Below are positions 1 to 64,000 of a stretch of 64,000 nt of DNA, piece after piece (positions within the stretch are counted from its first letter, which is position 1; each line of letters opens with the position of its first letter). The DNA lies in IMG/VR virus record IMGVR_UViG_3300025853_000066. One strand, given 5' to 3'. The notes below the pieces were generated by a model. The model worked only from the letters and a program-made list of their open reading frames with translations, searched no databases and had not been told where the DNA came from. The translations under genes were made by a program, and so were the position numbers. Source of the stretch: an uncultured virus (IMG/VR IMGVR_UViG_3300025853_000066) (taxonomy: Duplodnaviria > Heunggongvirae > Uroviricota > Caudoviricetes).

Positions 1-2
1 TA

Positions 3-152
3 CTATCTGAAACAGATTACCTAGCCTTGTCTGACCAAACCATGAGTGCAGAGATGACGACTTATAGACAAGCATTAAGAGATATTACTAACGGATTAAC
101 CACAGTCGCAGATATTGAAGCTGTGGTATTCCCAGAGAAACCAGAGGTATAA
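3..152 (+). CDS. C-terminal fragment of a phage tail (fibre) assembly chaperone-like protein
   Basis: Frame 3 reads LSETDYLALSDQTMSAEMTTYRQALRDITNGLTTVADIEAVVFPEKPEV*. The L..TD....D....YRQALRDI....P.KP pattern is typical of tail assembly chaperones. Truncated by window start. Confidence 0.7.
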   Translation, partial: LSETDYLALSDQTMSAEMTTYRQALRDITNGLTTVADIEAVVFPEKPEV

Positions 153-153
153 A

Positions 154-609
154 ATGCCCTACATCGGACAAGAACCTTTAACAGGACAATATATTATCTT
201 AGATGATATATCTTCAAGCTTTGACGGAAGCACCGTTACTTTTAATTTAACCAATGGCACGGAGCCTGTGTATCCTCAAACAGAGCAAAATCTAATTGTG
301 AGTATTTCAGGTATTTATCAATACCCTCGAGATGCTTATATGATCTCTTCTAATCAAATTACCTTTACGTCCGCTCCACTGGCCACGGACACCTTTTCAG
401 GAGTCGTGCTCGGAGATGTCTTATCAATCGGTAGTCCAACCGATAATTCTGTTACTTCCGAATCTCTAGGATCACAGTTTTATACAATAAATCGACAATC
501 CGTGGTGAACGTAACCGTAGAGGCTGATGAGAATGGTATGGTCGCAGGACCTTTTTCAGTAACAGGAACAATTACAATTGAAAGTGGCGCCACTTTCGTT
601 ATATTATAA
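154..609 (+). CDS. tail-associated adaptor/structural protein (MPYIG-type)
   Basis: ATG at 154 directly follows the upstream stop (the ORF-track start at 115 overlaps the previous gene). Beta-rich; paralogous to 60389 and repeated at 63789. Confidence 0.6.
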   Translation: MPYIGQEPLTGQYIILDDISSSFDGSTVTFNLTNGTEPVYPQTEQNLIVSISGIYQYPRDAYMISSNQITFTSAPLATDTFSGVVLGDVLSIGSPTDNSVTSESLGSQFYTINRQSVVNVTVEADENGMVAGPFSVTGTITIESGATFVIL

Positions 610-615
610 GCAACC

Positions 616-1002
616 ATGAGTATCCTTAAAGTTGATTCAATGCAGTGTGTTTCGACCGACACATCGATTAGTATGAATAATGCTGTCTATTTTCCCACAG
701 GCACCTTAACTGATGGTGCTACGATCAATTGGAATGTCTTTGATAATCCAACCTGTCAAGTAACTTTGGGAGGGAATCGTACTTTAGCAGCACCGACTAA
801 TATGGTGGACGGTGGTTTTTATTCTATTTTGATTATTCAAGATGGCACCGGTTCACGGACCCTGACGTTCAATTCTGTCTACAAGTTCAACGGAGCAACG
901 GCTCCTACGTTGACAACCACAGCAGGGGGAAAAGATTTATTAATTTTTAGAAGTGATGGTACGAATATGCTCGAAGCAGGAAGAAGTATAGGAATCGCCT
1001 AA
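616..1002 (+). CDS. tail fibre-associated protein
   Basis: C-terminal TLTDGATINW..VTLGGNRTLAAPTN..IIQDGTGSRTL domain is common in phage tail proteins; tail-module context. Confidence 0.6.
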   Translation: MSILKVDSMQCVSTDTSISMNNAVYFPTGTLTDGATINWNVFDNPTCQVTLGGNRTLAAPTNMVDGGFYSILIIQDGTGSRTLTFNSVYKFNGATAPTLTTTAGGKDLLIFRSDGTNMLEAGRSIGIA

Positions 1003-1610
1003 TGTTTGCTTTAGTAGAAAATAATCAGTTTATTAAAATCGTCAATTCCAATAAAGGAATTACGATTGGTGAGAATCAATATCCCAAATCTATTTTTACT
1101 TTATGGAGTAACAATGAAAGAGAAGCGATCGGTATCTACGAGGTACAGGTGGATAACACCAACAAAAAAGACGAAGCCTATTACATTAATACAAATATTT
1201 CTTATAGCTTTAGCAACGGTGCTGTTGTGGGAGTGTATGGAACAGCTACTCCTAAACCTTTAGATGATGTTCTCTTTGTTGAAGGTGATGAAATACCAGA
1301 TGACAAAGCAGTCGGTGATGTCAAACAATACGGATTAAAAGGAATAGAGATTGCCAAGATTAAAGCACAAGCAGGTGGACTACTTGCACCGACCGATTGG
1401 CATGTAGTTAAAGCAACTGAGGTTGCTAGTTATTCTGTTCCCACAGACATCGCTACCTATCGAGCTAATGTTCGATCAAAGTCTAATGAAATGGAAACAC
1501 AGATTAATGCTTGTACGACTGTTGATGAATTGAAAGCATTGTACGAATATACCGAACAAGAAAACGGAACCTTTACCCGACCCTTAGCCGAGTTCCCCGA
1601 GGGGTTATAA
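1002..1610 (+). CDS. tail fibre assembly/chaperone-like protein
   Basis: C-terminal LLAPTDWHVVK..YRANVR chaperone-like motif; adjacent to a fibre gene. Confidence 0.55.
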   Translation: MFALVENNQFIKIVNSNKGITIGENQYPKSIFTLWSNNEREAIGIYEVQVDNTNKKDEAYYINTNISYSFSNGAVVGVYGTATPKPLDDVLFVEGDEIPDDKAVGDVKQYGLKGIEIAKIKAQAGGLLAPTDWHVVKATEVASYSVPTDIATYRANVRSKSNEMETQINACTTVDELKALYEYTEQENGTFTRPLAEFPEGL

Positions 1611-1611
1611 C

Positions 1612-3990
1612 ATGCCTTTCGCAGGAGTAGGCGGAACATCGGTTAGAGATAGTCAATATCTCATTGATAATTCCCTCAGATTTAATGATGATGATAGTCC
1701 TTCATTAACTAGAACACCTAGTACATCAAATAGAAAAACTTTTACTATTAGTCTTTGGGTTAAAAGAGGGAATTTAGGAGCATCATCTGAATTTAAATTT
1801 TTTGGAACTGGAACAAGTGGTACTGAATCTGCTCTTAATTTTATTAATGATACATTAAGATTTTATCAGTATACTGGTGGTGGTTTTGATTTAAATTTAA
1901 CAACTAACAGATTATTTAGAGATACTTCTGCATTTTACCATATCCAAATATCCGTAGATACTAGTCAAGCAACATCTTCTAATAGATTAAAATTATATGT
2001 AAATGGCATACAAGAAACATCATTTAGTTCAGAAACATATCCTTCTTTAAATTTTGATACTTTATTTAATTATAGTTCATCAACTAATATTATAAGCAAT
2101 ATGGGCGGACAATCGGTTTATTTTGACGGATACATGGCAGAAGTCCATTTCATAGACGGACAAGCATTATCCCCTACTGACTTCGGTGAATTTGATGAAG
2201 ATAGTGGTATATGGAAACCGATTAGATACTCTGGTAGCTATGGCACGAATGGTTTTTATTTAGATTTTGAAAACAGTGGTAGTTTAGGTGCTGACCAATC
2301 GGGTAATGGTAATAACTTTACTCCTACGAATTTAGCATCGACTGACCAAATGATAGACACACCTACAAGAAATTTCTGTACTATGAATCCTTTAGACAGA
2401 TTAAATATTGGTGGTGCAAATTCAGAACAAGTCACATCTGAAGGAAATTTAAAAAGCACAGGAACAAGTAGTGAAGGTCGTTCTATTGGTAGTACCTTTG
2501 CGATTACTCCTAATGGTATTTCTAAAGCGTATGCCGAATGGTATTCAGTTTCAGGCAGTTCTTCTAAAGATTTATTCTATTCTAATAATATTAATGGATA
2601 TATAGCTAATGATGATGCTACTGCAGGAAATATTGTAATGATAGCAGTGGATTGTGTTGCAGGTAAATATTGGTTTGGTAATAACGGAACTTGGGATGCT
2701 AGTGGTGACCCTGCTAATGGAACAAATCCAACAGGAACTTTTACTGCAAATTCAGAAGTCCAATTTGGTCATAGATGTTATGATTCAAGTAGGTCACAAG
2801 TAGTTAATTTTGGTCAAGATAGCACTTTTGCAGGTAATACAACTAGACAAAATAATACAGATTCTAATGGTGAGGGTGACTTTTATTATGCTCCACCAAC
2901 AGGGTTTTTAAGTTTAAACAGTTTAAATTTAAGTACACAAGCATCCCCTACGATTGATGATGGGAGTCAGTATTTTAATACTGTTTTATATAGTGGTAAT
3001 GGAACTGATAATCATGCAATTACAGGTGCAGGGTTTCAACCAGATTTAGTATGGGCAAAAATGAGAAGTGCTGCTGAGTGGCATTTTTGGGTAGATTCCA
3101 ATAGAGGTGCAAATAAAGCAGTTTGGTCAAATGCAACTAATGCTGAATATGATTATTCTGGTGACGTTGCTCAAATAATTAAATCATTTGATTCAGACGG
3201 ATTTACTTTAGGAACTTCAAATGCAGTAAATAATCCTTCACAAACATTTGCATCATGGAATTGGTTAGCCAATGGTGGTACGACATCATCTAACACAGAC
3301 GGAACTATCACCTCAACAGTTCAAGCAAATCCTACTGCAGGATTTTCTATAGTCACTTATACAGGAACACAAGCAAACGCAACTGTTGGACATGGATTAG
3401 GTGTTGCACCAAAATTTATTATTACGAAATGTAGAAGTGCTTCAAATGGATGGCCAGTTTATCATTATTCTTTATCAGCAACTGATTTTGTAAGATTAAA
3501 TCAAACATCAGCAACTGCAACTAATTCTGTTGTATGGAATAATACAGAGCCAACTAGCACTGTATTTTCAATAGGTGCAAATGATGAAAATAATAAATCA
3601 GGTGCAGACCAACTTGCCTACTGTTTCGCAGAAATAGAAGGATATAGCAAGTTCGGTAGCTATACAGGGAATGGAAGTACAGACGGAACATTCGTCTATA
3701 CTGGGTTTAGACCTGCTTTTGTTATATGGAAAAACACAAATAATGGAAGTACTAATTGGGTTATGAGAGATAATACAAGAAATACATTCAATCCTGTTGA
3801 AGCATCTTTAGAGCCAAATAATTCAAGTGCTGAATATAACAAATCAAATGGAAGTGATTTTTTATCTAACGGATTTAAAATAAGAAATGTAGATACAGGA
3901 ACAAATGGTAGTGGAAATACAATAATTTACATGGCATTTGCAGAATCACCCTTTGTCACATCAACAGGAATACCAGTGGTAGCAAGATAA
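1612..3990 (+). CDS. tail fibre / receptor-binding protein with concanavalin-A/LamG-like domain
   Basis: SLRFN..TFTISLWVKRG..YFDGYMAEVHFIDG LamG-like segment followed by repeated YTG-G beta domains; 792 aa, S/T/G/N-rich. Confidence 0.75.
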   Translation: MPFAGVGGTSVRDSQYLIDNSLRFNDDDSPSLTRTPSTSNRKTFTISLWVKRGNLGASSEFKFFGTGTSGTESALNFINDTLRFYQYTGGGFDLNLTTNRLFRDTSAFYHIQISVDTSQATSSNRLKLYVNGIQETSFSSETYPSLNFDTLFNYSSSTNIISNMGGQSVYFDGYMAEVHFIDGQALSPTDFGEFDEDSGIWKPIRYSGSYGTNGFYLDFENSGSLGADQSGNGNNFTPTNLASTDQMIDTPTRNFCTMNPLDRLNIGGANSEQVTSEGNLKSTGTSSEGRSIGSTFAITPNGISKAYAEWYSVSGSSSKDLFYSNNINGYIANDDATAGNIVMIAVDCVAGKYWFGNNGTWDASGDPANGTNPTGTFTANSEVQFGHRCYDSSRSQVVNFGQDSTFAGNTTRQNNTDSNGEGDFYYAPPTGFLSLNSLNLSTQASPTIDDGSQYFNTVLYSGNGTDNHAITGAGFQPDLVWAKMRSAAEWHFWVDSNRGANKAVWSNATNAEYDYSGDVAQIIKSFDSDGFTLGTSNAVNNPSQTFASWNWLANGGTTSSNTDGTITSTVQANPTAGFSIVTYTGTQANATVGHGLGVAPKFIITKCRSASNGWPVYHYSLSATDFVRLNQTSATATNSVVWNNTEPTSTVFSIGANDENNKSGADQLAYCFAEIEGYSKFGSYTGNGSTDGTFVYTGFRPAFVIWKNTNNGSTNWVMRDNTRNTFNPVEASLEPNNSSAEYNKSNGSDFLSNGFKIRNVDTGTNGSGNTIIYMAFAESPFVTSTGIPVVAR

Positions 3991-4025
3991 TGAAAAATAG
4001 TGTAAAAAATATAAAGGAGTAAAAC

Positions 4026-4361
4026 ATGGCACAATTAAGTACAAAAATTAAGAAGTATCTAGCTGATAATGGCGTGAGTTCGGTCGATTTCACGACTGAC
4101 GTCTTATTACAAGATGACTCGAACGGTCAAGGTCCCTACATTAAAGAGTGGAACATTGACGGTGTTGCCAAGCCTACGACTGATCAACTCAATGCTTTCG
4201 AAGCGGCAGCATCTGTAGAAGAGACCAATGCTCAAGTAATTTCTACTCGAGTATCTCTTTACGGTGGACCTGCTAAACAATTGGAGAACATTATTGAAAA
4301 TGGACTTCAGGCGGAAATAGACAGAGTGGCACAGATCAAGGCTGACAACCCAAAGATATAG
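4026..4361 (+). CDS. XkdW-like tail fibre accessory protein
   Basis: DVLLQDDSNGQGPYIKEWN..KPT motif; AAGGAG RBS. Confidence 0.55.
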   Translation: MAQLSTKIKKYLADNGVSSVDFTTDVLLQDDSNGQGPYIKEWNIDGVAKPTTDQLNAFEAAASVEETNAQVISTRVSLYGGPAKQLENIIENGLQAEIDRVAQIKADNPKI

Positions 4362-4370
4362 GAGTAATCA

Positions 4371-4922
4371 TTGTCCACGATCAAGGTAAATAATATTCAA
4401 TCTCGTACAGGTAATGCGGTCAGCTTTACCTCAGGGGATAGTGTTACTTTTCCTTCAGGTATTAATTTAGGTGTTACTTCTCCAAGTGCCTCTAATTTAT
4501 TAGATGATTACGAAGAGGGTACTTTTACTCCAACTCTTGAAGCAAGTAATGGTGATTCAAGTGTGACTTATACCCAGCAACATGGTTTTTACACAAAGGT
4601 GGGTAATTTAGTTTCTATATCAATTAGATTGTCTGCTTCAGCATCCTCAGATGGAACAGGAACTTTTATTGAAATAGGAGGACTTCCTTTTGAATATTCT
4701 GGAAATAGATGCGCAATGTCCTTGGGAGCAATAAATGATTGTAATGTTTTAGCTCAAGACGCCACTGCTCATGGTTTAGGTGTTATAATGTTAAGTGCTC
4801 AATCAACTATAAAACTTGTTTATTATAGATTGGGAACTGGAAATGGAAACTATGTAGCTCCAGCAACTGCAGGGCTACCTTCTTATATAGTTTTAGGTGG
4901 AACATATCAAACAACAACATAG
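4371..4922 (+). CDS. tail fibre-like protein
   Basis: LDDYEEGTFTP..YTKVGNLV motif typical of short phage tail fibre proteins; TTG start with GGAG RBS. Confidence 0.6.
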   Translation: MSTIKVNNIQSRTGNAVSFTSGDSVTFPSGINLGVTSPSASNLLDDYEEGTFTPTLEASNGDSSVTYTQQHGFYTKVGNLVSISIRLSASASSDGTGTFIEIGGLPFEYSGNRCAMSLGAINDCNVLAQDATAHGLGVIMLSAQSTIKLVYYRLGTGNGNYVAPATAGLPSYIVLGGTYQTTT

Positions 4923-4932
4923 GAACAAAACA

Positions 4933-5190
4933 ATGACAATAACAAAAGAAACAACTATCACTAAAATTGAAGTCGTAGGTGAATACAAGGCTGTTCAAGT
5001 TGCCACTGATACAATTTTAAAAGAAAATGGTGTCGAAATATCAAGAACAAGACATCGCCATGTTCTTCACCCCCATCAAAATATTTCTAGTCAAGATCAA
5101 AAAGTTCAGGCAATATGTAATGCCGCATGGACACAAGATGTTAAAGATGCTTGGGCTACTTTTAAAGCTGAACAAGAACAGGAGTTATAA
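4933..5190 (+). CDS. small tail fibre partner protein
   Basis: MTITKE..KIEVVGEYKAVQV..EISRTRHRHVL; usual partner of DDYEEG fibre genes. Start moved to the ATG at 4933 (AGGA RBS). Confidence 0.55.
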   Translation: MTITKETTITKIEVVGEYKAVQVATDTILKENGVEISRTRHRHVLHPHQNISSQDQKVQAICNAAWTQDVKDAWATFKAEQEQEL

Positions 5191-5194
5191 CTAG

Positions 5195-6298
5195 ATGGCC
5201 ATCACCCGTTTAGGACCGAACCAAGATATCACCGCTGCGAAGATTGCGGGTACGATCAATTTTAAGAATTTGATTATCAACGGGGATATGTCGATTGCAC
5301 AGAGGGGTACTTCACAAGCAAGTATATCTTCTGCTGGATATTACACAGTGGATAGATTTAGAACAACAATAAGTTCTTTAGGTACTTGGACACAATCTCA
5401 ATCAACTGATGTTCCTACAGGACAAGGTTTTGCTAACTCTTTAAAAATGGAATGTACAACGGCTGATGCTTCTCCTTCGGCTGCTGATTATTTAATTTTA
5501 TACCATTATGTTGAAGCACAAAATTGCCAACTTTTAAAATTTGGAACTTCTAATGCTGAAAGTTTAACTTTATCTTTTTGGGTTAAATCTAATAAAACAG
5601 GAATATTAAGTCAAAACATCAGACAAGTCGATGGGGGTAAATTTATAAATAACAGTTATACAATTAACTCTGCTAACACTTGGGAAAAGAAAACATTAAA
5701 TTTTGTAGGAAACACCACAGATATTATTGACAATGATAATGGAGCTGGTTTTCAAATAGAATGGTGGTTAGATAGTGGAAGTAATTATCGTGGTGGAACA
5801 CCTTCATCTTCTTGGCACACACAAGATAATACAGACAGAAACGCTGATAGCACAATCAGCCTAGCTGACACAATAGGAAATACTTGGTACATTACAGGCA
5901 TCCAACTCGAAGCAGATACATCCGCCTCGGATTTCGAATTTATACCTTATGATGTGAATTTACAGAGGTGTCAGAGGTATTATCAAATATTTGGTTCTAC
6001 TGCACCTACTTCGTGTAATATGACAAACGGAATGGCTTACTCTGCAAATTCAAGTGAAGTATTTTGTCCAACTATTTTACCAGTTGTAATGAGAACAGGT
6101 CCTAGCGTTACTCAAAATGGAACAATAGCCTATAGAACACCAAGCGGCACAACAAATGTAACATTAAATTCAACAGCGGTTTCAGAAAAAGAAGTCTTTA
6201 TGAATTTTTCTGGAAGTTTTACAAGTGGCGAGCCGGGTTATATAAGAAACCCAGATGGTTCATCAAGTAATTATTTAGAGGTAGATGCAGAATTATGA
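5195..6298 (+). CDS. tail fibre / carbohydrate-binding-like virion protein
   Basis: NLIINGDMSIAQRG..TLSFWVKS..ITGIQLE..LQRCQRYY pattern; paralogue of 62490. Confidence 0.7.
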   Translation: MAITRLGPNQDITAAKIAGTINFKNLIINGDMSIAQRGTSQASISSAGYYTVDRFRTTISSLGTWTQSQSTDVPTGQGFANSLKMECTTADASPSAADYLILYHYVEAQNCQLLKFGTSNAESLTLSFWVKSNKTGILSQNIRQVDGGKFINNSYTINSANTWEKKTLNFVGNTTDIIDNDNGAGFQIEWWLDSGSNYRGGTPSSSWHTQDNTDRNADSTISLADTIGNTWYITGIQLEADTSASDFEFIPYDVNLQRCQRYYQIFGSTAPTSCNMTNGMAYSANSSEVFCPTILPVVMRTGPSVTQNGTIAYRTPSGTTNVTLNSTAVSEKEVFMNFSGSFTSGEPGYIRNPDGSSSNYLEVDAEL

Positions 6299-6465
6299 TT
6301 AACAGTGTAGAAAAACAATATTTAGAAGGAGAGCATACTTCATATAAAGTAGTGCTAGATGATGGAAAAATACTTTTAGTTCCTCACAATGAAGCAAACC
6401 GACACTATCAAGAGATACTAGAATGGGTTGAAAACGGTGGCGTTATAGTAGATAATGGAGCGTAA
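6295..6465 (+). CDS. small tail fibre partner protein, 56 aa (not in ORF track)
   Basis: ATGA overlap with the upstream stop; MINSVEKQY..NRHYQEILEWVENGGVIVDNGA; paralogue of 63588. Confidence 0.75.
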   Translation: MINSVEKQYLEGEHTSYKVVLDDGKILLVPHNEANRHYQEILEWVENGGVIVDNGA

Positions 6466-6483
6466 TCCATTTAATATCTAATT

Positions 6484-7575
6484 ATGTATTTAGCTAGGTT
6501 ATCATTCGCTGAAGCACCTTTTTCAGCAGAAGGAGGTACTAGCGTTGCAGTTCTCGTTACAGGGCAAGAACTTACTCTTTCATTAAACAGCGTTACTGTA
6601 GCTGCATCTACAGTAATTAATCAAAACGGTCAAGAATTAACTTCTTCTTTAGGAAATGAAATAGTAGTAGGAAACGCTACTATAGTAATTACTGGTCAAG
6701 AATTAACTTCCTCTTTAAATAGCGTAGTTGTTACAGCAGGAGCAATAGCTATAATAACAGGAGAAGAACTAACTTCTTCTTTAGGAAATGAAACAGTTAT
6801 TACTAATGCGAATGTTTCTGTAACAGGAGAGGAAGCTACAACAGCATTATCAGACGAAGTTGTAGTCGGAGATGCGATTATTATTGAAACGGGTGAAGAA
6901 GCAACTATTTCTTTATCCAACGTTACTGTATTTACAGGAATAGTATTCTCTGTTACAGGGGTAGAAGCGACAACTACATTATCAGATGAAGTTGTCGTAG
7001 GAGATGCTGTCGTTATTGAAGAAGGGGTTGAAGCGACAGGAAATGTTTCTAGTGTTACAGTTGCGATAAATCAAGTATTTAGTGTTACAGGTGTTGAAGC
7101 CACAACCGCTCTTTCTGATGAAATAGTAATCGGAGATGCTGTTATTATTGAAACAGGAGAAGAAGCAACTTCAACTCTTTCAAATGTAACAGTAGTAGGA
7201 AGTGCGATAGTTTCTATTACGGGTGAAGAATTAACTACTAGTTTAGGAGAGGAAGCAGTAGTAGGAAACGCTGTTATTCCTGTTACAGGAGAAGAAGCAA
7301 CTAGTGCGTTAAATAGTGTTTCTGTAGTAATTAATACTTTTGCTACAGTGACAGGTCAAGAACTACAATTAATTCAAGGAAACGTTACAGTATCAACAGA
7401 ACAAATTCTTCCAATTTCTGGATTTTCTGCTAATATAAGTTTAGGTTCACCTATTATTTGGCAGGAAATACCAGGTGCTAATAATGTGTGGACTGATGTA
7501 GATACATCAGTTACCAGTAGTTGGTCTAATGTAGATACTTCAAGTACAAACACATGGACGGAGATAGCGGCATAA
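6484..7575 (+). CDS. acidic 22-aa-repeat (VTG-E) virion protein
   Basis: About 14 repeats of consensus (V/I/E)TG(E/Q/V)E(A/L)T(S/T).L..(E/V).V.G.A.I.; Trp-spaced C-terminus. Confidence 0.6.
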   Translation: MYLARLSFAEAPFSAEGGTSVAVLVTGQELTLSLNSVTVAASTVINQNGQELTSSLGNEIVVGNATIVITGQELTSSLNSVVVTAGAIAIITGEELTSSLGNETVITNANVSVTGEEATTALSDEVVVGDAIIIETGEEATISLSNVTVFTGIVFSVTGVEATTTLSDEVVVGDAVVIEEGVEATGNVSSVTVAINQVFSVTGVEATTALSDEIVIGDAVIIETGEEATSTLSNVTVVGSAIVSITGEELTTSLGEEAVVGNAVIPVTGEEATSALNSVSVVINTFATVTGQELQLIQGNVTVSTEQILPISGFSANISLGSPIIWQEIPGANNVWTDVDTSVTSSWSNVDTSSTNTWTEIAA

Positions 7576-7576
7576 A

Positions 7577-8566
7577 ATGGCATCAACATATTCAGATCGA
7601 TTAAAATTAGAACTTATGGAAGCTGGCGCAAACGCTGGTATTTGGGGAAATAATACAAATGATAATCTTCAAGTTATTGACGCCGCTGTAGGAGGCTATC
7701 TTACTAAAAATGTTTCTGGTAGCACGAACGTTACTTTAAGTCAAGCGAATCGAGACCCTGATGTTGAAACGACTAATGAAGCTGCCAATAAAGTTATTGA
7801 ATTTACAGGAACACTAACAGGGAATATTTATGTCTACGTTCCTGCTGTAGAAAAAGAATACATCTTTCATAATAATACTTCCGGTAGTTATACTTTAACA
7901 GTTGCTCCTACAGGTCATACAGCAAATGGAGTTGCAGTAAGTCAAGGTGCGCATACGATTATGTATAATAAAAACGGAAACGAAATGGTCGATCTTTTCG
8001 CTAATTCGTTAGGAACGTTAAGTGCTGATACGATTAATGCGACTACTTATACAGGTGATGGATCATCTTTAACGGGGATTCAACCGTTTCCTTCTGGAAC
8101 GAAAATGTTATTTCAACAAACAGCGGCACCAACTGGTTGGACGAAAGATACGACACATAATAATAAAGCGTTACGTGTCGTGACAGGAACAGCAAGTTCG
8201 GGTGGTAGTAATACTTTTTCAGGAGCGTTTAATACAGCTCAAACTGTCAGTGGTACATCAGGAGGTACTTCCGTAACTATTACAGGAAGCACTGCAGGTC
8301 ACGTTCTAACGCAAGCTCAACTTCCTAGCTATACTTTAACACCTTCTCAAAGAGCGAAAACGGAAGATAAAGGAACACTAAATAGAGGATCTTCCTCAGG
8401 TGGTGGTGCGAGTTATGAATATTTAGATATTCCTTCTGGTGGTTCTGATCAAGCGCACAGTCACGGCGTTGGTACTTTAGCTGGTAGTTCTCACACTCAC
8501 TCATTCAGTGATGATTTTAATTTAGACGTTCAATATGTCGATTTAATTATCGCTTCGAAAGATTAA
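7577..8566 (+). CDS. tail fibre protein with collar-like domain
   Basis: MASTYS..LELM..G.WG anchor; FPSGTKMLFQQTAAPTGWTK collar-like segment; H-x-H motifs. Confidence 0.65.
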   Translation: MASTYSDRLKLELMEAGANAGIWGNNTNDNLQVIDAAVGGYLTKNVSGSTNVTLSQANRDPDVETTNEAANKVIEFTGTLTGNIYVYVPAVEKEYIFHNNTSGSYTLTVAPTGHTANGVAVSQGAHTIMYNKNGNEMVDLFANSLGTLSADTINATTYTGDGSSLTGIQPFPSGTKMLFQQTAAPTGWTKDTTHNNKALRVVTGTASSGGSNTFSGAFNTAQTVSGTSGGTSVTITGSTAGHVLTQAQLPSYTLTPSQRAKTEDKGTLNRGSSSGGGASYEYLDIPSGGSDQAHSHGVGTLAGSSHTHSFSDDFNLDVQYVDLIIASKD

Positions 8567-8568
8567 CA

Positions 8569-8847
8569 TTGAAAATTGAAGTTAAAGATAACTGTCCTCT
8601 TAATAACTTTAAACCTTGTAAAAAGTTTGACTGTGCTTGGTTTATTCAAATAAGAGGAACGCATCCTCAAACGGGTGAAGAATTAGATGAATACGGTTGT
8701 GCGATGGCGATGATGCCTTTACTTATGATTGAAAATTCTCGACAAACAAATCAAGCAGGGGCCGCTATTGAAAGCTTTCGAAATGAAATGGTGAAAGCTA
8801 ATTTAGTAACAACCGCTAAATTATTAAATAAGAAAGATGCTGAATAA
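8569..8847 (+). CDS. conserved Cys-containing tail-fibre partner protein
   Basis: CPL..C..CAWF..RG..P.TGE..GCA motif immediately downstream of the collar-domain fibre. Confidence 0.5.
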   Translation: MKIEVKDNCPLNNFKPCKKFDCAWFIQIRGTHPQTGEELDEYGCAMAMMPLLMIENSRQTNQAGAAIESFRNEMVKANLVTTAKLLNKKDAE

Positions 8848-10696
8848 AGTTCAATTTAGACCTGGAATCGATAAAGAAAACACGGAATATGGTGCGGAAG
8901 GAACTTGGGTAGATTGTGATAAAGTTCGTTTTCGATTCGGACTTCCTCAAAAGATAGGAGGTTGGCTTCGTATCGCAAGTTCAGCGATGGTCGGAGCTGT
9001 TCGAGGAATTAAAGCATGGTTCGATTTAGACGGAAGTCGATATATCGGACTTGGCACAAATAAAAAAGTTTACATATTTAACGGTGGAAATCTTTACGAT
9101 ATTACCCCGATACGTCAATCTAATACGTCTTTAACAAGTTTATTTACATCTACGAATGGTAGTTCAAATGTTACAGTTAATATTAATAGTCACGGTGCTG
9201 GCGCTGGTGATTTTGTTATCTTTGATAATATATCAGGACTAACAGCAAGTACTTCCTATACTGTTTCTGATTTTGAAACGGGTGAATTTGAAGTTCAAGG
9301 TGTTGCTAACGGAGATGCTTTTTATATTGAAATGCCGTCTGCGGAATCAGGTGCGGGTATTACAACGACAGGAAGTGGAGATGCGGAATTTGAAGAAACA
9401 GTAGAACCTGACGTTCAAACAGTAGGATACGGTTGGGGAACTTATACTTACGGATCGGAAGGTTGGGGAACTGCTCGTTCCGTTTCTAACGTTACTCTCG
9501 ATATGGGAATGTGGAGTTTCGATAATGCGGGTGAAGATTTATACGGTTGGAAAAAGAACGGTGGAACTTACGTTTGGGATACTTCCGCAGGATTAGACAA
9601 TAATCGAATGACTCAAGTTAGTAATGCTCCTACCGCTTCTATTACAGGGTTAGTTTCTACTCCTGATCGTCATTTAATTTGTTTTGGAACGGAATTAACG
9701 ATAGGAACTCCGAGTACTCAAGACACGATGTTTATTCGCTGGTCAGATCAAGAAAATTTTACACAATGGACTCCTACAACAACAAATACAGCGGGCTCTC
9801 AAAGATTAGGTGAAGGTAGTAAAATTGTATCTGCAAAGAAAACAAGAAACGAAATCTTAGTATGGACTGACTTAGGACTTCATAGTATGCAGTTTATCGG
9901 TCCTCCCTTTACTTTTGGCTTTCGATTATTAGGAACAGATTGTGGAGCTGTGGGTATGAATTCTACAGTAGTTGTTAATGATACAGCCTATTGGATGTCG
10001 GAAGGTCGATTTATGGTCTATCGAGGTTCAATTCAAGAACTTCCTTGTAGTGTTAAATCTTATGTATTTAATAATATTAATACATCTCAAAATCCTCAAA
10101 TTTATGCGGGTGAGAATAATGAATTTAATGAAGTTATCTGGTTTTATTGTTCAGCGAATTCAAGTCAAATAGATCGATATGTTATTTATAATTATCAAGA
10201 AAATGTATGGTATATCGGAACTATGAATCGTAGTACTTGGATAGATCAGGGAGTATTTAGCGTTCCACAAGCTACGGAGTATTACAATAATTCTACAGAA
10301 GCGACTACTCAAACATTAAACGGAGTATCCCCTGGTCGTAGTTTTATTTATGAACACGAAACAGGGACAACTAAAAATGGTGCGATTATGGAATCATATC
10401 TTACTAGTGGAGATGTAGATATTGCAGACGGAGATCAATTCATGTTTATTCGAGGATATATTCCTGATTTTAAAAACTTACAAGGAACAGTTAAAATGAA
10501 TTTATTATCAAGAGAATTTCCTGCTGATACTCAAACGGAATCAGGAGTAATTGATATTACTTCTAGTACGAGAGATGTAAATACGAGAGCGAGAGGAAGG
10601 CAAATCGCAGTAAAAATATTAAGTGATTCTAGTGTAGATGATAATTGGAGATTTGGAACTTTACGTGTTGATGCTCGACCCGATGGTAAACGATAA
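8837..10696 (+). CDS. tail nozzle / DNA-stabilisation (tail tubular B-like) protein
   Basis: 619 aa, beta-propeller-like (IRWSDQE, WTD, YWM, EVIWFY motifs); precedes the internal virion genes. Confidence 0.6.
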   Translation: MLNKVQFRPGIDKENTEYGAEGTWVDCDKVRFRFGLPQKIGGWLRIASSAMVGAVRGIKAWFDLDGSRYIGLGTNKKVYIFNGGNLYDITPIRQSNTSLTSLFTSTNGSSNVTVNINSHGAGAGDFVIFDNISGLTASTSYTVSDFETGEFEVQGVANGDAFYIEMPSAESGAGITTTGSGDAEFEETVEPDVQTVGYGWGTYTYGSEGWGTARSVSNVTLDMGMWSFDNAGEDLYGWKKNGGTYVWDTSAGLDNNRMTQVSNAPTASITGLVSTPDRHLICFGTELTIGTPSTQDTMFIRWSDQENFTQWTPTTTNTAGSQRLGEGSKIVSAKKTRNEILVWTDLGLHSMQFIGPPFTFGFRLLGTDCGAVGMNSTVVVNDTAYWMSEGRFMVYRGSIQELPCSVKSYVFNNINTSQNPQIYAGENNEFNEVIWFYCSANSSQIDRYVIYNYQENVWYIGTMNRSTWIDQGVFSVPQATEYYNNSTEATTQTLNGVSPGRSFIYEHETGTTKNGAIMESYLTSGDVDIADGDQFMFIRGYIPDFKNLQGTVKMNLLSREFPADTQTESGVIDITSSTRDVNTRARGRQIAVKILSDSSVDDNWRFGTLRVDARPDGKR

Positions 10697-10947
10697 TGAC
10701 ATTTAAAAGACCTCCTACGATTCCTTTAAGTCGAAATAAAGACGATATAAACGAGATATATAATCGAGCGGTTACTGACTTAGAACAGTATTTATTAGAA
10801 ATAACTCAGCCCGCTGGTACGGGTTTTACTACGAGTAATGTTACGACAACCAAGAATCTAGATGCATCCACTGCTACATTATCAGATGTAGCTAATATTT
10901 TAGGAACACTAATAGACGCTTTAAAATCGAAAGGATTACTTGATTAA
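10696..10947 (+). CDS. hypothetical structural protein
   Basis: Translationally coupled ORF in the tail operon. Confidence 0.5.
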   Translation: MTFKRPPTIPLSRNKDDINEIYNRAVTDLEQYLLEITQPAGTGFTTSNVTTTKNLDASTATLSDVANILGTLIDALKSKGLLD

Positions 10948-11383
10948 CTATCGCAAAGCGACTTTAGACGATGTACGACCAATTAGAAACTTACTTCTTA
11001 ATTGGCTAAAAGAATCGCCTTTAAACTTAGGAAAACCTAATACAGGAAAGGGAGATGCTTATATACATGATATTATTTATAATCATTTCGTTATCGTGGC
11101 TGAAAAAGAAGGTAAAATTATAGGAACGATATCTTTAGTATTAGGGGATATGTGGTACACAGATAAGAAGTTTTATCGAGTGAATTGGCTCTACGTAGAT
11201 AATAAAAAAAGGAATAGTAGAATAGCAAAAAAATTGCTAGAATATGTTAAAGAATACGTTAAACTAACGAAAATGCCTTTAATACTTGAAATGACACAAG
11301 GACACGATATCGATAGAAAACATCAATGGTTAATGAGACAAAACTTCGAATATCTAGGCGGCACATACGGAGATAATTTATAA
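10940..11383 (+). CDS. GNAT-family acetyltransferase
   Basis: YRKATLDD..VAEKEGKIIG..WLYV..RNSRIAKKLL GNAT pattern; typical position before podovirus ejection proteins. Confidence 0.75.
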   Translation: MINYRKATLDDVRPIRNLLLNWLKESPLNLGKPNTGKGDAYIHDIIYNHFVIVAEKEGKIIGTISLVLGDMWYTDKKFYRVNWLYVDNKKRNSRIAKKLLEYVKEYVKLTKMPLILEMTQGHDIDRKHQWLMRQNFEYLGGTYGDNL

Positions 11384-12495
11384 TGGGAAGTTTATTTAAA
11401 CCAACTTCAACTGTAGTACAAGCACCAAGTCAAGGTCAAGTACAGTATGAAATTCCACAGTACTTTAAAGATTTACAGGAATCTGTATTTTCAAGAGCGA
11501 ATGCTGCAAGTCAACAACCATTTCAAGCATACACAGGAGATCGTATTGCAGATTTAACTCAGTTGCAAAACGCTGCAATAACTCAAGCACAAACAAATTT
11601 AGGTCAGTTCGGAGCATCAGGAGTTATACCTGAAGCACAGCAAAGAGTATCAGCCGCGGCTGATATTGCAGGAATGCAGTTTACTCCTCAAATGGCTCAG
11701 CAATATATGAATCCTTATACTCAACAAGTTACAAATGCTGCTATCAGAAATTTACAAGAACAATCAGCTTTAGCTTCACAAGGACAACGAGCACAAGCAG
11801 TTCAATCAGGTGCTTTTGGTGGAACAAGACAGGGAATACAAGAAGCTGTCCTTCAAGCTGAAACAGCAAAGAAAGCTGGTGATATTACAGCTCAATTACA
11901 ATCTCAAGCGTTTTCTGAAGCTGCAGGAAGATTTGCTCAAGATCGTGCTGCCGCTGCAACTGGTCAGATGCAAGCTGCGCAAGCAATTCCTGCGTTACAA
12001 GCGCAGTTAGGTCAAGTAGGACTTCAAGAAGCTGCCGCTGCAACTCAGTTCGGTGGATTACAGCAGGCAGTAGAACAACAAAAATTATTAGAAAATTATC
12101 GTGACTTTGTCGAACAGCAAGGTTTTGAAAGAGGGCAACTTGGATTTTTATCGAGTATTCTTACAGGTGCTCCGATTCGTTCTTACGGTGAAGAGCGTTC
12201 TGGTACAGTAGGTCAGGTAATAGGTGGAACTTCACCATTTGGTCAAATTGCAGGCGCCGCTGGAGCGTTCTATGGTATGGGTGGTATGCCTAGTGATATA
12301 AGATTAAAAGAAAATATTGAACTAGTAGGACAATCTCCGTCAGGAATAAATATCTATGAATTTAATTATATAGATAGTCCTCATAGATATCAAGGAGTAA
12401 TGGCTCAAGAAGTACCAGAAGCTTCGTTTGAAGTTAAAGGATATTTAGCTGTAGATTACAGTAAAGTGGATGTAGACTTTAAAAAGCTGAGTTAA
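11383..12495 (+). CDS. internal virion / ejection protein with C-terminal peptidase S74-like domain
   Basis: Q/A/G-rich body (YMNPY, GAFGG.R); C-terminal SDIRLKENI..GVMAQEV..VDY. Confidence 0.7.
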   Translation: MGSLFKPTSTVVQAPSQGQVQYEIPQYFKDLQESVFSRANAASQQPFQAYTGDRIADLTQLQNAAITQAQTNLGQFGASGVIPEAQQRVSAAADIAGMQFTPQMAQQYMNPYTQQVTNAAIRNLQEQSALASQGQRAQAVQSGAFGGTRQGIQEAVLQAETAKKAGDITAQLQSQAFSEAAGRFAQDRAAAATGQMQAAQAIPALQAQLGQVGLQEAAAATQFGGLQQAVEQQKLLENYRDFVEQQGFERGQLGFLSSILTGAPIRSYGEERSGTVGQVIGGTSPFGQIAGAAGAFYGMGGMPSDIRLKENIELVGQSPSGINIYEFNYIDSPHRYQGVMAQEVPEASFEVKGYLAVDYSKVDVDFKKLS

Positions 12496-12496
12496 T

Positions 12497-14413
12497 ATGG
12501 CAGCAGCTTTAGATATAAAAGAAGATTTTAATATTCTTCAAGGTTTCTTTAAAGATAATAATCAAGAAGGTATAAACAGTATTTACGATAAATACGGTGG
12601 ACAAGAAAAATTTGAACAAGCGATTATAAATTACGACACTGCTAACGAAGCACCGCCAGGAACAGAAGAAAGAGTATCTACAGAAGAAGTTCTTGCTCAA
12701 ATGGATAAGCAAGAAGATATATCAACTAGCCAAGCAGGCGGTCAAACTATATTTCAAGATTTAGAAAGATTTAAAGACGCTGAAAAACAATTTCAAGACT
12801 ATGAAGAAAAACTAGCAGTTGCTGATAATATTATTAACATTGCTGGATTAACTGAAGATCAAGGAGATGCTTTAAAGAAAAGTTTAGGTCTTAATACTAA
12901 AGGTATTATGGGAACTTTAAAAGAAGTGGCTTCTGGATTTGGTGAATTATTTACAGGGAGAACTAACGTAGATTTAGAAAATCTTCAAGCTGCCGGCAAA
13001 GTTGCAGGTGCTCTTCCTATGACTGGTAATCAAGCTGGTACTTTATATCAAACAGCATTTTCTGAAGATACGGGACGAGATGTTTTTACAGAAAGATTAA
13101 CTGATCCTAGAACTCAATTCTTTTTAAGATTAGCGAAAGAATCAGGAACACCTTCTTTTGATTCTCCATTTGCACGTGTCGCTAATGCTGCACTTCAAAC
13201 AGGTGAAGCTGAACAACAAAAATTATTAAACTTATTACGATATGGACAAAAAAATAAAACAACTGGTCCTAAATATGAAACAAAGCAGATAAGATACACG
13301 ATTGAAGAAAATGATCCATATTTTTCTGAACTAGGTTTTTCTGCAGGAACACCGGGATACGCTACTGTTCAATTAAAAGACGGAAAGATTGATGAGTATT
13401 TAGATTTCGCTTTATCTACTCAAAAGGTTCCTGCGGATTCATTTGACCCAAGTAAATATCCTTATATAGAAGAAGAAGATAAAAGAATTGTTGGAATTGA
13501 TTTAAATGAATTAACTAAGCAAAAAGATTTGTTATCTGAAAACGTAAGATTAGCTTCTTCGATTGAACGAGGTCCTGAAGGTATTACTAATGCTGATAGA
13601 TTGCTTTCGCCTGTTGTTGAATTTGTTAGTACTAAATCTCCTCGACTTGCTGAAGCGATGGCTGACATAGCCGGAAGAGATATAAAAGATTATTCTATAT
13701 TTAAAGATATGGAAGCAAACGTTTTTGATTTATTATTAAATGATCTTAAAAACCTATACCCTGTTTCTGATAACGATATGAATGTTATTAAAGCTTCTAA
13801 ACCTCTTGGTGCATTTGGATTTGGTTTACGTTCATCTCAATTACTTTCTTTTAAAGAATACGATATTTTACAAAATCAAGCTGAAAGAGATTTTATTAAT
13901 AAAAATTTCCAACTAAATCAAATGCCGACTTCAGCAAGTCCAAAAGGAATTGAATTTAATGGTAAAACGTATTACTCAGCTGCAAATTATGCAAAAGCTG
14001 TCGTAGAAAGTCAAGTTAACCAAGCATTTAAAGAATCCGGTGTAACAGAAGATCAAATGAAAACATGGGGATTCCAAAAAGAAAAAGGAGATTATAATGT
14101 CTTTACTAAATTAATGGTAATGAACGGAATGGATGTAGCTAAACAATTTAATCAAGATCCGGCTAAAATATTCTTATCTAAATCTGATGCAGCAACTAAT
14201 CTATTAGAAAGTTTAAATTTAACACAAGATCCGGAAGATTTAACAGACGCTCAAGCATTGGCAATCGCAAATGATGAGAAAAAACGTAGAACTATTATTA
14301 CTCAAAATTTAGATGAGAATAGTGCTGAATATAGAAAATGGACAGAAAAATATCCTGGATTAGATATTAACGAATCAATCTTATCGCAACTTTACCCCAA
14401 TTATAACTTTTAA
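12497..14413 (+). CDS. putative internal virion protein
   Basis: 638-aa helical ORF between the ejection-protein genes; positional inference. Confidence 0.5.
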   Translation: MAAALDIKEDFNILQGFFKDNNQEGINSIYDKYGGQEKFEQAIINYDTANEAPPGTEERVSTEEVLAQMDKQEDISTSQAGGQTIFQDLERFKDAEKQFQDYEEKLAVADNIINIAGLTEDQGDALKKSLGLNTKGIMGTLKEVASGFGELFTGRTNVDLENLQAAGKVAGALPMTGNQAGTLYQTAFSEDTGRDVFTERLTDPRTQFFLRLAKESGTPSFDSPFARVANAALQTGEAEQQKLLNLLRYGQKNKTTGPKYETKQIRYTIEENDPYFSELGFSAGTPGYATVQLKDGKIDEYLDFALSTQKVPADSFDPSKYPYIEEEDKRIVGIDLNELTKQKDLLSENVRLASSIERGPEGITNADRLLSPVVEFVSTKSPRLAEAMADIAGRDIKDYSIFKDMEANVFDLLLNDLKNLYPVSDNDMNVIKASKPLGAFGFGLRSSQLLSFKEYDILQNQAERDFINKNFQLNQMPTSASPKGIEFNGKTYYSAANYAKAVVESQVNQAFKESGVTEDQMKTWGFQKEKGDYNVFTKLMVMNGMDVAKQFNQDPAKIFLSKSDAATNLLESLNLTQDPEDLTDAQALAIANDEKKRRTIITQNLDENSAEYRKWTEKYPGLDINESILSQLYPNYNF

Positions 14414-17364
14414 TGTCAATAGAAATTTTAAAAAAAATTAATTCTTCGAGTGATGAAGAACTAGATACGATTATTAATAGTCTTTCTGGAAATGTAAAAG
14501 AATCTAAAGAATTAGAAACTCTTGGCTATGATATAGATAAAATGAAAGCAGGAGTAGAAAACTATAATAAAGAACTTGAAAGATACTTAATTGATCAAGA
14601 AGTACAATACAAGTTTCCGTTTGAACCAGGTTCTACTGAATTTGCAAATATAGAATTTCCAGAAGAAAAGAAGTATGAAGCAATTAGTGATTTTAAACCA
14701 TCTAAATCAACATCGCTTCAATTACTAGGTTTAAACGCTGAAGAAACAGATGATTTAGCTAATTTCGCATACAATCTAATGTACGGTGCTTCTTCTCAAA
14801 TGCCTAGAGATACTACTAAAGAGTATGTAGGAAACGTTATTCAATATTTTAATCCTGATTCATCTATTGAAATGGCATACGCTAACGAACTACAACCAGA
14901 AACGCTTAAAGATATTAACAGAATACAAGAATTAGATGACTTAGGTTATAACTTAAATGTTAATGACGATCTTTTATTATATAGAACTGATGGTGGAAAC
15001 TGGTCAGTTGTAAATGCGCCAGGTATGTCTAAAGGAGATATTGGATATTTTGGAAAAGATATTGCAAGTATTTTATTAGAGATACCAGCATATGCTGGCG
15101 GAGGTGCTGTTGGTGCTGGCATAGCTGCAGGTGTTGTTGAATCATCTGCTCAATTATTAGCTTGGTACACTAACGCTAAATTATCAGGTCAAGAACCTAC
15201 TGCTGAAGAAGGTGTTCAAGTATTTATTGATTCACTTCCTGATGCCGCTATTACGGGTGTATCTACCGCTGTTTTAACAAAACTAGGGGATAAAGTATTT
15301 AGGTGGGTATTAAGTAAAGCAGGAAAGAAAACTTTACCAGAAGGAGAAATAGAAGATTCAGCGGCAGCAATAGCTGCAGGTCAAACTAACGTAGATAAGT
15401 TAAATAAAATTAATCAAGAAATACAAGAAACTACAAAAGATTCTAGTAAAGGAGTACAGCTTACATTAGGAGAAGCTACGGGTGGATATGAACAAATAAT
15501 AAAAGAAAATACTATTTCAAAGATACCTGAACTAGCACCTAAGTATAATCAAGCATATAAAAATAAAATAAATAAATCTCAAGATGCTTTAGAAACATAC
15601 TCAAAAACTTTATTTGACACTGACGTTGCTCCTCGTACAGCGGTAGTTAGTGAAATGGGAAAAGATATACAAGCAGGACTAACTGAAGGTGTAGAAAAAG
15701 ATGTGCAAAGAATATTAGATTCTTACACTACTGATTTTGCAAGTGTTACTAAAATATACGACTTAGTAAGTAAGACAACGGGTCAAGCATCCGATTTATT
15801 AGATGATTTCGGATTTGTTCAAAAAGTATTTCAAGATCAAAATAAAATAATTCAAGGTGAGTTAAAAACAATAGAAGATTCCGTTTCTAATATATTAAAT
15901 AAATATGGACCTGAAGTAACTGATAATTTAGTTAAGTTATCTACTTTTCAAAAAACTTTAAAACAAATCGATTCTAATAGATCTTTTTTAAATAAGTTAG
16001 AGCCGGGTACGAATGAACATACTTTATTTAAAAACTTTTTAGAGTTTACTAAAGACGGAAGAAAAGTAAAAAATTTAACTCTTCAAGAAACTCAACAATT
16101 AATTCAATACATAGATGCTTTATCTGGAGATGCTTTTTCTTCAGCATTAAAAGGTGTTCCTGATGCTAAAAAAGGAGAATTTAAACAATTACTTTTCGCT
16201 TTAAGAACTGACTTAAAACGATCTTTAAAAAAGAATTTAAAAGGCGATGCTGACGCTATCTTTGATGCTTATGAAAATATGAAAAATATTCGTAGAGATT
16301 TTGATAATAACGTAGTGAATCAATTATTTCAAAAATCTAATTCTGGTAAACTTAAATTATCAGACGGAAATATAATTAATCATGTATTAAGTGATGCTCG
16401 TTTTTCTGGTGAAATGGCAAGTATCTTAGATCAAACTCCTAACTTTGCGAAAAAGGCAGCTTTTGAACAATCCATTATTGATGATTATTATAAAAATGTT
16501 TTAAACGATATGAGCTTGTCTCCTACTGAAATAGCTAAAAAAGCAGAAGCTTGGTTAAAAAATAATAAGTATGTTGATAATTTTTTTACTGGTGAAAATA
16601 GAAATATTTTAAAGCAAATGAAAAGTCCGTTAAAATTTAAACAGTTAGTAGAAGCTAATAAAAAAGCTAGTGATCGTGCTTTACAGAAAGTTCAAAAAGA
16701 ATTTGAAGGAATTATGGGATTAGATCCTGCTAATTATTTAGATTTCTTTCAAAAGAATCCTACGTCTTTTAATCGAGTAATTAATTTAATAAGAACAGCT
16801 GATGCTGGATTAGCTAGAAATATAGAAAAACAAACTAAAGAATTCTTTTTAAAACAATTCTTTGAATCAACTTCTGCTTATGATTCAAGAGCAGGTATGT
16901 ATGCTTTTAACGGAGAAAAGTTAAAAGAATTTTTAAATGTAAATAATAATAAAGAAATGCTTAAAAATATTTTCGGAACTCAAAAAGCAGATAAATTCAT
17001 TAATACGTTTTCAGATATTGCTGATTTATTAAATACTTTTCAAAAGAAAATAGTTGATGCTGAAAAAGAACCAGTTATCGCTAGAAGTATTCAAAACTTG
17101 TTTCTTGGTCAGTTAGATAGAAAACGTACAATTATTCGTGGTATAAAACAATCAGCTAAATTATTAGGGGCTGAAGAGTATCTTGATAACGTTTTAGATT
17201 TTGAAAAATACGCTAAATTATTAGGAGAACAAGAATTTTTAAATCCTAGAGCTACAGTTGTAGCGGCACAGTATGTAGAGGCTGAAGAACCTGCGGAAGA
17301 TTCTATAATAGATAAAATTACGGAAGGCATTATTAGTAAAGGTGGAGAATATATTAACCCTTAG
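14413..17364 (+). CDS. putative large internal virion (ejection) protein
   Basis: 983 aa, helical, with a G/A-rich hydrophobic segment; last large gene of the virion module. Confidence 0.5.
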   Translation: MSIEILKKINSSSDEELDTIINSLSGNVKESKELETLGYDIDKMKAGVENYNKELERYLIDQEVQYKFPFEPGSTEFANIEFPEEKKYEAISDFKPSKSTSLQLLGLNAEETDDLANFAYNLMYGASSQMPRDTTKEYVGNVIQYFNPDSSIEMAYANELQPETLKDINRIQELDDLGYNLNVNDDLLLYRTDGGNWSVVNAPGMSKGDIGYFGKDIASILLEIPAYAGGGAVGAGIAAGVVESSAQLLAWYTNAKLSGQEPTAEEGVQVFIDSLPDAAITGVSTAVLTKLGDKVFRWVLSKAGKKTLPEGEIEDSAAAIAAGQTNVDKLNKINQEIQETTKDSSKGVQLTLGEATGGYEQIIKENTISKIPELAPKYNQAYKNKINKSQDALETYSKTLFDTDVAPRTAVVSEMGKDIQAGLTEGVEKDVQRILDSYTTDFASVTKIYDLVSKTTGQASDLLDDFGFVQKVFQDQNKIIQGELKTIEDSVSNILNKYGPEVTDNLVKLSTFQKTLKQIDSNRSFLNKLEPGTNEHTLFKNFLEFTKDGRKVKNLTLQETQQLIQYIDALSGDAFSSALKGVPDAKKGEFKQLLFALRTDLKRSLKKNLKGDADAIFDAYENMKNIRRDFDNNVVNQLFQKSNSGKLKLSDGNIINHVLSDARFSGEMASILDQTPNFAKKAAFEQSIIDDYYKNVLNDMSLSPTEIAKKAEAWLKNNKYVDNFFTGENRNILKQMKSPLKFKQLVEANKKASDRALQKVQKEFEGIMGLDPANYLDFFQKNPTSFNRVINLIRTADAGLARNIEKQTKEFFLKQFFESTSAYDSRAGMYAFNGEKLKEFLNVNNNKEMLKNIFGTQKADKFINTFSDIADLLNTFQKKIVDAEKEPVIARSIQNLFLGQLDRKRTIIRGIKQSAKLLGAEEYLDNVLDFEKYAKLLGEQEFLNPRATVVAAQYVEAEEPAEDSIIDKITEGIISKGGEYINP

Positions 17365-17638
17365 TAAAGCGGTTAAAGGAACATCAGCAGAATACGCTGG
17401 TATTTCATGGTTATTGAAGCAAGGTTATCATGTTTTTAAAAACGTTCATGTTACTGGTTTTATTGACGTTGTTATATTTGATGGCGAGAAACTTATAGGA
17501 GTAGACATTAAAAGTGAGACATTTAGAAAGAAGAATGGACAAAAAATATATAGAAAACCTTCTAGCAAACAAAAACAATATAGTGTAAAATTACTTTTCG
17601 TACAAGACAACGGAGAGTGTTATTTTGGAAGCGATTAA
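17342..17638 (+). CDS. PD-(D/E)XK nuclease-like protein
   Basis: KG..AE..WL..GY.VF..ID.V..VDIKS motif. Confidence 0.65.
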   Translation: MENILTLSKAVKGTSAEYAGISWLLKQGYHVFKNVHVTGFIDVVIFDGEKLIGVDIKSETFRKKNGQKIYRKPSSKQKQYSVKLLFVQDNGECYFGSD

Positions 17639-18047
17639 AGAACGTATTATTAAGCACGAAGGCAAAATTAATAAAATATATAAAGATTCTCTAGGCTTAA
17701 AAACTTTTGGTGTAGGACATTTAGTATTAAATTCAGACGATTTAGAAGAAGATGTTGAATATTCAGATGACGTTGTAATGCGTTATTTTGAAAAAGACTT
17801 TGAAACAGCAGTATTGGATGCTGACAAATTTATCGATAAACATGAACATCCAGAAGAAATTTATGGGGTTATTATTGAAATGTGTTTTCAGTTAGGCTAT
17901 CCTCGCCTATGTGGCTTTAAAAAGTTTAAGGCCGCTCTAGAAGAAAAAGATTATGTAACTGCGGCTGATGAAATGTTAGACAGTCGGTGGGCGAAACAAA
18001 CACCTAATCGTGCAAACGATTTAGCGGATATAGTAAGGGAATCATAA
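17625..18047 (+). CDS. endolysin, T4-type lysozyme (GH24)
   Basis: HEG..YKDSLG..TFGVGHL catalytic motif; EMLDSRWAKQTPNRA. Confidence 0.9.
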   Translation: MEAIKERIIKHEGKINKIYKDSLGLKTFGVGHLVLNSDDLEEDVEYSDDVVMRYFEKDFETAVLDADKFIDKHEHPEEIYGVIIEMCFQLGYPRLCGFKKFKAALEEKDYVTAADEMLDSRWAKQTPNRANDLADIVRES

Positions 18048-18433
18048 TGATTTGGTCATTACTAGGAACTGTAGCAAAGGGGGCTGTTGATGTTATTAAA
18101 ACAAAAACGGAAACTAAAAAGCTTATGGCGGAAGCTGAGCAAACCCATATTCGAAAAATGGCAGAAGGTGAAATTGAATACGCTATTGCCTCACAAAAGA
18201 ACATGCAAAACTCGTGGAGAGATGAATGGTTTACGGTCATTCTCTCAATTCCACTCCTTATAGTTTTTGGTGCAATTTTTTTTGGAAAGTATGAATGGAT
18301 TGATAAATTAAAAGAAGGATTTCAAACATTAGATAGTTTACCTGATTGGTATATATGGGCTTTAATGGCAGCTATCGCATCATCTTTTGGATTGAAAGTA
18401 ACTGATTTAGCGATTAAAAAGTTTAAGAAATAA
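18047..18433 (+). CDS. holin-like membrane protein
   Basis: SWRDEW motif, two hydrophobic segments, ASSFG; coupled to the lysozyme gene. Confidence 0.6.
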   Translation: MIWSLLGTVAKGAVDVIKTKTETKKLMAEAEQTHIRKMAEGEIEYAIASQKNMQNSWRDEWFTVILSIPLLIVFGAIFFGKYEWIDKLKEGFQTLDSLPDWYIWALMAAIASSFGLKVTDLAIKKFKK

Positions 18434-18492
18434 ATGAAAGACTGGTTCATTTATTTAACTGCAGCAGTAATGCTATTATTAATTATAATGTT

Positions 18493-18873
18493 ATGGTTAT
18501 GGAAATAAGCGATAAAACAACAGTTGGAATGCCGATTAGAAATTTAATTTCTATTGTAACTGCCGTAGTCGTAGGTGCTTGGGCTTATTTTGGTGTTATT
18601 GAACGATTAAATATCTTAGAAACTAATCGTCAATTAATGGAAGCTGATCTTTTAAAAAAGGCAGAACAAACTCCTAAAAATTTAGAGATATATATGCTAA
18701 TTGAAATGAATGCGAAAATGATTGAAAAACACGCTTTACAATTAGAAGAAAATTTACACACTCAAGTTATGTTAGAGCATTTGGAAGAACAAGTGGATAA
18801 ACTAACTAAAGACGTAGAAAAACTAAAAGACGCTACAAGAGATATTGCTTTTGCGAATGGGAACGGTCACTAA
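18493..18873 (+). CDS. membrane-anchored coiled-coil hypothetical protein
   Basis: N-terminal TM segment plus coiled coil, downstream of the lysis genes. Confidence 0.5.
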   Translation: MVMEISDKTTVGMPIRNLISIVTAVVVGAWAYFGVIERLNILETNRQLMEADLLKKAEQTPKNLEIYMLIEMNAKMIEKHALQLEENLHTQVMLEHLEEQVDKLTKDVEKLKDATRDIAFANGNGH

Positions 18874-19091
18874 TGTGGAAAGTAGTGATGGTTCTTTGTT
18901 TATTTAGTGGTAATGGAGAACTGCTAGAACATGTTTACACAACAGGTGTTGGTGAGTGTTTAGAGAAGAAACGTATTATGAAACGTAATATGGGACCTAC
19001 TGTATTAATTACTTGTGGTGAAGCAGAGGCAGAATTAGAAGAAATTCAAGGAAGAATTTTTATTAAAAGTATTCGCAAAATGGAACATTAA
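18873..19091 (+). CDS. hypothetical protein
   Basis: Coupled ORF with hydrophobic N-terminus and three Cys. Confidence 0.5.
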   Translation: MWKVVMVLCLFSGNGELLEHVYTTGVGECLEKKRIMKRNMGPTVLITCGEAEAELEEIQGRIFIKSIRKMEH

Positions 19092-19105
19092 TGATAGAAT
19101 AAACT

Positions 19106-19324
19106 ATGCAATTAGATCTCAAAACTGTATTACCTTATGTGGTGCTTATAGCTACACTCGCAATGACATGGGGAATGTGGTCAGAAAGATTAAATGCTGT
19201 AGAAAGAAAAGCTGATCGTGTTGCAGAAATACAACAAGATATAGCGATTATAAAAGAAAAGATTCTTCAAATGGAAGATCGAGTAATGTGGATTGAAGAG
19301 TTCTTAATTAAAACTTATGACTAA
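19106..19324 (+). CDS. membrane-anchored coiled-coil hypothetical protein
   Basis: TM segment plus coiled coil. Confidence 0.5.
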   Translation: MQLDLKTVLPYVVLIATLAMTWGMWSERLNAVERKADRVAEIQQDIAIIKEKILQMEDRVMWIEEFLIKTYD

Positions 19325-20120
19325 ACTTGTATCTTCTATATCAAGAATAGGTCGAACTGAACCGTTTGAATTACAAGTATCGAGAAATCAAATCGCTTAT
19401 CATAAACATGTTTATAAGTTTGGACAAAATGCAGTTGTTGGAGATAGTGTAGAAACTATTTGGGCACAAGGAGGTTTATATTCTTACCCACCAAGTGCAA
19501 CTACTATGACAGTATCAAGTTCAGATGTAAATGATACGTCAGCAGGAACAGGTGCAAGAACAGTTTTAATTTCTGGATTAGACGGAGATTATAATGAAAT
19601 TTCTGAAACAATAACTATGAATGGTCAAACGGCTGTTACGACTACTAATTCATTTCTACGAGTAAACAGAGCAATAGTTTTAACCGCAGGAAGTGGCGAG
19701 GCAAACGCAGGAATTATTTATGTAGGAACAGGAACAGTGACGACAGGTGTACCTGCAAATATTTACACTACAATTAATGGAGACGGAACTAATCAAACAC
19801 TTCAAGCTTTTTGGACTGTACCAGCTAACTACACTGCTTATATTCATCAAACAAATATCTCAACAGGGAATAGTTCAAATACTCCTGCTGTTTTAAAAAC
19901 TTTGTTAGTGGCAAGACCACAGGGTGGAGTATTTAACACAAAAGAAGTAATTGTACTAACAGACGGGAATCATCTACAGATGTATAGTTTTCCAATTAAA
20001 TTAACCGAGAAAACAGATATAGAGTTTAGAGCTGTATCTAGTTCGGCTTCTGTAAGTTTTAATGTGTCTGCGTCTATCAGTATTTTATATATTATAAATA
20101 ATCCTGATATCACAACTTAA
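19317..20120 (+). CDS. conserved phage beta-rich protein, possibly structural
   Basis: KFG.N..V...ETIW..GG.Y.YP..SS...D...GTGART motif recurrent in aquatic phages. Confidence 0.55.
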   Translation: MTKLVSSISRIGRTEPFELQVSRNQIAYHKHVYKFGQNAVVGDSVETIWAQGGLYSYPPSATTMTVSSSDVNDTSAGTGARTVLISGLDGDYNEISETITMNGQTAVTTTNSFLRVNRAIVLTAGSGEANAGIIYVGTGTVTTGVPANIYTTINGDGTNQTLQAFWTVPANYTAYIHQTNISTGNSSNTPAVLKTLLVARPQGGVFNTKEVIVLTDGNHLQMYSFPIKLTEKTDIEFRAVSSSASVSFNVSASISILYIINNPDITT

Positions 20121-21592
20121 ATCCACTCTTTCCAATTATCCCCTGTAATACTATCTGCTAAAGATTTTTTATTTCTTAACGCTTCAAATATTTTTTCATC
20201 AATAGTCTTAGGAGTTACGAAGTCAATATAAGTAACTTTATTCGTTTGGCCAATTCTATGAGGTCGATCTTCCGACTGTAATCGTACTTCTAAATCATAA
20301 CTATTCGCATAATAAATAACAGTAGTGGCGTTAGTTAAAGTTAATCCATAACCACCTGTTCTAGGTTGTCCTATAAAGTAATCTATTTCACCAGCTTGGA
20401 ATTGAGTTACTATTTCCTGTCTATCTTCCGATTTAGTATCTCCATAATAAGTGGCGCAAGTTTTATTTTTCATATGTTTTTTAATTGCATTTTCTATATC
20501 ATGAATAGATCGAGTATAGTTAGACCAGATAATAACTTGACCTTCTGTTTCTTCTAATACTTGAAGTAATTCTTCTATTCGAGGATTAACTTTATCTATT
20601 TCTTCTTCTCTTCCGTCATCATACTTTACGAAGCCACACATAATCTGTTGCAGTCTTAATAATCGTGTAATAACAAGAGGTGCTGTTACAGACTTTTCTT
20701 CCGATAATTCAATATATGCTTTTTTCTTTAAGATGTCATATATTTTTTTCTGTTTCGGAGTCATTTCAATTTCTCTTTTTGTATAAACTTTATCTGGTAA
20801 ATCTAAGCATTCAGCTTTCGTTACACGATAGGAGTACGGTTTTAAGATATCTTGTAGTTCATCTAAGTTCTGATAATCTACGATTTCGTCAAACGTTCTC
20901 ATATTAATAGTTCGCCTTCTTAGAACACAGTAACGATTACGAAAGCCATAGAAAGAAGATTGTAAAATATTATCGGAAAGAAAAGACATCTGAGTATAGA
21001 TATCGATTGGACCTGCAGTTACGGGTGTTCCTGTTAATATTCTACGATACTTTGCCATATTCGCAAGCTTTAATAAGTTCTTTGTTCTTCGAGCAGTCTT
21101 ATGCTTTATTGTTGATGATTCATCAATCACGACCATAGACTTATGAACATTTAAAAATCGTTGTGTATAGTGAAGTCCTTTTAATGTACTAAAAGCTTCT
21201 ATATTAATAATAAAGACTTTAAGACCGTTATGATTAGATTTCATAAACTCCGTTAATCGTTCTATATTCTTTTTCGTTTCAATAGGATTCCATATTTCCA
21301 TGTAGATAGAATCAAGGACATCATCAGGCATATGAATAGGTATTTCTTGCTTTAGCCAATTTCGATAAACACCTTTAGGTGCTACAATAACTGCACTATC
21401 AATACTGCCTTTTCTTGCAAGATGAGTTATCGTGTCTACAATAACTTTTGATTTACCTGTACCTTGCTCCATAAAAAGAGCGTAATATTCTTCATCACGA
21501 GAAGTTTTAAAGACGTCCCATTGATGTTTAAATGGTTTCGTCTTATATTTATAATCTATAAATTCATTATCACTAAAAGATACTTGCGTCAT
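20117..21592 (-). CDS. SNF2-family (SF2) helicase
   Basis: EQGTGKS Walker A, IDES Walker B, LTGTP, QSEDRPHRIGQ motif VI. Confidence 0.9.
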   Translation of the reverse strand: MTQVSFSDNEFIDYKYKTKPFKHQWDVFKTSRDEEYYALFMEQGTGKSKVIVDTITHLARKGSIDSAVIVAPKGVYRNWLKQEIPIHMPDDVLDSIYMEIWNPIETKKNIERLTEFMKSNHNGLKVFIINIEAFSTLKGLHYTQRFLNVHKSMVVIDESSTIKHKTARRTKNLLKLANMAKYRRILTGTPVTAGPIDIYTQMSFLSDNILQSSFYGFRNRYCVLRRRTINMRTFDEIVDYQNLDELQDILKPYSYRVTKAECLDLPDKVYTKREIEMTPKQKKIYDILKKKAYIELSEEKSVTAPLVITRLLRLQQIMCGFVKYDDGREEEIDKVNPRIEELLQVLEETEGQVIIWSNYTRSIHDIENAIKKHMKNKTCATYYGDTKSEDRQEIVTQFQAGEIDYFIGQPRTGGYGLTLTNATTVIYYANSYDLEVRLQSEDRPHRIGQTNKVTYIDFVTPKTIDEKIFEALRNKKSLADSITGDNWKEWI

Positions 21593-21662
21593 TTTATAAT
21601 TCTTTCTGTATACTTTATTAAATTATTTTATATTATATCGAAAAATAAGAAAGGAGAAACAA
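21593..21662. promoter_or_regulatory. divergent promoter region (helicase / replication operon)
   Basis: 70-bp AT-rich gap between divergent genes with TATTAT/TATAAT-like boxes and an AAGGAG RBS. Confidence 0.55.
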
Positions 21663-22001
21663 ATGAGTTCGAGAGTATTTATAGTACAAGAGAATCCATC
21701 GGTGAACGTTTTACCTGCCGCACGATTCGGTGAACTAGATGTTATCTTTCCTTTCGGAAGTCAAATTGTATTTTCATCTAATCTAGCAGTGAACGCTGTA
21801 CGGAAAAAGTTAAAAGACTTTACAGATGAAGATTATATATTAGCTATGGGAGACCCGGCGGCAATCGCTATAACGGCCATGGTGGCCGGTGAAATTAATA
21901 ATGGCTATATGAAATTACTGAAATGGGATAAGCAAACGAAAGCTTATTATTCAGTATCAATTGACTTATTCGGAAGAAAGGAGAAAGACAATGTCAACTG
22001 A
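21663..22001 (+). CDS. conserved phage hypothetical protein
   Basis: A.RFGEL..DYILAMGDPAAI..LLKWD motif; strong RBS. Confidence 0.6.
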   Translation: MSSRVFIVQENPSVNVLPAARFGELDVIFPFGSQIVFSSNLAVNAVRKKLKDFTDEDYILAMGDPAAIAITAMVAGEINNGYMKLLKWDKQTKAYYSVSIDLFGRKEKDNVN

Positions 22002-22572
22002 AATATTTAGTAGTCTTGAAGAAGATGCTAAACAACAACGTGAGATACCGACAGATGAAAAGTTAGGAAAACTAAATTTAGTTTGTCGTAAACTCGTAGA
22101 AAAGGAACGTCAGTATGCTGAGTATAAAACTTTAGCTAGTCAAACATATGAAGAAATTAAAGATGTTAAAGAAAAAGAAATACCAGATGTAATGGCGTCT
22201 TTAAATATTAGTAAGTTCGTTATGGACGATGGCACAGAAATTGCTATCAAAGATGAACTATATGCTAGTATTAAAAAGGAAAAAGAAAAAGAAGCTTTAG
22301 GCTGGCTTGACGATAACGGTTTAGGAGATATTATTAAACATGATATAACTTTATCGTTTGCTCGTGGTGAACACGAGGAAGCTGAAAGGATTAAAGGAAT
22401 ATTGAAAGAAAATGGTCAAGATAACTATGACGAAAAAGCTTCAGTACATCCTCAAACTTTAAAAGCTACTTTTAAAGACCTTCGAAATAAAGGAGAAGAT
22501 ATACCAGAAGAATTATTTAATTGGTATGAAACACCTTTAGCGAAAGTAAAATTATCGAAAGGAGAAAAATAA
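21991..22572 (+). CDS. conserved phage replication-region protein
   Basis: EIPDVM..WL..NG.GDIIK..VHPQTLKA motif; ATG at 21991 with AAGGAG RBS. Confidence 0.6.
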   Translation: MSTEIFSSLEEDAKQQREIPTDEKLGKLNLVCRKLVEKERQYAEYKTLASQTYEEIKDVKEKEIPDVMASLNISKFVMDDGTEIAIKDELYASIKKEKEKEALGWLDDNGLGDIIKHDITLSFARGEHEEAERIKGILKENGQDNYDEKASVHPQTLKATFKDLRNKGEDIPEELFNWYETPLAKVKLSKGEK

Positions 22573-22576
22573 CGAT

Positions 22577-23338
22577 ATGTCAGAAGAAAAGCAAGTTGTT
22601 AAAAAAGAAACAACAAATGTAATACTAGCTGAATTAGCAGATCAAATTATAGCTGATGCTGGTAAAGGACTTCAGAACGTAAAAACTGAAGATATGAGTA
22701 TTCCAAGATTGGCGATTGTTCAATCAGGAAGCCCTCAAAGGAAGAAGAAAGACGATAAGTATATAGAAGGTGCTGAAGAAGGTCATATCTTCAATACAGT
22801 TACTAAAAAACTATATACAGGGTCGATTAAAGTTGTTCCTTGTGAATTTATGAAATCTTACGTAGAGTGGGTTCCAAGAGAAAAAGGTGGTGGATTAGTT
22901 CAATCACACGAAGATAGACCTTCCGATCTAACGAAAAATGAGAACGGTCGCTTTGTACTTCCGAATGGAAATGAAATTGCTGATACCGCAGACCATTACG
23001 TTATGGTTATTAATGAAGATGGTAGCTACGACCCTGCTGTAATGTCGATGACTGGATCTCTTTTATCCGTTTCTAGAAACTGGTTAACGAGAATGAAGTT
23101 ACAAAAAGAAGTAGTAAATGGTAAAATGATTGAACCTCCTACTTTTTATTACTCATGGGAAATCTCTACAAGAGAGAAAGATAATGATAAAGGTTCATGG
23201 TTCGTCTATAACGTAGGAGAACCTGCGCCTATTACTAACGCAAATTTATATAAAGATGCGAAAGCTTTATCGGAATCTATTAAAAGAGGTGAGAAAAAAG
23301 CTGCAGCAGTAGAAGATGGCGATGACATTCCATTCTAA
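22577..23338 (+). CDS. single-stranded DNA-binding protein-like
   Basis: Acidic DDIPF C-terminal tail; located upstream of the primase. Confidence 0.65.
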   Translation: MSEEKQVVKKETTNVILAELADQIIADAGKGLQNVKTEDMSIPRLAIVQSGSPQRKKKDDKYIEGAEEGHIFNTVTKKLYTGSIKVVPCEFMKSYVEWVPREKGGGLVQSHEDRPSDLTKNENGRFVLPNGNEIADTADHYVMVINEDGSYDPAVMSMTGSLLSVSRNWLTRMKLQKEVVNGKMIEPPTFYYSWEISTREKDNDKGSWFVYNVGEPAPITNANLYKDAKALSESIKRGEKKAAAVEDGDDIPF

Positions 23339-24852
23339 TGCTAGCAGAAAATTTTTATAATTTATTTAGTGGTTTAGACCGTGCTTACGGCAGATATGAT
23401 TTAGATACAGATCAGTCTGGCGTAAAGCGGTCTGGTACAGCAAGAACAATAGCTGAAAAGCTGACGTTACAGCAATGGGAACTACATCTTGAAGGAAAGC
23501 AAGGCCTGGGTGTAGTTCCTATTCGTGATGACGCAAAAGTTTTATGGGGAGCGATTGATATTGATGAATACGATTTAGATGTAGATACGTTATCAAAGAG
23601 TCTAGGAACATCCCCTTTTATACCTTGTTTAACTAAATCAGGTGGAATACACCTTTATGTTTTCTTTAAGAAAGCTACATCAGCAAAACTTGTAGTTAAT
23701 AAACTAAGAGAGATTACATCAGCGTTAGGAAAACCTAGTGCTGAAATATTTCCTAAACAAATAAAATTAGTTACTGATCGAGGAGATGTAGGAAACTGGA
23801 TCAATATGCCTTACTTTGGTGGAAATAGAACGACACGATATGCAATCTATAATGGAGAACATATAACTAATCCTGAAGATTTTCTTAAACTAGCTGACAT
23901 TCGAAAGATAGATAGTGTTGATGAAATAAAAATTCCACAACTTAAAGAGCAAGATAAGAAATTATTACCAGATGGTCCTCCTTGTTTAAAGTATTTACTT
24001 CAGCATGGAATACCAGAAGGAACGAGAAATAATTCATTATATAATGTTGGAGTATATTTAAAGAAAGCGCATCCTGACGAATGGGAAGAAAAGATTGAAG
24101 AATACAATCATAAGTATATTGAGCCTCCGTTAAAATCTAAAGAAGTACAGACGATTATTAAATCTTTAGAAAAGAAAGAATACAACTATATGTGCTCTGA
24201 GCAACCCATTAATGCTTTTTGTAATAAACCAGTTTGTCTAACTTGTAAATTCGGTATAAGCGATCATGGAAATTTACCTGCGATTAGTGGAATTACTAAA
24301 ATTAATACTGATCCACCAACTTATTTCGTTACAGTAAACGACCATCGAATTGGCCCTATTGATAGCTTAGAAATTATTAATCAGAAGAACTTTCAAAGGG
24401 TCGTATTTGAGAATATGAATACGTTAATGCCTATCGTAGCACAACCCTTATGGCTTGAAACGATTAATGAATTAATGGAAAAAATGGAGATTGTTGAAGT
24501 AAATTCCGATAGTTCAAATAGAGGAAGATTGTTAGAATTATGCGAAAGGTTTTGTACAGGAAGCACTTCTTCTGATATAATTGAAGATCTATTAAGAGGT
24601 CATGCGGTAACGCAAGATAACTTAACGATGTTTAGAATTAATGATTTTATGGAATTCTTAGAAAAACATAGATTTAAAGAATTTAAGTTACATGAAGTAA
24701 CTGCTCATTTAAAAGAATTTGGTGCTGAACATTTAACGAAAAAGATTAAAGGAAAACATGTAAATCTTTGGTCAATGGCTAAGTTTGAACGTCAAGAAGA
24801 AGAATTTACAAAACCTGAAATTAAAACAGAAGATGAGGAAATAGTTTTTTAA
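23338..24852 (+). CDS. archaeo-eukaryotic-type primase with PriCT-like domain
   Basis: IDID motif, TKSGG.H, GNWINMPY; PPC..EG.RNN PriCT-like segment. Confidence 0.8.
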   Translation: MLAENFYNLFSGLDRAYGRYDLDTDQSGVKRSGTARTIAEKLTLQQWELHLEGKQGLGVVPIRDDAKVLWGAIDIDEYDLDVDTLSKSLGTSPFIPCLTKSGGIHLYVFFKKATSAKLVVNKLREITSALGKPSAEIFPKQIKLVTDRGDVGNWINMPYFGGNRTTRYAIYNGEHITNPEDFLKLADIRKIDSVDEIKIPQLKEQDKKLLPDGPPCLKYLLQHGIPEGTRNNSLYNVGVYLKKAHPDEWEEKIEEYNHKYIEPPLKSKEVQTIIKSLEKKEYNYMCSEQPINAFCNKPVCLTCKFGISDHGNLPAISGITKINTDPPTYFVTVNDHRIGPIDSLEIINQKNFQRVVFENMNTLMPIVAQPLWLETINELMEKMEIVEVNSDSSNRGRLLELCERFCTGSTSSDIIEDLLRGHAVTQDNLTMFRINDFMEFLEKHRFKEFKLHEVTAHLKEFGAEHLTKKIKGKHVNLWSMAKFERQEEEFTKPEIKTEDEEIVF

Positions 24853-24998
24853 TGGAAAAATGTAATAAATGTGGCTGTGATTGTCATAAAGAAAGTACTT
24901 GCATGTGCGAATGTGCAATCTGTAATTGTAATAATTGTCAACCAAAAAAAGATACTACTGTTAATGTAACAGGAATATCGTTAAACGTTAAACAATGA
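24852..24998 (+). CDS. cysteine-rich metallothionein-like peptide, 48 aa (not in ORF track)
   Basis: MEKCNKCGCDCHKESTCMCECAICNCNNCQPKK..; 10 Cys in the first 29 aa; TAATG coupling to the primase. Confidence 0.65.
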   Translation: MEKCNKCGCDCHKESTCMCECAICNCNNCQPKKDTTVNVTGISLNVKQ

Positions 24999-25126
24999 AA
25001 AAAGGTTTATGGGCAAACATTCATGCTAAAAGAAAGCGTGGAGAAAAAATGAGAAAGAAAGGAGCGAAAGGTGCGCCTACTAAAAAAGCTTTTGAAAAAG
25101 CTAAAGCAAGTTCTAAAAAGAAATAA
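24995..25126 (+). CDS. small basic protein, 43 aa (not in ORF track)
   Basis: MKKGLWANIHAKRKRGEKMRKKGAKGAPT..; recurrent phage small-protein motif; ATGA coupling. Confidence 0.7.
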   Translation: MKKGLWANIHAKRKRGEKMRKKGAKGAPTKKAFEKAKASSKKK

Positions 25127-25131
25127 AGAAG

Positions 25132-25218
25132 ATGAACACGCTAGACATTGGGGAATTGGATCCTAATATCTGTCCAATCTGTCAATTAGATATTGATGAA
25201 GATTGTTTGTGTTTATAA
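25132..25218 (+). CDS. 28-aa CxxC/CxC peptide (not in ORF track)
   Basis: MNTLDIGELDPNICPICQLDIDEDCLCL fills the gap before the exonuclease. Confidence 0.4.
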   Translation: MNTLDIGELDPNICPICQLDIDEDCLCL

Positions 25219-25233
25219 AGGAAAGGAAATGTT

Positions 25234-26016
25234 TTGTATTTATTTTTTGACACTGAAACAAACGGATTATGGCGTAGAGATTTAGAAGCCAATGATCCAA
25301 ATCAACCTCACTTAGTACAAATAGCTGCACAGTTAGTAGATGAAGATGAAAAAGTTGTTAATCAATATTCAATGCTCATTCGACCAGAAGGTTGGAGCAT
25401 TCCTAAAGATGCTGAAGATATTCATGGAATCTCCAATGAGAAGGCAACTACTTATGGTGTACCTCTTGTTAGTGCCCTCTCTGTGTTTAATTCTATGGCA
25501 GCTTCGGCTCACACACTTGTCGCACACAACTTAGCTTTTGACTTGCAAATTATTGCAAGAGATTTTTTATATTTAAAGAAACCCTTTCGTCAACCTAAAG
25601 ACTTACATTGTACTATGATGAGTACAAAAGATATTTTAAAATTAGAGAGCGATTTTGATGACTATAAGTTTCCTAAGTTAATTGAAACTTATGAACACTT
25701 TTTTAATGTAGGATATTTCGATTGGCACGATGCTTTAGCTGACGTTCAAGTATGTCGAATTATTTATTTTCATTTAAAAAATCAAGGAATTGAATTAAAA
25801 GCCCCACGACAGCTTCCTAAAAAGCTGTTAAAAGTAATGAATAATGACGATTATGAAGAACTAATCGGTTTAATTTCTAAAATAAATAGAGATAATATAA
25901 GCGAGTGGGAGAGTAATTTTCTCAAAGATCAAGAAGAAAGAATAGAGAAGTATAAAGAGAAAGTTATGATCTCCGATAAACAAATGAATATTATTAGGAG
26001 AATGACAGAAAAATGA
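25234..26016 (+). CDS. DnaQ-like (DEDDh) 3'-5' exonuclease
   Basis: FFDTET, AHNLAFD and HDALAD motifs. Confidence 0.9.
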   Translation: MYLFFDTETNGLWRRDLEANDPNQPHLVQIAAQLVDEDEKVVNQYSMLIRPEGWSIPKDAEDIHGISNEKATTYGVPLVSALSVFNSMAASAHTLVAHNLAFDLQIIARDFLYLKKPFRQPKDLHCTMMSTKDILKLESDFDDYKFPKLIETYEHFFNVGYFDWHDALADVQVCRIIYFHLKNQGIELKAPRQLPKKLLKVMNNDDYEELIGLISKINRDNISEWESNFLKDQEERIEKYKEKVMISDKQMNIIRRMTEK

Positions 26017-26963
26017 AAAGAATCGTTGTAACCGGAGCAACTGGATTTCTAGGAAGAAATCTATGTGAGAAGTTATTGGAACAAGGACATCAAGTTATTG
26101 GTGTGGATAATCATTTAACAGGAAGTGAATCTAATATCTTAGATGAAGATAATTACAGTTTTTATGAAGCTGATATCGTTAAAGATGATTTATCAATGCT
26201 TCTTCGAGAACACAATAAAGAAGGAATACATTATATTTATAACTTAGCATGTCCCGCATCACCCGATCACTATAAAACTCATGCGTTTCAAACTTTAGAA
26301 GTTTGTTATAACGGAACTAAAAACATGATTCAGTATGCGTTAGAACAGGGAAATGTTCGTATGCTTCATACTTCGACAAGTGAAGTATATGGAGACCCTC
26401 AAACAGATGATCAAAAAGAAACGTATTGGGGAAATGTAAATTCTTTTGGACCTCGTGCTTGTTATGATGAAGGTAAAAGAGTTGCGGAAGCTTTAATCTA
26501 TGAATCAATAAATAAATTAAAATCAAATATAGGAATCGCAAGAATCTTTAATACTTACGGTCCATACATGGCGATTAATGATGGTAGAGTAATATCGAAT
26601 TTTATTACTCAAGGTTTACAGGGTAATCATCTTATCATATACGGTGGTGGTTTTCAATCTAGATCTTTTTGCTATGTTGATGATACAATAGAAGGTTTAA
26701 TTCGAATCTGTGAAAGCGACTATAAAGAAATATTTAATGTAGGAAATCCTGATCGTTATTCTATTGTAGAGATAGCAGAAGTAATCGCTGAAAAGACTGA
26801 CGCACCGGGTTGGAAAAACGATGCTCCTTCACCTGACGATCCAATGCATCGAAAGCCTAACATAGATAAAATTCAACATTACTTAGGTTGGACTCCTCAA
26901 GTAAAACTAAATCAAGGATTAGATGACACGATAGAATATTTTAAGCATGCTCTCGAAAGATAA
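26013..26963 (+). CDS. uxs: UDP-glucuronate decarboxylase (UDP-xylose synthase)-like SDR
   Basis: TGATGFLG, NLACPASP.HY, STSEVYGDP, YWGNVN..GPRACYDEGKR.AE and RIFNTYGP.M..DGRV.SNF are UXS signature motifs. Confidence 0.85.
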   Translation: MKRIVVTGATGFLGRNLCEKLLEQGHQVIGVDNHLTGSESNILDEDNYSFYEADIVKDDLSMLLREHNKEGIHYIYNLACPASPDHYKTHAFQTLEVCYNGTKNMIQYALEQGNVRMLHTSTSEVYGDPQTDDQKETYWGNVNSFGPRACYDEGKRVAEALIYESINKLKSNIGIARIFNTYGPYMAINDGRVISNFITQGLQGNHLIIYGGGFQSRSFCYVDDTIEGLIRICESDYKEIFNVGNPDRYSIVEIAEVIAEKTDAPGWKNDAPSPDDPMHRKPNIDKIQHYLGWTPQVKLNQGLDDTIEYFKHALER

Positions 26964-28461
26964 AACTAAAATAATTTTAGGTCCGCCTGGTACGGGTAAA
27001 ACCACTACATTATTAAATATTTTAGAAGAAGAAATAGAAAGTGGTATATCACCAGAACGTATTGGCTTCGTGTCATTTACTAGAAGAGCGATTAAAGAAG
27101 CGAGAGATAGAACATTAGAAAAGTTTAAAGAGATTGATAAAGATCAATTAGATTATTTTAGAACACTTCATAGCTTATGTTTTAGATCTCTCGGTCTTAA
27201 TAGTGAAAGAATATTTAAAGGTCTACACGTTATGGAATTTAAAAAGATACTTCGAATCGATATGACAGGCGATGTTGATGAAGAACAAATTGTAAATAAC
27301 GGAGCAAGTTTAGGAGATCGTATGTTATTTTGCGATCAATTAGCTAGGGCAAAGATGTGCCCTTTAAAAGACACGTGGCAAAATTTAAAATGTAATTATT
27401 CGTGGGAAGAACAAAAACTATTTTCCGATACTCTTGTTGATTTTAAAATGAAACGAAATCTTCTTGACTTTACTGATATGCTAAGTTCTTTTCTAGAATC
27501 GGAATATAATCCTGATATTGATATTTTATTTGTTGATGAAGCGCAGGATTTAACGAAACTACAATGGAAAGTTATTGATAAGCTATCGAGTGTCGTTAAA
27601 AAGATTTATATAGCAGGAGATGATGATCAAGCTATTTATAAATGGGCAGGAGCTGACGTAGATACTTTTCTTAATCTTGATGGTGAGATTCGAACACTGC
27701 CGTTTAGTTATCGATTAAAGAAACGAGTTTTTGATTTAGCGAATCAAGTTACAAAAAGAATTGTAAATAGATACGATAAAAATTGGTCTAGTTCAGAGGA
27801 ACAGGGATCAGTAAACTATATTGAATCTTATGAATATGCAAATATGGCAGAAGGAAGTTGGCTTATTTTAGCTAGAAATAATTATCAATTATATCCAATA
27901 GAAAAATATTTAAAGCAGAAAGGATATGTATTTGAAAGAAAGTTTGGTGGCTTTAGAGCGAACAAACACGTGATAGCAATTAGAACTTGGTTAGATTTAA
28001 TTGAAGGAAAAGAAATACCTTACGATTCAATTATGAAGCTTTATAGTTGTATGAGAACAGGAGAAGGAATTACTCGAGGATTTAAAAACGGAAACAGTTT
28101 AGATAAAGAGAAAACTTATACATATAAAGAATTAAAAGATAATCATGGACTTATCGCAATGGGTAAATGGGAAGAAGCTTTAACTTTAATTCCTGATGAC
28201 GATAAATATTACTATCAAGCTTTAGAAAAGACAGGAGATCTTTTTTATAATGAACCGAGAATACGATTAAGCACTATACATGGAAGTAAAGGTGCGGAAG
28301 CTGAGAATGTAATGCTTCTCACTGACGTATCGTATGCTACTTGGAAGAACATAAATGATCAATCTGATGATGAACATCGTGTCTTTTATGTAGGAATTAC
28401 TCGAGCAAAGAATAACTTATATATAGTAAACCCACAAGGATTATATAGTTACCCGATATGA
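26947..28461 (+). CDS. UvrD/Rep-like SF1 helicase
   Basis: GPPGTGKT, VDEAQD, GDDDQAIY, STIHGSKG.E, YVGITRA. Confidence 0.9.
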   Translation: MLSKDKTKIILGPPGTGKTTTLLNILEEEIESGISPERIGFVSFTRRAIKEARDRTLEKFKEIDKDQLDYFRTLHSLCFRSLGLNSERIFKGLHVMEFKKILRIDMTGDVDEEQIVNNGASLGDRMLFCDQLARAKMCPLKDTWQNLKCNYSWEEQKLFSDTLVDFKMKRNLLDFTDMLSSFLESEYNPDIDILFVDEAQDLTKLQWKVIDKLSSVVKKIYIAGDDDQAIYKWAGADVDTFLNLDGEIRTLPFSYRLKKRVFDLANQVTKRIVNRYDKNWSSSEEQGSVNYIESYEYANMAEGSWLILARNNYQLYPIEKYLKQKGYVFERKFGGFRANKHVIAIRTWLDLIEGKEIPYDSIMKLYSCMRTGEGITRGFKNGNSLDKEKTYTYKELKDNHGLIAMGKWEEALTLIPDDDKYYYQALEKTGDLFYNEPRIRLSTIHGSKGAEAENVMLLTDVSYATWKNINDQSDDEHRVFYVGITRAKNNLYIVNPQGLYSYPI

Positions 28462-29105
28462 AAACAAATAAAGAAATTCTAGATTTATTTTTAGAAAGGT
28501 GTGATTCAGAAATCTACGAAGAACCCTACTCAAATATGCATGATAATGTACTGAAGCAACAAGCTGATTTATTTTTAGCTGATTTAAATATTATGAAAGA
28601 AGATAAAATCGTTGACGTAGGATGTGGTTTTGGATTATTTCAACAGTACTTACATGAGAAAGGATATTCTAATACACTAGGAATTACAAAAGCTGAAAAA
28701 GATATTGATAATTTAATTAAGACAGATACTCCTTATCGAACTGCTGATATTACATTTACAGGATTAGATAGTAATTATACAGATCATATATGGTGTCGTC
28801 ATTGTATTGAACATAGTCCTTTTCCCTATTTAACGTTTTTAGAATTTAATCGTATTATGAAAATAGGAGGCTTTCTTTATTTAGAAATGCCTGCGCCTGA
28901 TCAACCGGCGATTCAAGAACATAAAAGGAATCATTATTCTGTTCTTCCAAAAGAAATGTGGGCAAGCTTATTACTTCGTTCCGGTTTTAAAATTTTAAAA
29001 TTTGGAGGGATAGATATGAAATTAAAACGACCAGATGAAGATGAGTATTCAGAAAAGTGGTACTACTATATATCACAAAAAATTGAAGAAAAATCTTTGT
29101 TTTAA
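28458..29105 (+). CDS. class I SAM-dependent methyltransferase
   Basis: VDVGCGFG motif I; HCIEH..EFNRIMKIGG. Confidence 0.8.
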   Translation: MKTNKEILDLFLERCDSEIYEEPYSNMHDNVLKQQADLFLADLNIMKEDKIVDVGCGFGLFQQYLHEKGYSNTLGITKAEKDIDNLIKTDTPYRTADITFTGLDSNYTDHIWCRHCIEHSPFPYLTFLEFNRIMKIGGFLYLEMPAPDQPAIQEHKRNHYSVLPKEMWASLLLRSGFKILKFGGIDMKLKRPDEDEYSEKWYYYISQKIEEKSLF

Positions 29106-29157
29106 ATGCGAAATAAGTTATTATTATTCTAATTAGAAAGGAGCACGATTTTATAAC

Positions 29158-30213
29158 ATGACTATGAACGCAATCGGAAGCCATATATTTGCTGGTGGAT
29201 TTACTCTTGGAGTAGAAAAGCACTTCAATGTTTTGGCGCATTTTGAAGGTGATGGTGCTTATGGCGCTGACACGTTTGCTTTAAATAGACCGAATATACC
29301 AGTTTTTTCTGGACCTTCTAACTGGCCGGTTAAAGATTTCGAAGGTAAAGTTGATTTCGTTTATGGGAACCCTCCTTGTGCTCCTTGGTCAACACTAGGA
29401 ACGGGCGGTCGCAAAGATTTAGACTGGCGAGATGATCCTCGCATTGAAGCATGGTCTCATGTTTTTTCTCTTTTACACGATCTACAACCTAAAGCTTTAG
29501 CGATTGAGTCCGTTCCGAGAGTATTTGCAAAAACAGGAGGGCGGCCGATGATTGAAAGTTTTACAGAAAAAGCAATAAAAGCTGGATACAAAGTTACTCA
29601 TTTTTTAGTAGATGGTCAATACACAAATTTAAATCATAGTAGAAGAAGATTCTTTTTCTTAGCACATAAAGGAGGCTTGTCGTTTCCTCGATTGAATTGG
29701 AACCCTGCTCCTACGATTGCAGAAGTTTTAGCAGAAGTACCTGATCCTGGACATATGAATAGTTTCACTAAAACAGAAGCTGAATTAGTTTCTCAATGTG
29801 GTCAAGGAGAACAGTTAAGAACTGTATGGGAAAAGTTAAATCCACCAGAAACTTGGCAACGATCTGAGAAAGGAAGAAGAGGAGTTAAAGGTAGACCTCA
29901 GTTTATGAAATGGAGATTAAGGGCACATAAACCTGCGGGTGTTATCGCAGGAGGGTTTTATATTCACCCTACGGAAGATAGATTATTAGGTCATAAAGAA
30001 TTGGCTCACTTCTCTGGATATCCTCAAGATTATAAATGGGCCGGTCCTCCGTCTGGTTGGGGATCATTAATCGCACGATCAGTAATGCCACCTGTTGGTG
30101 AGTTCGTTGCGAGAGTAGTTAAAAATTCGATTGCTTCAAACGAAGAAGCAAAAGAAGATGTACAGTTAGTGGATTATACAAAGCCACCTGCTATGGAGGA
30201 TTTATTTGCATGA
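29158..30213 (+). CDS. C5 DNA cytosine methyltransferase (divergent motifs)
   Basis: IFAGGF (motif I-like), GNPPC (IV), IESV (VI; canonical ENV), SRRR (VIII), GYP..Y and SVMPPV (IX/X). Confidence 0.8.
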   Translation: MTMNAIGSHIFAGGFTLGVEKHFNVLAHFEGDGAYGADTFALNRPNIPVFSGPSNWPVKDFEGKVDFVYGNPPCAPWSTLGTGGRKDLDWRDDPRIEAWSHVFSLLHDLQPKALAIESVPRVFAKTGGRPMIESFTEKAIKAGYKVTHFLVDGQYTNLNHSRRRFFFLAHKGGLSFPRLNWNPAPTIAEVLAEVPDPGHMNSFTKTEAELVSQCGQGEQLRTVWEKLNPPETWQRSEKGRRGVKGRPQFMKWRLRAHKPAGVIAGGFYIHPTEDRLLGHKELAHFSGYPQDYKWAGPPSGWGSLIARSVMPPVGEFVARVVKNSIASNEEAKEDVQLVDYTKPPAMEDLFA

Positions 30214-30587
30214 GTCAGTATAAAGATATTGATGCTTTTCATAAAAAGTTTAAATTTAATCAAGGTAAAGGAATTAAGTCAATGGATTATAATTTCGGTA
30301 ATTGGCGTGTTGACTTTATCATGGAAGAGATTGCTGAGTTGACTGAAGCTTTAGATAATAAAGATGATGTAGAAATATTAGATGCTTTAGTTGATATCTG
30401 CTATGTGGCAATGGGAACAGCGTGGTTGATGGGTTTACCTTTTGAGGAAGCATGGAAAGAAGTACAACGATCTAACATGGAAAAGATTCGACAAGCAAGT
30501 GAACGATCTGAATTTGACGTAGTTAAACCTGAAGGTTGGAAGAAACCTGATATACGAGGAATTATTAAGAAATGGCAAAAGTCTTAA
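30210..30587 (+). CDS. MazG-like all-alpha NTP pyrophosphohydrolase
   Basis: EEIAEL..EILDALVDICYV..EVQRSNM.K..KPEGWKKPD. Confidence 0.85.
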   Translation: MSQYKDIDAFHKKFKFNQGKGIKSMDYNFGNWRVDFIMEEIAELTEALDNKDDVEILDALVDICYVAMGTAWLMGLPFEEAWKEVQRSNMEKIRQASERSEFDVVKPEGWKKPDIRGIIKKWQKS

Positions 30588-31612
30588 TTACAGGATTCAC
30601 TGCTAAAGGAATTGGTAGTGGTGATAATAAATTAAATATCGCAACTAGTGCGAATCTACTTCCGAAAGCATTAAAGCTAGCAGGTCACGAAGTAATTCAA
30701 AAACCAATTATACCAGGTGATGATGTATCGGAATACGATCACGTATTTGTTTTTATGTTTCCCCCTAATAGTTTACCAAGTGCTTATACTTATGGTGCGA
30801 TGTACACTTTAGCTAAAAGACCTGATGCTATCTGTGCTCTTGACGATTGGCAAACAAAAGACGTTCCTTCTGGCTTCGCTACATTTGCAAGAGAAGGCCA
30901 TTGGCGTTTATGGAAAACACAGACAAAGTCTGGTGCTCCTATGAAGAAACGATACTACGATCAAGCACTTGACTATAAGCAAGAATTAAACGACCTATGT
31001 ACTACAATGGGATTTGAAGAATGGCCTTATAGATGTCTTGCACCAGTGTATAGAACTGGTAATATTGAAGCATTAGGTATAAAAGCGAAAGAATTAATTT
31101 CATGGGATCCGACTCCTATTTGCGATTCCTACATGGAAACGCCTACAGATCTATTTAGTATTGATCAACAGGTAGACATTAAAAATAAAGAGAAAAAATG
31201 GGTCTATGCTTCTCTTATACAAAAGCCAGGTTGGTTAGAAAAAACACATGGTGAATGGGAAGTACAAGCTTATGGTAATAAGAACTTAGGTCAAGAAAGA
31301 ATTAGTGAACATGAACTATATAAAGTGTATCAGAAATCATGGGGAGTATTAGTACCGCCTCATTATCATACTTTAAGAAAAAGTGGTTGGTGGCGTGTAC
31401 GATATGGAATGATTAGAGATGCTCAATGCGTTACTGTAGGAGATCCTACGGAGTTATCAATCTTTTTTGAAGATAGGATTAAATCAAGAAAATCAATCGA
31501 GTTAATGAGTGATAGTGAATTAAAAGATTATCGAGATAAGCAACTATTAGATTATGAAGATATATTCTGGTCTAAAGAGGAATTAAAAAACTTTATAATA
31601 GATTTATTATGA
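30572..31612 (+). CDS. putative GT-B glycosyltransferase (T4 beta-glucosyltransferase-like)
   Basis: 346 aa; N-terminal Rossmann strand, AL..AGHEV, DVSEYDHVFV, LDD at the position of the BGT catalytic Asp, C-terminal WW.RVR. Similarity judged by eye only. Confidence 0.5.
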   Translation: MAKVLITGFTAKGIGSGDNKLNIATSANLLPKALKLAGHEVIQKPIIPGDDVSEYDHVFVFMFPPNSLPSAYTYGAMYTLAKRPDAICALDDWQTKDVPSGFATFAREGHWRLWKTQTKSGAPMKKRYYDQALDYKQELNDLCTTMGFEEWPYRCLAPVYRTGNIEALGIKAKELISWDPTPICDSYMETPTDLFSIDQQVDIKNKEKKWVYASLIQKPGWLEKTHGEWEVQAYGNKNLGQERISEHELYKVYQKSWGVLVPPHYHTLRKSGWWRVRYGMIRDAQCVTVGDPTELSIFFEDRIKSRKSIELMSDSELKDYRDKQLLDYEDIFWSKEELKNFIIDLL

Positions 31613-32160
31613 ATGGAATATTAATTGTAGAAGGCCCCGATGGTGCTGGTAAGACTACATTAATTAATAAACTTAGAAATCATTGGCTATTTGAAACTCG
31701 CTATATGCATCTTCGAGTGCATAAAGAAATGGAAAAGTGGCATTGCGCTACTGCGAGAAGAGCCATTCGATTATCAAAAGACTATCTTGTTATCTTAGAT
31801 CGACATTGGCCGAGTGAGCAAATCTATTCTTATGAACGAGCACCTGGTCCAAGCTATAATCCTATGAATATGGTTGATTGGCTAAAGAGTCATGGTGCAA
31901 TTTATATATGGGCTATACCAGAAGATTATGAAAGATTGATTGAAGAACATAAGACTAGAAGAGAAGAAAGACACGAAGAGTATCACGATATAACGAATGT
32001 TGTTAAAAGATATTATGATCATTGGTACGGTACTTATGAAGGGCCAGATAACTATTTAAAGAAGATACAACCATTAAATAAAAGAGATGACTTCATACGA
32101 TACGATCGGTTTACTGATAAAGATATTTTAGATAGAATAATAGATAAGTTAAGACCATAG
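31609..32160 (+). CDS. dNMP (thymidylate-like) kinase
   Basis: VEGPDGAGKTT P-loop; LDRHWPSE.IY. Confidence 0.85.
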   Translation: MNGILIVEGPDGAGKTTLINKLRNHWLFETRYMHLRVHKEMEKWHCATARRAIRLSKDYLVILDRHWPSEQIYSYERAPGPSYNPMNMVDWLKSHGAIYIWAIPEDYERLIEEHKTRREERHEEYHDITNVVKRYYDHWYGTYEGPDNYLKKIQPLNKRDDFIRYDRFTDKDILDRIIDKLRP

Positions 32161-32174
32161 AAAGGAAGAAAGCA

Positions 32175-32954
32175 ATGCCTATGAATCATGCTAATGAAGT
32201 CTATCGCAATCTACTTGATGAAGTAGAAGATAGAGGATTCGGAGCAGACCCTCGTGGTATGTTTACGAAAGAGATTATCGGACATACGACTAGATGTGAT
32301 ATGAGTTCACCTATCGTTACGATACCAGAAAGAGAACTTGGATATAAGTTCATGTTCGCTGAAGCACACTGGATACTATCAGGTGATAATCGAGTATCAA
32401 CAATTAAACCTTACTCTAACGTTATTAAAAGATTTAGTGATGACGGAGTATTTTATTTCGGAGCCTACGGCCCTAAAGTCGTAGATCAGTTACCTTATAT
32501 CTGTAAAGCTTTAAATGACGATATAACGACACGTCAAGCTTGTATTAATATATGGAGAGAGAAACCACCCGTATCGAAAGACGTGCCTTGCACGTTATCT
32601 TTACAGTTCTTAGTTCGAAGAGATACTTTATATGTGATTGCGAATATGAGAAGTAATGACGTATGGCTCGGTTGGCCTTACGATAACTTTAACTTTAGTA
32701 TGATCGGTTTATCTGTCTGTCTTTTAATGAAAGAAATTCATGGTAAAGATCTTAAATTAGGAATGCTGACGAATAATGCGGGTAGTCGACATCTTTATAA
32801 AGAGAACTTTGAAAAGGCTTATAAAGTGATAGATTCTAAAGAAATGGGTAATTCCTATCCAACTTTTAAACCTGAAAACTTTAACAGCTTTGAAGATTTA
32901 AAGCAACAATTAAACACGTGGAAAGATAATCCTAGTGAATTTTTTACAACATAG
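32175..32954 (+). CDS. thymidylate synthase homologue with dCMP-type specificity residue (dCMP hydroxymethylase/methylase-like)
   Basis: DVPCT catalytic Cys; MRSNDVWLGWPYD has Asp where ThyA has Asn. Confidence 0.8.
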   Translation: MPMNHANEVYRNLLDEVEDRGFGADPRGMFTKEIIGHTTRCDMSSPIVTIPERELGYKFMFAEAHWILSGDNRVSTIKPYSNVIKRFSDDGVFYFGAYGPKVVDQLPYICKALNDDITTRQACINIWREKPPVSKDVPCTLSLQFLVRRDTLYVIANMRSNDVWLGWPYDNFNFSMIGLSVCLLMKEIHGKDLKLGMLTNNAGSRHLYKENFEKAYKVIDSKEMGNSYPTFKPENFNSFEDLKQQLNTWKDNPSEFFTT

Positions 32955-33396
32955 ACCTTCGAAAGATGAATACTTTATGGATATGGCACTCCTTGTGTCA
33001 GAGAGAAGTACGTGTCTTAGAAGAAAAGTTGGTGCTGTTTTAATTAATAAAAGAAAACATGTTCTTGCGACAGGGTATAACGGTGTGGCATCAGGACAAC
33101 CTCATTGTTTAGATATACCCTGCATTGGTGCTAACTCAGCATCAGGAACTGATTTAGATTTATGTGAAGCTGTTCATGCGGAACAGAACGCACTCCTTCA
33201 GTGTAAAAATGTGTTTGAAATCGATACTTGCTACGTTACAGTATCTCCTTGCATGACGTGTACTAAGTTATTATTAAATACGAGTTGTCAAACTATTATC
33301 TTTGAAGAAGATTACGTTGATCAAAAAGCAAGATTATTATGGGAACGACACGATAGAAAGTGGGTAAGGATTGACGGATCTTTTCAAACCCACTAG
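32935..33396 (+). CDS. dCMP deaminase
   Basis: RSTC.RR.VGA, TGYNG, HAEQNA, SPCMTC zinc motif. Confidence 0.9.
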   Translation: MNFLQHRPSKDEYFMDMALLVSERSTCLRRKVGAVLINKRKHVLATGYNGVASGQPHCLDIPCIGANSASGTDLDLCEAVHAEQNALLQCKNVFEIDTCYVTVSPCMTCTKLLLNTSCQTIIFEEDYVDQKARLLWERHDRKWVRIDGSFQTH

Positions 33397-35233
33397 CAAT
33401 TGGACACCTCCTACAGTACTTCCTGATCTTTCACCCTCTAAAATAATCGGAGTTGATTTAGAAACATTCGACCCAGGCTTAAAGAAGTATGGACCTGGAA
33501 GCATCAGAAAAGATGGTCATGTTGCAGGAATCAGCGTAGCAGGAGATGATGGTAAAGGTTATTATCTTCCTATCGCACATCAAGACGGTGGCAATCTTCC
33601 TAAACCTTTAGTTGTAAATTATTTAAAAGAATTACTTGCGACTGATACTCCGAAAGTATTTGCGAATGCCTTATACGATTTAGAATGGCTACATAATTTA
33701 GGAATTAAAGTTAATGGTAAATGCTATGACGTTCAATTACTAGAACATCTTATAGATGAGAATCAGAAAGATTATTCATTACAAGCTTTAGGAAAGAAGT
33801 ATGTCGGTGATGGTAAAGACGAAACTTTATTAACGGATGCTGTTCGAGCACACTTCGGAAAGAAAGATGTAAAGGGAAATATATGGCGCCTTCATAGTAG
33901 TTATGTAGGACCGTATGCGGAACAGGATGCGATACTTCCTGTAAAGATTATTAAGGAACAGTGGAAACAGATAAAACAACAGGAACTAGAAAAGATTGTA
34001 AAATTAGAAACAAACTTAACTCCGATGCTTTTATCTATGAGAGTACAGGGAGTAAATGTAGATTTAGATAACGCAGAGAAAGTATCTAAAAGATTAGAAC
34101 TACAAGAACATGAAGCGCAGGATATTTTAAATAAGAAATCAGGTATCGATTGTAATGTATGGGCAAATGAAAGTTTAGGAAGAGCCTACGATAACTGTAG
34201 TATTCCTTACGGTCGTACTCCTACAGGAAAGCCTAGCTTTACTCAAACGTTTCTTGATCAAGCTGAAGATGAATTATCAAACTTAGTCTTAAAAGTCAGA
34301 AAGTTAAATAAGCTACGCACAACATTTATTCATGGTATGATTTTAGAAAAGCATGTTAATGGAAGAGTTCACTGTCAGTTTAATGCGAGAGGAGCAGTTA
34401 CAGGGAGATTTAGTTCGAGCAACCCGAATCTTCAACAGGTACCTGCTCGTGATGAAGAACTATCTAAATTAATACGAGGCCTCTTTTTGCCTGAACAAGA
34501 TCAGAAATGGTATTGTATTGACTACGCACAGCAGGAGCCGAGATTATTGGTTCACTTTGCATCAAGATTAAAATTACCAGAAAGTATGACGGCGTTATCA
34601 GCTTATAAGACTGATGAGAAAACGGACTTTCATACGATGGTCGCATCAATGGCAGGAATAAAAAGAAAGCAAGCGAAAACGATTAACTTAGGATTATTCT
34701 ACGGTATGGGTAAAAAGAAATTAGCGAGTCAGTTAGGACTTGAATGGAATGAAGCAGAATCTTTATTTAAGAAATATCATACACGTGTTCCTTTCGTGAG
34801 AGGTCTATACGATAGAATGTTAAACTATGCGAGCAAGAGTGGTTATATAAAAACTTTACTCGGTCGCAAACGACACTTCGATCTATGGGAAGATGCTACT
34901 GACTTCGGAAGCATGGGTCATCCATTAGAACGAGCAAAAGAAATTTATAAAGGAAAACCATTAAGGCGTGCTTATACTCATAAAGCATTAAATTCTTTAA
35001 TACAAGGAAGTGCGGCTGATGTAACAAAAGCGGCTATGCTCAAAGTCTATGAAGCAGGGCTCTTGACTCCTTTATTAACTGTTCATGATGAACTTGATTT
35101 CTCGATACCTCAAGATGATAAGGGATTAGAACAGTTAAAAGAAATTGTCCATGAAATGAAAAACTGTGTTGATCTAGATCTACCTCTTCAGGTTGATGTA
35201 GAATCAGGGAAAGATTGGGGTAACATTGAGTGA
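33371..35233 (+). CDS. polA: family A DNA polymerase
   Basis: DLET exonuclease motif, TGRFSSSNPNLQQ, DYAQQEPR (A), RKQAKTINLG..YG (B), TVHDE (C). Confidence 0.95.
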   Translation: MTDLFKPTSNWTPPTVLPDLSPSKIIGVDLETFDPGLKKYGPGSIRKDGHVAGISVAGDDGKGYYLPIAHQDGGNLPKPLVVNYLKELLATDTPKVFANALYDLEWLHNLGIKVNGKCYDVQLLEHLIDENQKDYSLQALGKKYVGDGKDETLLTDAVRAHFGKKDVKGNIWRLHSSYVGPYAEQDAILPVKIIKEQWKQIKQQELEKIVKLETNLTPMLLSMRVQGVNVDLDNAEKVSKRLELQEHEAQDILNKKSGIDCNVWANESLGRAYDNCSIPYGRTPTGKPSFTQTFLDQAEDELSNLVLKVRKLNKLRTTFIHGMILEKHVNGRVHCQFNARGAVTGRFSSSNPNLQQVPARDEELSKLIRGLFLPEQDQKWYCIDYAQQEPRLLVHFASRLKLPESMTALSAYKTDEKTDFHTMVASMAGIKRKQAKTINLGLFYGMGKKKLASQLGLEWNEAESLFKKYHTRVPFVRGLYDRMLNYASKSGYIKTLLGRKRHFDLWEDATDFGSMGHPLERAKEIYKGKPLRRAYTHKALNSLIQGSAADVTKAAMLKVYEAGLLTPLLTVHDELDFSIPQDDKGLEQLKEIVHEMKNCVDLDLPLQVDVESGKDWGNIE

Positions 35234-35630
35234 AGCGAATCTGTGGAATCTTACAAGAAAACATCTTAATGATTTCTTTTTACAAAGAATAGAAACAGCG
35301 ATTGAAAGAGGAATCCCTGATCTCTTTTACTGTACGCCTGAAGGCGTTTGTGGCTGGATTGAAGGAAAGTACGCTGATAAACCCGTTAAAGAAACCTCGA
35401 AAGTAAGACTCAAAGTATCAGTAGAACAGATAGCGTGGCATCGTTCCTTTTCTCGATTTAAAGGGCGTGTCTATATCTTAGCTAAAGTTAGTAAGGAAAT
35501 TTATTTATACCGGCCAGAAATGGCTGAAAAGCTGATTTCTGGCGTAGTTTATACCGACTTAAAGGGTCTATCGATAGCTTCTGATTGGAATTCAATAAAA
35601 AAGGCCCTTTCCGAAGAAAAGGCCTTCTAG
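35226..35630 (+). CDS. VRR-NUC / resolvase-like PD-(D/E)XK nuclease
   Basis: RIE..GIPDL..WIE.K..Q..WH motif, downstream of polA. Confidence 0.75.
   Translation: MSEANLWNLTRKHLNDFFLQRIETAIERGIPDLFYCTPEGVCGWIEGKYADKPVKETSKVRLKVSVEQIAWHRSFSRFKGRVYILAKVSKEIYLYRPEMAEKLISGVVYTDLKGLSIASDWNSIKKALSEEKAF
35601..35626 (+). terminator. hairpin at the end of the replication operon
   Basis: aaggcc-c-tttc / gaaa-a-ggcctt stem with cgaa loop; weak U tail. Confidence 0.4.
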
Positions 35631-35761
35631 TACGTTTTGTTATAAAGTTTAGGAGGACTTAATGAACAAAATATAATTTTATTGTACTCGAATTATAGAT
35701 AATTGCGACAAAATTATTTTTTTCGTATATAATAAATTTAAGATAAAGAAAGGAGAATCCA

Positions 35762-36523
35762 ATGGCCGATATTGAAGCTATTAAAAAGAAGATCGCAAAA
35801 CTACTTGCGATGGCTAACGATTCAGGTGCTTCGGAAGCTGAAGCACAGATGGCTTTTGAAAAAGCACAGGAATATCTTGCGGAATATAATTTAAACGCAG
35901 ACGATGTTACTAACGATTTAGAACATGAAGATATTACTGATGAAGCTTTTACAGAGCAAGTAAGAGAGACATGGCAGATTACTTTACGAACTGCTACTGC
36001 TCGTCTTTACTTTTGTAAATATTATTATAATACAGGAGTGTTAGACGATAACTACAAGAAAGCTACGGAGCATAACTACGTAGGAAGGCCGCATAATATA
36101 GCGGTCGCAAAGTCGATGGCTTCCTATCTGATTAACACGATTAAAAGATTAGGAGAAGAACATGTCGCACCCGTACCGGGCGATAAACGCACACTGAATG
36201 GTATTCGAAGAAACTTCGAATTAGGTTGCGCTTCTAAAGTAACAGCTCGAATTAATCAAAAGTATAGAGAGATAGAGCGACAAGATCCCGGTGATTATCA
36301 AATCGAAGGAACGAAGCATAATCTTCCTGCTTTATATAAATCGGAATTAGCTTTATGCCAAGATCACTTAAAGAATCAAGGTATTCATCTTCGATCTACA
36401 TCAACTAAACGTAATGTTACGAATGGAGAAGCTTATCATCGAGGTCGAGCGGCAGGTGAAAGTGTGTCGTTAAATACACAGTTGAATAAGAGTAGTTCTC
36501 GTTATATGTTAGGGAATGGCTAA
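35762..36523 (+). CDS. DUF2786-like protein
   Basis: KKIAKLLAMA..EA..A..KAQ..L..YN N-terminus. Confidence 0.75.
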   Translation: MADIEAIKKKIAKLLAMANDSGASEAEAQMAFEKAQEYLAEYNLNADDVTNDLEHEDITDEAFTEQVRETWQITLRTATARLYFCKYYYNTGVLDDNYKKATEHNYVGRPHNIAVAKSMASYLINTIKRLGEEHVAPVPGDKRTLNGIRRNFELGCASKVTARINQKYREIERQDPGDYQIEGTKHNLPALYKSELALCQDHLKNQGIHLRSTSTKRNVTNGEAYHRGRAAGESVSLNTQLNKSSSRYMLGNG

Positions 36524-36779
36524 AATAGAAGATTGCGATATCGTTCATGTTACCTGGTGGGATGCGTTTGACGCATTAGGAGCCGGGTGGCATGAATGGG
36601 AAGAGATCGACAAAAAAGCAGTTCTCGCTAAATGTACGAGTGTCGGATATTTATATAGAGAAAATGATGATGAAATCGTGTTAGTCGGAGATGAAACCGG
36701 TGAGTTCGGTTCAAGAATCACGGTCATCCCGAAAGCATGGACGATTGAAATCAGTACATTAAAAAAGGTAAAGAGATGA
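36516..36779 (+). CDS. conserved phage hypothetical protein
   Basis: V.W.DA..W..C.SVG..IP motif. Confidence 0.65.
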   Translation: MAKIEDCDIVHVTWWDAFDALGAGWHEWEEIDKKAVLAKCTSVGYLYRENDDEIVLVGDETGEFGSRITVIPKAWTIEISTLKKVKR

Positions 36780-37003
36780 AACAGACTTTTCCGTATGTAG
36801 TGAAGGTGTATTACGAAGTTGAAGGACAGTTAAAAACTGTTGAATTTCAAGAATATGACGATCTTGAATACAGTAATATCGGTAAGATAGTACAGCGAAT
36901 GGAAGATAAAATAGGGTACGATAAGATTAAAAACATCTTAGTTCAACCCGATGTCCCTAATCTAACGTCTTTCGGTCGTATGACTCCTTTAACTCTTCAT
37001 TAA
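36776..37003 (+). CDS. hypothetical protein
   Basis: ATGA-coupled ORF. Confidence 0.55.
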   Translation: MKQTFPYVVKVYYEVEGQLKTVEFQEYDDLEYSNIGKIVQRMEDKIGYDKIKNILVQPDVPNLTSFGRMTPLTLH

Positions 37004-37061
37004 CGGTTTAGACTGTTTCATTAAGTAAATATACTTTAGAATTAAGAAAGGAATAACAGAG

Positions 37062-37340
37062 ATGAAAATACGATATGCGCAACGAACTTTATTAGAGTTC
37101 ATTAACCAGTGGAGTTTACAACACCACGATCATGGCTACGATCAGTCTTGCTTTGAAGATTTAGAAAAAGACATGAACTTTCCTGTAAAAGAAATTAAAG
37201 ATGTAAAGAATCGAGAAGATGTAAAATTCGTTACATTTTTACTTGACGATAAAGGAAAACATGCGAATCTTTATATGAGAGATGTTGATCTCAATGCGCT
37301 TCCGATCTTTGACACAGGAGATAGCGTCACGCTTCATTGA
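37062..37340 (+). CDS. hypothetical protein
   Basis: ORF with AAGGA RBS. Confidence 0.55.
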   Translation: MKIRYAQRTLLEFINQWSLQHHDHGYDQSCFEDLEKDMNFPVKEIKDVKNREDVKFVTFLLDDKGKHANLYMRDVDLNALPIFDTGDSVTLH

Positions 37341-37343
37341 TGA

Positions 37344-37547
37344 ATGAAATGGTTTTTGGTAGGATGGGTTTGTCTAGGTTATGGCGTTGATCACACTTGT
37401 GTCAGAATGGGATCCGAAGTGATACACCCATCATATGACCAATGTAATGAATATTATCAAGCCATAACTCGAGACCTAAAAGACCTTGATACAGTAACAT
37501 TAAAATTTACTTGTGTTCAAGCGGGACTAATTGAAGATGTACTATAA
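37344..37547 (+). CDS. small secreted/membrane-type hypothetical protein
   Basis: Hydrophobic N-terminus, four Cys. Confidence 0.55.
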   Translation: MKWFLVGWVCLGYGVDHTCVRMGSEVIHPSYDQCNEYYQAITRDLKDLDTVTLKFTCVQAGLIEDVL

Positions 37548-37721
37548 AGTTCTTCTGATAAAATTAGGGAATTGACCTTCTTGCTTAAATGTCATATAAG
37601 CAGCGTACCAATCATTTTTATATTCAGCTTGACAGAAAGTTTTAATTGACTCATCTTTATCTTCTTCTGTTTTAAAGAAGTTGAGAAAGTGATTCATTGA
37701 TCGTTTGGTTAAATTAAACAT
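37542..37721 (-). CDS. hypothetical protein (59 aa), only clear minus-strand gene in the early region
   Basis: AAGGAG RBS upstream of the ATG at 37721; FC..EY..DW..AY motif. Confidence 0.65.
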   Translation of the reverse strand: MFNLTKRSMNHFLNFFKTEEDKDESIKTFCQAEYKNDWYAAYMTFKQEGQFPNFIRRTL

Positions 37722-37914
37722 TATATTTTCTCCTTTGTGGCACTTTATATTTAGGTTGATCGCTAAAGAAAATTGTTTATTTTGCACAGCAGATATATTA
37801 TTTTTGAGTTGGCGGCATTTAAATTAACAAATAAATCCGTGTATATATAGCAAAAATCACTAATCGAGTGCCCTTGATTAGGAGTGCCGCCATCCCCTAA
37901 ATAAAGATTCTTGT

Positions 37915-37963
37915 TTTACATTCTTTAGATAAAATTTATTATAAATAAAAAAGGAGAAAGTAT
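37915..37963 (+). promoter_or_regulatory. sigma70-like early promoter plus RBS
   Basis: TTTACA-16 nt-TATTAT, then A-rich leader and AAGGAGAAAG. Confidence 0.6.
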
Positions 37964-38281
37964 ATGACTAAAAAAGCAGTGTACGTTATACAAGCAGACG
38001 ATCAGGAACTTCCTAAATCGATTGGCGATAAAAAACCCGATCTAAAGGAACTTCAAGCACACGTCGGCGGTTACATTCAAGTACTTCCCGGTCGATTGAA
38101 CGGTCGCTCTGTTTCATTAGTTATTAATGAAGAGGGTAAACTTTACGGTTTTCCTAGAAATGAACTGGCCACCAAGTTATGGCTAGATTTCTATAAATGG
38201 AAACACAATGCGAAAGACGAAGATTTCAACGGGGATTATCTTGCTGGCCCTACTGTCGTCTTAGAAGGGTATCGTTTATGA
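37964..38281 (+). CDS. DUF3846-like protein
   Basis: LKELQAHVGGYIQ..INEEGKL..N..AT..G motif. Confidence 0.75.
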   Translation: MTKKAVYVIQADDQELPKSIGDKKPDLKELQAHVGGYIQVLPGRLNGRSVSLVINEEGKLYGFPRNELATKLWLDFYKWKHNAKDEDFNGDYLAGPTVVLEGYRL

Positions 38282-38598
38282 GTAAGGGCTACGATCAAGC
38301 TTTAGGTATGGCGAGAGATTATCTCGCCCATACCATCACTCTCGAAATGATGCACACACCGTTTTATTTTAATGATAAAACTTATATCGGTTATGCGGAA
38401 AGCACGGAAAAGTATTTTTTACTTGATGAAGAAGATAACACGACGAAATGGGGTGATGAAAAAGATGTTCGTTTATGGTTAAACGATATACCTGAACCAA
38501 TGATCATCCATTCTTTTTGTAATCTATTTTCAGATGATCGATTAACTATTTTCGAAATGTTCGAAGAAGTATTAGGAGTACATAATGACTACAAATAG
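38278..38598 (+). CDS. hypothetical protein
   Basis: ATGA-coupled start at 38278. Confidence 0.55.
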   Translation: MSKGYDQALGMARDYLAHTITLEMMHTPFYFNDKTYIGYAESTEKYFLLDEEDNTTKWGDEKDVRLWLNDIPEPMIIHSFCNLFSDDRLTIFEMFEEVLGVHNDYK

Positions 38599-38872
38599 AA
38601 AAGATTATATGGTTAGCTATATGCGAGGCTATATGAAAAACAAGAAAGTCTATTACCTCAATGACATCACGGATGCTTGTATGGAAAAGATTCAATACCA
38701 TTGGCAGCGCCGTGCGGAAAAAGAAGGAATCGTAGGCAAGATTACCAAGAACTTAATCTTAAATCACATCGTGCAAGATTATATGAAGAAATCGGTTCCT
38801 AATGGTACGGAATTTCTTTATAATAAATTAAAGGAGAAAGAAGATGCGAAAAGTAGAGATCAAGCAAGTTGA
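38585..38872 (+). CDS. hypothetical protein
   Basis: AGGAG RBS. Confidence 0.55.
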   Translation: MTTNRKDYMVSYMRGYMKNKKVYYLNDITDACMEKIQYHWQRRAEKEGIVGKITKNLILNHIVQDYMKKSVPNGTEFLYNKLKEKEDAKSRDQAS

Positions 38873-39053
38873 ATTGATTAATACGAAGTTAATTATCAAT
38901 CAGCTCGAAGGTATCTTTCGTGCTCATGTTAATATTAGCACGGAGATGAATATGCTTCGAAATTCATTAAATAAGATCATGTCGAATATTTATAAGGAGG
39001 TCGAGATTGGGAGTCATCAAGAGAATACACATCAATCAACAGATCATTCGTAG
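38844..39053 (+). CDS. hypothetical protein
   Basis: AAGGAGAAAG RBS. Confidence 0.55.
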   Translation: MRKVEIKQVELINTKLIINQLEGIFRAHVNISTEMNMLRNSLNKIMSNIYKEVEIGSHQENTHQSTDHS

Positions 39054-39288
39054 AAATCGTAAGACAGGCAAGCGAGATGCTTGCATCACGATTAAAACGA
39101 GAGGGCGATCTATCTATGCGCATAACGTAGAACTAATGGGCGAATCGGAAGTGATTTATTCACCCGATAAGCCTTTAGATTGCGGCGCTCAAGTATGGGT
39201 CGAAACGAAAGGAAGTGTTTGGTATTTACCACCAGATAGTAAAAGCATGGTACTATTAGCAGAGAAAGGAGAAAGTGATCATGTATAG
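39007..39288 (+). CDS. conserved phage hypothetical protein
   Basis: IHINQ..I..N..V.YSPDKPL.CGA.VW.ET motif; AGGAGG RBS. Confidence 0.7.
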   Translation: MGVIKRIHINQQIIRRNRKTGKRDACITIKTRGRSIYAHNVELMGESEVIYSPDKPLDCGAQVWVETKGSVWYLPPDSKSMVLLAEKGESDHV

Positions 39289-39388
39289 CTTTAAACATTT
39301 AGAAGAATGTCTTATTCGTAAGTACGGATGGGATCGAATTCCATGGTTTAAGAGTTGGAAGGAGGTCTACATTGTCAGACGAATATAG
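39281..39388 (+). CDS. 35-aa hypothetical protein (not in ORF track)
   Basis: AAGGAGAAAG RBS; MYSFKHLEECLIRKYGWDRIPW.. Confidence 0.45.
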   Translation: MYSFKHLEECLIRKYGWDRIPWFKSWKEVYIVRRI

Positions 39389-39719
39389 CAAATATAAAAA
39401 CATTGAGCATTGGCTTCGATCTACACAGGAAAAGCAGACTATTCGAGAGATCATGAATCATGGTTGTGGAACTGGTATCGTTAGTGAACTGATCTATTAC
39501 AGTGATACGATCAAGTTCTATGACTATTTCGAGAATGAGATATGGGATAGATTAGATGCTGCCGCTACGAATATGGGAAGTAGTGATATTATTTCTTTTA
39601 TGGGAATATATCTCGATACAAAACATATAGGAAGTTTGACTCAATTCAAGAATGCTCTCGCTTGGTGGGCAGTCGAAGATGCGGCTAATGACATGGAAAT
39701 AGAGGTGGAAAATGAATGA
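39372..39719 (+). CDS. acidic early protein (HGC..G..LIYY family)
   Basis: HGCGTGIVSELIYYSDT..FY..KNALAWWAVE motif. Confidence 0.65.
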   Translation: MSDEYSKYKNIEHWLRSTQEKQTIREIMNHGCGTGIVSELIYYSDTIKFYDYFENEIWDRLDAAATNMGSSDIISFMGIYLDTKHIGSLTQFKNALAWWAVEDAANDMEIEVENE

Positions 39720-40071
39720 CGTAGGAAGTAAAGGTTGGATTCAAGCTAGATTAGATTTAGCTGATGATTATCTGACCAGTAACGATTGGGAGATCATCTT
39801 TAAAGCGGGTGATTTACTCGCCGATCCCGATGGTTTAATGAGAATAGCATCGAAAAAGCACGATATGTATCAGTACTATGAAACGTTATGTGGTATTTAT
39901 AAGAAAAAGCAAGCGGATGTCTTTCGAAAAATTCGAGAAAGACGTGCTCTTTTAGATGTTAAACATACGATAAAGGTAATCGTGAAGGGTGGAATGGTTG
40001 AAGAGATTGAAAACCTTCCTCATTGGATCGATTACATAGTCGAAGATCACGATATGAAAGGATATAGATAA
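39712..40071 (+). CDS. hypothetical protein
   Basis: Coupled ORF with GAGG RBS. Confidence 0.55.
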   Translation: MNDVGSKGWIQARLDLADDYLTSNDWEIIFKAGDLLADPDGLMRIASKKHDMYQYYETLCGIYKKKQADVFRKIRERRALLDVKHTIKVIVKGGMVEEIENLPHWIDYIVEDHDMKGYR

Positions 40072-40203
40072 ATGTCAAGTCGTATTATTATTACTGGTTT
40101 CGGTAAGAAAAACAAGGAAATCAAGGAAAAAGTACTAAAAGAAGTGGCTAAGAGATTACAGAAAGGGGTAAAAGATGAAAGATCCAAGGGTCATCCAAGA
40201 TAA
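40072..40203 (+). CDS. 43-aa basic hypothetical protein (not in ORF track)
   Basis: ATG directly after the upstream stop, AAGGA RBS. Confidence 0.4.
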   Translation: MSSRIIITGFGKKNKEIKEKVLKEVAKRLQKGVKDERSKGHPR

Positions 40204-40381
40204 AATAGCACGCATTTATGATAAGCTACAGGTAGATGAAAGATACAGATTTAACCATGAGGAGTTAAGTTTGATAAAAGAAGCTGCCATGCTTGATTTA
40301 TTAACAGCTAGTCAATTACGAGGGTTTATTTTAATACTTTGTGATGAGTATATCCTAAAACCGTCATATACTAGTGAATAA
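40175..40381 (+). CDS. hypothetical protein
   Basis: AAGGGG RBS. Confidence 0.5.
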   Translation: MKDPRVIQDKIARIYDKLQVDERYRFNHEELSLIKEAAMLDLLTASQLRGFILILCDEYILKPSYTSE

Positions 40382-40421
40382 AAAAGCAATTTGGATTTTT
40401 ATAAAAAGTGAAACGCAAAAT

Positions 40422-40511
40422 GGCAATCCCTAATCCCAAGTGGTTACTTTTATTGTATATCAATAGGAATATAGGGATTAGTCAGAATTTTAGAGGCAAT
40501 CCAGCTAATCC
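40422..40511. repeat. direct/inverted AATCC repeats in non-coding DNA, candidate replication origin
   Basis: GGCAATCC at 40422 and 40495; CTAATCC at 40430 and 40505; inverted GGGATTAG at 40474. Confidence 0.45.
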
Positions 40512-40590
40512 TACCGGAGGCAGTATTAACCCCTCTGAAGGTTTTTTATATTTATGAATTGGTCTCTATATAGTATAGAAAGGAATTTAA

Positions 40591-40653
40591 ATGGACTTGA
40601 TAGCTTATATAGTTATAGCTATTGGTATATATGTAGTTATACATTTATCTTAA
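40591..40653 (+). CDS. 20-aa hydrophobic micropeptide MDLIAYIVIAIGIYVVIHLS
   Basis: AGAAAGGA RBS; similar peptide at 45441. Confidence 0.5.
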   Translation: MDLIAYIVIAIGIYVVIHLS

Positions 40654-40661
40654 TAAACTTG

Positions 40662-40716
40662 TTTACTCAGGTTGTATTTAAGTTTATTATAAATAAAAAT
40701 AGAAAGGAGAAAGCAA
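40662..40716 (+). promoter_or_regulatory. sigma70-like early promoter plus RBS
   Basis: TTTACT-17 nt-TATTAT; AAGGAGAAAG. Confidence 0.6.
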
Positions 40717-41079
40717 ATGGCTTTATCAACCGATACCCAAAAGGGTAAATCAAAGACGCCAAAAGCTGTAAAAGCAAAGGGCGCAAAAGAAACTAAGAGT
40801 AAGGTAGTACCTACTCCTAGAGAAAAACAAGGCACATATAAGTACGACAGAGATGCTCGTATACAAGTATGTGTAGAGAAGAATCCAAAGAGAGAAGGCT
40901 CTAAGGGTTACAAGATGTTTGAGATCTACAAGAATGGAATTACCATTCGTGAGTTTCTCGAAGCAGGTGGTAGAACTATTGATATCGATTGGGATAGAGA
41001 GCGTGGTTTTATCGCTACAGAAGATAGAGACAAAGAAGGTATGGGAAGTAAAACTCCTAAAGCGACATTCACTTTATAA
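40717..41079 (+). CDS. basic NPK-GS domain protein (paralogue 1)
   Basis: NPKREGSKGY..TIREFLEAGGRTIDIDWD; Lys-rich N-terminal tail. Confidence 0.7.
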   Translation: MALSTDTQKGKSKTPKAVKAKGAKETKSKVVPTPREKQGTYKYDRDARIQVCVEKNPKREGSKGYKMFEIYKNGITIREFLEAGGRTIDIDWDRERGFIATEDRDKEGMGSKTPKATFTL

Positions 41080-41138
41080 TCGTTGTATACTTTGTTTTTA
41101 TTATTCTTAGTATTATTTTATATTCATTTTCTTTTTCT

Positions 41139-41165
41139 GATAGGGGTCGTATTCCGGCCCCTATC
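41139..41165 (+). terminator. strong hairpin (terminator or RNA-stabilising stem)
   Basis: gataggggtcg-tattc-cggcccctatc; no downstream U-tract. Confidence 0.45.
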
Positions 41166-41190
41166 TAACAACTAACCAAAGGAGGCTTAT

Positions 41191-41376
41191 ATGGCAAATA
41201 CAGTAGAAGATATCATTAACGATATAGTATGCGAAAAGGTTGAAGAAGAAATCAACAACGCTGATATTGAAACAATAGTTGAAGATAAGGTTGGCGAATA
41301 CTTAGACGACAACATTGTTGAATTACTTAAAAACAACTTAGATGACGTAGTTAAATTGCTGAAAGACAAGTTATGA
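41191..41376 (+). CDS. highly acidic small protein
   Basis: AAGGAGG RBS; D/E-rich amphipathic helices. Confidence 0.65.
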   Translation: MANTVEDIINDIVCEKVEEEINNADIETIVEDKVGEYLDDNIVELLKNNLDDVVKLLKDKL

Positions 41377-41447
41377 GATTAAATCAGCAAACTACCATTA
41401 TAGTTTTATTACTGTTATTAGTTTTAAAACAATACGGTGTCTTATGA
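41373..41447 (+). CDS. 24-aa hydrophobic peptide (not in ORF track)
   Basis: ATGA-coupled at both ends; MRLNQQTTIIVLLLLLVLKQYGVL. Confidence 0.5.
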   Translation: MRLNQQTTIIVLLLLLVLKQYGVL

Positions 41448-41974
41448 ATATCTTTGCTTTATCACGATGTGCTCAAACGTCAGCTGAATGGCTATGCGAT
41501 AAGCATGTCGTGAAGATGATATTAGAGACAGGCCAGATGTTATCAACAGCTCATCATGTCTTAGAATCTGAACATCTTGGTAAATATAAATATTACGAAC
41601 CAGCTTATGTAAATCACCCGTGTACAGTATGGGCCAGAACTAGTCATGCTAACTATTTCTGGCTATACGAACACTTCGAAAGATTGTGCCAATTATATGA
41701 GGAGATCTATAACAGAACTCATAAGACTTGGGTTAAACTTCATACCGCTTGTCGTATGAGTCCATTTAAATTATCTGGTCCATTTAAAACGCCAGATTCA
41801 GATGTTGCTCAGCTTACCGAGTTTCCTCAGTGTATGCCAGATCAATATAAAGATACTGACCCTCACATAGCATATCGTAGATATTACATAGGTGAGAAAT
41901 TACATTTCGCAGAATACAAAAGTAGAAAGATTCCTGCGTGGATTACTAATAAAGATGTTTATCTTGATAATTAA
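41444..41974 (+). CDS. pyrimidine-dimer glycosylase (DenV)-related conserved phage protein
   Basis: MNIF.L..CDKHVVKMILE..QMLSTAH..NHPC..W..NY.WL..PQCMPD.YK..AYR.YY motif. Confidence 0.7.
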   Translation: MNIFALSRCAQTSAEWLCDKHVVKMILETGQMLSTAHHVLESEHLGKYKYYEPAYVNHPCTVWARTSHANYFWLYEHFERLCQLYEEIYNRTHKTWVKLHTACRMSPFKLSGPFKTPDSDVAQLTEFPQCMPDQYKDTDPHIAYRRYYIGEKLHFAEYKSRKIPAWITNKDVYLDN

Positions 41975-42007
41975 TTCTTTATTATAAAATTATAAGGAGA
42001 AAGAACT

Positions 42008-42205
42008 ATGGCCGATCATTGTAATATATGCGATACTCGTAGACCCGATAATGGTACTAAAGCTATGATGCTAGGAAGTATGTGGGTTGAGTTTTGCGAT
42101 AATTGTGAAAACACTGAAATGCGTAATGAAGAAACAAAAGAAGTAATTACAGTTAAGGAACTGTACGACAGAATAACTTTAAGGAGGACTGAACATGATA
42201 CTTAG
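42008..42205 (+). CDS. small CxxC..CxxC protein
   Basis: CNIC and CDNC; own promoter/RBS cassette. Confidence 0.6.
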   Translation: MADHCNICDTRRPDNGTKAMMLGSMWVEFCDNCENTEMRNEETKEVITVKELYDRITLRRTEHDT

Positions 42206-42419
42206 ATGTAGAGCACAAATACCATACGAACCTACTAGTGTGAACGATCAGACTAGGTTTTATAATATATCTGTAGAGATACCTTGCAAAGACTTTGAGT
42301 CAGGAAAAAGAGAATTCTACAATACATTAGAAACTATTTGTCCAGCACTCGATGGTAGCAGATTATGGAAAGAAAGATACTACATGAAAGAATTTAAAGA
42401 TGTTTCATTGGGTAGTTAA
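42195..42419 (+). CDS. hypothetical protein
   Basis: AGGAGG RBS. Confidence 0.55.
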   Translation: MILRCRAQIPYEPTSVNDQTRFYNISVEIPCKDFESGKREFYNTLETICPALDGSRLWKERYYMKEFKDVSLGS

Positions 42420-42453
42420 ATAATTTATAATAAACAAAAGGAGAAAGTAGAAA

Positions 42454-42858
42454 ATGCATGACGAATATCAAAAACTAGAGAATGACCTTATTGATACAGT
42501 TCGCTATTTTAAATCTGATAGTAAACTACAAGATAGGGCTTTTAAGAATGCTTATACTATTCTGATATATAGACAGATGGATACGATTAATCTTGCTATA
42601 TCTAGATTACAGAGTTTAGTTAATTCATGGGAACTATGCGATGGTATGGACGATATAAATGAATTACCAGGTTTCTGCGATAACTATCCATTCAAACATT
42701 CACTAGATGAAATGGATACTATGTGGGGTGATATGAATGAAGATCAACGTAAAGAATATAATGCTAACAAGTTTATGGAACTTAAACAAAGACGTAGAGC
42801 ATTAGGAGACAAGAAATATATTCCTGATGAAGATAAAGAGGTTTCATCTGACGAATAA
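42454..42858 (+). CDS. hypothetical protein, paralogue of 42890
   Basis: Shared RA...Y..I...I.RL..PGF..NYPFK..L.E motif. Confidence 0.65.
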   Translation: MHDEYQKLENDLIDTVRYFKSDSKLQDRAFKNAYTILIYRQMDTINLAISRLQSLVNSWELCDGMDDINELPGFCDNYPFKHSLDEMDTMWGDMNEDQRKEYNANKFMELKQRRRALGDKKYIPDEDKEVSSDE

Positions 42859-42889
42859 TAGTTTATAATAAAACAAAAAGGAGAAAGAA

Positions 42890-43213
42890 ATGGACGTAAA
42901 AAAGATTTGGCAAGACAAAGAAATTAACTTTAGTATGCAAGAAATGCTTGCTCAGAACTATGAGGAAGTACAGCATAGAGCGAAAGCATATCGTTATATG
43001 GCAATTATAAATGAATCCATTAAAAGGCTAAAAGAAATCCAAGAAAAGTATTGGGTCAGTGTATTAGCTAGTGACTACAGTGATAAGAAACTAGAAGATA
43101 TCCCAGGCTTTGGTTATAACTACCCGTTCAAATGCGATCTATCAGAACTAAAACCTAATTGGGGAGAGTACCCATGTTTCGCTCCTGTGTCAGAGGAAGA
43201 TAACAATGAGTGA
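42890..43213 (+). CDS. hypothetical protein, paralogue of 42454
   Basis: Shared PGF..NYPFK motif and similar promoter/RBS. Confidence 0.65.
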   Translation: MDVKKIWQDKEINFSMQEMLAQNYEEVQHRAKAYRYMAIINESIKRLKEIQEKYWVSVLASDYSDKKLEDIPGFGYNYPFKCDLSELKPNWGEYPCFAPVSEEDNNE

Positions 43214-43508
43214 TTTCAAACGTATCATACATAAAGTAAACACATTAATGATTAATGGTGATGACGAAATGAAAGAGTCAGAGAAAGATGACTTCGAACT
43301 ATACTGTAAGATTAATTACAATCTTAGCGATTTCTATGCTAACATTGAGTTTTACTACAACCCAATGACTACACAGACTTTAGTAGAATTGTTTGACGGA
43401 ATAGAAGTTGTTACAGCTAGATTTAAGACATGCCTTAAACCTTCTGAATGGATTATCTGGTACGCAGACTTAGCAAAGAAAAATGTCGATAGTAATTTAA
43501 TTGTTTAG
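43206..43508 (+). CDS. hypothetical protein
   Basis: Coupled ORF with GAGG RBS. Confidence 0.55.
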   Translation: MSDFKRIIHKVNTLMINGDDEMKESEKDDFELYCKINYNLSDFYANIEFYYNPMTTQTLVELFDGIEVVTARFKTCLKPSEWIIWYADLAKKNVDSNLIV

Positions 43509-43561
43509 AAATGCTTTTTAAAATTTTATAATAAAGAAACTTTAAAAAGAAAGGTCGAAAG

Positions 43562-43759
43562 ATGAAAGATGTAACCGCATACGCATTAGTAAACACGAAA
43601 GATAAATCGTTTTACTATATGCCAAACGAACTAAATCATGAAACTACTGATTATATTTTTTCTATGACTTATGAATTAGCATTAGAAAAGCTAGAGTATG
43701 TTCACAGTGAAACAAACGATTCAGTAGAAATCGTGCCAATTAAAGTTAGGAGAGATTAA
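43562..43759 (+). CDS. hypothetical protein
   Basis: Upstream TTTAGA-17-TATAAT and AAGG RBS. Confidence 0.55.
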   Translation: MKDVTAYALVNTKDKSFYYMPNELNHETTDYIFSMTYELALEKLEYVHSETNDSVEIVPIKVRRD

Positions 43760-43760
43760 T

Positions 43761-44093
43761 ATGAAAGTGTACGCAATATTTAATGTCGATTCCGACAATA
43801 CTTCTATTAGTCATAAAGACTTAAATAATGAAGATGCTGTCCATAAATATATAACAGTTCCTACTTTAGCCTGGGCAGATAAAGACAGTGGATTCGTAGA
43901 ATACGATATGGACAAAGAGAAGATATCGCATTTCGTTTTATTCCCTGATTCTAAATCTGCAATAGCTGAAGCTAGAGAATTATCTGGTCATTCAGGATTA
44001 GAATACATAGTCAAGGAATTAGAATTAGATTTAACCGGAGGGTTAAACGTTCCTAACACGATCTTTAGTTCATACGATGACCACCCTTATTAA
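43761..44093 (+). CDS. hypothetical protein
   Basis: AGGAG RBS. Confidence 0.55.
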   Translation: MKVYAIFNVDSDNTSISHKDLNNEDAVHKYITVPTLAWADKDSGFVEYDMDKEKISHFVLFPDSKSAIAEARELSGHSGLEYIVKELELDLTGGLNVPNTIFSSYDDHPY

Positions 44094-44144
44094 TATAAAA
44101 ACCTAGTATTTACTTATCGGGCCTTTTAGTTTATAGATAATTCT

Positions 44145-44606
44145 ATGGATAAAGGACCCGATAATATTATTGATTTTACTAGTGCAGAAAATAAGATTTT
44201 ATCAGACAAGGAAAAGAAGTTTGTTGAATTCATATTTCAAGGTTTAGGTAAGAAACAAGCGGCTTTGGAAGCCGGTTATGCTCAATCTGCAGCGCACGTT
44301 CAAGCGACACGCCTACTAAAGAAAGATAAAATACGCAAGGCCCTTGATCGATTACGCTCTCTTCAACACCAACAAACAGTTCATACGATGGACAAAGAGA
44401 TCGAAGCGATTGATGCCATGATCCAAGAAGCTCGAGATAGAGGGCAAATTGGTGCAGCGGTTCAGGCCGCTCGACTCAAGGCACAAATGTTAGGGTACCT
44501 TGTTGATAAGAAAGAGATTAAGACAACAAACCTTGACACCATGAGCGAGGACGACATCGTCAATTACCTTGATTCCCTCAAAGCATCCTACAGCAACACG
44601 CAGTAA
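44145..44606 (+). CDS. terS: terminase small subunit
   Basis: LSDKEKKFV..QAALEAGY..A...ATRLLK HTH pattern of TerS; KA.MLG..VDK. Confidence 0.8.
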   Translation: MDKGPDNIIDFTSAENKILSDKEKKFVEFIFQGLGKKQAALEAGYAQSAAHVQATRLLKKDKIRKALDRLRSLQHQQTVHTMDKEIEAIDAMIQEARDRGQIGAAVQAARLKAQMLGYLVDKKEIKTTNLDTMSEDDIVNYLDSLKASYSNTQ

Positions 44607-44608
44607 GC

Positions 44609-44740
44609 GTGGTTGATGGTTGTTGATTGTTGACCCTTGACTCTTGATCAGTAATGTACAACCCGGATCCAGGAGTACGGAGTACGGGATCACGCAACAA
44701 CATACCAGGATCTTTGTACAAGTCTGTACAACCCGGATCA
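44609..44740. repeat. TTGA 7-bp repeats with GATC/GTAC cluster (patch A)
   Basis: ttgaccc-ttgactc-ttgatca; five GATC and five GTAC; TGTACAACCCGGATC at 44655 and 44725. Confidence 0.8.
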
Positions 44741-44832
44741 ACGAAAAAATTAAATGTCATTATTTATAATAAAGATGTTTACTTCTGTTAATTATTTTAG
44801 TAAAATAAAGCAACAATAAAGGAGAAAGAAAA

Positions 44833-45192
44833 ATGAAAAAAACCGAAACTAAACTACCTAGAACTGTTAATCAAATCGGAAACGATATCTGTCTTTTTAG
44901 ATTGGTTAACCCGAAACAAGACGGAAGTAAATCGCATGAGATTTACTCAAAAGCACAGAAAGCTACTACGATCAAGGAAGCTTTCGAACAGGGTTACAGA
45001 ACTATTGATATCGCATACGATAGCATGAGTAATGGGAAGTTTAAGAAACCTAATGTACTTATCGCAAGATATCTTAAAAAAGACCATAAGGAATTATACT
45101 TGACATTCCTTAAGGAATTTGAGGGAGTCAAGCTTTCACCTCAAATGGAAAAGAATGTGAAGGAATTCACAGCATTAGTTAACAAATTATAA
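44833..45192 (+). CDS. NPK-GS domain protein (paralogue 2)
   Basis: RLVNPKQDGSKSH..TTIKEAFEQGYRTIDIAYD; promoter TTTACT-17-TAAAAT and AAGGAGAAAG RBS. Confidence 0.7.
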   Translation: MKKTETKLPRTVNQIGNDICLFRLVNPKQDGSKSHEIYSKAQKATTIKEAFEQGYRTIDIAYDSMSNGKFKKPNVLIARYLKKDHKELYLTFLKEFEGVKLSPQMEKNVKEFTALVNKL

Positions 45193-45200
45193 TTCGAATT

Positions 45201-45225
45201 GGGGACCTTCGGGTCCCCTTTTTTT
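45201..45225 (+). terminator. intrinsic terminator
   Basis: ggggacc-ttcg-ggtcccc followed by T7. Confidence 0.9.
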
Positions 45226-45228
45226 ATT

Positions 45229-45373
45229 CTTGATCGATTGATCCCTGTTGATCAGTTGATCCTTGACTCTTGATCATTGACGTTTGTCGTTAGACAAAGT
45301 ACGTAGTTCGTAGTTTGTCTATAATAAACAATCAATTGCGCTTCGTAAGCAAAGCTCTGCGCAACTCTGATCA
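45229..45373. repeat. TTGATC repeat / GATC cluster (patch B)
   Basis: Six GATC; CCTTGACTCTTGATCA at 45261 identical to 44635. Confidence 0.8.
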
Positions 45374-45440
45374 ACTAAATAATATTATTTGTTTAGAATT
45401 GATTTTATTTAAAATATTCTAATTTTAGAAAGGAAAGAAT

Positions 45441-45503
45441 ATGGACTTAATACTGTATATACTACTAATTGCTTTTATAGCTATTACTACTACGCAATTT
45501 TAA
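45441..45503 (+). CDS. 20-aa hydrophobic micropeptide MDLILYILLIAFIAITTTQF
   Basis: AGAAAGGAAAG RBS; similar to 40591. Confidence 0.5.
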   Translation: MDLILYILLIAFIAITTTQF

Positions 45504-45631
45504 GTTCTTTATAAAGAAATATATTTAATAAAAAAAATTAAAAAAAGTTAAAAAATAATTTTACTTTTTTTAAAAAATATGAAATAAATATACTATTCTT
45601 TAATATAAAGAATAAAGAAAGGAAAAAGAAA

Positions 45632-46021
45632 ATGAATAAAACTAAAGTAGAAGAAAAAGGAAAAGGAAAACTAAATAAATTTCCTTCTTCTTTAATAAGA
45701 ATTAAAGATAATTTAATTCTTCATAGATTAGTAAACGATAAAAAAGGAAAATCGTTTACTAGATTAGAGAATTATAAATTCTCTACTACTATAGAAAATT
45801 CCGTTAAAAACGGAATGAATAAAGACGATTACGATTATAATACTTCTAAATTAAAAACTATCTATTCGATAGATTTAAATAATCTAAGAAAAGAAAATAA
45901 ACTTAGATACTTAGATACTATTAATCTTAATCTTTCATTTCTTAAAGATAGTAAAATAACTAATAAAGATGAATTATTATCTTTAAATAAGAAAGCGTTA
46001 GAAGAAGTAAATAAATTATAA
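45632..46021 (+). CDS. divergent NPK-GS family protein (paralogue 3), extremely AT-rich
   Basis: K(L/F)P..RLVN..KS..TTI....G..D..Y and C-terminal VNKL shared with 44833. Confidence 0.65.
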   Translation: MNKTKVEEKGKGKLNKFPSSLIRIKDNLILHRLVNDKKGKSFTRLENYKFSTTIENSVKNGMNKDDYDYNTSKLKTIYSIDLNNLRKENKLRYLDTINLNLSFLKDSKITNKDELLSLNKKALEEVNKL

Positions 46022-46031
46022 TCTTAATTTT

Positions 46032-46065
46032 TTCTAGAGAGAGTAAATACTCTCTCTAGAATTTT
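46032..46065 (+). terminator. intrinsic terminator
   Basis: ttctagagagagt-aaat-actctctctagaa followed by tttt. Confidence 0.75.
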
Positions 46066-46189
46066 CGATTAAGTTTATAGAAAAAAATTTCGTATAAGTT
46101 TCAAAAAACGAAAGGGCGGCTGATAAAGAGGATCGAAGAGCCGCAACAAATGGCTTTTATGTGTATAAATTTCGTATATAAATAAATAA

Positions 46190-46840
46190 ATGGCTTTTCT
46201 TACTGTCAATATTCCCCCTATTGAAGTTTATGTGAAAAAAGAGTATCTTTACGACCATGAAAAAGGTCATGGAGAATTTGAAAAAGGCGTGTGGGTCACT
46301 GCTAAGTCGATTACCGGCCGAGCTTTGTATTTCGAAACGTACTTATATAATTCTGGCGCTCTTTATGATAAGTTGCCTATATCTGCTTTCTGCTCAAAGC
46401 TAGTAGATAAAGACGATAGCTTACCATTAGAAGAGTTACAGTTATGGGATTGTTTTAGCTATCATGTAGCTGTAATCCAGAAATGTAATCCCGGGACAGG
46501 GCGTTGCAAGTATTTATCCCCAAGTAAAAATTGGCACTACGGAACTTATTTGTTCACGATAGATTCTGCTCACCCTGATCCTAATATTCCTGATGTCGGA
46601 TATTCCGAAGTCCCGAGCCAACATAAGTCGTTTAATATTCTCGAACTAGATAACGGCCACTATGCGGCGCAACCGAATAATCGAATAATTTTTTATGATA
46701 AAAGCTTGTCTCCCAAAAAAATGATGTTCCCTGACTATAAAGTTTCGACTATTGAATATAGTGTCGAGCATCATTCTAAATGGGTCGCAGGCGATGATGA
46801 AAGTTTCTTTTATGAACTTAGAGATACTACAAAAAGCTGA
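46190..46840 (+). CDS. conserved phage hypothetical protein
   Basis: NIPP..V.KEYLYD..GHGEF..LPISAF..LQLWDCFSY..AAQPNNR motif recurrent in aquatic phages. Confidence 0.7.
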   Translation: MAFLTVNIPPIEVYVKKEYLYDHEKGHGEFEKGVWVTAKSITGRALYFETYLYNSGALYDKLPISAFCSKLVDKDDSLPLEELQLWDCFSYHVAVIQKCNPGTGRCKYLSPSKNWHYGTYLFTIDSAHPDPNIPDVGYSEVPSQHKSFNILELDNGHYAAQPNNRIIFYDKSLSPKKMMFPDYKVSTIEYSVEHHSKWVAGDDESFFYELRDTTKS

Positions 46841-48320
46841 ACAGATAATCTTAGATAAAAACGCTCCTCAAGAGATTCGAGAAAAAGCGTTCTTAGTCAT
46901 CAAGAATCAAAAAGAAAAACAGGAAGTATCTGGAGCACAAACTTCCATATTAAAGTTCGCTCAACACATGTATAACGGGTATAGTACTCCTGCCCATATA
47001 CAATTAATCGCTAAAAATTTGGAAGCATTAGAACGAGATGAATTTGATCGTCTAGCAATTTTTATGCCGCCAAGACATGGAAAGTCAATGCTATGTTCCG
47101 AAATGTTCCCTGCCTGGTTTCTTGGAAGGAATCCAAAAAATTTCGTTATTCAATCTACGTATGCTCAAGAACTAGCTGATGATTTTGGACGCAAGGTGCG
47201 TAACCACGTGAAATCGGAAGAGTTCTTAAAAGTTTTTCCGAACACGGCACTTCGAGATGATTCTACTTCAGCGAAACGTTTTCACACCGTTCAAGGTGGA
47301 ACATACTCAGCAGTCGGTGCGGGCGGCGCAATTACCGGTCGTGGTGCACACTTACTCATTATTGATGATCCGATTAAAGGGCGAGAAGATGCGGAATCTC
47401 AAGTTCAAAGAAGGAATTTGATTGAATGGTATAAGTCAGTCGCATTTACACGATTAATGCCGGGCGGAAAAGTCATCATTATTCAAACACGATGGCACGA
47501 AGAAGATCTCGCCGGTTTCGTTTTAGAAAATGAACCAGGGCAGTGGAAAGTTTTAGATCTTCCTGCGATTAACGATAACGGGGATGCTCTCTGGCCCGAA
47601 GCCTATCCTCTCGAAAAATTAAAAAAGATTCAAGCGACAGTCGGAGAAAGAGTGTGGCAATCTCTCTACCAGCAGAAGCCAAGTGCGGAGCAAGGGCAAA
47701 TCTTAAAAAGAGATTGGTGGAGAGTATGGGATAAGAAAAGATTCCCAGCGTGTCATACGATCATTCAATCGTGGGACACTGCTTTCTCAGCGAAACAGTC
47801 CGCTGACTATTCCGCAAGAACAACTTGGGGTGTGTTTACACATATAGACGAAGAAGGAAAAGATCAAGCTTGTATTATTTTATTAGAAGCGTGGCGTAAT
47901 CGTGTCGAGTATCCTGAACTACGAAAAGAGGCTCAACAATCATTTTTCGATTGGAAGCCCGATGTCGTTTTAGTCGAGAAACGAGCATCAGGTCAAAGCT
48001 TACTTCAAGATCTACGAAGAGCAGGGATCCCTGTGAAAGAATTTACACCCGATCGAGATAAAGTTTCCAGAGCCCATGTCGTAGCTTCCATGTTAGAAAC
48101 GGGACTAATTTGGATTCCGAATGAAGCGTGGGTCGATGATTTAGTTGAAGAATGTGCTTCTTTTCCTTATGGAAAGCACGACGATTTAGTCGATACGTCA
48201 ACTCAAGCGTGGCAGCTGATACGAGATAACTATTTAGTTTCTCACCCGAACGATCCTGAAGATGAAGAATGGGACGATAAACCTTATCGAGTCATACAGA
48301 AAAAGTCCTTTTACAGTTAA
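46812..48320 (+). CDS. terL: terminase large subunit
   Basis: MPPRHGKS Walker A, IIDDP Walker B, QSWDTA and HDDLVD nuclease motifs. Exact start uncertain (46752-46812). Confidence 0.95.
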   Translation: MNLEILQKAEQIILDKNAPQEIREKAFLVIKNQKEKQEVSGAQTSILKFAQHMYNGYSTPAHIQLIAKNLEALERDEFDRLAIFMPPRHGKSMLCSEMFPAWFLGRNPKNFVIQSTYAQELADDFGRKVRNHVKSEEFLKVFPNTALRDDSTSAKRFHTVQGGTYSAVGAGGAITGRGAHLLIIDDPIKGREDAESQVQRRNLIEWYKSVAFTRLMPGGKVIIIQTRWHEEDLAGFVLENEPGQWKVLDLPAINDNGDALWPEAYPLEKLKKIQATVGERVWQSLYQQKPSAEQGQILKRDWWRVWDKKRFPACHTIIQSWDTAFSAKQSADYSARTTWGVFTHIDEEGKDQACIILLEAWRNRVEYPELRKEAQQSFFDWKPDVVLVEKRASGQSLLQDLRRAGIPVKEFTPDRDKVSRAHVVASMLETGLIWIPNEAWVDDLVEECASFPYGKHDDLVDTSTQAWQLIRDNYLVSHPNDPEDEEWDDKPYRVIQKKSFYS

Positions 48321-48343
48321 ATAAATATCGTTATAGTATTCGA

Positions 48344-48577
48344 ATGGCAAGTATGTATAAAGCGACCAAGCCCATGCCGGCGAAATCTAGTCCGAATTAT
48401 GCGAAAGCTTTAATCGAGGAAGATGATCGTTTCTATGACAAATATCCTAGATGTCTAAGAGATGATGAGATGCTCGTAGAGGCGATGAATAATCCAGGAA
48501 AAGAAATCACTAGCGATAGCATGCAAGAAACACCTATGGAAGTAAGTGGCATGATGGTCATTAAAATAAAGGGGTAG
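48344..48577 (+). CDS. hypothetical protein (possibly leaderless)
   Basis: TTTACA-16-TATAGT ends 6 nt upstream of the ATG; no SD. Confidence 0.55.
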   Translation: MASMYKATKPMPAKSSPNYAKALIEEDDRFYDKYPRCLRDDEMLVEAMNNPGKEITSDSMQETPMEVSGMMVIKIKG

Positions 48578-48581
48578 AGTT

Positions 48582-48701
48582 ATGAAGAAAAAAATGGACT
48601 TAGATAAAGACGGAAAAATTTCGTCTTATGAAAAGAAACGAGGCATGGCGATTATGAAAGCAATGTCAAAGAAAAAGAAAAAGGGTAAGAAGAAAAAGTA
48701 A
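48582..48701 (+). CDS. small basic protein with EF-hand-like DLDKDGKISSYE loop (not in ORF track)
   Basis: 39 aa; GGGG RBS; coupled to the next ORF. Confidence 0.6.
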   Translation: MKKKMDLDKDGKISSYEKKRGMAIMKAMSKKKKKGKKKK

Positions 48702-48892
48702 TGCCTAAAAAATATAAAGGAACAAGATCAAGTTTAGGACCTGGTCCGAGTGATCGAGAAGGCGTAGAAACCGCAGCACGTGCTATGGAAGGAATGAAAT
48801 CTAGATACTTAAATACGACTAAAGCTGAAACTTCTTCAATGGGAAGTGACGGAAGTAAAGAAACCAAAGAGTGGTTAAGTTCAAAGGAGTAA
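48701..48892 (+). CDS. hypothetical protein
   Basis: TAATG-coupled ORF. Confidence 0.55.
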   Translation: MPKKYKGTRSSLGPGPSDREGVETAARAMEGMKSRYLNTTKAETSSMGSDGSKETKEWLSSKE

Positions 48893-48895
48893 ATC

Positions 48896-49024
48896 ATGCC
48901 AGGATCAAGATATAAAGAATTAAAAGAACTTCTCGATAAAGCTGTAGAAGAAGATGATCAAGATACGATTGATATTATCGAGCCTGAACTAGAGCAACTT
49001 GAACCGGAAGATGATGACGATTAA
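48896..49024 (+). CDS. 42-aa acidic protein (not in ORF track)
   Basis: AAGGAG RBS; ends ..EPEDDDD. Confidence 0.55.
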   Translation: MPGSRYKELKELLDKAVEEDDQDTIDIIEPELEQLEPEDDDD

Positions 49025-49296
49025 TGCCGGACAAGCAACCTCCTAAAACAAAGAAATATTTTCGCTCTACAAAAAGTGGAGCGGGTATGACGAAAGCAGG
49101 GGTAGCTCGGTATCGAAGAGAAAATCCAGGTTCAAAATTATCGACAGCGGTAACAGAAAAAAATCCGAAAGGAAAACGTGCCGCTCGAAGAAAATCGTAC
49201 TGTGCTAGAAGTGCGGGTCAAATGAAAAAATTTCCGAAAGCGGCCAAAGACCCTAATTCTAGATTACGTCAAGCGAGAAGAAGGTGGAGATGTTAA
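49024..49296 (+). CDS. conserved basic phage protein (DUF6321-like)
   Basis: GMT.AGV..YRR.NPGSKL.TAVT..RRKSYCARS..W.C motif. Confidence 0.7.
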   Translation: MPDKQPPKTKKYFRSTKSGAGMTKAGVARYRRENPGSKLSTAVTEKNPKGKRAARRKSYCARSAGQMKKFPKAAKDPNSRLRQARRRWRC

Positions 49297-49376
49297 ATAG
49301 ATCTTCTTTTCCAAAACAAATGAAAAATTGTAAAAAGAGAAAAACAAAAAAGAAAACGAAAGGCAAGAAAAAGTAA
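49290..49376 (+). CDS. 28-aa Lys-rich peptide (not in ORF track)
   Basis: Overlaps the upstream stop and is TAATG-coupled to the next ORF. Confidence 0.4.
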   Translation: MLNRSSFPKQMKNCKKRKTKKKTKGKKK

Positions 49377-49630
49377 TGGCTACTAAATTAGAAAACGAAT
49401 TAGAAAAATTAAGAAAAGAAAATAAAAGATTAGATAGGGAAGTTACTAAGCTTCAATCGAAAGTTTCACAGAAAGACCAATCGTTAAAAGAAAAAGATTT
49501 ACATATAACATTTTTAACTGATCGTCTATCCAATTGGGCAGATAAATTTTTTGAATTACGAACTAACTTTATTAATTTACCAATAGGTGAAAAAGTTAAG
49601 CTACAGGAGAAAATGCAAGGTGGCGAATGA
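49376..49630 (+). CDS. coiled-coil hypothetical protein
   Basis: Heptad pattern. Confidence 0.55.
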   Translation: MATKLENELEKLRKENKRLDREVTKLQSKVSQKDQSLKEKDLHITFLTDRLSNWADKFFELRTNFINLPIGEKVKLQEKMQGGE

Positions 49631-51950
49631 AGATAACAAATTAGAAGATGTACTAGAAATAGAATCAGACGGTTCTATTAACGTAGACATTTCTGAAGGT
49701 GATGAAGAAGAGGAAGAAGAGTTTGTTAATCCTTATGAAACAGATCACTATGCAAACTTAGCTGAAGATCTAGATAAAGATAAACTAGCTGAAATTTCAT
49801 CTGACCTTTTAAATAAATTTGAAAACGATAAGTCCTCTCGAAAAGATTGGGAAGATCAATATTCAAAAGGACTAAAAATGTTAGGTGTTATTTCAGAAGA
49901 AAGAGATGATCCATTCCCTGGTGCTTCTGGAGTTCATAATCCTTTAATGGCGGAAGCTGCAACTCAATTCCAAGCGAGAGCAATTTCTGAAATGTTTCCA
50001 CCCGGCGGCCCTGTAAAAACACAAATTATTGGAAAAGTTACAGAAGAAAGAGAGATGCAGGCTCAAAGAGTTCAAGAATTTATGAACTATCAAATCACTC
50101 AGTTAATGCCCGATTACTTTAGCGAACTAGATCAGATGTTATTTAACTTATCTCTAGCAGGATCAGCGTTTAAAAAAGTTTATTATGACACTGCTTCAGA
50201 TCAAGTAAGTGCTAAATTCATTCCTGCGGAAGATTTAGTCGTTTCCTACAGTACAACTGAATTAGATACTTCTCCTCGATATACTCAAATTATGAAATTA
50301 ACGACTAATGATGTTAAAAAATACATGAAAACGGGTTTTTATCGTGACATTAAATTAACTTCAGCTTCAAATGATGATGAAGAAAGTCAAGTTCAACAGA
50401 CTTTAGATGAATTAGACGGAATTAACCCTGGTAATAGTGATCAAACTAGACAAGTTTTAGAGTTTCATGTTAACTATAACTTAGGAAATGATGAAGATGA
50501 CTTAGAGTTACCTTACATTATTACAGTAGATCGCTCTTCACAGCAAATTTTAGCGATTAGACGCAATTGGAAAGAAGATGATAAGCTACAAAACAAGCGA
50601 GTTTACTTTATTCACTATAAATATTTACCAGGTTTAGGCTTTTACGGCTTCGGTTTAATACACATGATCGGTGGATTACAGCATGCAAGCACGGGTGCAC
50701 TCAGAGCGTTACTTGATAGTGCTGCATTTGCAAATTTAAATGGTGGATTTAAAGCGAAAGGTGCTCGAATTGAAGGTGGAGACATTACAGTATCACCTGG
50801 TGAGTGGGTTGAAGTCGAAGCTTATGGCGATGACTTAAGAAAATCGTTTATTCCACTTCCATTTAAAGAGCCATCACCTACTTTAATGCAATTATTAGGA
50901 ATTTTAACTGAATCTGGACGTAGATTTACTTCAATTGCTGATGCTATGGTCGGAGATGCAGCTTCATCTGCTCCTGTCGGAAGTATTGTAGCACAAATTG
51001 AGCAAGGATCAAAAGTATTTAGTGCGATTCATAAAAGATTACACATGGCGCAGGGAAAAGAACTTAAATTAATCGGTGAATTAAACGGAGAATTCCTAGA
51101 TAACGAATATCCTTACGAAATTATCGGCGATGAGAAGATGGTTAGACGAAAAGATTTCGATGGACGTGTCGATATTATCCCTGTATCTGATCCAAATATT
51201 TTTTCAGCGGCACAAAGAATCGCTATGGCGCAAACCGAACTTCAACTAGCTCAATCTGCTCCTCAAATTATCGATGTGCGTAAAGCCTATGAACGATTAG
51301 TGCGTGCTTTGAATATACCAGAGCCTGAAGAACTATTACTTGAAGAAATGGAGCCAAAAAGAATGGATCCTGTCTCTGAAAATATGGCGGTATTGAATCA
51401 AACTCCGATAAAAGCGTTTATGGATCAAAATCACACTGCTCACTTAGCAGTTCATCAACAATTTTTAGCTGATCCACGATTTGGTGGAAATACTCAAGCA
51501 CAACAAGCTATCTTAGGTCCTATGTTAGCACACATGGCGGAACACTTAGCGTATCAATATAAAATGACTATGCAAAGTTTAGGACAACAAGCAGGAATGC
51601 CGATACAAATTCCTAATATAGACTTTAAAGACAGAGATAGTGAACAGGAAGAACTATCTCCAGAAGCAGAAAACGCTTTAGCGCAGTTTGAAGCACAAAC
51701 AGCTCAACTTCTAGCTCAAAGTCAACCTCCGAGTGAAGAACAAGTTAAACAGCAACAACAGAACGCTAAAGATCAAGCTGAACTTCAGCTTAAAGCGAAA
51801 GAAATGCAGATAAGAGAAGCTAGGTTTGTAGAAGGCGTAAAGAAAGATGAAAAAGTTCAAGATAGACTTGAAAGAGAATCAAAATTAAAAGCACTAGATA
51901 CAGCTATGAAAATGGCGGAAAGGAAAGATGCTGCAAAAAAAGAGTCTTAG
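49620..51950 (+). CDS. portal protein
   Basis: PFPGASGVH.P...EA..QFQARA, GSAFKKVYYD, PGLGFYGFGL, SAIHKRLH; GTG start at 49620 with AGGAG RBS. Confidence 0.85.
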   Translation: MANEDNKLEDVLEIESDGSINVDISEGDEEEEEEFVNPYETDHYANLAEDLDKDKLAEISSDLLNKFENDKSSRKDWEDQYSKGLKMLGVISEERDDPFPGASGVHNPLMAEAATQFQARAISEMFPPGGPVKTQIIGKVTEEREMQAQRVQEFMNYQITQLMPDYFSELDQMLFNLSLAGSAFKKVYYDTASDQVSAKFIPAEDLVVSYSTTELDTSPRYTQIMKLTTNDVKKYMKTGFYRDIKLTSASNDDEESQVQQTLDELDGINPGNSDQTRQVLEFHVNYNLGNDEDDLELPYIITVDRSSQQILAIRRNWKEDDKLQNKRVYFIHYKYLPGLGFYGFGLIHMIGGLQHASTGALRALLDSAAFANLNGGFKAKGARIEGGDITVSPGEWVEVEAYGDDLRKSFIPLPFKEPSPTLMQLLGILTESGRRFTSIADAMVGDAASSAPVGSIVAQIEQGSKVFSAIHKRLHMAQGKELKLIGELNGEFLDNEYPYEIIGDEKMVRRKDFDGRVDIIPVSDPNIFSAAQRIAMAQTELQLAQSAPQIIDVRKAYERLVRALNIPEPEELLLEEMEPKRMDPVSENMAVLNQTPIKAFMDQNHTAHLAVHQQFLADPRFGGNTQAQQAILGPMLAHMAEHLAYQYKMTMQSLGQQAGMPIQIPNIDFKDRDSEQEELSPEAENALAQFEAQTAQLLAQSQPPSEEQVKQQQQNAKDQAELQLKAKEMQIREARFVEGVKKDEKVQDRLERESKLKALDTAMKMAERKDAAKKES

Positions 51951-52149
51951 GCCAACCGGAGAAGAAATAAGACAAGCTAAAAAATTTCTTCAAAATAAAA
52001 AAATAAAAACTCAAGTAATAAAACCTAACTTATTTGCGATGGCTTCAAAAGAAGTAAATAAAAATTATGATCAAACACTACAATCTATTTTAGAGGTACT
52101 AAATGCTAAAACTAACGGAAGCAATTCTAGAGGAAATAAAAAAACTTAG
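51928..52149 (+). CDS. hypothetical protein
   Basis: Overlapping ORF with AAGGA RBS. Confidence 0.5.
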   Translation: MLQKKSLRPTGEEIRQAKKFLQNKKIKTQVIKPNLFAMASKEVNKNYDQTLQSILEVLNAKTNGSNSRGNKKT

Positions 52150-52306
52150 AAGAGATTTATCTGAACGAACTGTTAATCCAGGATTTGATACTCACGAACA
52201 ATATATCAAAACTATTGGAATAGTTCATGGTTTAGATAGAGCCAGAGATATTATTAAAGATATTTCTGAACGATACATGAAAGGAGATATACTCGAAGAT
52301 GAGTAA
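52103..52306 (+). CDS. conserved hypothetical protein between portal and GroES
   Basis: Y....G...GL motif; GAGG RBS. Confidence 0.6.
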   Translation: MLKLTEAILEEIKKLRRDLSERTVNPGFDTHEQYIKTIGIVHGLDRARDIIKDISERYMKGDILEDE

Positions 52307-52676
52307 TATTATCATGAATAATGATTGGCACACCGATAGTGATGTCGCTGATCCAAAAGAACTACCAATCCCGTGTGGATTTCGAATACTCATTCGACCA
52401 ATCGCACCGATTAAAAAAACGAAAGGTGGAATTATCTTAACTGATAAAGCTGTAGAAGATCAAGCTTATCTTAATAGCAAAGGAAGAGTTCTTGCTATGG
52501 GAGATGAATGTTACGATAAAAGCCAAAAACCGTGGTGTACAATTGGCGACTATGTTGTATATGGTAGATATGCAGGAAGTAAGATTGACGTAGGTGGCGT
52601 TAAGATGCTCTTGTTAAATGATGATGAGATATTAGCAGTTTTACCAAACCCTGATATCTTAACAACTAAAGTATAA
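52299..52676 (+). CDS. groES: co-chaperonin GroES
   Basis: P.GFRILI.P..KTKGGIIL..G.VLAMG..GD.V..Y.G..LLNDDEILAV. Confidence 0.9.
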   Translation: MSNIIMNNDWHTDSDVADPKELPIPCGFRILIRPIAPIKKTKGGIILTDKAVEDQAYLNSKGRVLAMGDECYDKSQKPWCTIGDYVVYGRYAGSKIDVGGVKMLLLNDDEILAVLPNPDILTTKV

Positions 52677-52717
52677 ACACGTGGCGCACAACCACGCAAT
52701 ACATGGGAGGTTAAACC

Positions 52718-53671
52718 ATGATAGACGAAGAACTAAAGGAAGTCGAGGTAACTCTTGACGAGGAAAAAGAAGAACAAACAAATCAAAATCCAATTGAAGA
52801 AGCAATCAATGCGCAACAGTTGGATAATGAAGGAGATTCTTCTAAGAATGCAGAATCAGAAAAGCCTGAATTAGAAGTTGAACTTTCTAATCTTAGATCT
52901 GAATTAGAAGAAATTAAAAAAGAGCCTTACTCGGAAAGAGTAAAAAAACGTATCGCAAAAGAAGTTGCTAAGACTAGAGCGGCAGCTGAAAAAGCAAAAA
53001 TGCTTGAAGATCGTTTAGCTCGTATTGAAGCTTCTATGGCAGAAAAAGAAAAAGAAGAAAAAGAAGTTCAATATAAAACGGTAGCACAACAATTACGAGA
53101 AGCTATTGAATCAGGTGAAACTGATAAACAGGTAGAATTAATGGAAGCAATGTCAGATTTAAGACAAAGAAAATCTAACGTTCAACCTGAGAAACCAGTT
53201 GAAAATACTAATAATGTTGAAGATAGAATTAATTCTCTTCCAGAATTAGCAAAAGATTGGATTGCTAGAAACTCTGGCTGGTGGAATAAACCAGAGCATA
53301 GAGATGCTACAACTTTATCTTTTGGTATTGATAATCAATTAGTAGAAGAAGGATATGACGTAAATGATCCGGAATATTATCAAGAACTCGATAAAAGAAT
53401 GTCAAAGTATTTTCCTGACTTAATAAATCCGCAACAAACAGCAGATAAAAACACTTCACAAGATGATAAAAAGGTTGTATCTTCAGAACAGAAGAGAGTG
53501 CAATCGCCAGTTGCAGGTGTTTCTCGATCTACATCGGGTTCTGCTAAGAGCGTTAAGCTATCTGCTGATGATCTAGCAAATGCTAGAAAATTTGGAATAG
53601 ATATTAGCGATCCAGCGGCACTGAAAAGATACGCAAGGGAACTTGCTAGTCTTTCAATACAGGACAAATAG
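52718..53671 (+). CDS. capsid scaffolding protein
   Basis: Acidic coiled coil (YSERVKKRI; W...N.WW), upstream of the capsid genes. Confidence 0.7.
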   Translation: MIDEELKEVEVTLDEEKEEQTNQNPIEEAINAQQLDNEGDSSKNAESEKPELEVELSNLRSELEEIKKEPYSERVKKRIAKEVAKTRAAAEKAKMLEDRLARIEASMAEKEKEEKEVQYKTVAQQLREAIESGETDKQVELMEAMSDLRQRKSNVQPEKPVENTNNVEDRINSLPELAKDWIARNSGWWNKPEHRDATTLSFGIDNQLVEEGYDVNDPEYYQELDKRMSKYFPDLINPQQTADKNTSQDDKKVVSSEQKRVQSPVAGVSRSTSGSAKSVKLSADDLANARKFGIDISDPAALKRYARELASLSIQDK

Positions 53672-53686
53672 AAAAGGAGCCTGATA

Positions 53687-54118
53687 ATGACAACTAAAGA
53701 AACACGAGATGAGCTTTCTCGTAAAAAAGCTTGGAGACCGCCATCATTGTTAGAGGCGCCACCAGCGAGGCCAGGATATAAGCAACGTTGGGTAGCGACT
53801 AGCATTTTAGGTCAAGATAACCCAACTAATTGGGCGAAACGAATGAGAGAAGGTTGGCAACCAAGAGATCCAAAGACAGTGTCTAAGGATTTCGCAGTGG
53901 CTACCATTGAACATGGAAAGTTCGCCGGTTACATTGGCGTTGAAGGAATGGTTCTCTGTGAAATGCCAGAGGAATTGATTTCGCAGCGTAATGAATATTA
54001 TGCAAATAAAACACGAAATCAAGAACTTGCAGTCGAGCATGACTTACATAGATCAGAACAACCAGGTAATCCTATCCAACGAGAACATCGATCTAAAACG
54101 ACAGTAGGTGGTGAGTAA
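53687..54118 (+). CDS. conserved head-module protein
   Basis: W.PPS.L.AP...G...RW..REGW motif. Confidence 0.65.
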   Translation: MTTKETRDELSRKKAWRPPSLLEAPPARPGYKQRWVATSILGQDNPTNWAKRMREGWQPRDPKTVSKDFAVATIEHGKFAGYIGVEGMVLCEMPEELISQRNEYYANKTRNQELAVEHDLHRSEQPGNPIQREHRSKTTVGGE

Positions 54119-54150
54119 GGCAATGGCAATTTTAAGGAGGTAAATATAAA

Positions 54151-54720
54151 ATGGCTAACGCAGACACACCAAACGGTTTTGTACCTAAAAGACACTTAAC
54201 CGGTGGCGTAATCAGAGCCAATGAATACCTAATTGCAAATGGCAAAGCTGCAAATTTCTTTTCTGGCGATATCGTAGATCTCGGATCAGATGGATATTTA
54301 GACACTTTCGCTAATACTGAAAAAGCAATTGGAGTATTTTACGGCGCTGAATATGTCGATGAAAGTACAGGTGACGTGAAGTTTGTAAAAAAATGGACTT
54401 CCGGTACCACAGTAAAAGCTAACACAACAGTGAAAGCTTATGTTTATGACGACCCAATGATTACTTACACAGTACAGGCCGGTAACGGTTCTATTGCTCA
54501 AGCTAACATTGGTGAGACAGCAAACGTTCTATTAACAGCAGGTAATTCTACTTACGGTTATTCACAACACGAGTTGGATAACGATACTCTAGCAACAACT
54601 TCACTTGTTCTTAGAGTTCTAAGAAAAGTAGATGAGCCTAATAATGATTTCGGTGAGAATGCTAAAGTTGAAGTAGTTATCAACCAGCACAGATTATCGA
54701 CTCAAGGCGCAGGAGTATAA
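54151..54720 (+). CDS. capsid decoration/cement protein
   Basis: MAN.D.P.GF.P, GVF.G.EY, V.DDP; directly before the MCP; AAGGAGGT RBS. Confidence 0.65.
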   Translation: MANADTPNGFVPKRHLTGGVIRANEYLIANGKAANFFSGDIVDLGSDGYLDTFANTEKAIGVFYGAEYVDESTGDVKFVKKWTSGTTVKANTTVKAYVYDDPMITYTVQAGNGSIAQANIGETANVLLTAGNSTYGYSQHELDNDTLATTSLVLRVLRKVDEPNNDFGENAKVEVVINQHRLSTQGAGV

Positions 54721-54726
54721 TAAGTT

Positions 54727-55635
54727 ATGGCATTAAATAGATCTTTATTTACAAAACAGCTTAACTTAGGCCTCAACACTATTTTTGGTATGGAATATGA
54801 CCGTTACCCAGAACAGTGGAGAGAAATATTCTCTGTTGAGCAATCACAAAAGGCTTTTGAAGAAGATGTACAGATGATTGGTTTCGGTGCAGCTCCTACT
54901 AAAGCAGAAGGCGCAGCTATCTCTTACGAATCAGGAAGAGAAGGTATTGTAGCAAGATATACCCACGAGACAATCGCATTAGCATTTTCAATTACTGAGG
55001 AAGCTGAAGAAGATGGTCTTTACGGTTCACTTGGTGCAAAGTACGCTAGAGCTTTAGCAAGATCAATGCAGCACACAAAAGAAATCAAAGGTGCTAACAT
55101 CTTAAACAACGGCTTTAACACAGTAGTCGGTGGTGACGGAGTAAGCATGCTTAATGCATCTCACCCACTTGGCGGTGGCGGAACAGCTTCAAACATTCTC
55201 GCAACTGCAGCTGACTTATCAGAAACATCTCTAGAGACAATGTTAATTCAGATTTCTGAAATGACAGACGATAGAGGTATTCCTGTTGCAGCTACAGGTC
55301 AGAAGCTAATCGTTCCACCTGAGTTAATGTTTATTGCTGAAAGAATCATTAACAGTAACTTAAGACCAGGTACAGCTGACAATGATATTAACGCTATGAA
55401 ATCAATGGGAATGATCCCTGGTGGCGTAGCAGTTAATCAGCGTCTAACTGACCCTGATGCGTTCTTCTTAATGACTGACGTGCCAGATGGCATGAAGCAT
55501 TTCGTAAGACGTTCACTTAAAAAAGCTGTTGAAGGTGATTTTGAGACAGGAAACTTACGCTACAAAGTATCAGAAAGATATTCATTCGGTTTCACCGATT
55601 GGAGAGGTATCTTCGGTACTCCAGGCGCAGCCTAA
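54727..55635 (+). CDS. major capsid protein
   Basis: 302 aa; ARYTHETIALAF.ITEEA.ED, LIVPP, ERYSFG..DWRG. Confidence 0.9.
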   Translation: MALNRSLFTKQLNLGLNTIFGMEYDRYPEQWREIFSVEQSQKAFEEDVQMIGFGAAPTKAEGAAISYESGREGIVARYTHETIALAFSITEEAEEDGLYGSLGAKYARALARSMQHTKEIKGANILNNGFNTVVGGDGVSMLNASHPLGGGGTASNILATAADLSETSLETMLIQISEMTDDRGIPVAATGQKLIVPPELMFIAERIINSNLRPGTADNDINAMKSMGMIPGGVAVNQRLTDPDAFFLMTDVPDGMKHFVRRSLKKAVEGDFETGNLRYKVSERYSFGFTDWRGIFGTPGAA

Positions 55636-55648
55636 TAATTAAAAAACT

Positions 55649-55677
55649 GAGAGAGGGTGTTATCGCCCTCTCTTTCT
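55649..55677 (+). terminator. hairpin/terminator after MCP
   Basis: gagagggtg-ttat-cgccctctc followed by tttct. Confidence 0.65.
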
Positions 55678-55687
55678 CAACATAACA

Positions 55688-55743
55688 AGTTACATAAACT
55701 GAGTTGAGCAGACGGTATAGAGATTATGTAACTCGGTCTATAC
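55688..55743 (+). ncRNA. candidate H-type pseudoknot cis-regulatory RNA
   Basis: 55688-97 pairs with 55724-33 (10 bp perfect); 55715-21 pairs with 55737-43 (7 bp perfect), interleaved. Confidence 0.5.
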
Positions 55744-55758
55744 ACCAAGGAGGTTAAT

Positions 55759-55986
55759 ATGGCTAACACTACTTTTTCAGGACCAGTTATTTCAAATAAC
55801 GGTTTTACAGCTACCGCAATTCTTTTTGCAGATTTGCCAACAGCTTCAGAAAATACAGGTCGTATCCTATTTGTATCAGATGCATTAAAAGCTTCTGAAA
55901 CTACAGGTAACGGTACAGGGAACTTAGTTTTCTCTGACGGTTCGAACTGGATTAGAGTAGATACTGGCGCTACTGCTGGTGACTAA
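55759..55986 (+). CDS. small capsid-associated (head fibre-like) protein
   Basis: MANTTFSGPV.S.NGF N-terminus; FSDGSNW.R. Confidence 0.65.
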   Translation: MANTTFSGPVISNNGFTATAILFADLPTASENTGRILFVSDALKASETTGNGTGNLVFSDGSNWIRVDTGATAGD

Positions 55987-55991
55987 TTAAT

Positions 55992-56019
55992 ATAGGGCCT
56001 GTTAAAGGCCCTATTTATT
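55992..56019 (+). terminator. intrinsic terminator
   Basis: atagggcct-gttaa-aggccctat followed by ttatt. Confidence 0.7.
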
Positions 56020-56037
56020 GTATATAGTTGCGATATC

Positions 56038-56505
56038 ATGTCAAGTTATATAGATCAATTTATTTACGATCCAAATAGAGATACTCAAAGAACATTTGAA
56101 GAAGTTCAAGCAGAAATGAAAAGCAATAAAGCTTATTCAACTAAAGAAGAAGAAGTACTAGATGTAGATTTAGAAAATGAAGAAACTAAAAGTGATGATA
56201 AAAAAGTTGATGAAGCATTAGAAAAAGCTGAGAAAAAAACTGATGAAGCAGTATCTCAATTATCAAAATATGCAGATGCTTACAAAAAAATAGCTTCTTC
56301 TTCATCTGCTCAAAAACCAATTACAGGTCAAAATTTAATGGGAACACCTAGTTCAATGGGAGCATTTGGACCAATGAGTGCAGTACAACAATCTACTAGT
56401 CCTTATTTTGCAAGTCAAGGAGTATTATCAACTGCCAAAATGAAAGAACTTGATTCTAAAATAGCAACATTAAGAAAAATTTTACAAGGAGGTGTCAATG
56501 TCTAG
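56038..56505 (+). CDS. hypothetical protein
   Basis: 155-aa ORF in the head-tail region. Confidence 0.55.
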   Translation: MSSYIDQFIYDPNRDTQRTFEEVQAEMKSNKAYSTKEEEVLDVDLENEETKSDDKKVDEALEKAEKKTDEAVSQLSKYADAYKKIASSSSAQKPITGQNLMGTPSSMGAFGPMSAVQQSTSPYFASQGVLSTAKMKELDSKIATLRKILQGGVNV

Positions 56506-56785
56506 TTCAGATATTTTCGCTAAAAGCACTACGACAACAGGAAGTGATGTTACTTTATTTGCTGGCCCAATAAGAATAAAAGGATTTATTGTAACTCCTA
56601 CAGGCACAGCAGGTACTGTTACTTTTAAAGATGGTAGTACTACACTATTCGCATTAAGCACGGCAGCATCAGCAGCATCTGGTCCAGTTCAGATTTCATT
56701 ACCATCTGAAGGTATTAAATGTTCAACTAATGCTACTGTAAATTTAACTGCAGGTGTATCAGCGATAACAGTATTTATGGCGTAA
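56498..56785 (+). CDS. small structural protein
   Basis: Beta-rich; AGGAGG RBS before the ATG at 56498. Confidence 0.6.
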   Translation: MSSSDIFAKSTTTTGSDVTLFAGPIRIKGFIVTPTGTAGTVTFKDGSTTLFALSTAASAASGPVQISLPSEGIKCSTNATVNLTAGVSAITVFMA

Positions 56786-57468
56786 TGGCTACATCAGGTA
56801 CAGCAACTTTTAACTTAACGGTTAATGATGCGATTCAAGAAGCAATGGATCGTATTGGAGGAGAACCCGTTTTAGGTTATGATATACGTTCAGCGAAACG
56901 TAGTCTTAATGTTATGTTTGCTGATTGGGCAAATCGTGGTGTTAATCAGTGGACACTTGAAAAGAAAACTTTAAGTTTAACTTCTGGCACAGTTACTTAC
57001 ACTTTAGATACAGACACTGTCGATATCGTAGATATGTATGTAACGAGAGATAGTACTGATTATAGCGTAGAAAGAATTAGTTTAACTGATTATAACGCTT
57101 ACCCTAATAAAGCAACGGTAGGAAGAGCAACTCAATTTTATTTACAAAAAGATAGAACACCTGAATTATATATTTATCCAGCACCCGATAATTCTACTGA
57201 TGTTATTTCTTATTGGAGAATAAGAAAAATAGAAGATATTACAGCTTTAAGTTCAAGTGGAAATGAACAAGATATTGATATTCCTTTTCGATTTTACGAA
57301 TGTATGGTTGCAGGTTTAGCTTATTATATGGGAATGAAAAGAGCAGGTGTAGATTTAAATAAACTATCATATTTAAAAGCTGAATATGAAACTGCATTTA
57401 CGAGAGCGAAAGATGCAGATTTAAATGAAACATTTAGAATAGTTCCAGGTTACCGAAGTGGCTTTTAA
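56785..57468 (+). CDS. head-tail adaptor (tail tubular A-like)
   Basis: MATSGT..F.L, SAKRSLN..WANRG, IYP.PD, PFRF...MVAGLAYY. Confidence 0.7.
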   Translation: MATSGTATFNLTVNDAIQEAMDRIGGEPVLGYDIRSAKRSLNVMFADWANRGVNQWTLEKKTLSLTSGTVTYTLDTDTVDIVDMYVTRDSTDYSVERISLTDYNAYPNKATVGRATQFYLQKDRTPELYIYPAPDNSTDVISYWRIRKIEDITALSSSGNEQDIDIPFRFYECMVAGLAYYMGMKRAGVDLNKLSYLKAEYETAFTRAKDADLNETFRIVPGYRSGF

Positions 57469-57832
57469 CAAACGTGGACCTAGAAAAGCACCTTCTTTTC
57501 CTTTCGCTAAAGGAAAATATGCTCGAGCAATTTCAGATCGTTCAGGATTAGAATATCCTTATTTAGAAATGGTTCGTGAATGGAACGGACTTTTAGTTCA
57601 TACTAGCGAATATGAATCTAAACAACCACAACTCGATCCAATAGTTTTTAGTGATCCAGAAGCACTAAAGAATGCCAGACCTCAGGCTCCTCTTTCAGCT
57701 ACAGGAGGCGTACCTAATCAATTATCAGTAATCTATCCGGGCACTTTCGGAGACACAGGACAGGAAGTAGGAGTAGCTACCGGAAACCAAATTGGATTGG
57801 AGTTAGGAAATGTCTCAGTCGTCATCAGCTAA
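57458..57832 (+). CDS. conserved structural-module protein
   Basis: A.GKYA.AISDRSG..PY..M..EWNG..VH..E.E.K.PQL motif. Confidence 0.65.
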   Translation: MAFNKRGPRKAPSFPFAKGKYARAISDRSGLEYPYLEMVREWNGLLVHTSEYESKQPQLDPIVFSDPEALKNARPQAPLSATGGVPNQLSVIYPGTFGDTGQEVGVATGNQIGLELGNVSVVIS

Positions 57833-58595
57833 AGATGCATATATAATGCTTTGTACACCATGTTATGGTGGTATGATGCATGAAGCTTATTTTCACAGTG
57901 TCGTAAAATTATTTCAAGAAGCAAGAGATAAAGAATTTAAAATTCATTTAAACACTATGGGAAACGAAAGTTTAATTACAAGAGGAAGAAACACGATGGT
58001 ATCTCAATTTATGGATAATGAACATTGTACTCATTTATTATTTGTAGATTCCGATATCGCTTTCTATCCTGAATTAGTTACTAAATTATTAGAATACGAT
58101 AAAGATGTTGTAACAGCGATTTATCCTCGAAAGACTATTGAATGGAAAAATTTAGAATACTACGTTAAAAAAGGAGATCTAAAAACTATGGAGCAAAAGT
58201 TATTAGGATATAACTTAAACTTTCCTGATCCCTTAAATATAGACGTACAAGACGGATTTGTAGAAGTATTAGATGCCGCTACAGGATTTATGCTTATTAA
58301 AAAAGACGTATTTGTAAAAATGAGAGAAGCGTATCCTGAATTAAAATATACTTCCGATCAGATTATTAATAATAATAAATATTCTAGTGATTGGTGCTAT
58401 GCTTTTTTCGATTGTATGATTGATCCTAAAAGTAATCGATATTTAAGTGAAGATTATACATTCTGTCGTAGATGGCAGCAAATAGGTGGAAAAATATACG
58501 CTGAAATAACATATCCATTAACTCATTACGGAACTTACGGTTTTAGAGGAAATGTATCGCATAAATTTGCAAAAAAAGATAGTATAGACGCATAA
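57810..58595 (+). CDS. GT-A fold glycosyltransferase-like protein
   Basis: TPCYGG, NESLITRGRN, FVDSDI (DxD), ATGFMLI, LSEDY.FC. Confidence 0.75.
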   Translation: MSQSSSAKDAYIMLCTPCYGGMMHEAYFHSVVKLFQEARDKEFKIHLNTMGNESLITRGRNTMVSQFMDNEHCTHLLFVDSDIAFYPELVTKLLEYDKDVVTAIYPRKTIEWKNLEYYVKKGDLKTMEQKLLGYNLNFPDPLNIDVQDGFVEVLDAATGFMLIKKDVFVKMREAYPELKYTSDQIINNNKYSSDWCYAFFDCMIDPKSNRYLSEDYTFCRRWQQIGGKIYAEITYPLTHYGTYGFRGNVSHKFAKKDSIDA

Positions 58596-59248
58596 TGGCA
58601 ACAACTTACGCAGATTTAAAGACAGATATCCAGACTTGGATGCAAAATACAGGAACGGATTTTACTAATCAATTAGATACGTTTATTAATAATACGGAAC
58701 AGCGATTATTAAGAGAAATTGATCCTGAAGCATTTGTCTTTAATAAATTTACTAATTTAACAAGCGGTAATCGTTTTTTAGCTAATCCTAGCGATCTTTT
58801 AATTATAAAAAATCTTTTAATAGAAAACGGTAGTGATAGAATTTTTCTTGAAATGAAAACAGATGAATTTATTTATGAGTATTGGCCGGACGATAGTCAA
58901 ACAGGAGTTCCTAAATATTTCGCTAATTATGATGATGATTCAACTTTACTTGCGCCTACTCCAGATTCAAATTATCGAGTAGAAATGCAGTATGTTGGAA
59001 GAATTGAAACTCTTTCTACAACCAATACAACTAACTGGTTAACAGAAAACGCTGATGACGCACTACTTTACGGTTGTTTATCGGAAGCTTCTATTTTTAC
59101 AAAGAATATGGAAGATTATGCGTTATATGATAAAAGATATCAGGAAATCGTAGCTGGATTGAATAATCAATCAAGAAGGCGCAGACGAACTGACTACAAA
59201 TTCCCTGCTAGCCCTGCTGGCACGGATACCTTGACAGGAAGCCAATAA
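58595..59248 (+). CDS. head-tail connector-like protein
   Basis: TYA.L...I, G.PKY, APTPD, WL..A...LLYG.L.EA. Confidence 0.65.
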   Translation: MATTYADLKTDIQTWMQNTGTDFTNQLDTFINNTEQRLLREIDPEAFVFNKFTNLTSGNRFLANPSDLLIIKNLLIENGSDRIFLEMKTDEFIYEYWPDDSQTGVPKYFANYDDDSTLLAPTPDSNYRVEMQYVGRIETLSTTNTTNWLTENADDALLYGCLSEASIFTKNMEDYALYDKRYQEIVAGLNNQSRRRRRTDYKFPASPAGTDTLTGSQ

Positions 59249-59260
59249 GGAGGTAATACT

Positions 59261-59680
59261 ATGGCAATATCGCAAGCACTCTGTACTGTATTTAAGCAGG
59301 ATTTAATGGACGCAGGACAAGATCTGACTTCAGCAACATTAAAGATAGCTTTATATACTAGTTCAGCAACTTTAGACGGAACAACAACCGCCTATTCTAC
59401 ATCTAATGAAGTAACCGGAACAGGTTACACTGCGGGTGGAGAAACATTAACAAACGTAGTCGTTGCAACAGACGGAACGACAGCTTATCTCGATTGTGAT
59501 AACGTATCATGGTCAAGTGCTACAATTACAGCAAGAGGAGCGTTAATTTATAATAACTCTAACTCTAATTCAGCTATTTGTGTACTCGATTTTACAACTG
59601 ATAAGTCATCTTCAAATGGAACATTTGAGATACAGTTTCCAGCACCTGGTGCTAGTACTGCGTTAATTAGAATTGCTTAA
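59261..59680 (+). CDS. structural (tail) protein
   Basis: FK..L..KIALY..NEV.GTGYTAGG..ITARGALIYN motif. Confidence 0.65.
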   Translation: MAISQALCTVFKQDLMDAGQDLTSATLKIALYTSSATLDGTTTAYSTSNEVTGTGYTAGGETLTNVVVATDGTTAYLDCDNVSWSSATITARGALIYNNSNSNSAICVLDFTTDKSSSNGTFEIQFPAPGASTALIRIA

Positions 59681-60060
59681 TGGCGTTTGTATTAAACGAT
59701 AGAGTAAAGGAAGAAACAACTACAACTGGTACAGGTACCATTTCTTTAGATGGCGCAGTTGATGGTTTCGAATCTTTTGTATCAGGAATAGGCAACAGTA
59801 ATAATACTTACTATGCAATAGTAGGAGGTTCTGAATGGGAAGTAGGAATCGGAACAGTTACTGATGCTACTCCTGATACTTTATCGAGAGATACAATATT
59901 AACTAGTTCTAATTCAGATAATGCTGTTAATTTTAGTGCTGGTACGAAATCTGTATTTTGTACTTTACCTGCTTCAAAAACAGTATACATTGATAGTGAT
60001 GGCAACACTGTAGGAGCGGCCTCCGAAGCATTTGCTATTACAATGGCGGCAAGTTTATAA
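59680..60060 (+). CDS. tail fibre anchor protein
   Basis: DRVKE.TTTTGTG..WEVG.G..VFCT.PA motif. Confidence 0.65.
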   Translation: MAFVLNDRVKEETTTTGTGTISLDGAVDGFESFVSGIGNSNNTYYAIVGGSEWEVGIGTVTDATPDTLSRDTILTSSNSDNAVNFSAGTKSVFCTLPASKTVYIDSDGNTVGAASEAFAITMAASL

Positions 60061-60389
60061 TGGCTAATAATTTTACATTTAATGGGGCAAGCTTAACAGA
60101 TGCTACCCTTACAACTATTTTTACTACAACTAATAAAAAAGTAATTGTAGGATTATTATGTTCTAATACAGGTAGTGCTGCAATTAACGTTTCCGTTAAA
60201 ATTGACCCTGACGGAACAGGTGCTAGTGAACGATTCTTAGTTAAAAATGCAGCTGTACCGCAAAATTCTTCTTTAGAGATAATATCAGGAAAAGTTGTTT
60301 TACCAGCTTCTGGTAAAATAAAAGCACAAAGTTCAGCATCTGGAGGAGATTGCGATATTAATGTTTCTTCAATAGATGGTGTTAGCTAA
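60060..60389 (+). CDS. structural protein
   Basis: MAN.F, beta-rich, GKVVL; coupled ORF. Confidence 0.6.
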   Translation: MANNFTFNGASLTDATLTTIFTTTNKKVIVGLLCSNTGSAAINVSVKIDPDGTGASERFLVKNAAVPQNSSLEIISGKVVLPASGKIKAQSSASGGDCDINVSSIDGVS

Positions 60390-60832
60390 TGGCTTATATC
60401 GGTGCAGCTCCTCGTAATAATTTTGCAAGTTTAACCAGTCAACAGATTACTGGTGATGGTGGTTCTGTTTATACTTTAGATCGTCAAGTCACTGTACCCG
60501 AAGATTTGGCTTTGTTCGTCAATGAGGTGAGGCAGAATCCGAACACTTATACAATTTCCAATAGTGGACTTCAATTAAACTTAGGGGGAAATATCTCTGC
60601 GAGTGATACTTGTTATGTGGTCTACTTACAACAAACTTTAGAATCAGTTGGCCCGACACCAAGCACCGTGCAAGGCACAGCGTGTGCTCCTCAATTCTTT
60701 CAAAACAATCAACAGACTTTTAATGATTTAACTTTACCTGCCAATAGAAATTGCTCACTGGTAGGAACAATAACTGTAGCAGCAGGTAACACTATTACTA
60801 TTCCTGCTACCTCAACCTTGGTGATCATATGA
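60389..60832 (+). CDS. tail adaptor protein (MAYIG-type), paralogue of 154
   Basis: MAYIG..P, V.Q.P..Y and C-terminal TITI..T.VI shared with 154. Confidence 0.6.
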   Translation: MAYIGAAPRNNFASLTSQQITGDGGSVYTLDRQVTVPEDLALFVNEVRQNPNTYTISNSGLQLNLGGNISASDTCYVVYLQQTLESVGPTPSTVQGTACAPQFFQNNQQTFNDLTLPANRNCSLVGTITVAAGNTITIPATSTLVII

Positions 60833-61401
60833 CCAGTATTTTAGAAGTAGAACAACTCGATACGTTAAGCAGTAATGCTTCGAGTACCTTGACGATTGGT
60901 GGAACGAATACCACGACAATTGCTTTTGGTCCCAATGTAACTACGACACCGAGTAGTCTTGCGAATACCCCTGCTTTCAAAGTAGATAAAACAAGCACTC
61001 AATCTATAAGTGATGGTGTTTGGACAAAAGTAACTTTTACTAATGAGTATTATGATACAGATAATGCATTTGCTGATTCAAAATTTACAGTTCCTTCTGC
61101 TAAAGCAGGTAAATATTTTTTTTCTGCTATGTTAAGATGTACGGCTGATAATGGAACAGCAGAATATTACAGTTTAGCTTTTTATAAAAATGGCAATAGA
61201 GAATCAATTACCAATCAATTACAAACAGCGGACAATCAATTAAGAAATTCACATATATTTGCTTCTGCAACTTTTAATTTATCAGTAGGACAATACATAG
61301 AGGTTTATGCAAATTTTGGAGCAAACAATCCCGTTGTTGGAGGTAGTGCGTCTCAAGATATTGCTTCTTTTTTTACAGGATTTAAATTAATAGGAGTATA
61401 A
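60829..61401 (+). CDS. C1q-like domain virion protein
   Basis: TPAF..Q..KV.F..DT..FT.P..AGKY.F..FTGFKL. Confidence 0.65.
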   Translation: MTSILEVEQLDTLSSNASSTLTIGGTNTTTIAFGPNVTTTPSSLANTPAFKVDKTSTQSISDGVWTKVTFTNEYYDTDNAFADSKFTVPSAKAGKYFFSAMLRCTADNGTAEYYSLAFYKNGNRESITNQLQTADNQLRNSHIFASATFNLSVGQYIEVYANFGANNPVVGGSASQDIASFFTGFKLIGV

Positions 61402-61919
61402 TGAGCAACATCTTAGTCAACACCATTAAAGACACAGGCAATAATACGTTGCTCAGTAGTGACGGTTCAGGGTCCGTGACTCTTGGTTCAGGGTTCCCTC
61501 AGAATACTCCTAGTTTTAGAGCTTACGCTAGTTCGAACTTTACTACTGCAAATGGTACAAGAACTATTGTTCCTTTTGACAGTGTAACATTTGATACAGG
61601 AAATTATTTTAACACATCGACTTATCGGTACACACCATTAGTTGCTGGTTATTATAATTTTTTTGCTACAGTTAAAGCTAATTCTGCTACAGATGCAGAA
61701 AATTTCGTTATCTATATTAGAAAAAATGAAACAGAAATTATGGAAGTCACAAGTCCTCAATTATATTATAATTCTGTCAATGGTTCTATTATCACACATT
61801 TAGATGGTGTTGATGATTTTGTAGATGTATATGTCAGACAAGATAGTGGTGGTAATTTAGAATATAACGGATTAGATAAAAAAGTTTATTTTCAAGGGTT
61901 TAGATTAATAGGAGCATAA
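61401..61919 (+). CDS. C1q-like domain virion protein
   Basis: TPSF.A..V.FD..FDT..YTP..AGYY..FQGFRL. Confidence 0.65.
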   Translation: MSNILVNTIKDTGNNTLLSSDGSGSVTLGSGFPQNTPSFRAYASSNFTTANGTRTIVPFDSVTFDTGNYFNTSTYRYTPLVAGYYNFFATVKANSATDAENFVIYIRKNETEIMEVTSPQLYYNSVNGSIITHLDGVDDFVDVYVRQDSGGNLEYNGLDKKVYFQGFRLIGA

Positions 61920-62486
61920 ATGACAAGCAAGATCAAAGTAAACATACTCGCTGACGGTGGAGATAACTCAATCATCACCTCCGATGGTGCGGGAAGCTTT
62001 ACTCCTGCTTCAGGATTAGCGACAGGTGTTCTTGCGATGACTCCTGCTTTTCATGCTTTTTTAAGTTCTACTCAAAGTTTATCAGATGATACTACAACAA
62101 AAGTTCAATGTAATAGTGAATTATATGATACCGATAATTGTTATGACAATTCTACTAACTATCGTTTTACACCAACAGTAGCAGGAAAATATTTTGTTTA
62201 CGGAAGTTGGATGAGTGATAATAGTACCGCCTCTACTCTTCAATATGGTAATGCAAGAATACGAAAGAACGGCTCTGATATACTTTTTCAAGTTTTAGAT
62301 TTTAGAAATAATTATGCTGGATATAGTAACACCTTTGCTGTATCTGGCGTTGTAGATTTTAATGGAACTACCGATTATGTAGAGTTGTATGCTACTATAA
62401 AAATTTCTTCAGGAACGACTGGAATTGGTGGTAATGCAACACATAGTAGAACCGCTTTTGGAGCATACAGGATTATAGGAGCATAG
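61920..62486 (+). CDS. C1q-like domain virion protein
   Basis: TPAF.A..Q..DT..RFTP.VAGKY..DYVE.Y..FGAYRI. Confidence 0.65.
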   Translation: MTSKIKVNILADGGDNSIITSDGAGSFTPASGLATGVLAMTPAFHAFLSSTQSLSDDTTTKVQCNSELYDTDNCYDNSTNYRFTPTVAGKYFVYGSWMSDNSTASTLQYGNARIRKNGSDILFQVLDFRNNYAGYSNTFAVSGVVDFNGTTDYVELYATIKISSGTTGIGGNATHSRTAFGAYRIIGA

Positions 62487-62489
62487 ACC

Positions 62490-63584
62490 ATGGCACTCAC
62501 AACATTACCCACCGCAGCATTCGCCACAGGATCCGTGGGCACTTCACAATTAGCGGATGGTGCAGTGACCACCGAGAAGTTAGTAGCGGATGTCAACTTC
62601 CGTAACCTCATCATCAATGGTGATATGTCTATTGCACAGAGGTCAACCAGCACATCAAGTTACAGTGGAATATCATACAGCACGGTAGATAGATTCAAAA
62701 CAGTTTTTGAATATGGCACCTACACAGTTAGCCAAGAATCTTTGTCTAGTGGTGCCGCCTACAACGCAGGATTTAGAACAGCATTCAAGGCTTTAGTCAC
62801 TTCAACAGCATCTCCAGGAGCAGCAGGAGAACAAGTAACATTTGAGCAAAGAATAGAAGGACTAATGTGCCAAGCACTTAAAAAAGGCACATCAAATGCT
62901 GAAAGTTTAACTTTATCATTTTGGGTAAGGTCATCTAAAACTGGCACTAATCTACAAGTAAATTTAAGAGATAATGATAATGATAGAATCATTGGTGCCA
63001 CATATGATATTAACACAGCAAACACATGGGAAAAGAAAACTTTTACATTCGCTGGAGACACTTCGGGAGCGTTAGACAACGATAATGGTCAATCTCTTAT
63101 ATTAGAATGGTGGTTAGATGGTGGTTCAAATTATTCTGGAGGATCAGTGCCTACCTCATGGCAAGCTAGAAATAATACTGATAGAAATGTAACAAACTTT
63201 GATTTGGCAGGTGGTACAGACGATTGGTGGATCACAGGAGTCCAACTCGAAGTCGGTACATCTGCTAGTAACTTTGAGTTCTTACCTTATGATGTGAATT
63301 TACAGAGGTGTCAAAGATATTTTGAATTTGCTGAAGGTGGATATCAAGGTCCTGTTTATGGAACTGCAACTGACATGAGAGTAAGTGTTCCTTTCAAAGT
63401 TACAAAAAGAGCCAATCCAACTCTTACTAAAATTAGTGGTAATGAAAATTGTTGTAGTTCAGTTACAGTAGTAGTAGCTTCTATAGACGAAACACTAGGT
63501 GCTAGAGTTCAAGGTACAAATGTTTTTTCAGCAGGTGCAGGTAAATATTGGAATGTCAAATTTAGTGCAGACTCGGAGTTATAA
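62490..63584 (+). CDS. tail fibre / carbohydrate-binding-like virion protein, paralogue of 5195
   Basis: NLIINGDMSIAQR..TLSFWV..ITGVQLE..LQRCQRY. Confidence 0.7.
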   Translation: MALTTLPTAAFATGSVGTSQLADGAVTTEKLVADVNFRNLIINGDMSIAQRSTSTSSYSGISYSTVDRFKTVFEYGTYTVSQESLSSGAAYNAGFRTAFKALVTSTASPGAAGEQVTFEQRIEGLMCQALKKGTSNAESLTLSFWVRSSKTGTNLQVNLRDNDNDRIIGATYDINTANTWEKKTFTFAGDTSGALDNDNGQSLILEWWLDGGSNYSGGSVPTSWQARNNTDRNVTNFDLAGGTDDWWITGVQLEVGTSASNFEFLPYDVNLQRCQRYFEFAEGGYQGPVYGTATDMRVSVPFKVTKRANPTLTKISGNENCCSSVTVVVASIDETLGARVQGTNVFSAGAGKYWNVKFSADSEL

Positions 63585-63587
63585 AAA

Positions 63588-63788
63588 ATGATTACACAAG
63601 CAATATATGAAAAAGAAATAATTACACATAAAGACGGAACAGAAGAAGTAATCACTTTAGGAATTAGAGCTATTATAGACGAAGTAGAAATGATAGTTCC
63701 AATTTCTAATGATAACAGACACTATCAAGAAATACTCAAATGGGTAGCTGAAGGAAACACAATTACAGATAATGGAGGCGGTGAATAA
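63588..63788 (+). CDS. small tail fibre partner protein, paralogue of 6295
   Basis: NRHYQEILKWVAEGN motif. Confidence 0.7.
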   Translation: MITQAIYEKEIITHKDGTEEVITLGIRAIIDEVEMIVPISNDNRHYQEILKWVAEGNTITDNGGGE

Positions 63789-64000
63789 ATGCCCTACATC
63801 GGACAAGAACCCTTAACAGGACAATATATTATCTTAGATGATATATCTTCAAGTTTTGACGGAAGCACCGTTACTTTTAATTTAACGAATGGCACGGAGC
63901 CTGTGTACCCTCAAACAGAACAAAATCTAATTGTGAGTATTTCAGGTATTTATCAATACCCTCGAGATGCTTATATGATCTCTTCTAATCAAATTACCTT
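63789..64000 (+). repeat. second, partial copy of the gene at 154 (near-identical to 154-365)
   Basis: 212 nt with five differences by eye, all synonymous third-position changes. Confidence 0.9.

Follow-up and report, generated by a model that had tools for sequence, protein, structure and literature searches.

Why should a phage carry, between its two terminase genes, a stretch of DNA almost emptied of the dinucleotides CA and TG? The question is raised by 64,000 nucleotides of an uncultured member of the Caudoviricetes (IMG/VR record IMGVR_UViG_3300025853_000066; hereafter the window), the DNA of a marine tailed phage in which the small and large terminase genes (terS and terL) start at positions 44145 and 46752. 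Between them sits an island of about 730 bp containing a 20-aa ORF, a 129-aa gene and a terminator (Table 1); its 726 nt hold 3 CA, 9 TG, 2 CC and 7 GG. A preliminary description, made from the letters alone, had counted 2 CA, 3 TG, 1 GC and 8 CG against 36 C in the 390-nt ORF at 45632-46021, had placed all five CA/TG within TCAT or ATGA, and had noted the lack of Gln, Cys and Trp codons and a single Ala codon, compared with five Gln in the paralogue at 44833. Recounting gave exactly these numbers (with 189 A in the ORF, and the five CA/TG at 45633, 45722, 45816, 45936 and 45970). The depletion is not due to base composition: none of 20,000 shuffles of either kind came down to a CA+TG count of 5, the expectation being 30.9 ± 4.2 (minimum 15) when bases were shuffled and 18.8 ± 2.8 (minimum 9) when the order of codons was shuffled. 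At the codon usage of the genome, the same protein would carry 9.1 TG and 14.7 CA, against 2 of each. The ORF is alone among 78 genes in having both TG and CA below a quarter of the codon-usage expectation, and a single one of 159 sliding windows of 400 nt falls below a CA+TG ratio of 0.6, at 0.16. An artefact of composition or codon usage is thus rejected by both kinds of shuffle and by the codon-usage test. GC had also been named among the missing dinucleotides, but its deficit falls short of significance (p about 0.07), and in a distant clade described below GC occurs at a normal level (median ratio 1.08); it was dropped from the purged word.

Table 1. Features of the window around the island and in the nucleotide-modification region.
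Feature	Position	Strand	Basis or remark
Rest of nucleotide-modification region	26013..33396	+	
Nucleotide-sugar epimerase	26013	+	
Class I methyltransferase	28458	+	
C5-cytosine DNA methyltransferase, putative	29158..30213	+	PF00145, E 1.3e-22
MazG-like pyrophosphatase	30210	+	
Glycosyltransferase-like protein	30572..31612	+	Without Pfam match; some relatives so annotated
dNMP kinase	31609	+	
Thymidylate-synthase (TS) homologue with dCMP-hydroxymethylase signature	32175..32954	+	N177D, L143D, D169 kept
dCMP deaminase	32935	+	
Third, more distant homologue of the N-terminal module	40717..41079	+	Alignment
Terminase small subunit (terS)	44145..44606	+	Pfam Terminase_2, E 2.4e-10
Sigma-70-like promoter match ahead of paralogue	44778-44806		
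Unscrubbed paralogue, 119 aa	44833..45192	+	31% identity over 97 aa, E 2e-6
Terminator of paralogue, G/C-run	45201-45218		
GATC-rich (TTGATC) repeat patch, stops at left border	45229..45375	.	Repeat analysis
C[A/C]-poor island	45376..46101	.	18% G+C, sharp borders
20-aa hydrophobic ORF	45441..45503	+	AGAAAGG ribosome-binding site ahead; translated ORF
Scrubbed gene, 129 aa, function-unassigned family	45632..46021	+	Without Gln, Cys or Trp
Terminator-like hairpin	46032..46061	+	Stem without CA, TG, CC, GG
Right border, two tandem TTTCG(T)ATTAAGTTT-like motif copies	46060..46108	+	Repeat family D11; conserved in both clades
Terminase large subunit (terL)	46752..48320	+	Profile and sequence matches

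The borders of the island were drawn from a profile over 21+59 unique loci. On the left, the GATC-dense patch that the preliminary description had seen upstream is made of TTGATC repeats that end where the island begins, and in the pooled loci the density of GATC peaks 800-1000 nt upstream of the border motif. TTGATC/GGATC patches of this kind (44608-44745 and 45229-45375) stand one ahead of each paralogue cassette, in both clades, and are possibly packaging or methylation-sensing sites. The right border motif consists of tandem units of 12-14 bp with a spacing of about 25 bp, hardly varies even between phages with terminases only about 63% alike, and is a candidate terminase or replication site. 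The contig ends of 159 loci (among the matches listed) showed no pile-up at a single position and so gave no support to the preliminary suggestion that this segment may enter the cell first. The island gene has an AGAAAG site and a terminator-like hairpin, and no promoter match was scored ahead of it; promoter-like sites number 5, against 7.9 in shuffles. The two terminators differ as well, that of the paralogue, whose CA/TG content is normal, being built of G and C runs, whereas the stem in the island avoids CA, TG, CC and GG. Related loci have a short hydrophobic ORF at the same place as the 20-aa ORF (judged by eye). In three loci (L012, L023 and L047), the phrog_3704 gene that normally lies between island and terL is absent and terL follows the island directly. 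Elsewhere in the window are a pyrimidine-dimer DNA glycosylase-like gene (Pfam Pyr_excise, 41444-41974) and a GroES-like gene (52299-52676, by position and resemblance to annotated relatives).

Homologous loci from a widespread group of marine phages share the purge: it is present in each of 24 close loci and in each of 80 from a distant (sister) clade. A second allele, 50-64% alike, is as poor in CA/TG as that of the window, and a profile search returned 36 proteins at E values up to 0.001, many of them without Gln, Cys, Trp or His. The sister-clade sample comprises 80 of the 96 loci matched with one of these proteins: 61 of them have no more than one CA+TG and 72 no more than three (maximum 12), 69 are free of CC and GG, CG is enriched 2.5-6.4-fold and GC is normal. 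The genes terS and/or terL flank the island in 79 of the 80, in the same order, and the wrong order occurs in none. Used alone as a query, the border motif retrieved at least 217 loci; in the 118 unique ones among the matches listed, the 500 nt upstream of the border have a median CA+TG of 0 (at most 5 in 98 of the 118 segments), as opposed to a median of 64 downstream. These locus sets overlap and are related, and therefore are not independent trials. No island was found near terL in HTVC023P, HTVC027P, 023Pt_psg01, DSL-LC04, CRP-902 or 12 loci with 42-47% terminases, nor in the examined parts of AXL3 (40 of 47 kb), PhiJL001 (45 of 64 kb), HTVC200P, two spring phages, DSL-LC01 and Mareelih.

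Which word is avoided can be read from the remnants. Among the matches listed, residual CA in the 118 islands is mostly TCA (176/232) and residual TG mostly TGA (65/76), so that the avoided word is approximately V-C-[A/C]. The purged word is CA/TG, joined by CC/GG in the sister clade (in the window's clade CC/GG are weakly reduced, ratio 0.58-0.73), and the purge is strictest where C is not preceded by T. Strand-asymmetric alleles also exist: L207, L243, L335 and L228 (500 nt upstream of the border) and L154 (3635-4003) hold many CA and 0-1 TG on the coding strand. The upstream gene copy is free of TG in 1 of 13 copies (that of L154).

The strands bear on one alternative, in which a bulky modified C in the template would hinder the host RNA polymerase and the phage would have purged its own mark from its first-expressed gene for the sake of transcription. 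The template strand is the cleaner one in the 118 islands among the matches listed, with 76 residual coding-strand TG (31 of them in ATGA) against 232 CA; L207 has 24 CA and no TG, the upstream copy of L154 has 31 and none, and the purge spans upstream region, gene and terminator. We nevertheless regard this alternative as unlikely: in the majority of islands both strands are clean (median 0, among the matches listed), the window's paralogue and other small upstream genes are unscrubbed, and T4 early genes are transcribed from glucosylated DNA.

The cost of the purge is borne by the protein. The 152 unique island ORFs, pooled, contain 0.26% Gln, 0.18% His, 0.12% Met, 0.01% Trp and no Cys. Where Asn, Asp, Tyr or Phe codons precede a G, 744 end in C and 50 in T, compared with 97 and 208 in eight control genes; this preference for C-ending codons is active avoidance. 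The start codon is affected too. In 16 of the 152 alleles an early Met is lacking and an in-frame ATA lies 8-9 nt after AGAAAG, and in 10 of these 16 it immediately follows an in-frame stop (the set is 16 of 17 ORFs without early Met, L225 being left out). The ATA alleles (L184, L186, L189, L196, L203, L204, L216, L238, L245, L325, L330, L338, L348, L355, L364 and L156) are 65-98% alike and occur in separate parts of the tree; a rough count puts their pN/pS at 0.25. ATA is probably a natural start codon in this conserved gene, and the ATA alleles, to judge from their sequences, stay under purifying selection. Selection at the DNA level would have been intense enough to rid a conserved family of five amino acids and to swap ATG for ATA; gene callers would miss such ATA-start genes.

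Mutation instead of selection could be responsible if local methylation or deamination had turned C into T at CA and CC while selection on the protein kept the immune codons. Fungal repeat-induced point mutation (RIP) is a parallel. Moreover, a C5-methyltransferase and a deaminase are encoded by the phage, the scrubbed gene is a duplicate, and ATA is what stands in place of all 16 lost start codons. Simulated complete C-to-T change at C[A/C] gave the flanks 15-19% G+C and a CG ratio of 2.1-3.6, values near those of the islands. However, the signature of a RIP-like process, in which the loss of CA/TG is matched by a gain of TA without any gain of CG, is not present. The TA ratio is 0.93-1.02 in the islands against 1.12-1.22 in the simulation, and CG is about doubled in the sister clade, at 35.8 per kb in the islands where genome and paralogues have 14.6-19.5. 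C-to-T change cannot yield such an increase, which counts against hypermutation there; the argument is weaker in the window's clade, because CG density (23.0 per kb) is not raised in its islands. Hypermutation also leaves the loss of GATC and GANTC (see below) without explanation, and 48 of the 80 sister-clade loci contain terS and a single, scrubbed copy, so that the scrubbed gene would be the core and the normal copy optional. We consider hypermutation quite improbable.

The islands have lost more than C[A/C]. The absence of GATC, also part of the preliminary description, is weak evidence in the window's island alone (P = 0.20, 2,000 dinucleotide shuffles) and strong in 79 non-redundant islands pooled, which hold 10 GATC where 202 are expected, 10 GANTC where 248 are expected and 0 GCGC where 37 are expected; in the rest of the window GATC stands at 1.0 and GANTC at 0.75. 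GATC is the Dam motif. GANTC is the methylated motif of Pelagibacter (PMC9516812, excerpt). Conversely, TCGA is present in 70 and AGCT in 72 of the 79 islands, and AAGCTT, ATCGAT and TCTAGA occur at 0.91-0.95 of expectation, though they are strongly avoided elsewhere in the records G002 and G003; the steps GA, AG, CT and CG are enriched. Because these five sites persist, plain avoidance of restriction sites fits less well, and what the islands have kept and lost matches an absence of modified bases better than an absence of restriction sites.

The same counts weigh on three further alternatives. The island might be unmodifiable, for example a terminal repeat copied during packaging, and lack the targets of a short-site nuclease, the phage's or the host's, that cuts unmodified C[A/C]. 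The fixed terS/terL neighbourhood in 79/80 loci, the conserved tandem border motif, the loss of GATC, GANTC and GCGC and nuclease-like genes at 17342 and 35226 are compatible with such a nuclease; the persistence of TCGA, AGCT and the three 6-bp sites is not, and no nuclease with C[A/C] specificity was identified, which makes this rather unlikely. A physical requirement for stiff, unkinked A/T-rich DNA at the start of packaging, in ejection or in melting would suit an island that adjoins the terminase genes, since CA/TG is the most flexible dinucleotide step; yet TA and CG, flexible pyrimidine-purine steps as well, are kept or enriched, and the loss of CC/GG, GATC and GANTC speaks against it, so that it is the most improbable of all the alternatives. 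Finally, the avoidance of many host restriction sites might add up in a first-injected region, for which the murciaviruses set a precedent (PMC12455610, excerpt) and with which the loss of GATC, GANTC and GCGC agrees. This is highly unlikely, given that many palindromes persist, that GA, AG, CT and CG, common in restriction sites, are enriched, and that avoiding a mixture of sites would not be expected to hit just one class of dinucleotide in two clades.

A mark on CA should also be visible outside the islands. In all four sister-clade contigs, 6-bp palindromes with CA are not depleted (median 0.86-1.01) whereas those without CA are (0.16-0.56; p = 2e-4, 8e-5, 0.024 and 0.006, without correction for the 13 sequences and two tests). 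A protective mark on CA would have this effect. CA palindromes are likewise spared in Pbunavirus 14-1 (p 0.003) and Wifcevirus ECML-117 (p 0.001; both uncorrected). Four controls were negative and one was borderline (part of HTVC027P, p 0.047, uncorrected). Neither the window (p 0.54) nor its close relative G008 (p 0.15) shows the signature. In pooled classes over six marine records, CA palindromes other than CATG/TCA/CAT reach 0.84-1.16 and those without CA or CC 0.24-0.72; by this measure the contrast in the window (0.84 vs 0.68) is no larger than that of AXL3. A separate shortage concerns CGCG, with 1 site in 63 kb of the window against about 60 expected and ratios of 0.00-0.02 in G002-G005, G008 and the window; CTTAAG, TCGCGA and CGNCG are low in the same records.

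Genes that could place such a mark are encoded in the window. The best solved relative of the TS homologue is the CMP 5-hydroxymethylase MilA (E 1e-20), and its motifs DVPC and RSNDVWLGWPYD align with MilA and ThyA and are kept in the sister clade. Hydroxymethylases of dCMP are recognised by Asp at ThyA N177, an acidic residue at L143, the catalytic Cys and Asp at D169 (PMC13326640, excerpt); all of these residues, in the manner of T4 gp42 and MilA, are found in the homologue, which is a putative dCMP-hydroxymethylase-type enzyme. The D169N change of the RB69-type 5-hydroxy-dCMP synthase is absent, RSND keeping Asp at 169. The C5-methyltransferase scored 81 bits against a cut-off of 22, with GNPPC aligned to M.HaeIII, and its relatives are distant (23-27%). 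Among five sister contigs, the C5-methyltransferase was found in 3, the TS-like enzyme in 3 and the glycosyltransferase-like protein in 4, the misses being fragments. A similar set of these three genes (window 28458-33396) is carried by a spring phage (MW202657, L079). The TS-like enzyme of AXL3 is 48% identical to that of the window; AXL3 resists 35 of 37 restriction enzymes, and the two that cut have A/T-only sites (PMC7504290, excerpt). No T-pathway genes were seen among 43 window proteins scanned, and both the dCMP signature of the TS homologue and the additional loss of CC/GG speak against thymine hypermodification at TG as the cause. Of the earlier suggestion that the segment lacks restriction or modification targets, the part on modification is favoured by the cytosine-modification cluster, the sister-clade palindromes and the loss of GATC and GANTC, and the part on restriction sites fits less well.

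The island protein was compared with known families and folds. It had no Pfam, PHROG or PADLOC family, and its first structure model (pLDDT 63) gave zero Foldseek matches in PDB or viral libraries. The model of the paralogue (pLDDT 90.5), which serves for the family, predicts a small alpha/beta module followed by a helical hairpin; it had no PDB match above Z 3.3 (best VIA Z 3.3), a search of the ESM Atlas returned unnamed viral clusters only, and the best Foldseek match was gp18 of PhiJL001 (prob 0.95, E 0.2). The same gp18 is the sole GenBank phage relative of the module, found by Foldseek and tblastn, and is related to the third homologue in the window (tblastn E 3e-5, 40%). Its gene is not scrubbed; a glucosyltransferase gene lies four genes further on and a hydroxymethylase gene six. 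The N-terminal module also occurs, often repeated and without a Pfam model, in long eukaryote-like proteins (P0071, P0073 and P0076-P0082); two of these have PHD fingers, and in one a dioxygenase-like motif was seen by eye. Its presence in PHD-finger proteins and the position of gp18 near modification genes hint that the island protein might bind DNA or a modified base, a lead only. The preliminary description had proposed an anti-defence or takeover protein, and we likewise infer that it may be an anti-defence factor.

The explanation that we prefer, with a probability of about one half, is that the island is a self-contained cassette, probably expressed early and free of modification, from which the C[A/C] mark of the phage itself and host methylation motifs are kept out, so that it evades modification-dependent defence. 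The phage would make 5-hydroxymethylcytosine DNA and add a second, context-dependent mark at C[A/C], either a sugar (by the glycosyltransferase) or a methyl group (by the C5-methyltransferase). This mark would shield most of the genome from type II enzymes and would itself be the target of modification-dependent nucleases. The cassette, read before the counter-defence stands, would be written in steps that neither the phage enzyme nor common host adenine methyltransferases can mark, and its protein, by binding DNA or the modification sensor, would protect the remaining genome. What the sequences show directly is a conserved, sharply bounded purge, the price that protein and start codon pay for it, and the accompanying lack of GATC and GANTC. 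The cytosine-modification genes, the resistance of AXL3, the palindromes of the sister clade and the place of gp18 in PhiJL001 speak for the explanation too. Several points stand against it: if all C were hydroxymethylated, the island would still carry modified C at CT and CG and the C5-methyltransferase would lack a substrate, and the window and G008 are without the palindrome signature and their clade shows the weak reduction of CC/GG. Likewise adverse are the short patch and the unscrubbed gp88 of 14-1 (see below), the lack of an island in the examined parts of AXL3 and PhiJL001, the unscrubbed gp18, and contig ends that do not pile up.

No dinucleotide-purged phage cassette was described in the literature searched (mostly open-access, main texts). 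With the T4-type hydroxymethylcytosine systems, the window phage shares the TS homologue with N177D and an acidic L143, a dNMP kinase, a pyrophosphatase and a glycosyltransferase-like gene (PMC13326640 and PMC13216743, excerpts), to which it adds the C5-methyltransferase and the class I methyltransferase. Excerpts of these two sources and of PMC12191111 describe no purged cassette in T4-type systems, and that of PMC13216743 gives no sequence context for the T4 glucosyltransferase. By modifying its DNA a phage gains protection from restriction enzymes but becomes vulnerable to modification-dependent nucleases, and how it survives the first minutes is known mostly from the proteins that T4 injects, its inhibitors being delivered as proteins during entry (PMC12191111, excerpt). 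An unmarkable cassette would, if true, be a purely sequence-encoded solution. The HTVC023P/HTVC027P-type pelagiphages have the closest GenBank large terminases (43-45%) and a similar gene order with terS and terL apart, but no CA/TG-poor island within 17 kb around terL and no tblastn match to the island protein.

In Pbunavirus, hypermodification affects the T of TG (PMC12191111, excerpt). Phage 14-1 thus resembles the window phage in having a dinucleotide-specific modification (putative here) and spared CA palindromes (here in the sister clade), and differs in that its chemistry is that of thymine, not cytosine as predicted for the window phage. Its anti-END1 (gp88) is a small inhibitor of a modification-sensing nuclease (PMC12191111, excerpt). 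The prediction that this proven anti-END gene would sit in a purged island failed: 14-1 has only a CA/TG-poor patch of about 250 nt and no long island, and gp88 has a normal CA/TG ratio. Next to that patch (60401-60650 in the record, L171), positions 59401-60000 hold 71 CA and 10 TG. Conversely, in Wifcevirus ECML-117, a distant relative of Pbunavirus (PMC11990801, excerpt), an island at 6801-8400 has CA/TG ratios of 0.16-0.45, with CG about doubled and CC/GG near normal; it belongs to another lineage and differs in its length of about 1.6 kb, its undiminished G+C and its several small genes. The purged word therefore varies by lineage as the respective chemistry would predict, TG alone where T is modified and C[A/C] with loss of G+C where C is. 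More tentatively, and as something short of an even chance, phages that hypermodify dinucleotides may have evolved cassettes purged of their own motif and of host methylation motifs more than once, C[A/C] in the marine phages and TG in Wifcevirus, even where this costs Gln, Cys, Trp, His and the ATG start, such that an inhibitor of modification-dependent defence is expressed from mark-free DNA. If so, sequence alone would suffice to read the modification motif of an uncultured phage from its purged word, and the enclosed gene would be a ready candidate inhibitor.

A functional likeness is to the murciaviruses and the first-step-transfer DNA of T5, likewise a bounded segment under stricter selection and thought to be expressed before protection (PMC12455610; BF23, PMC10644984; excerpts). 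The avoided words differ, since those phages avoid host sites of 6 bases or more, whereas the island purges whole dinucleotides, probably the target of the phage's own modification. By this analogy, the island may work like the site-free early regions of T5 and the murciaviruses.
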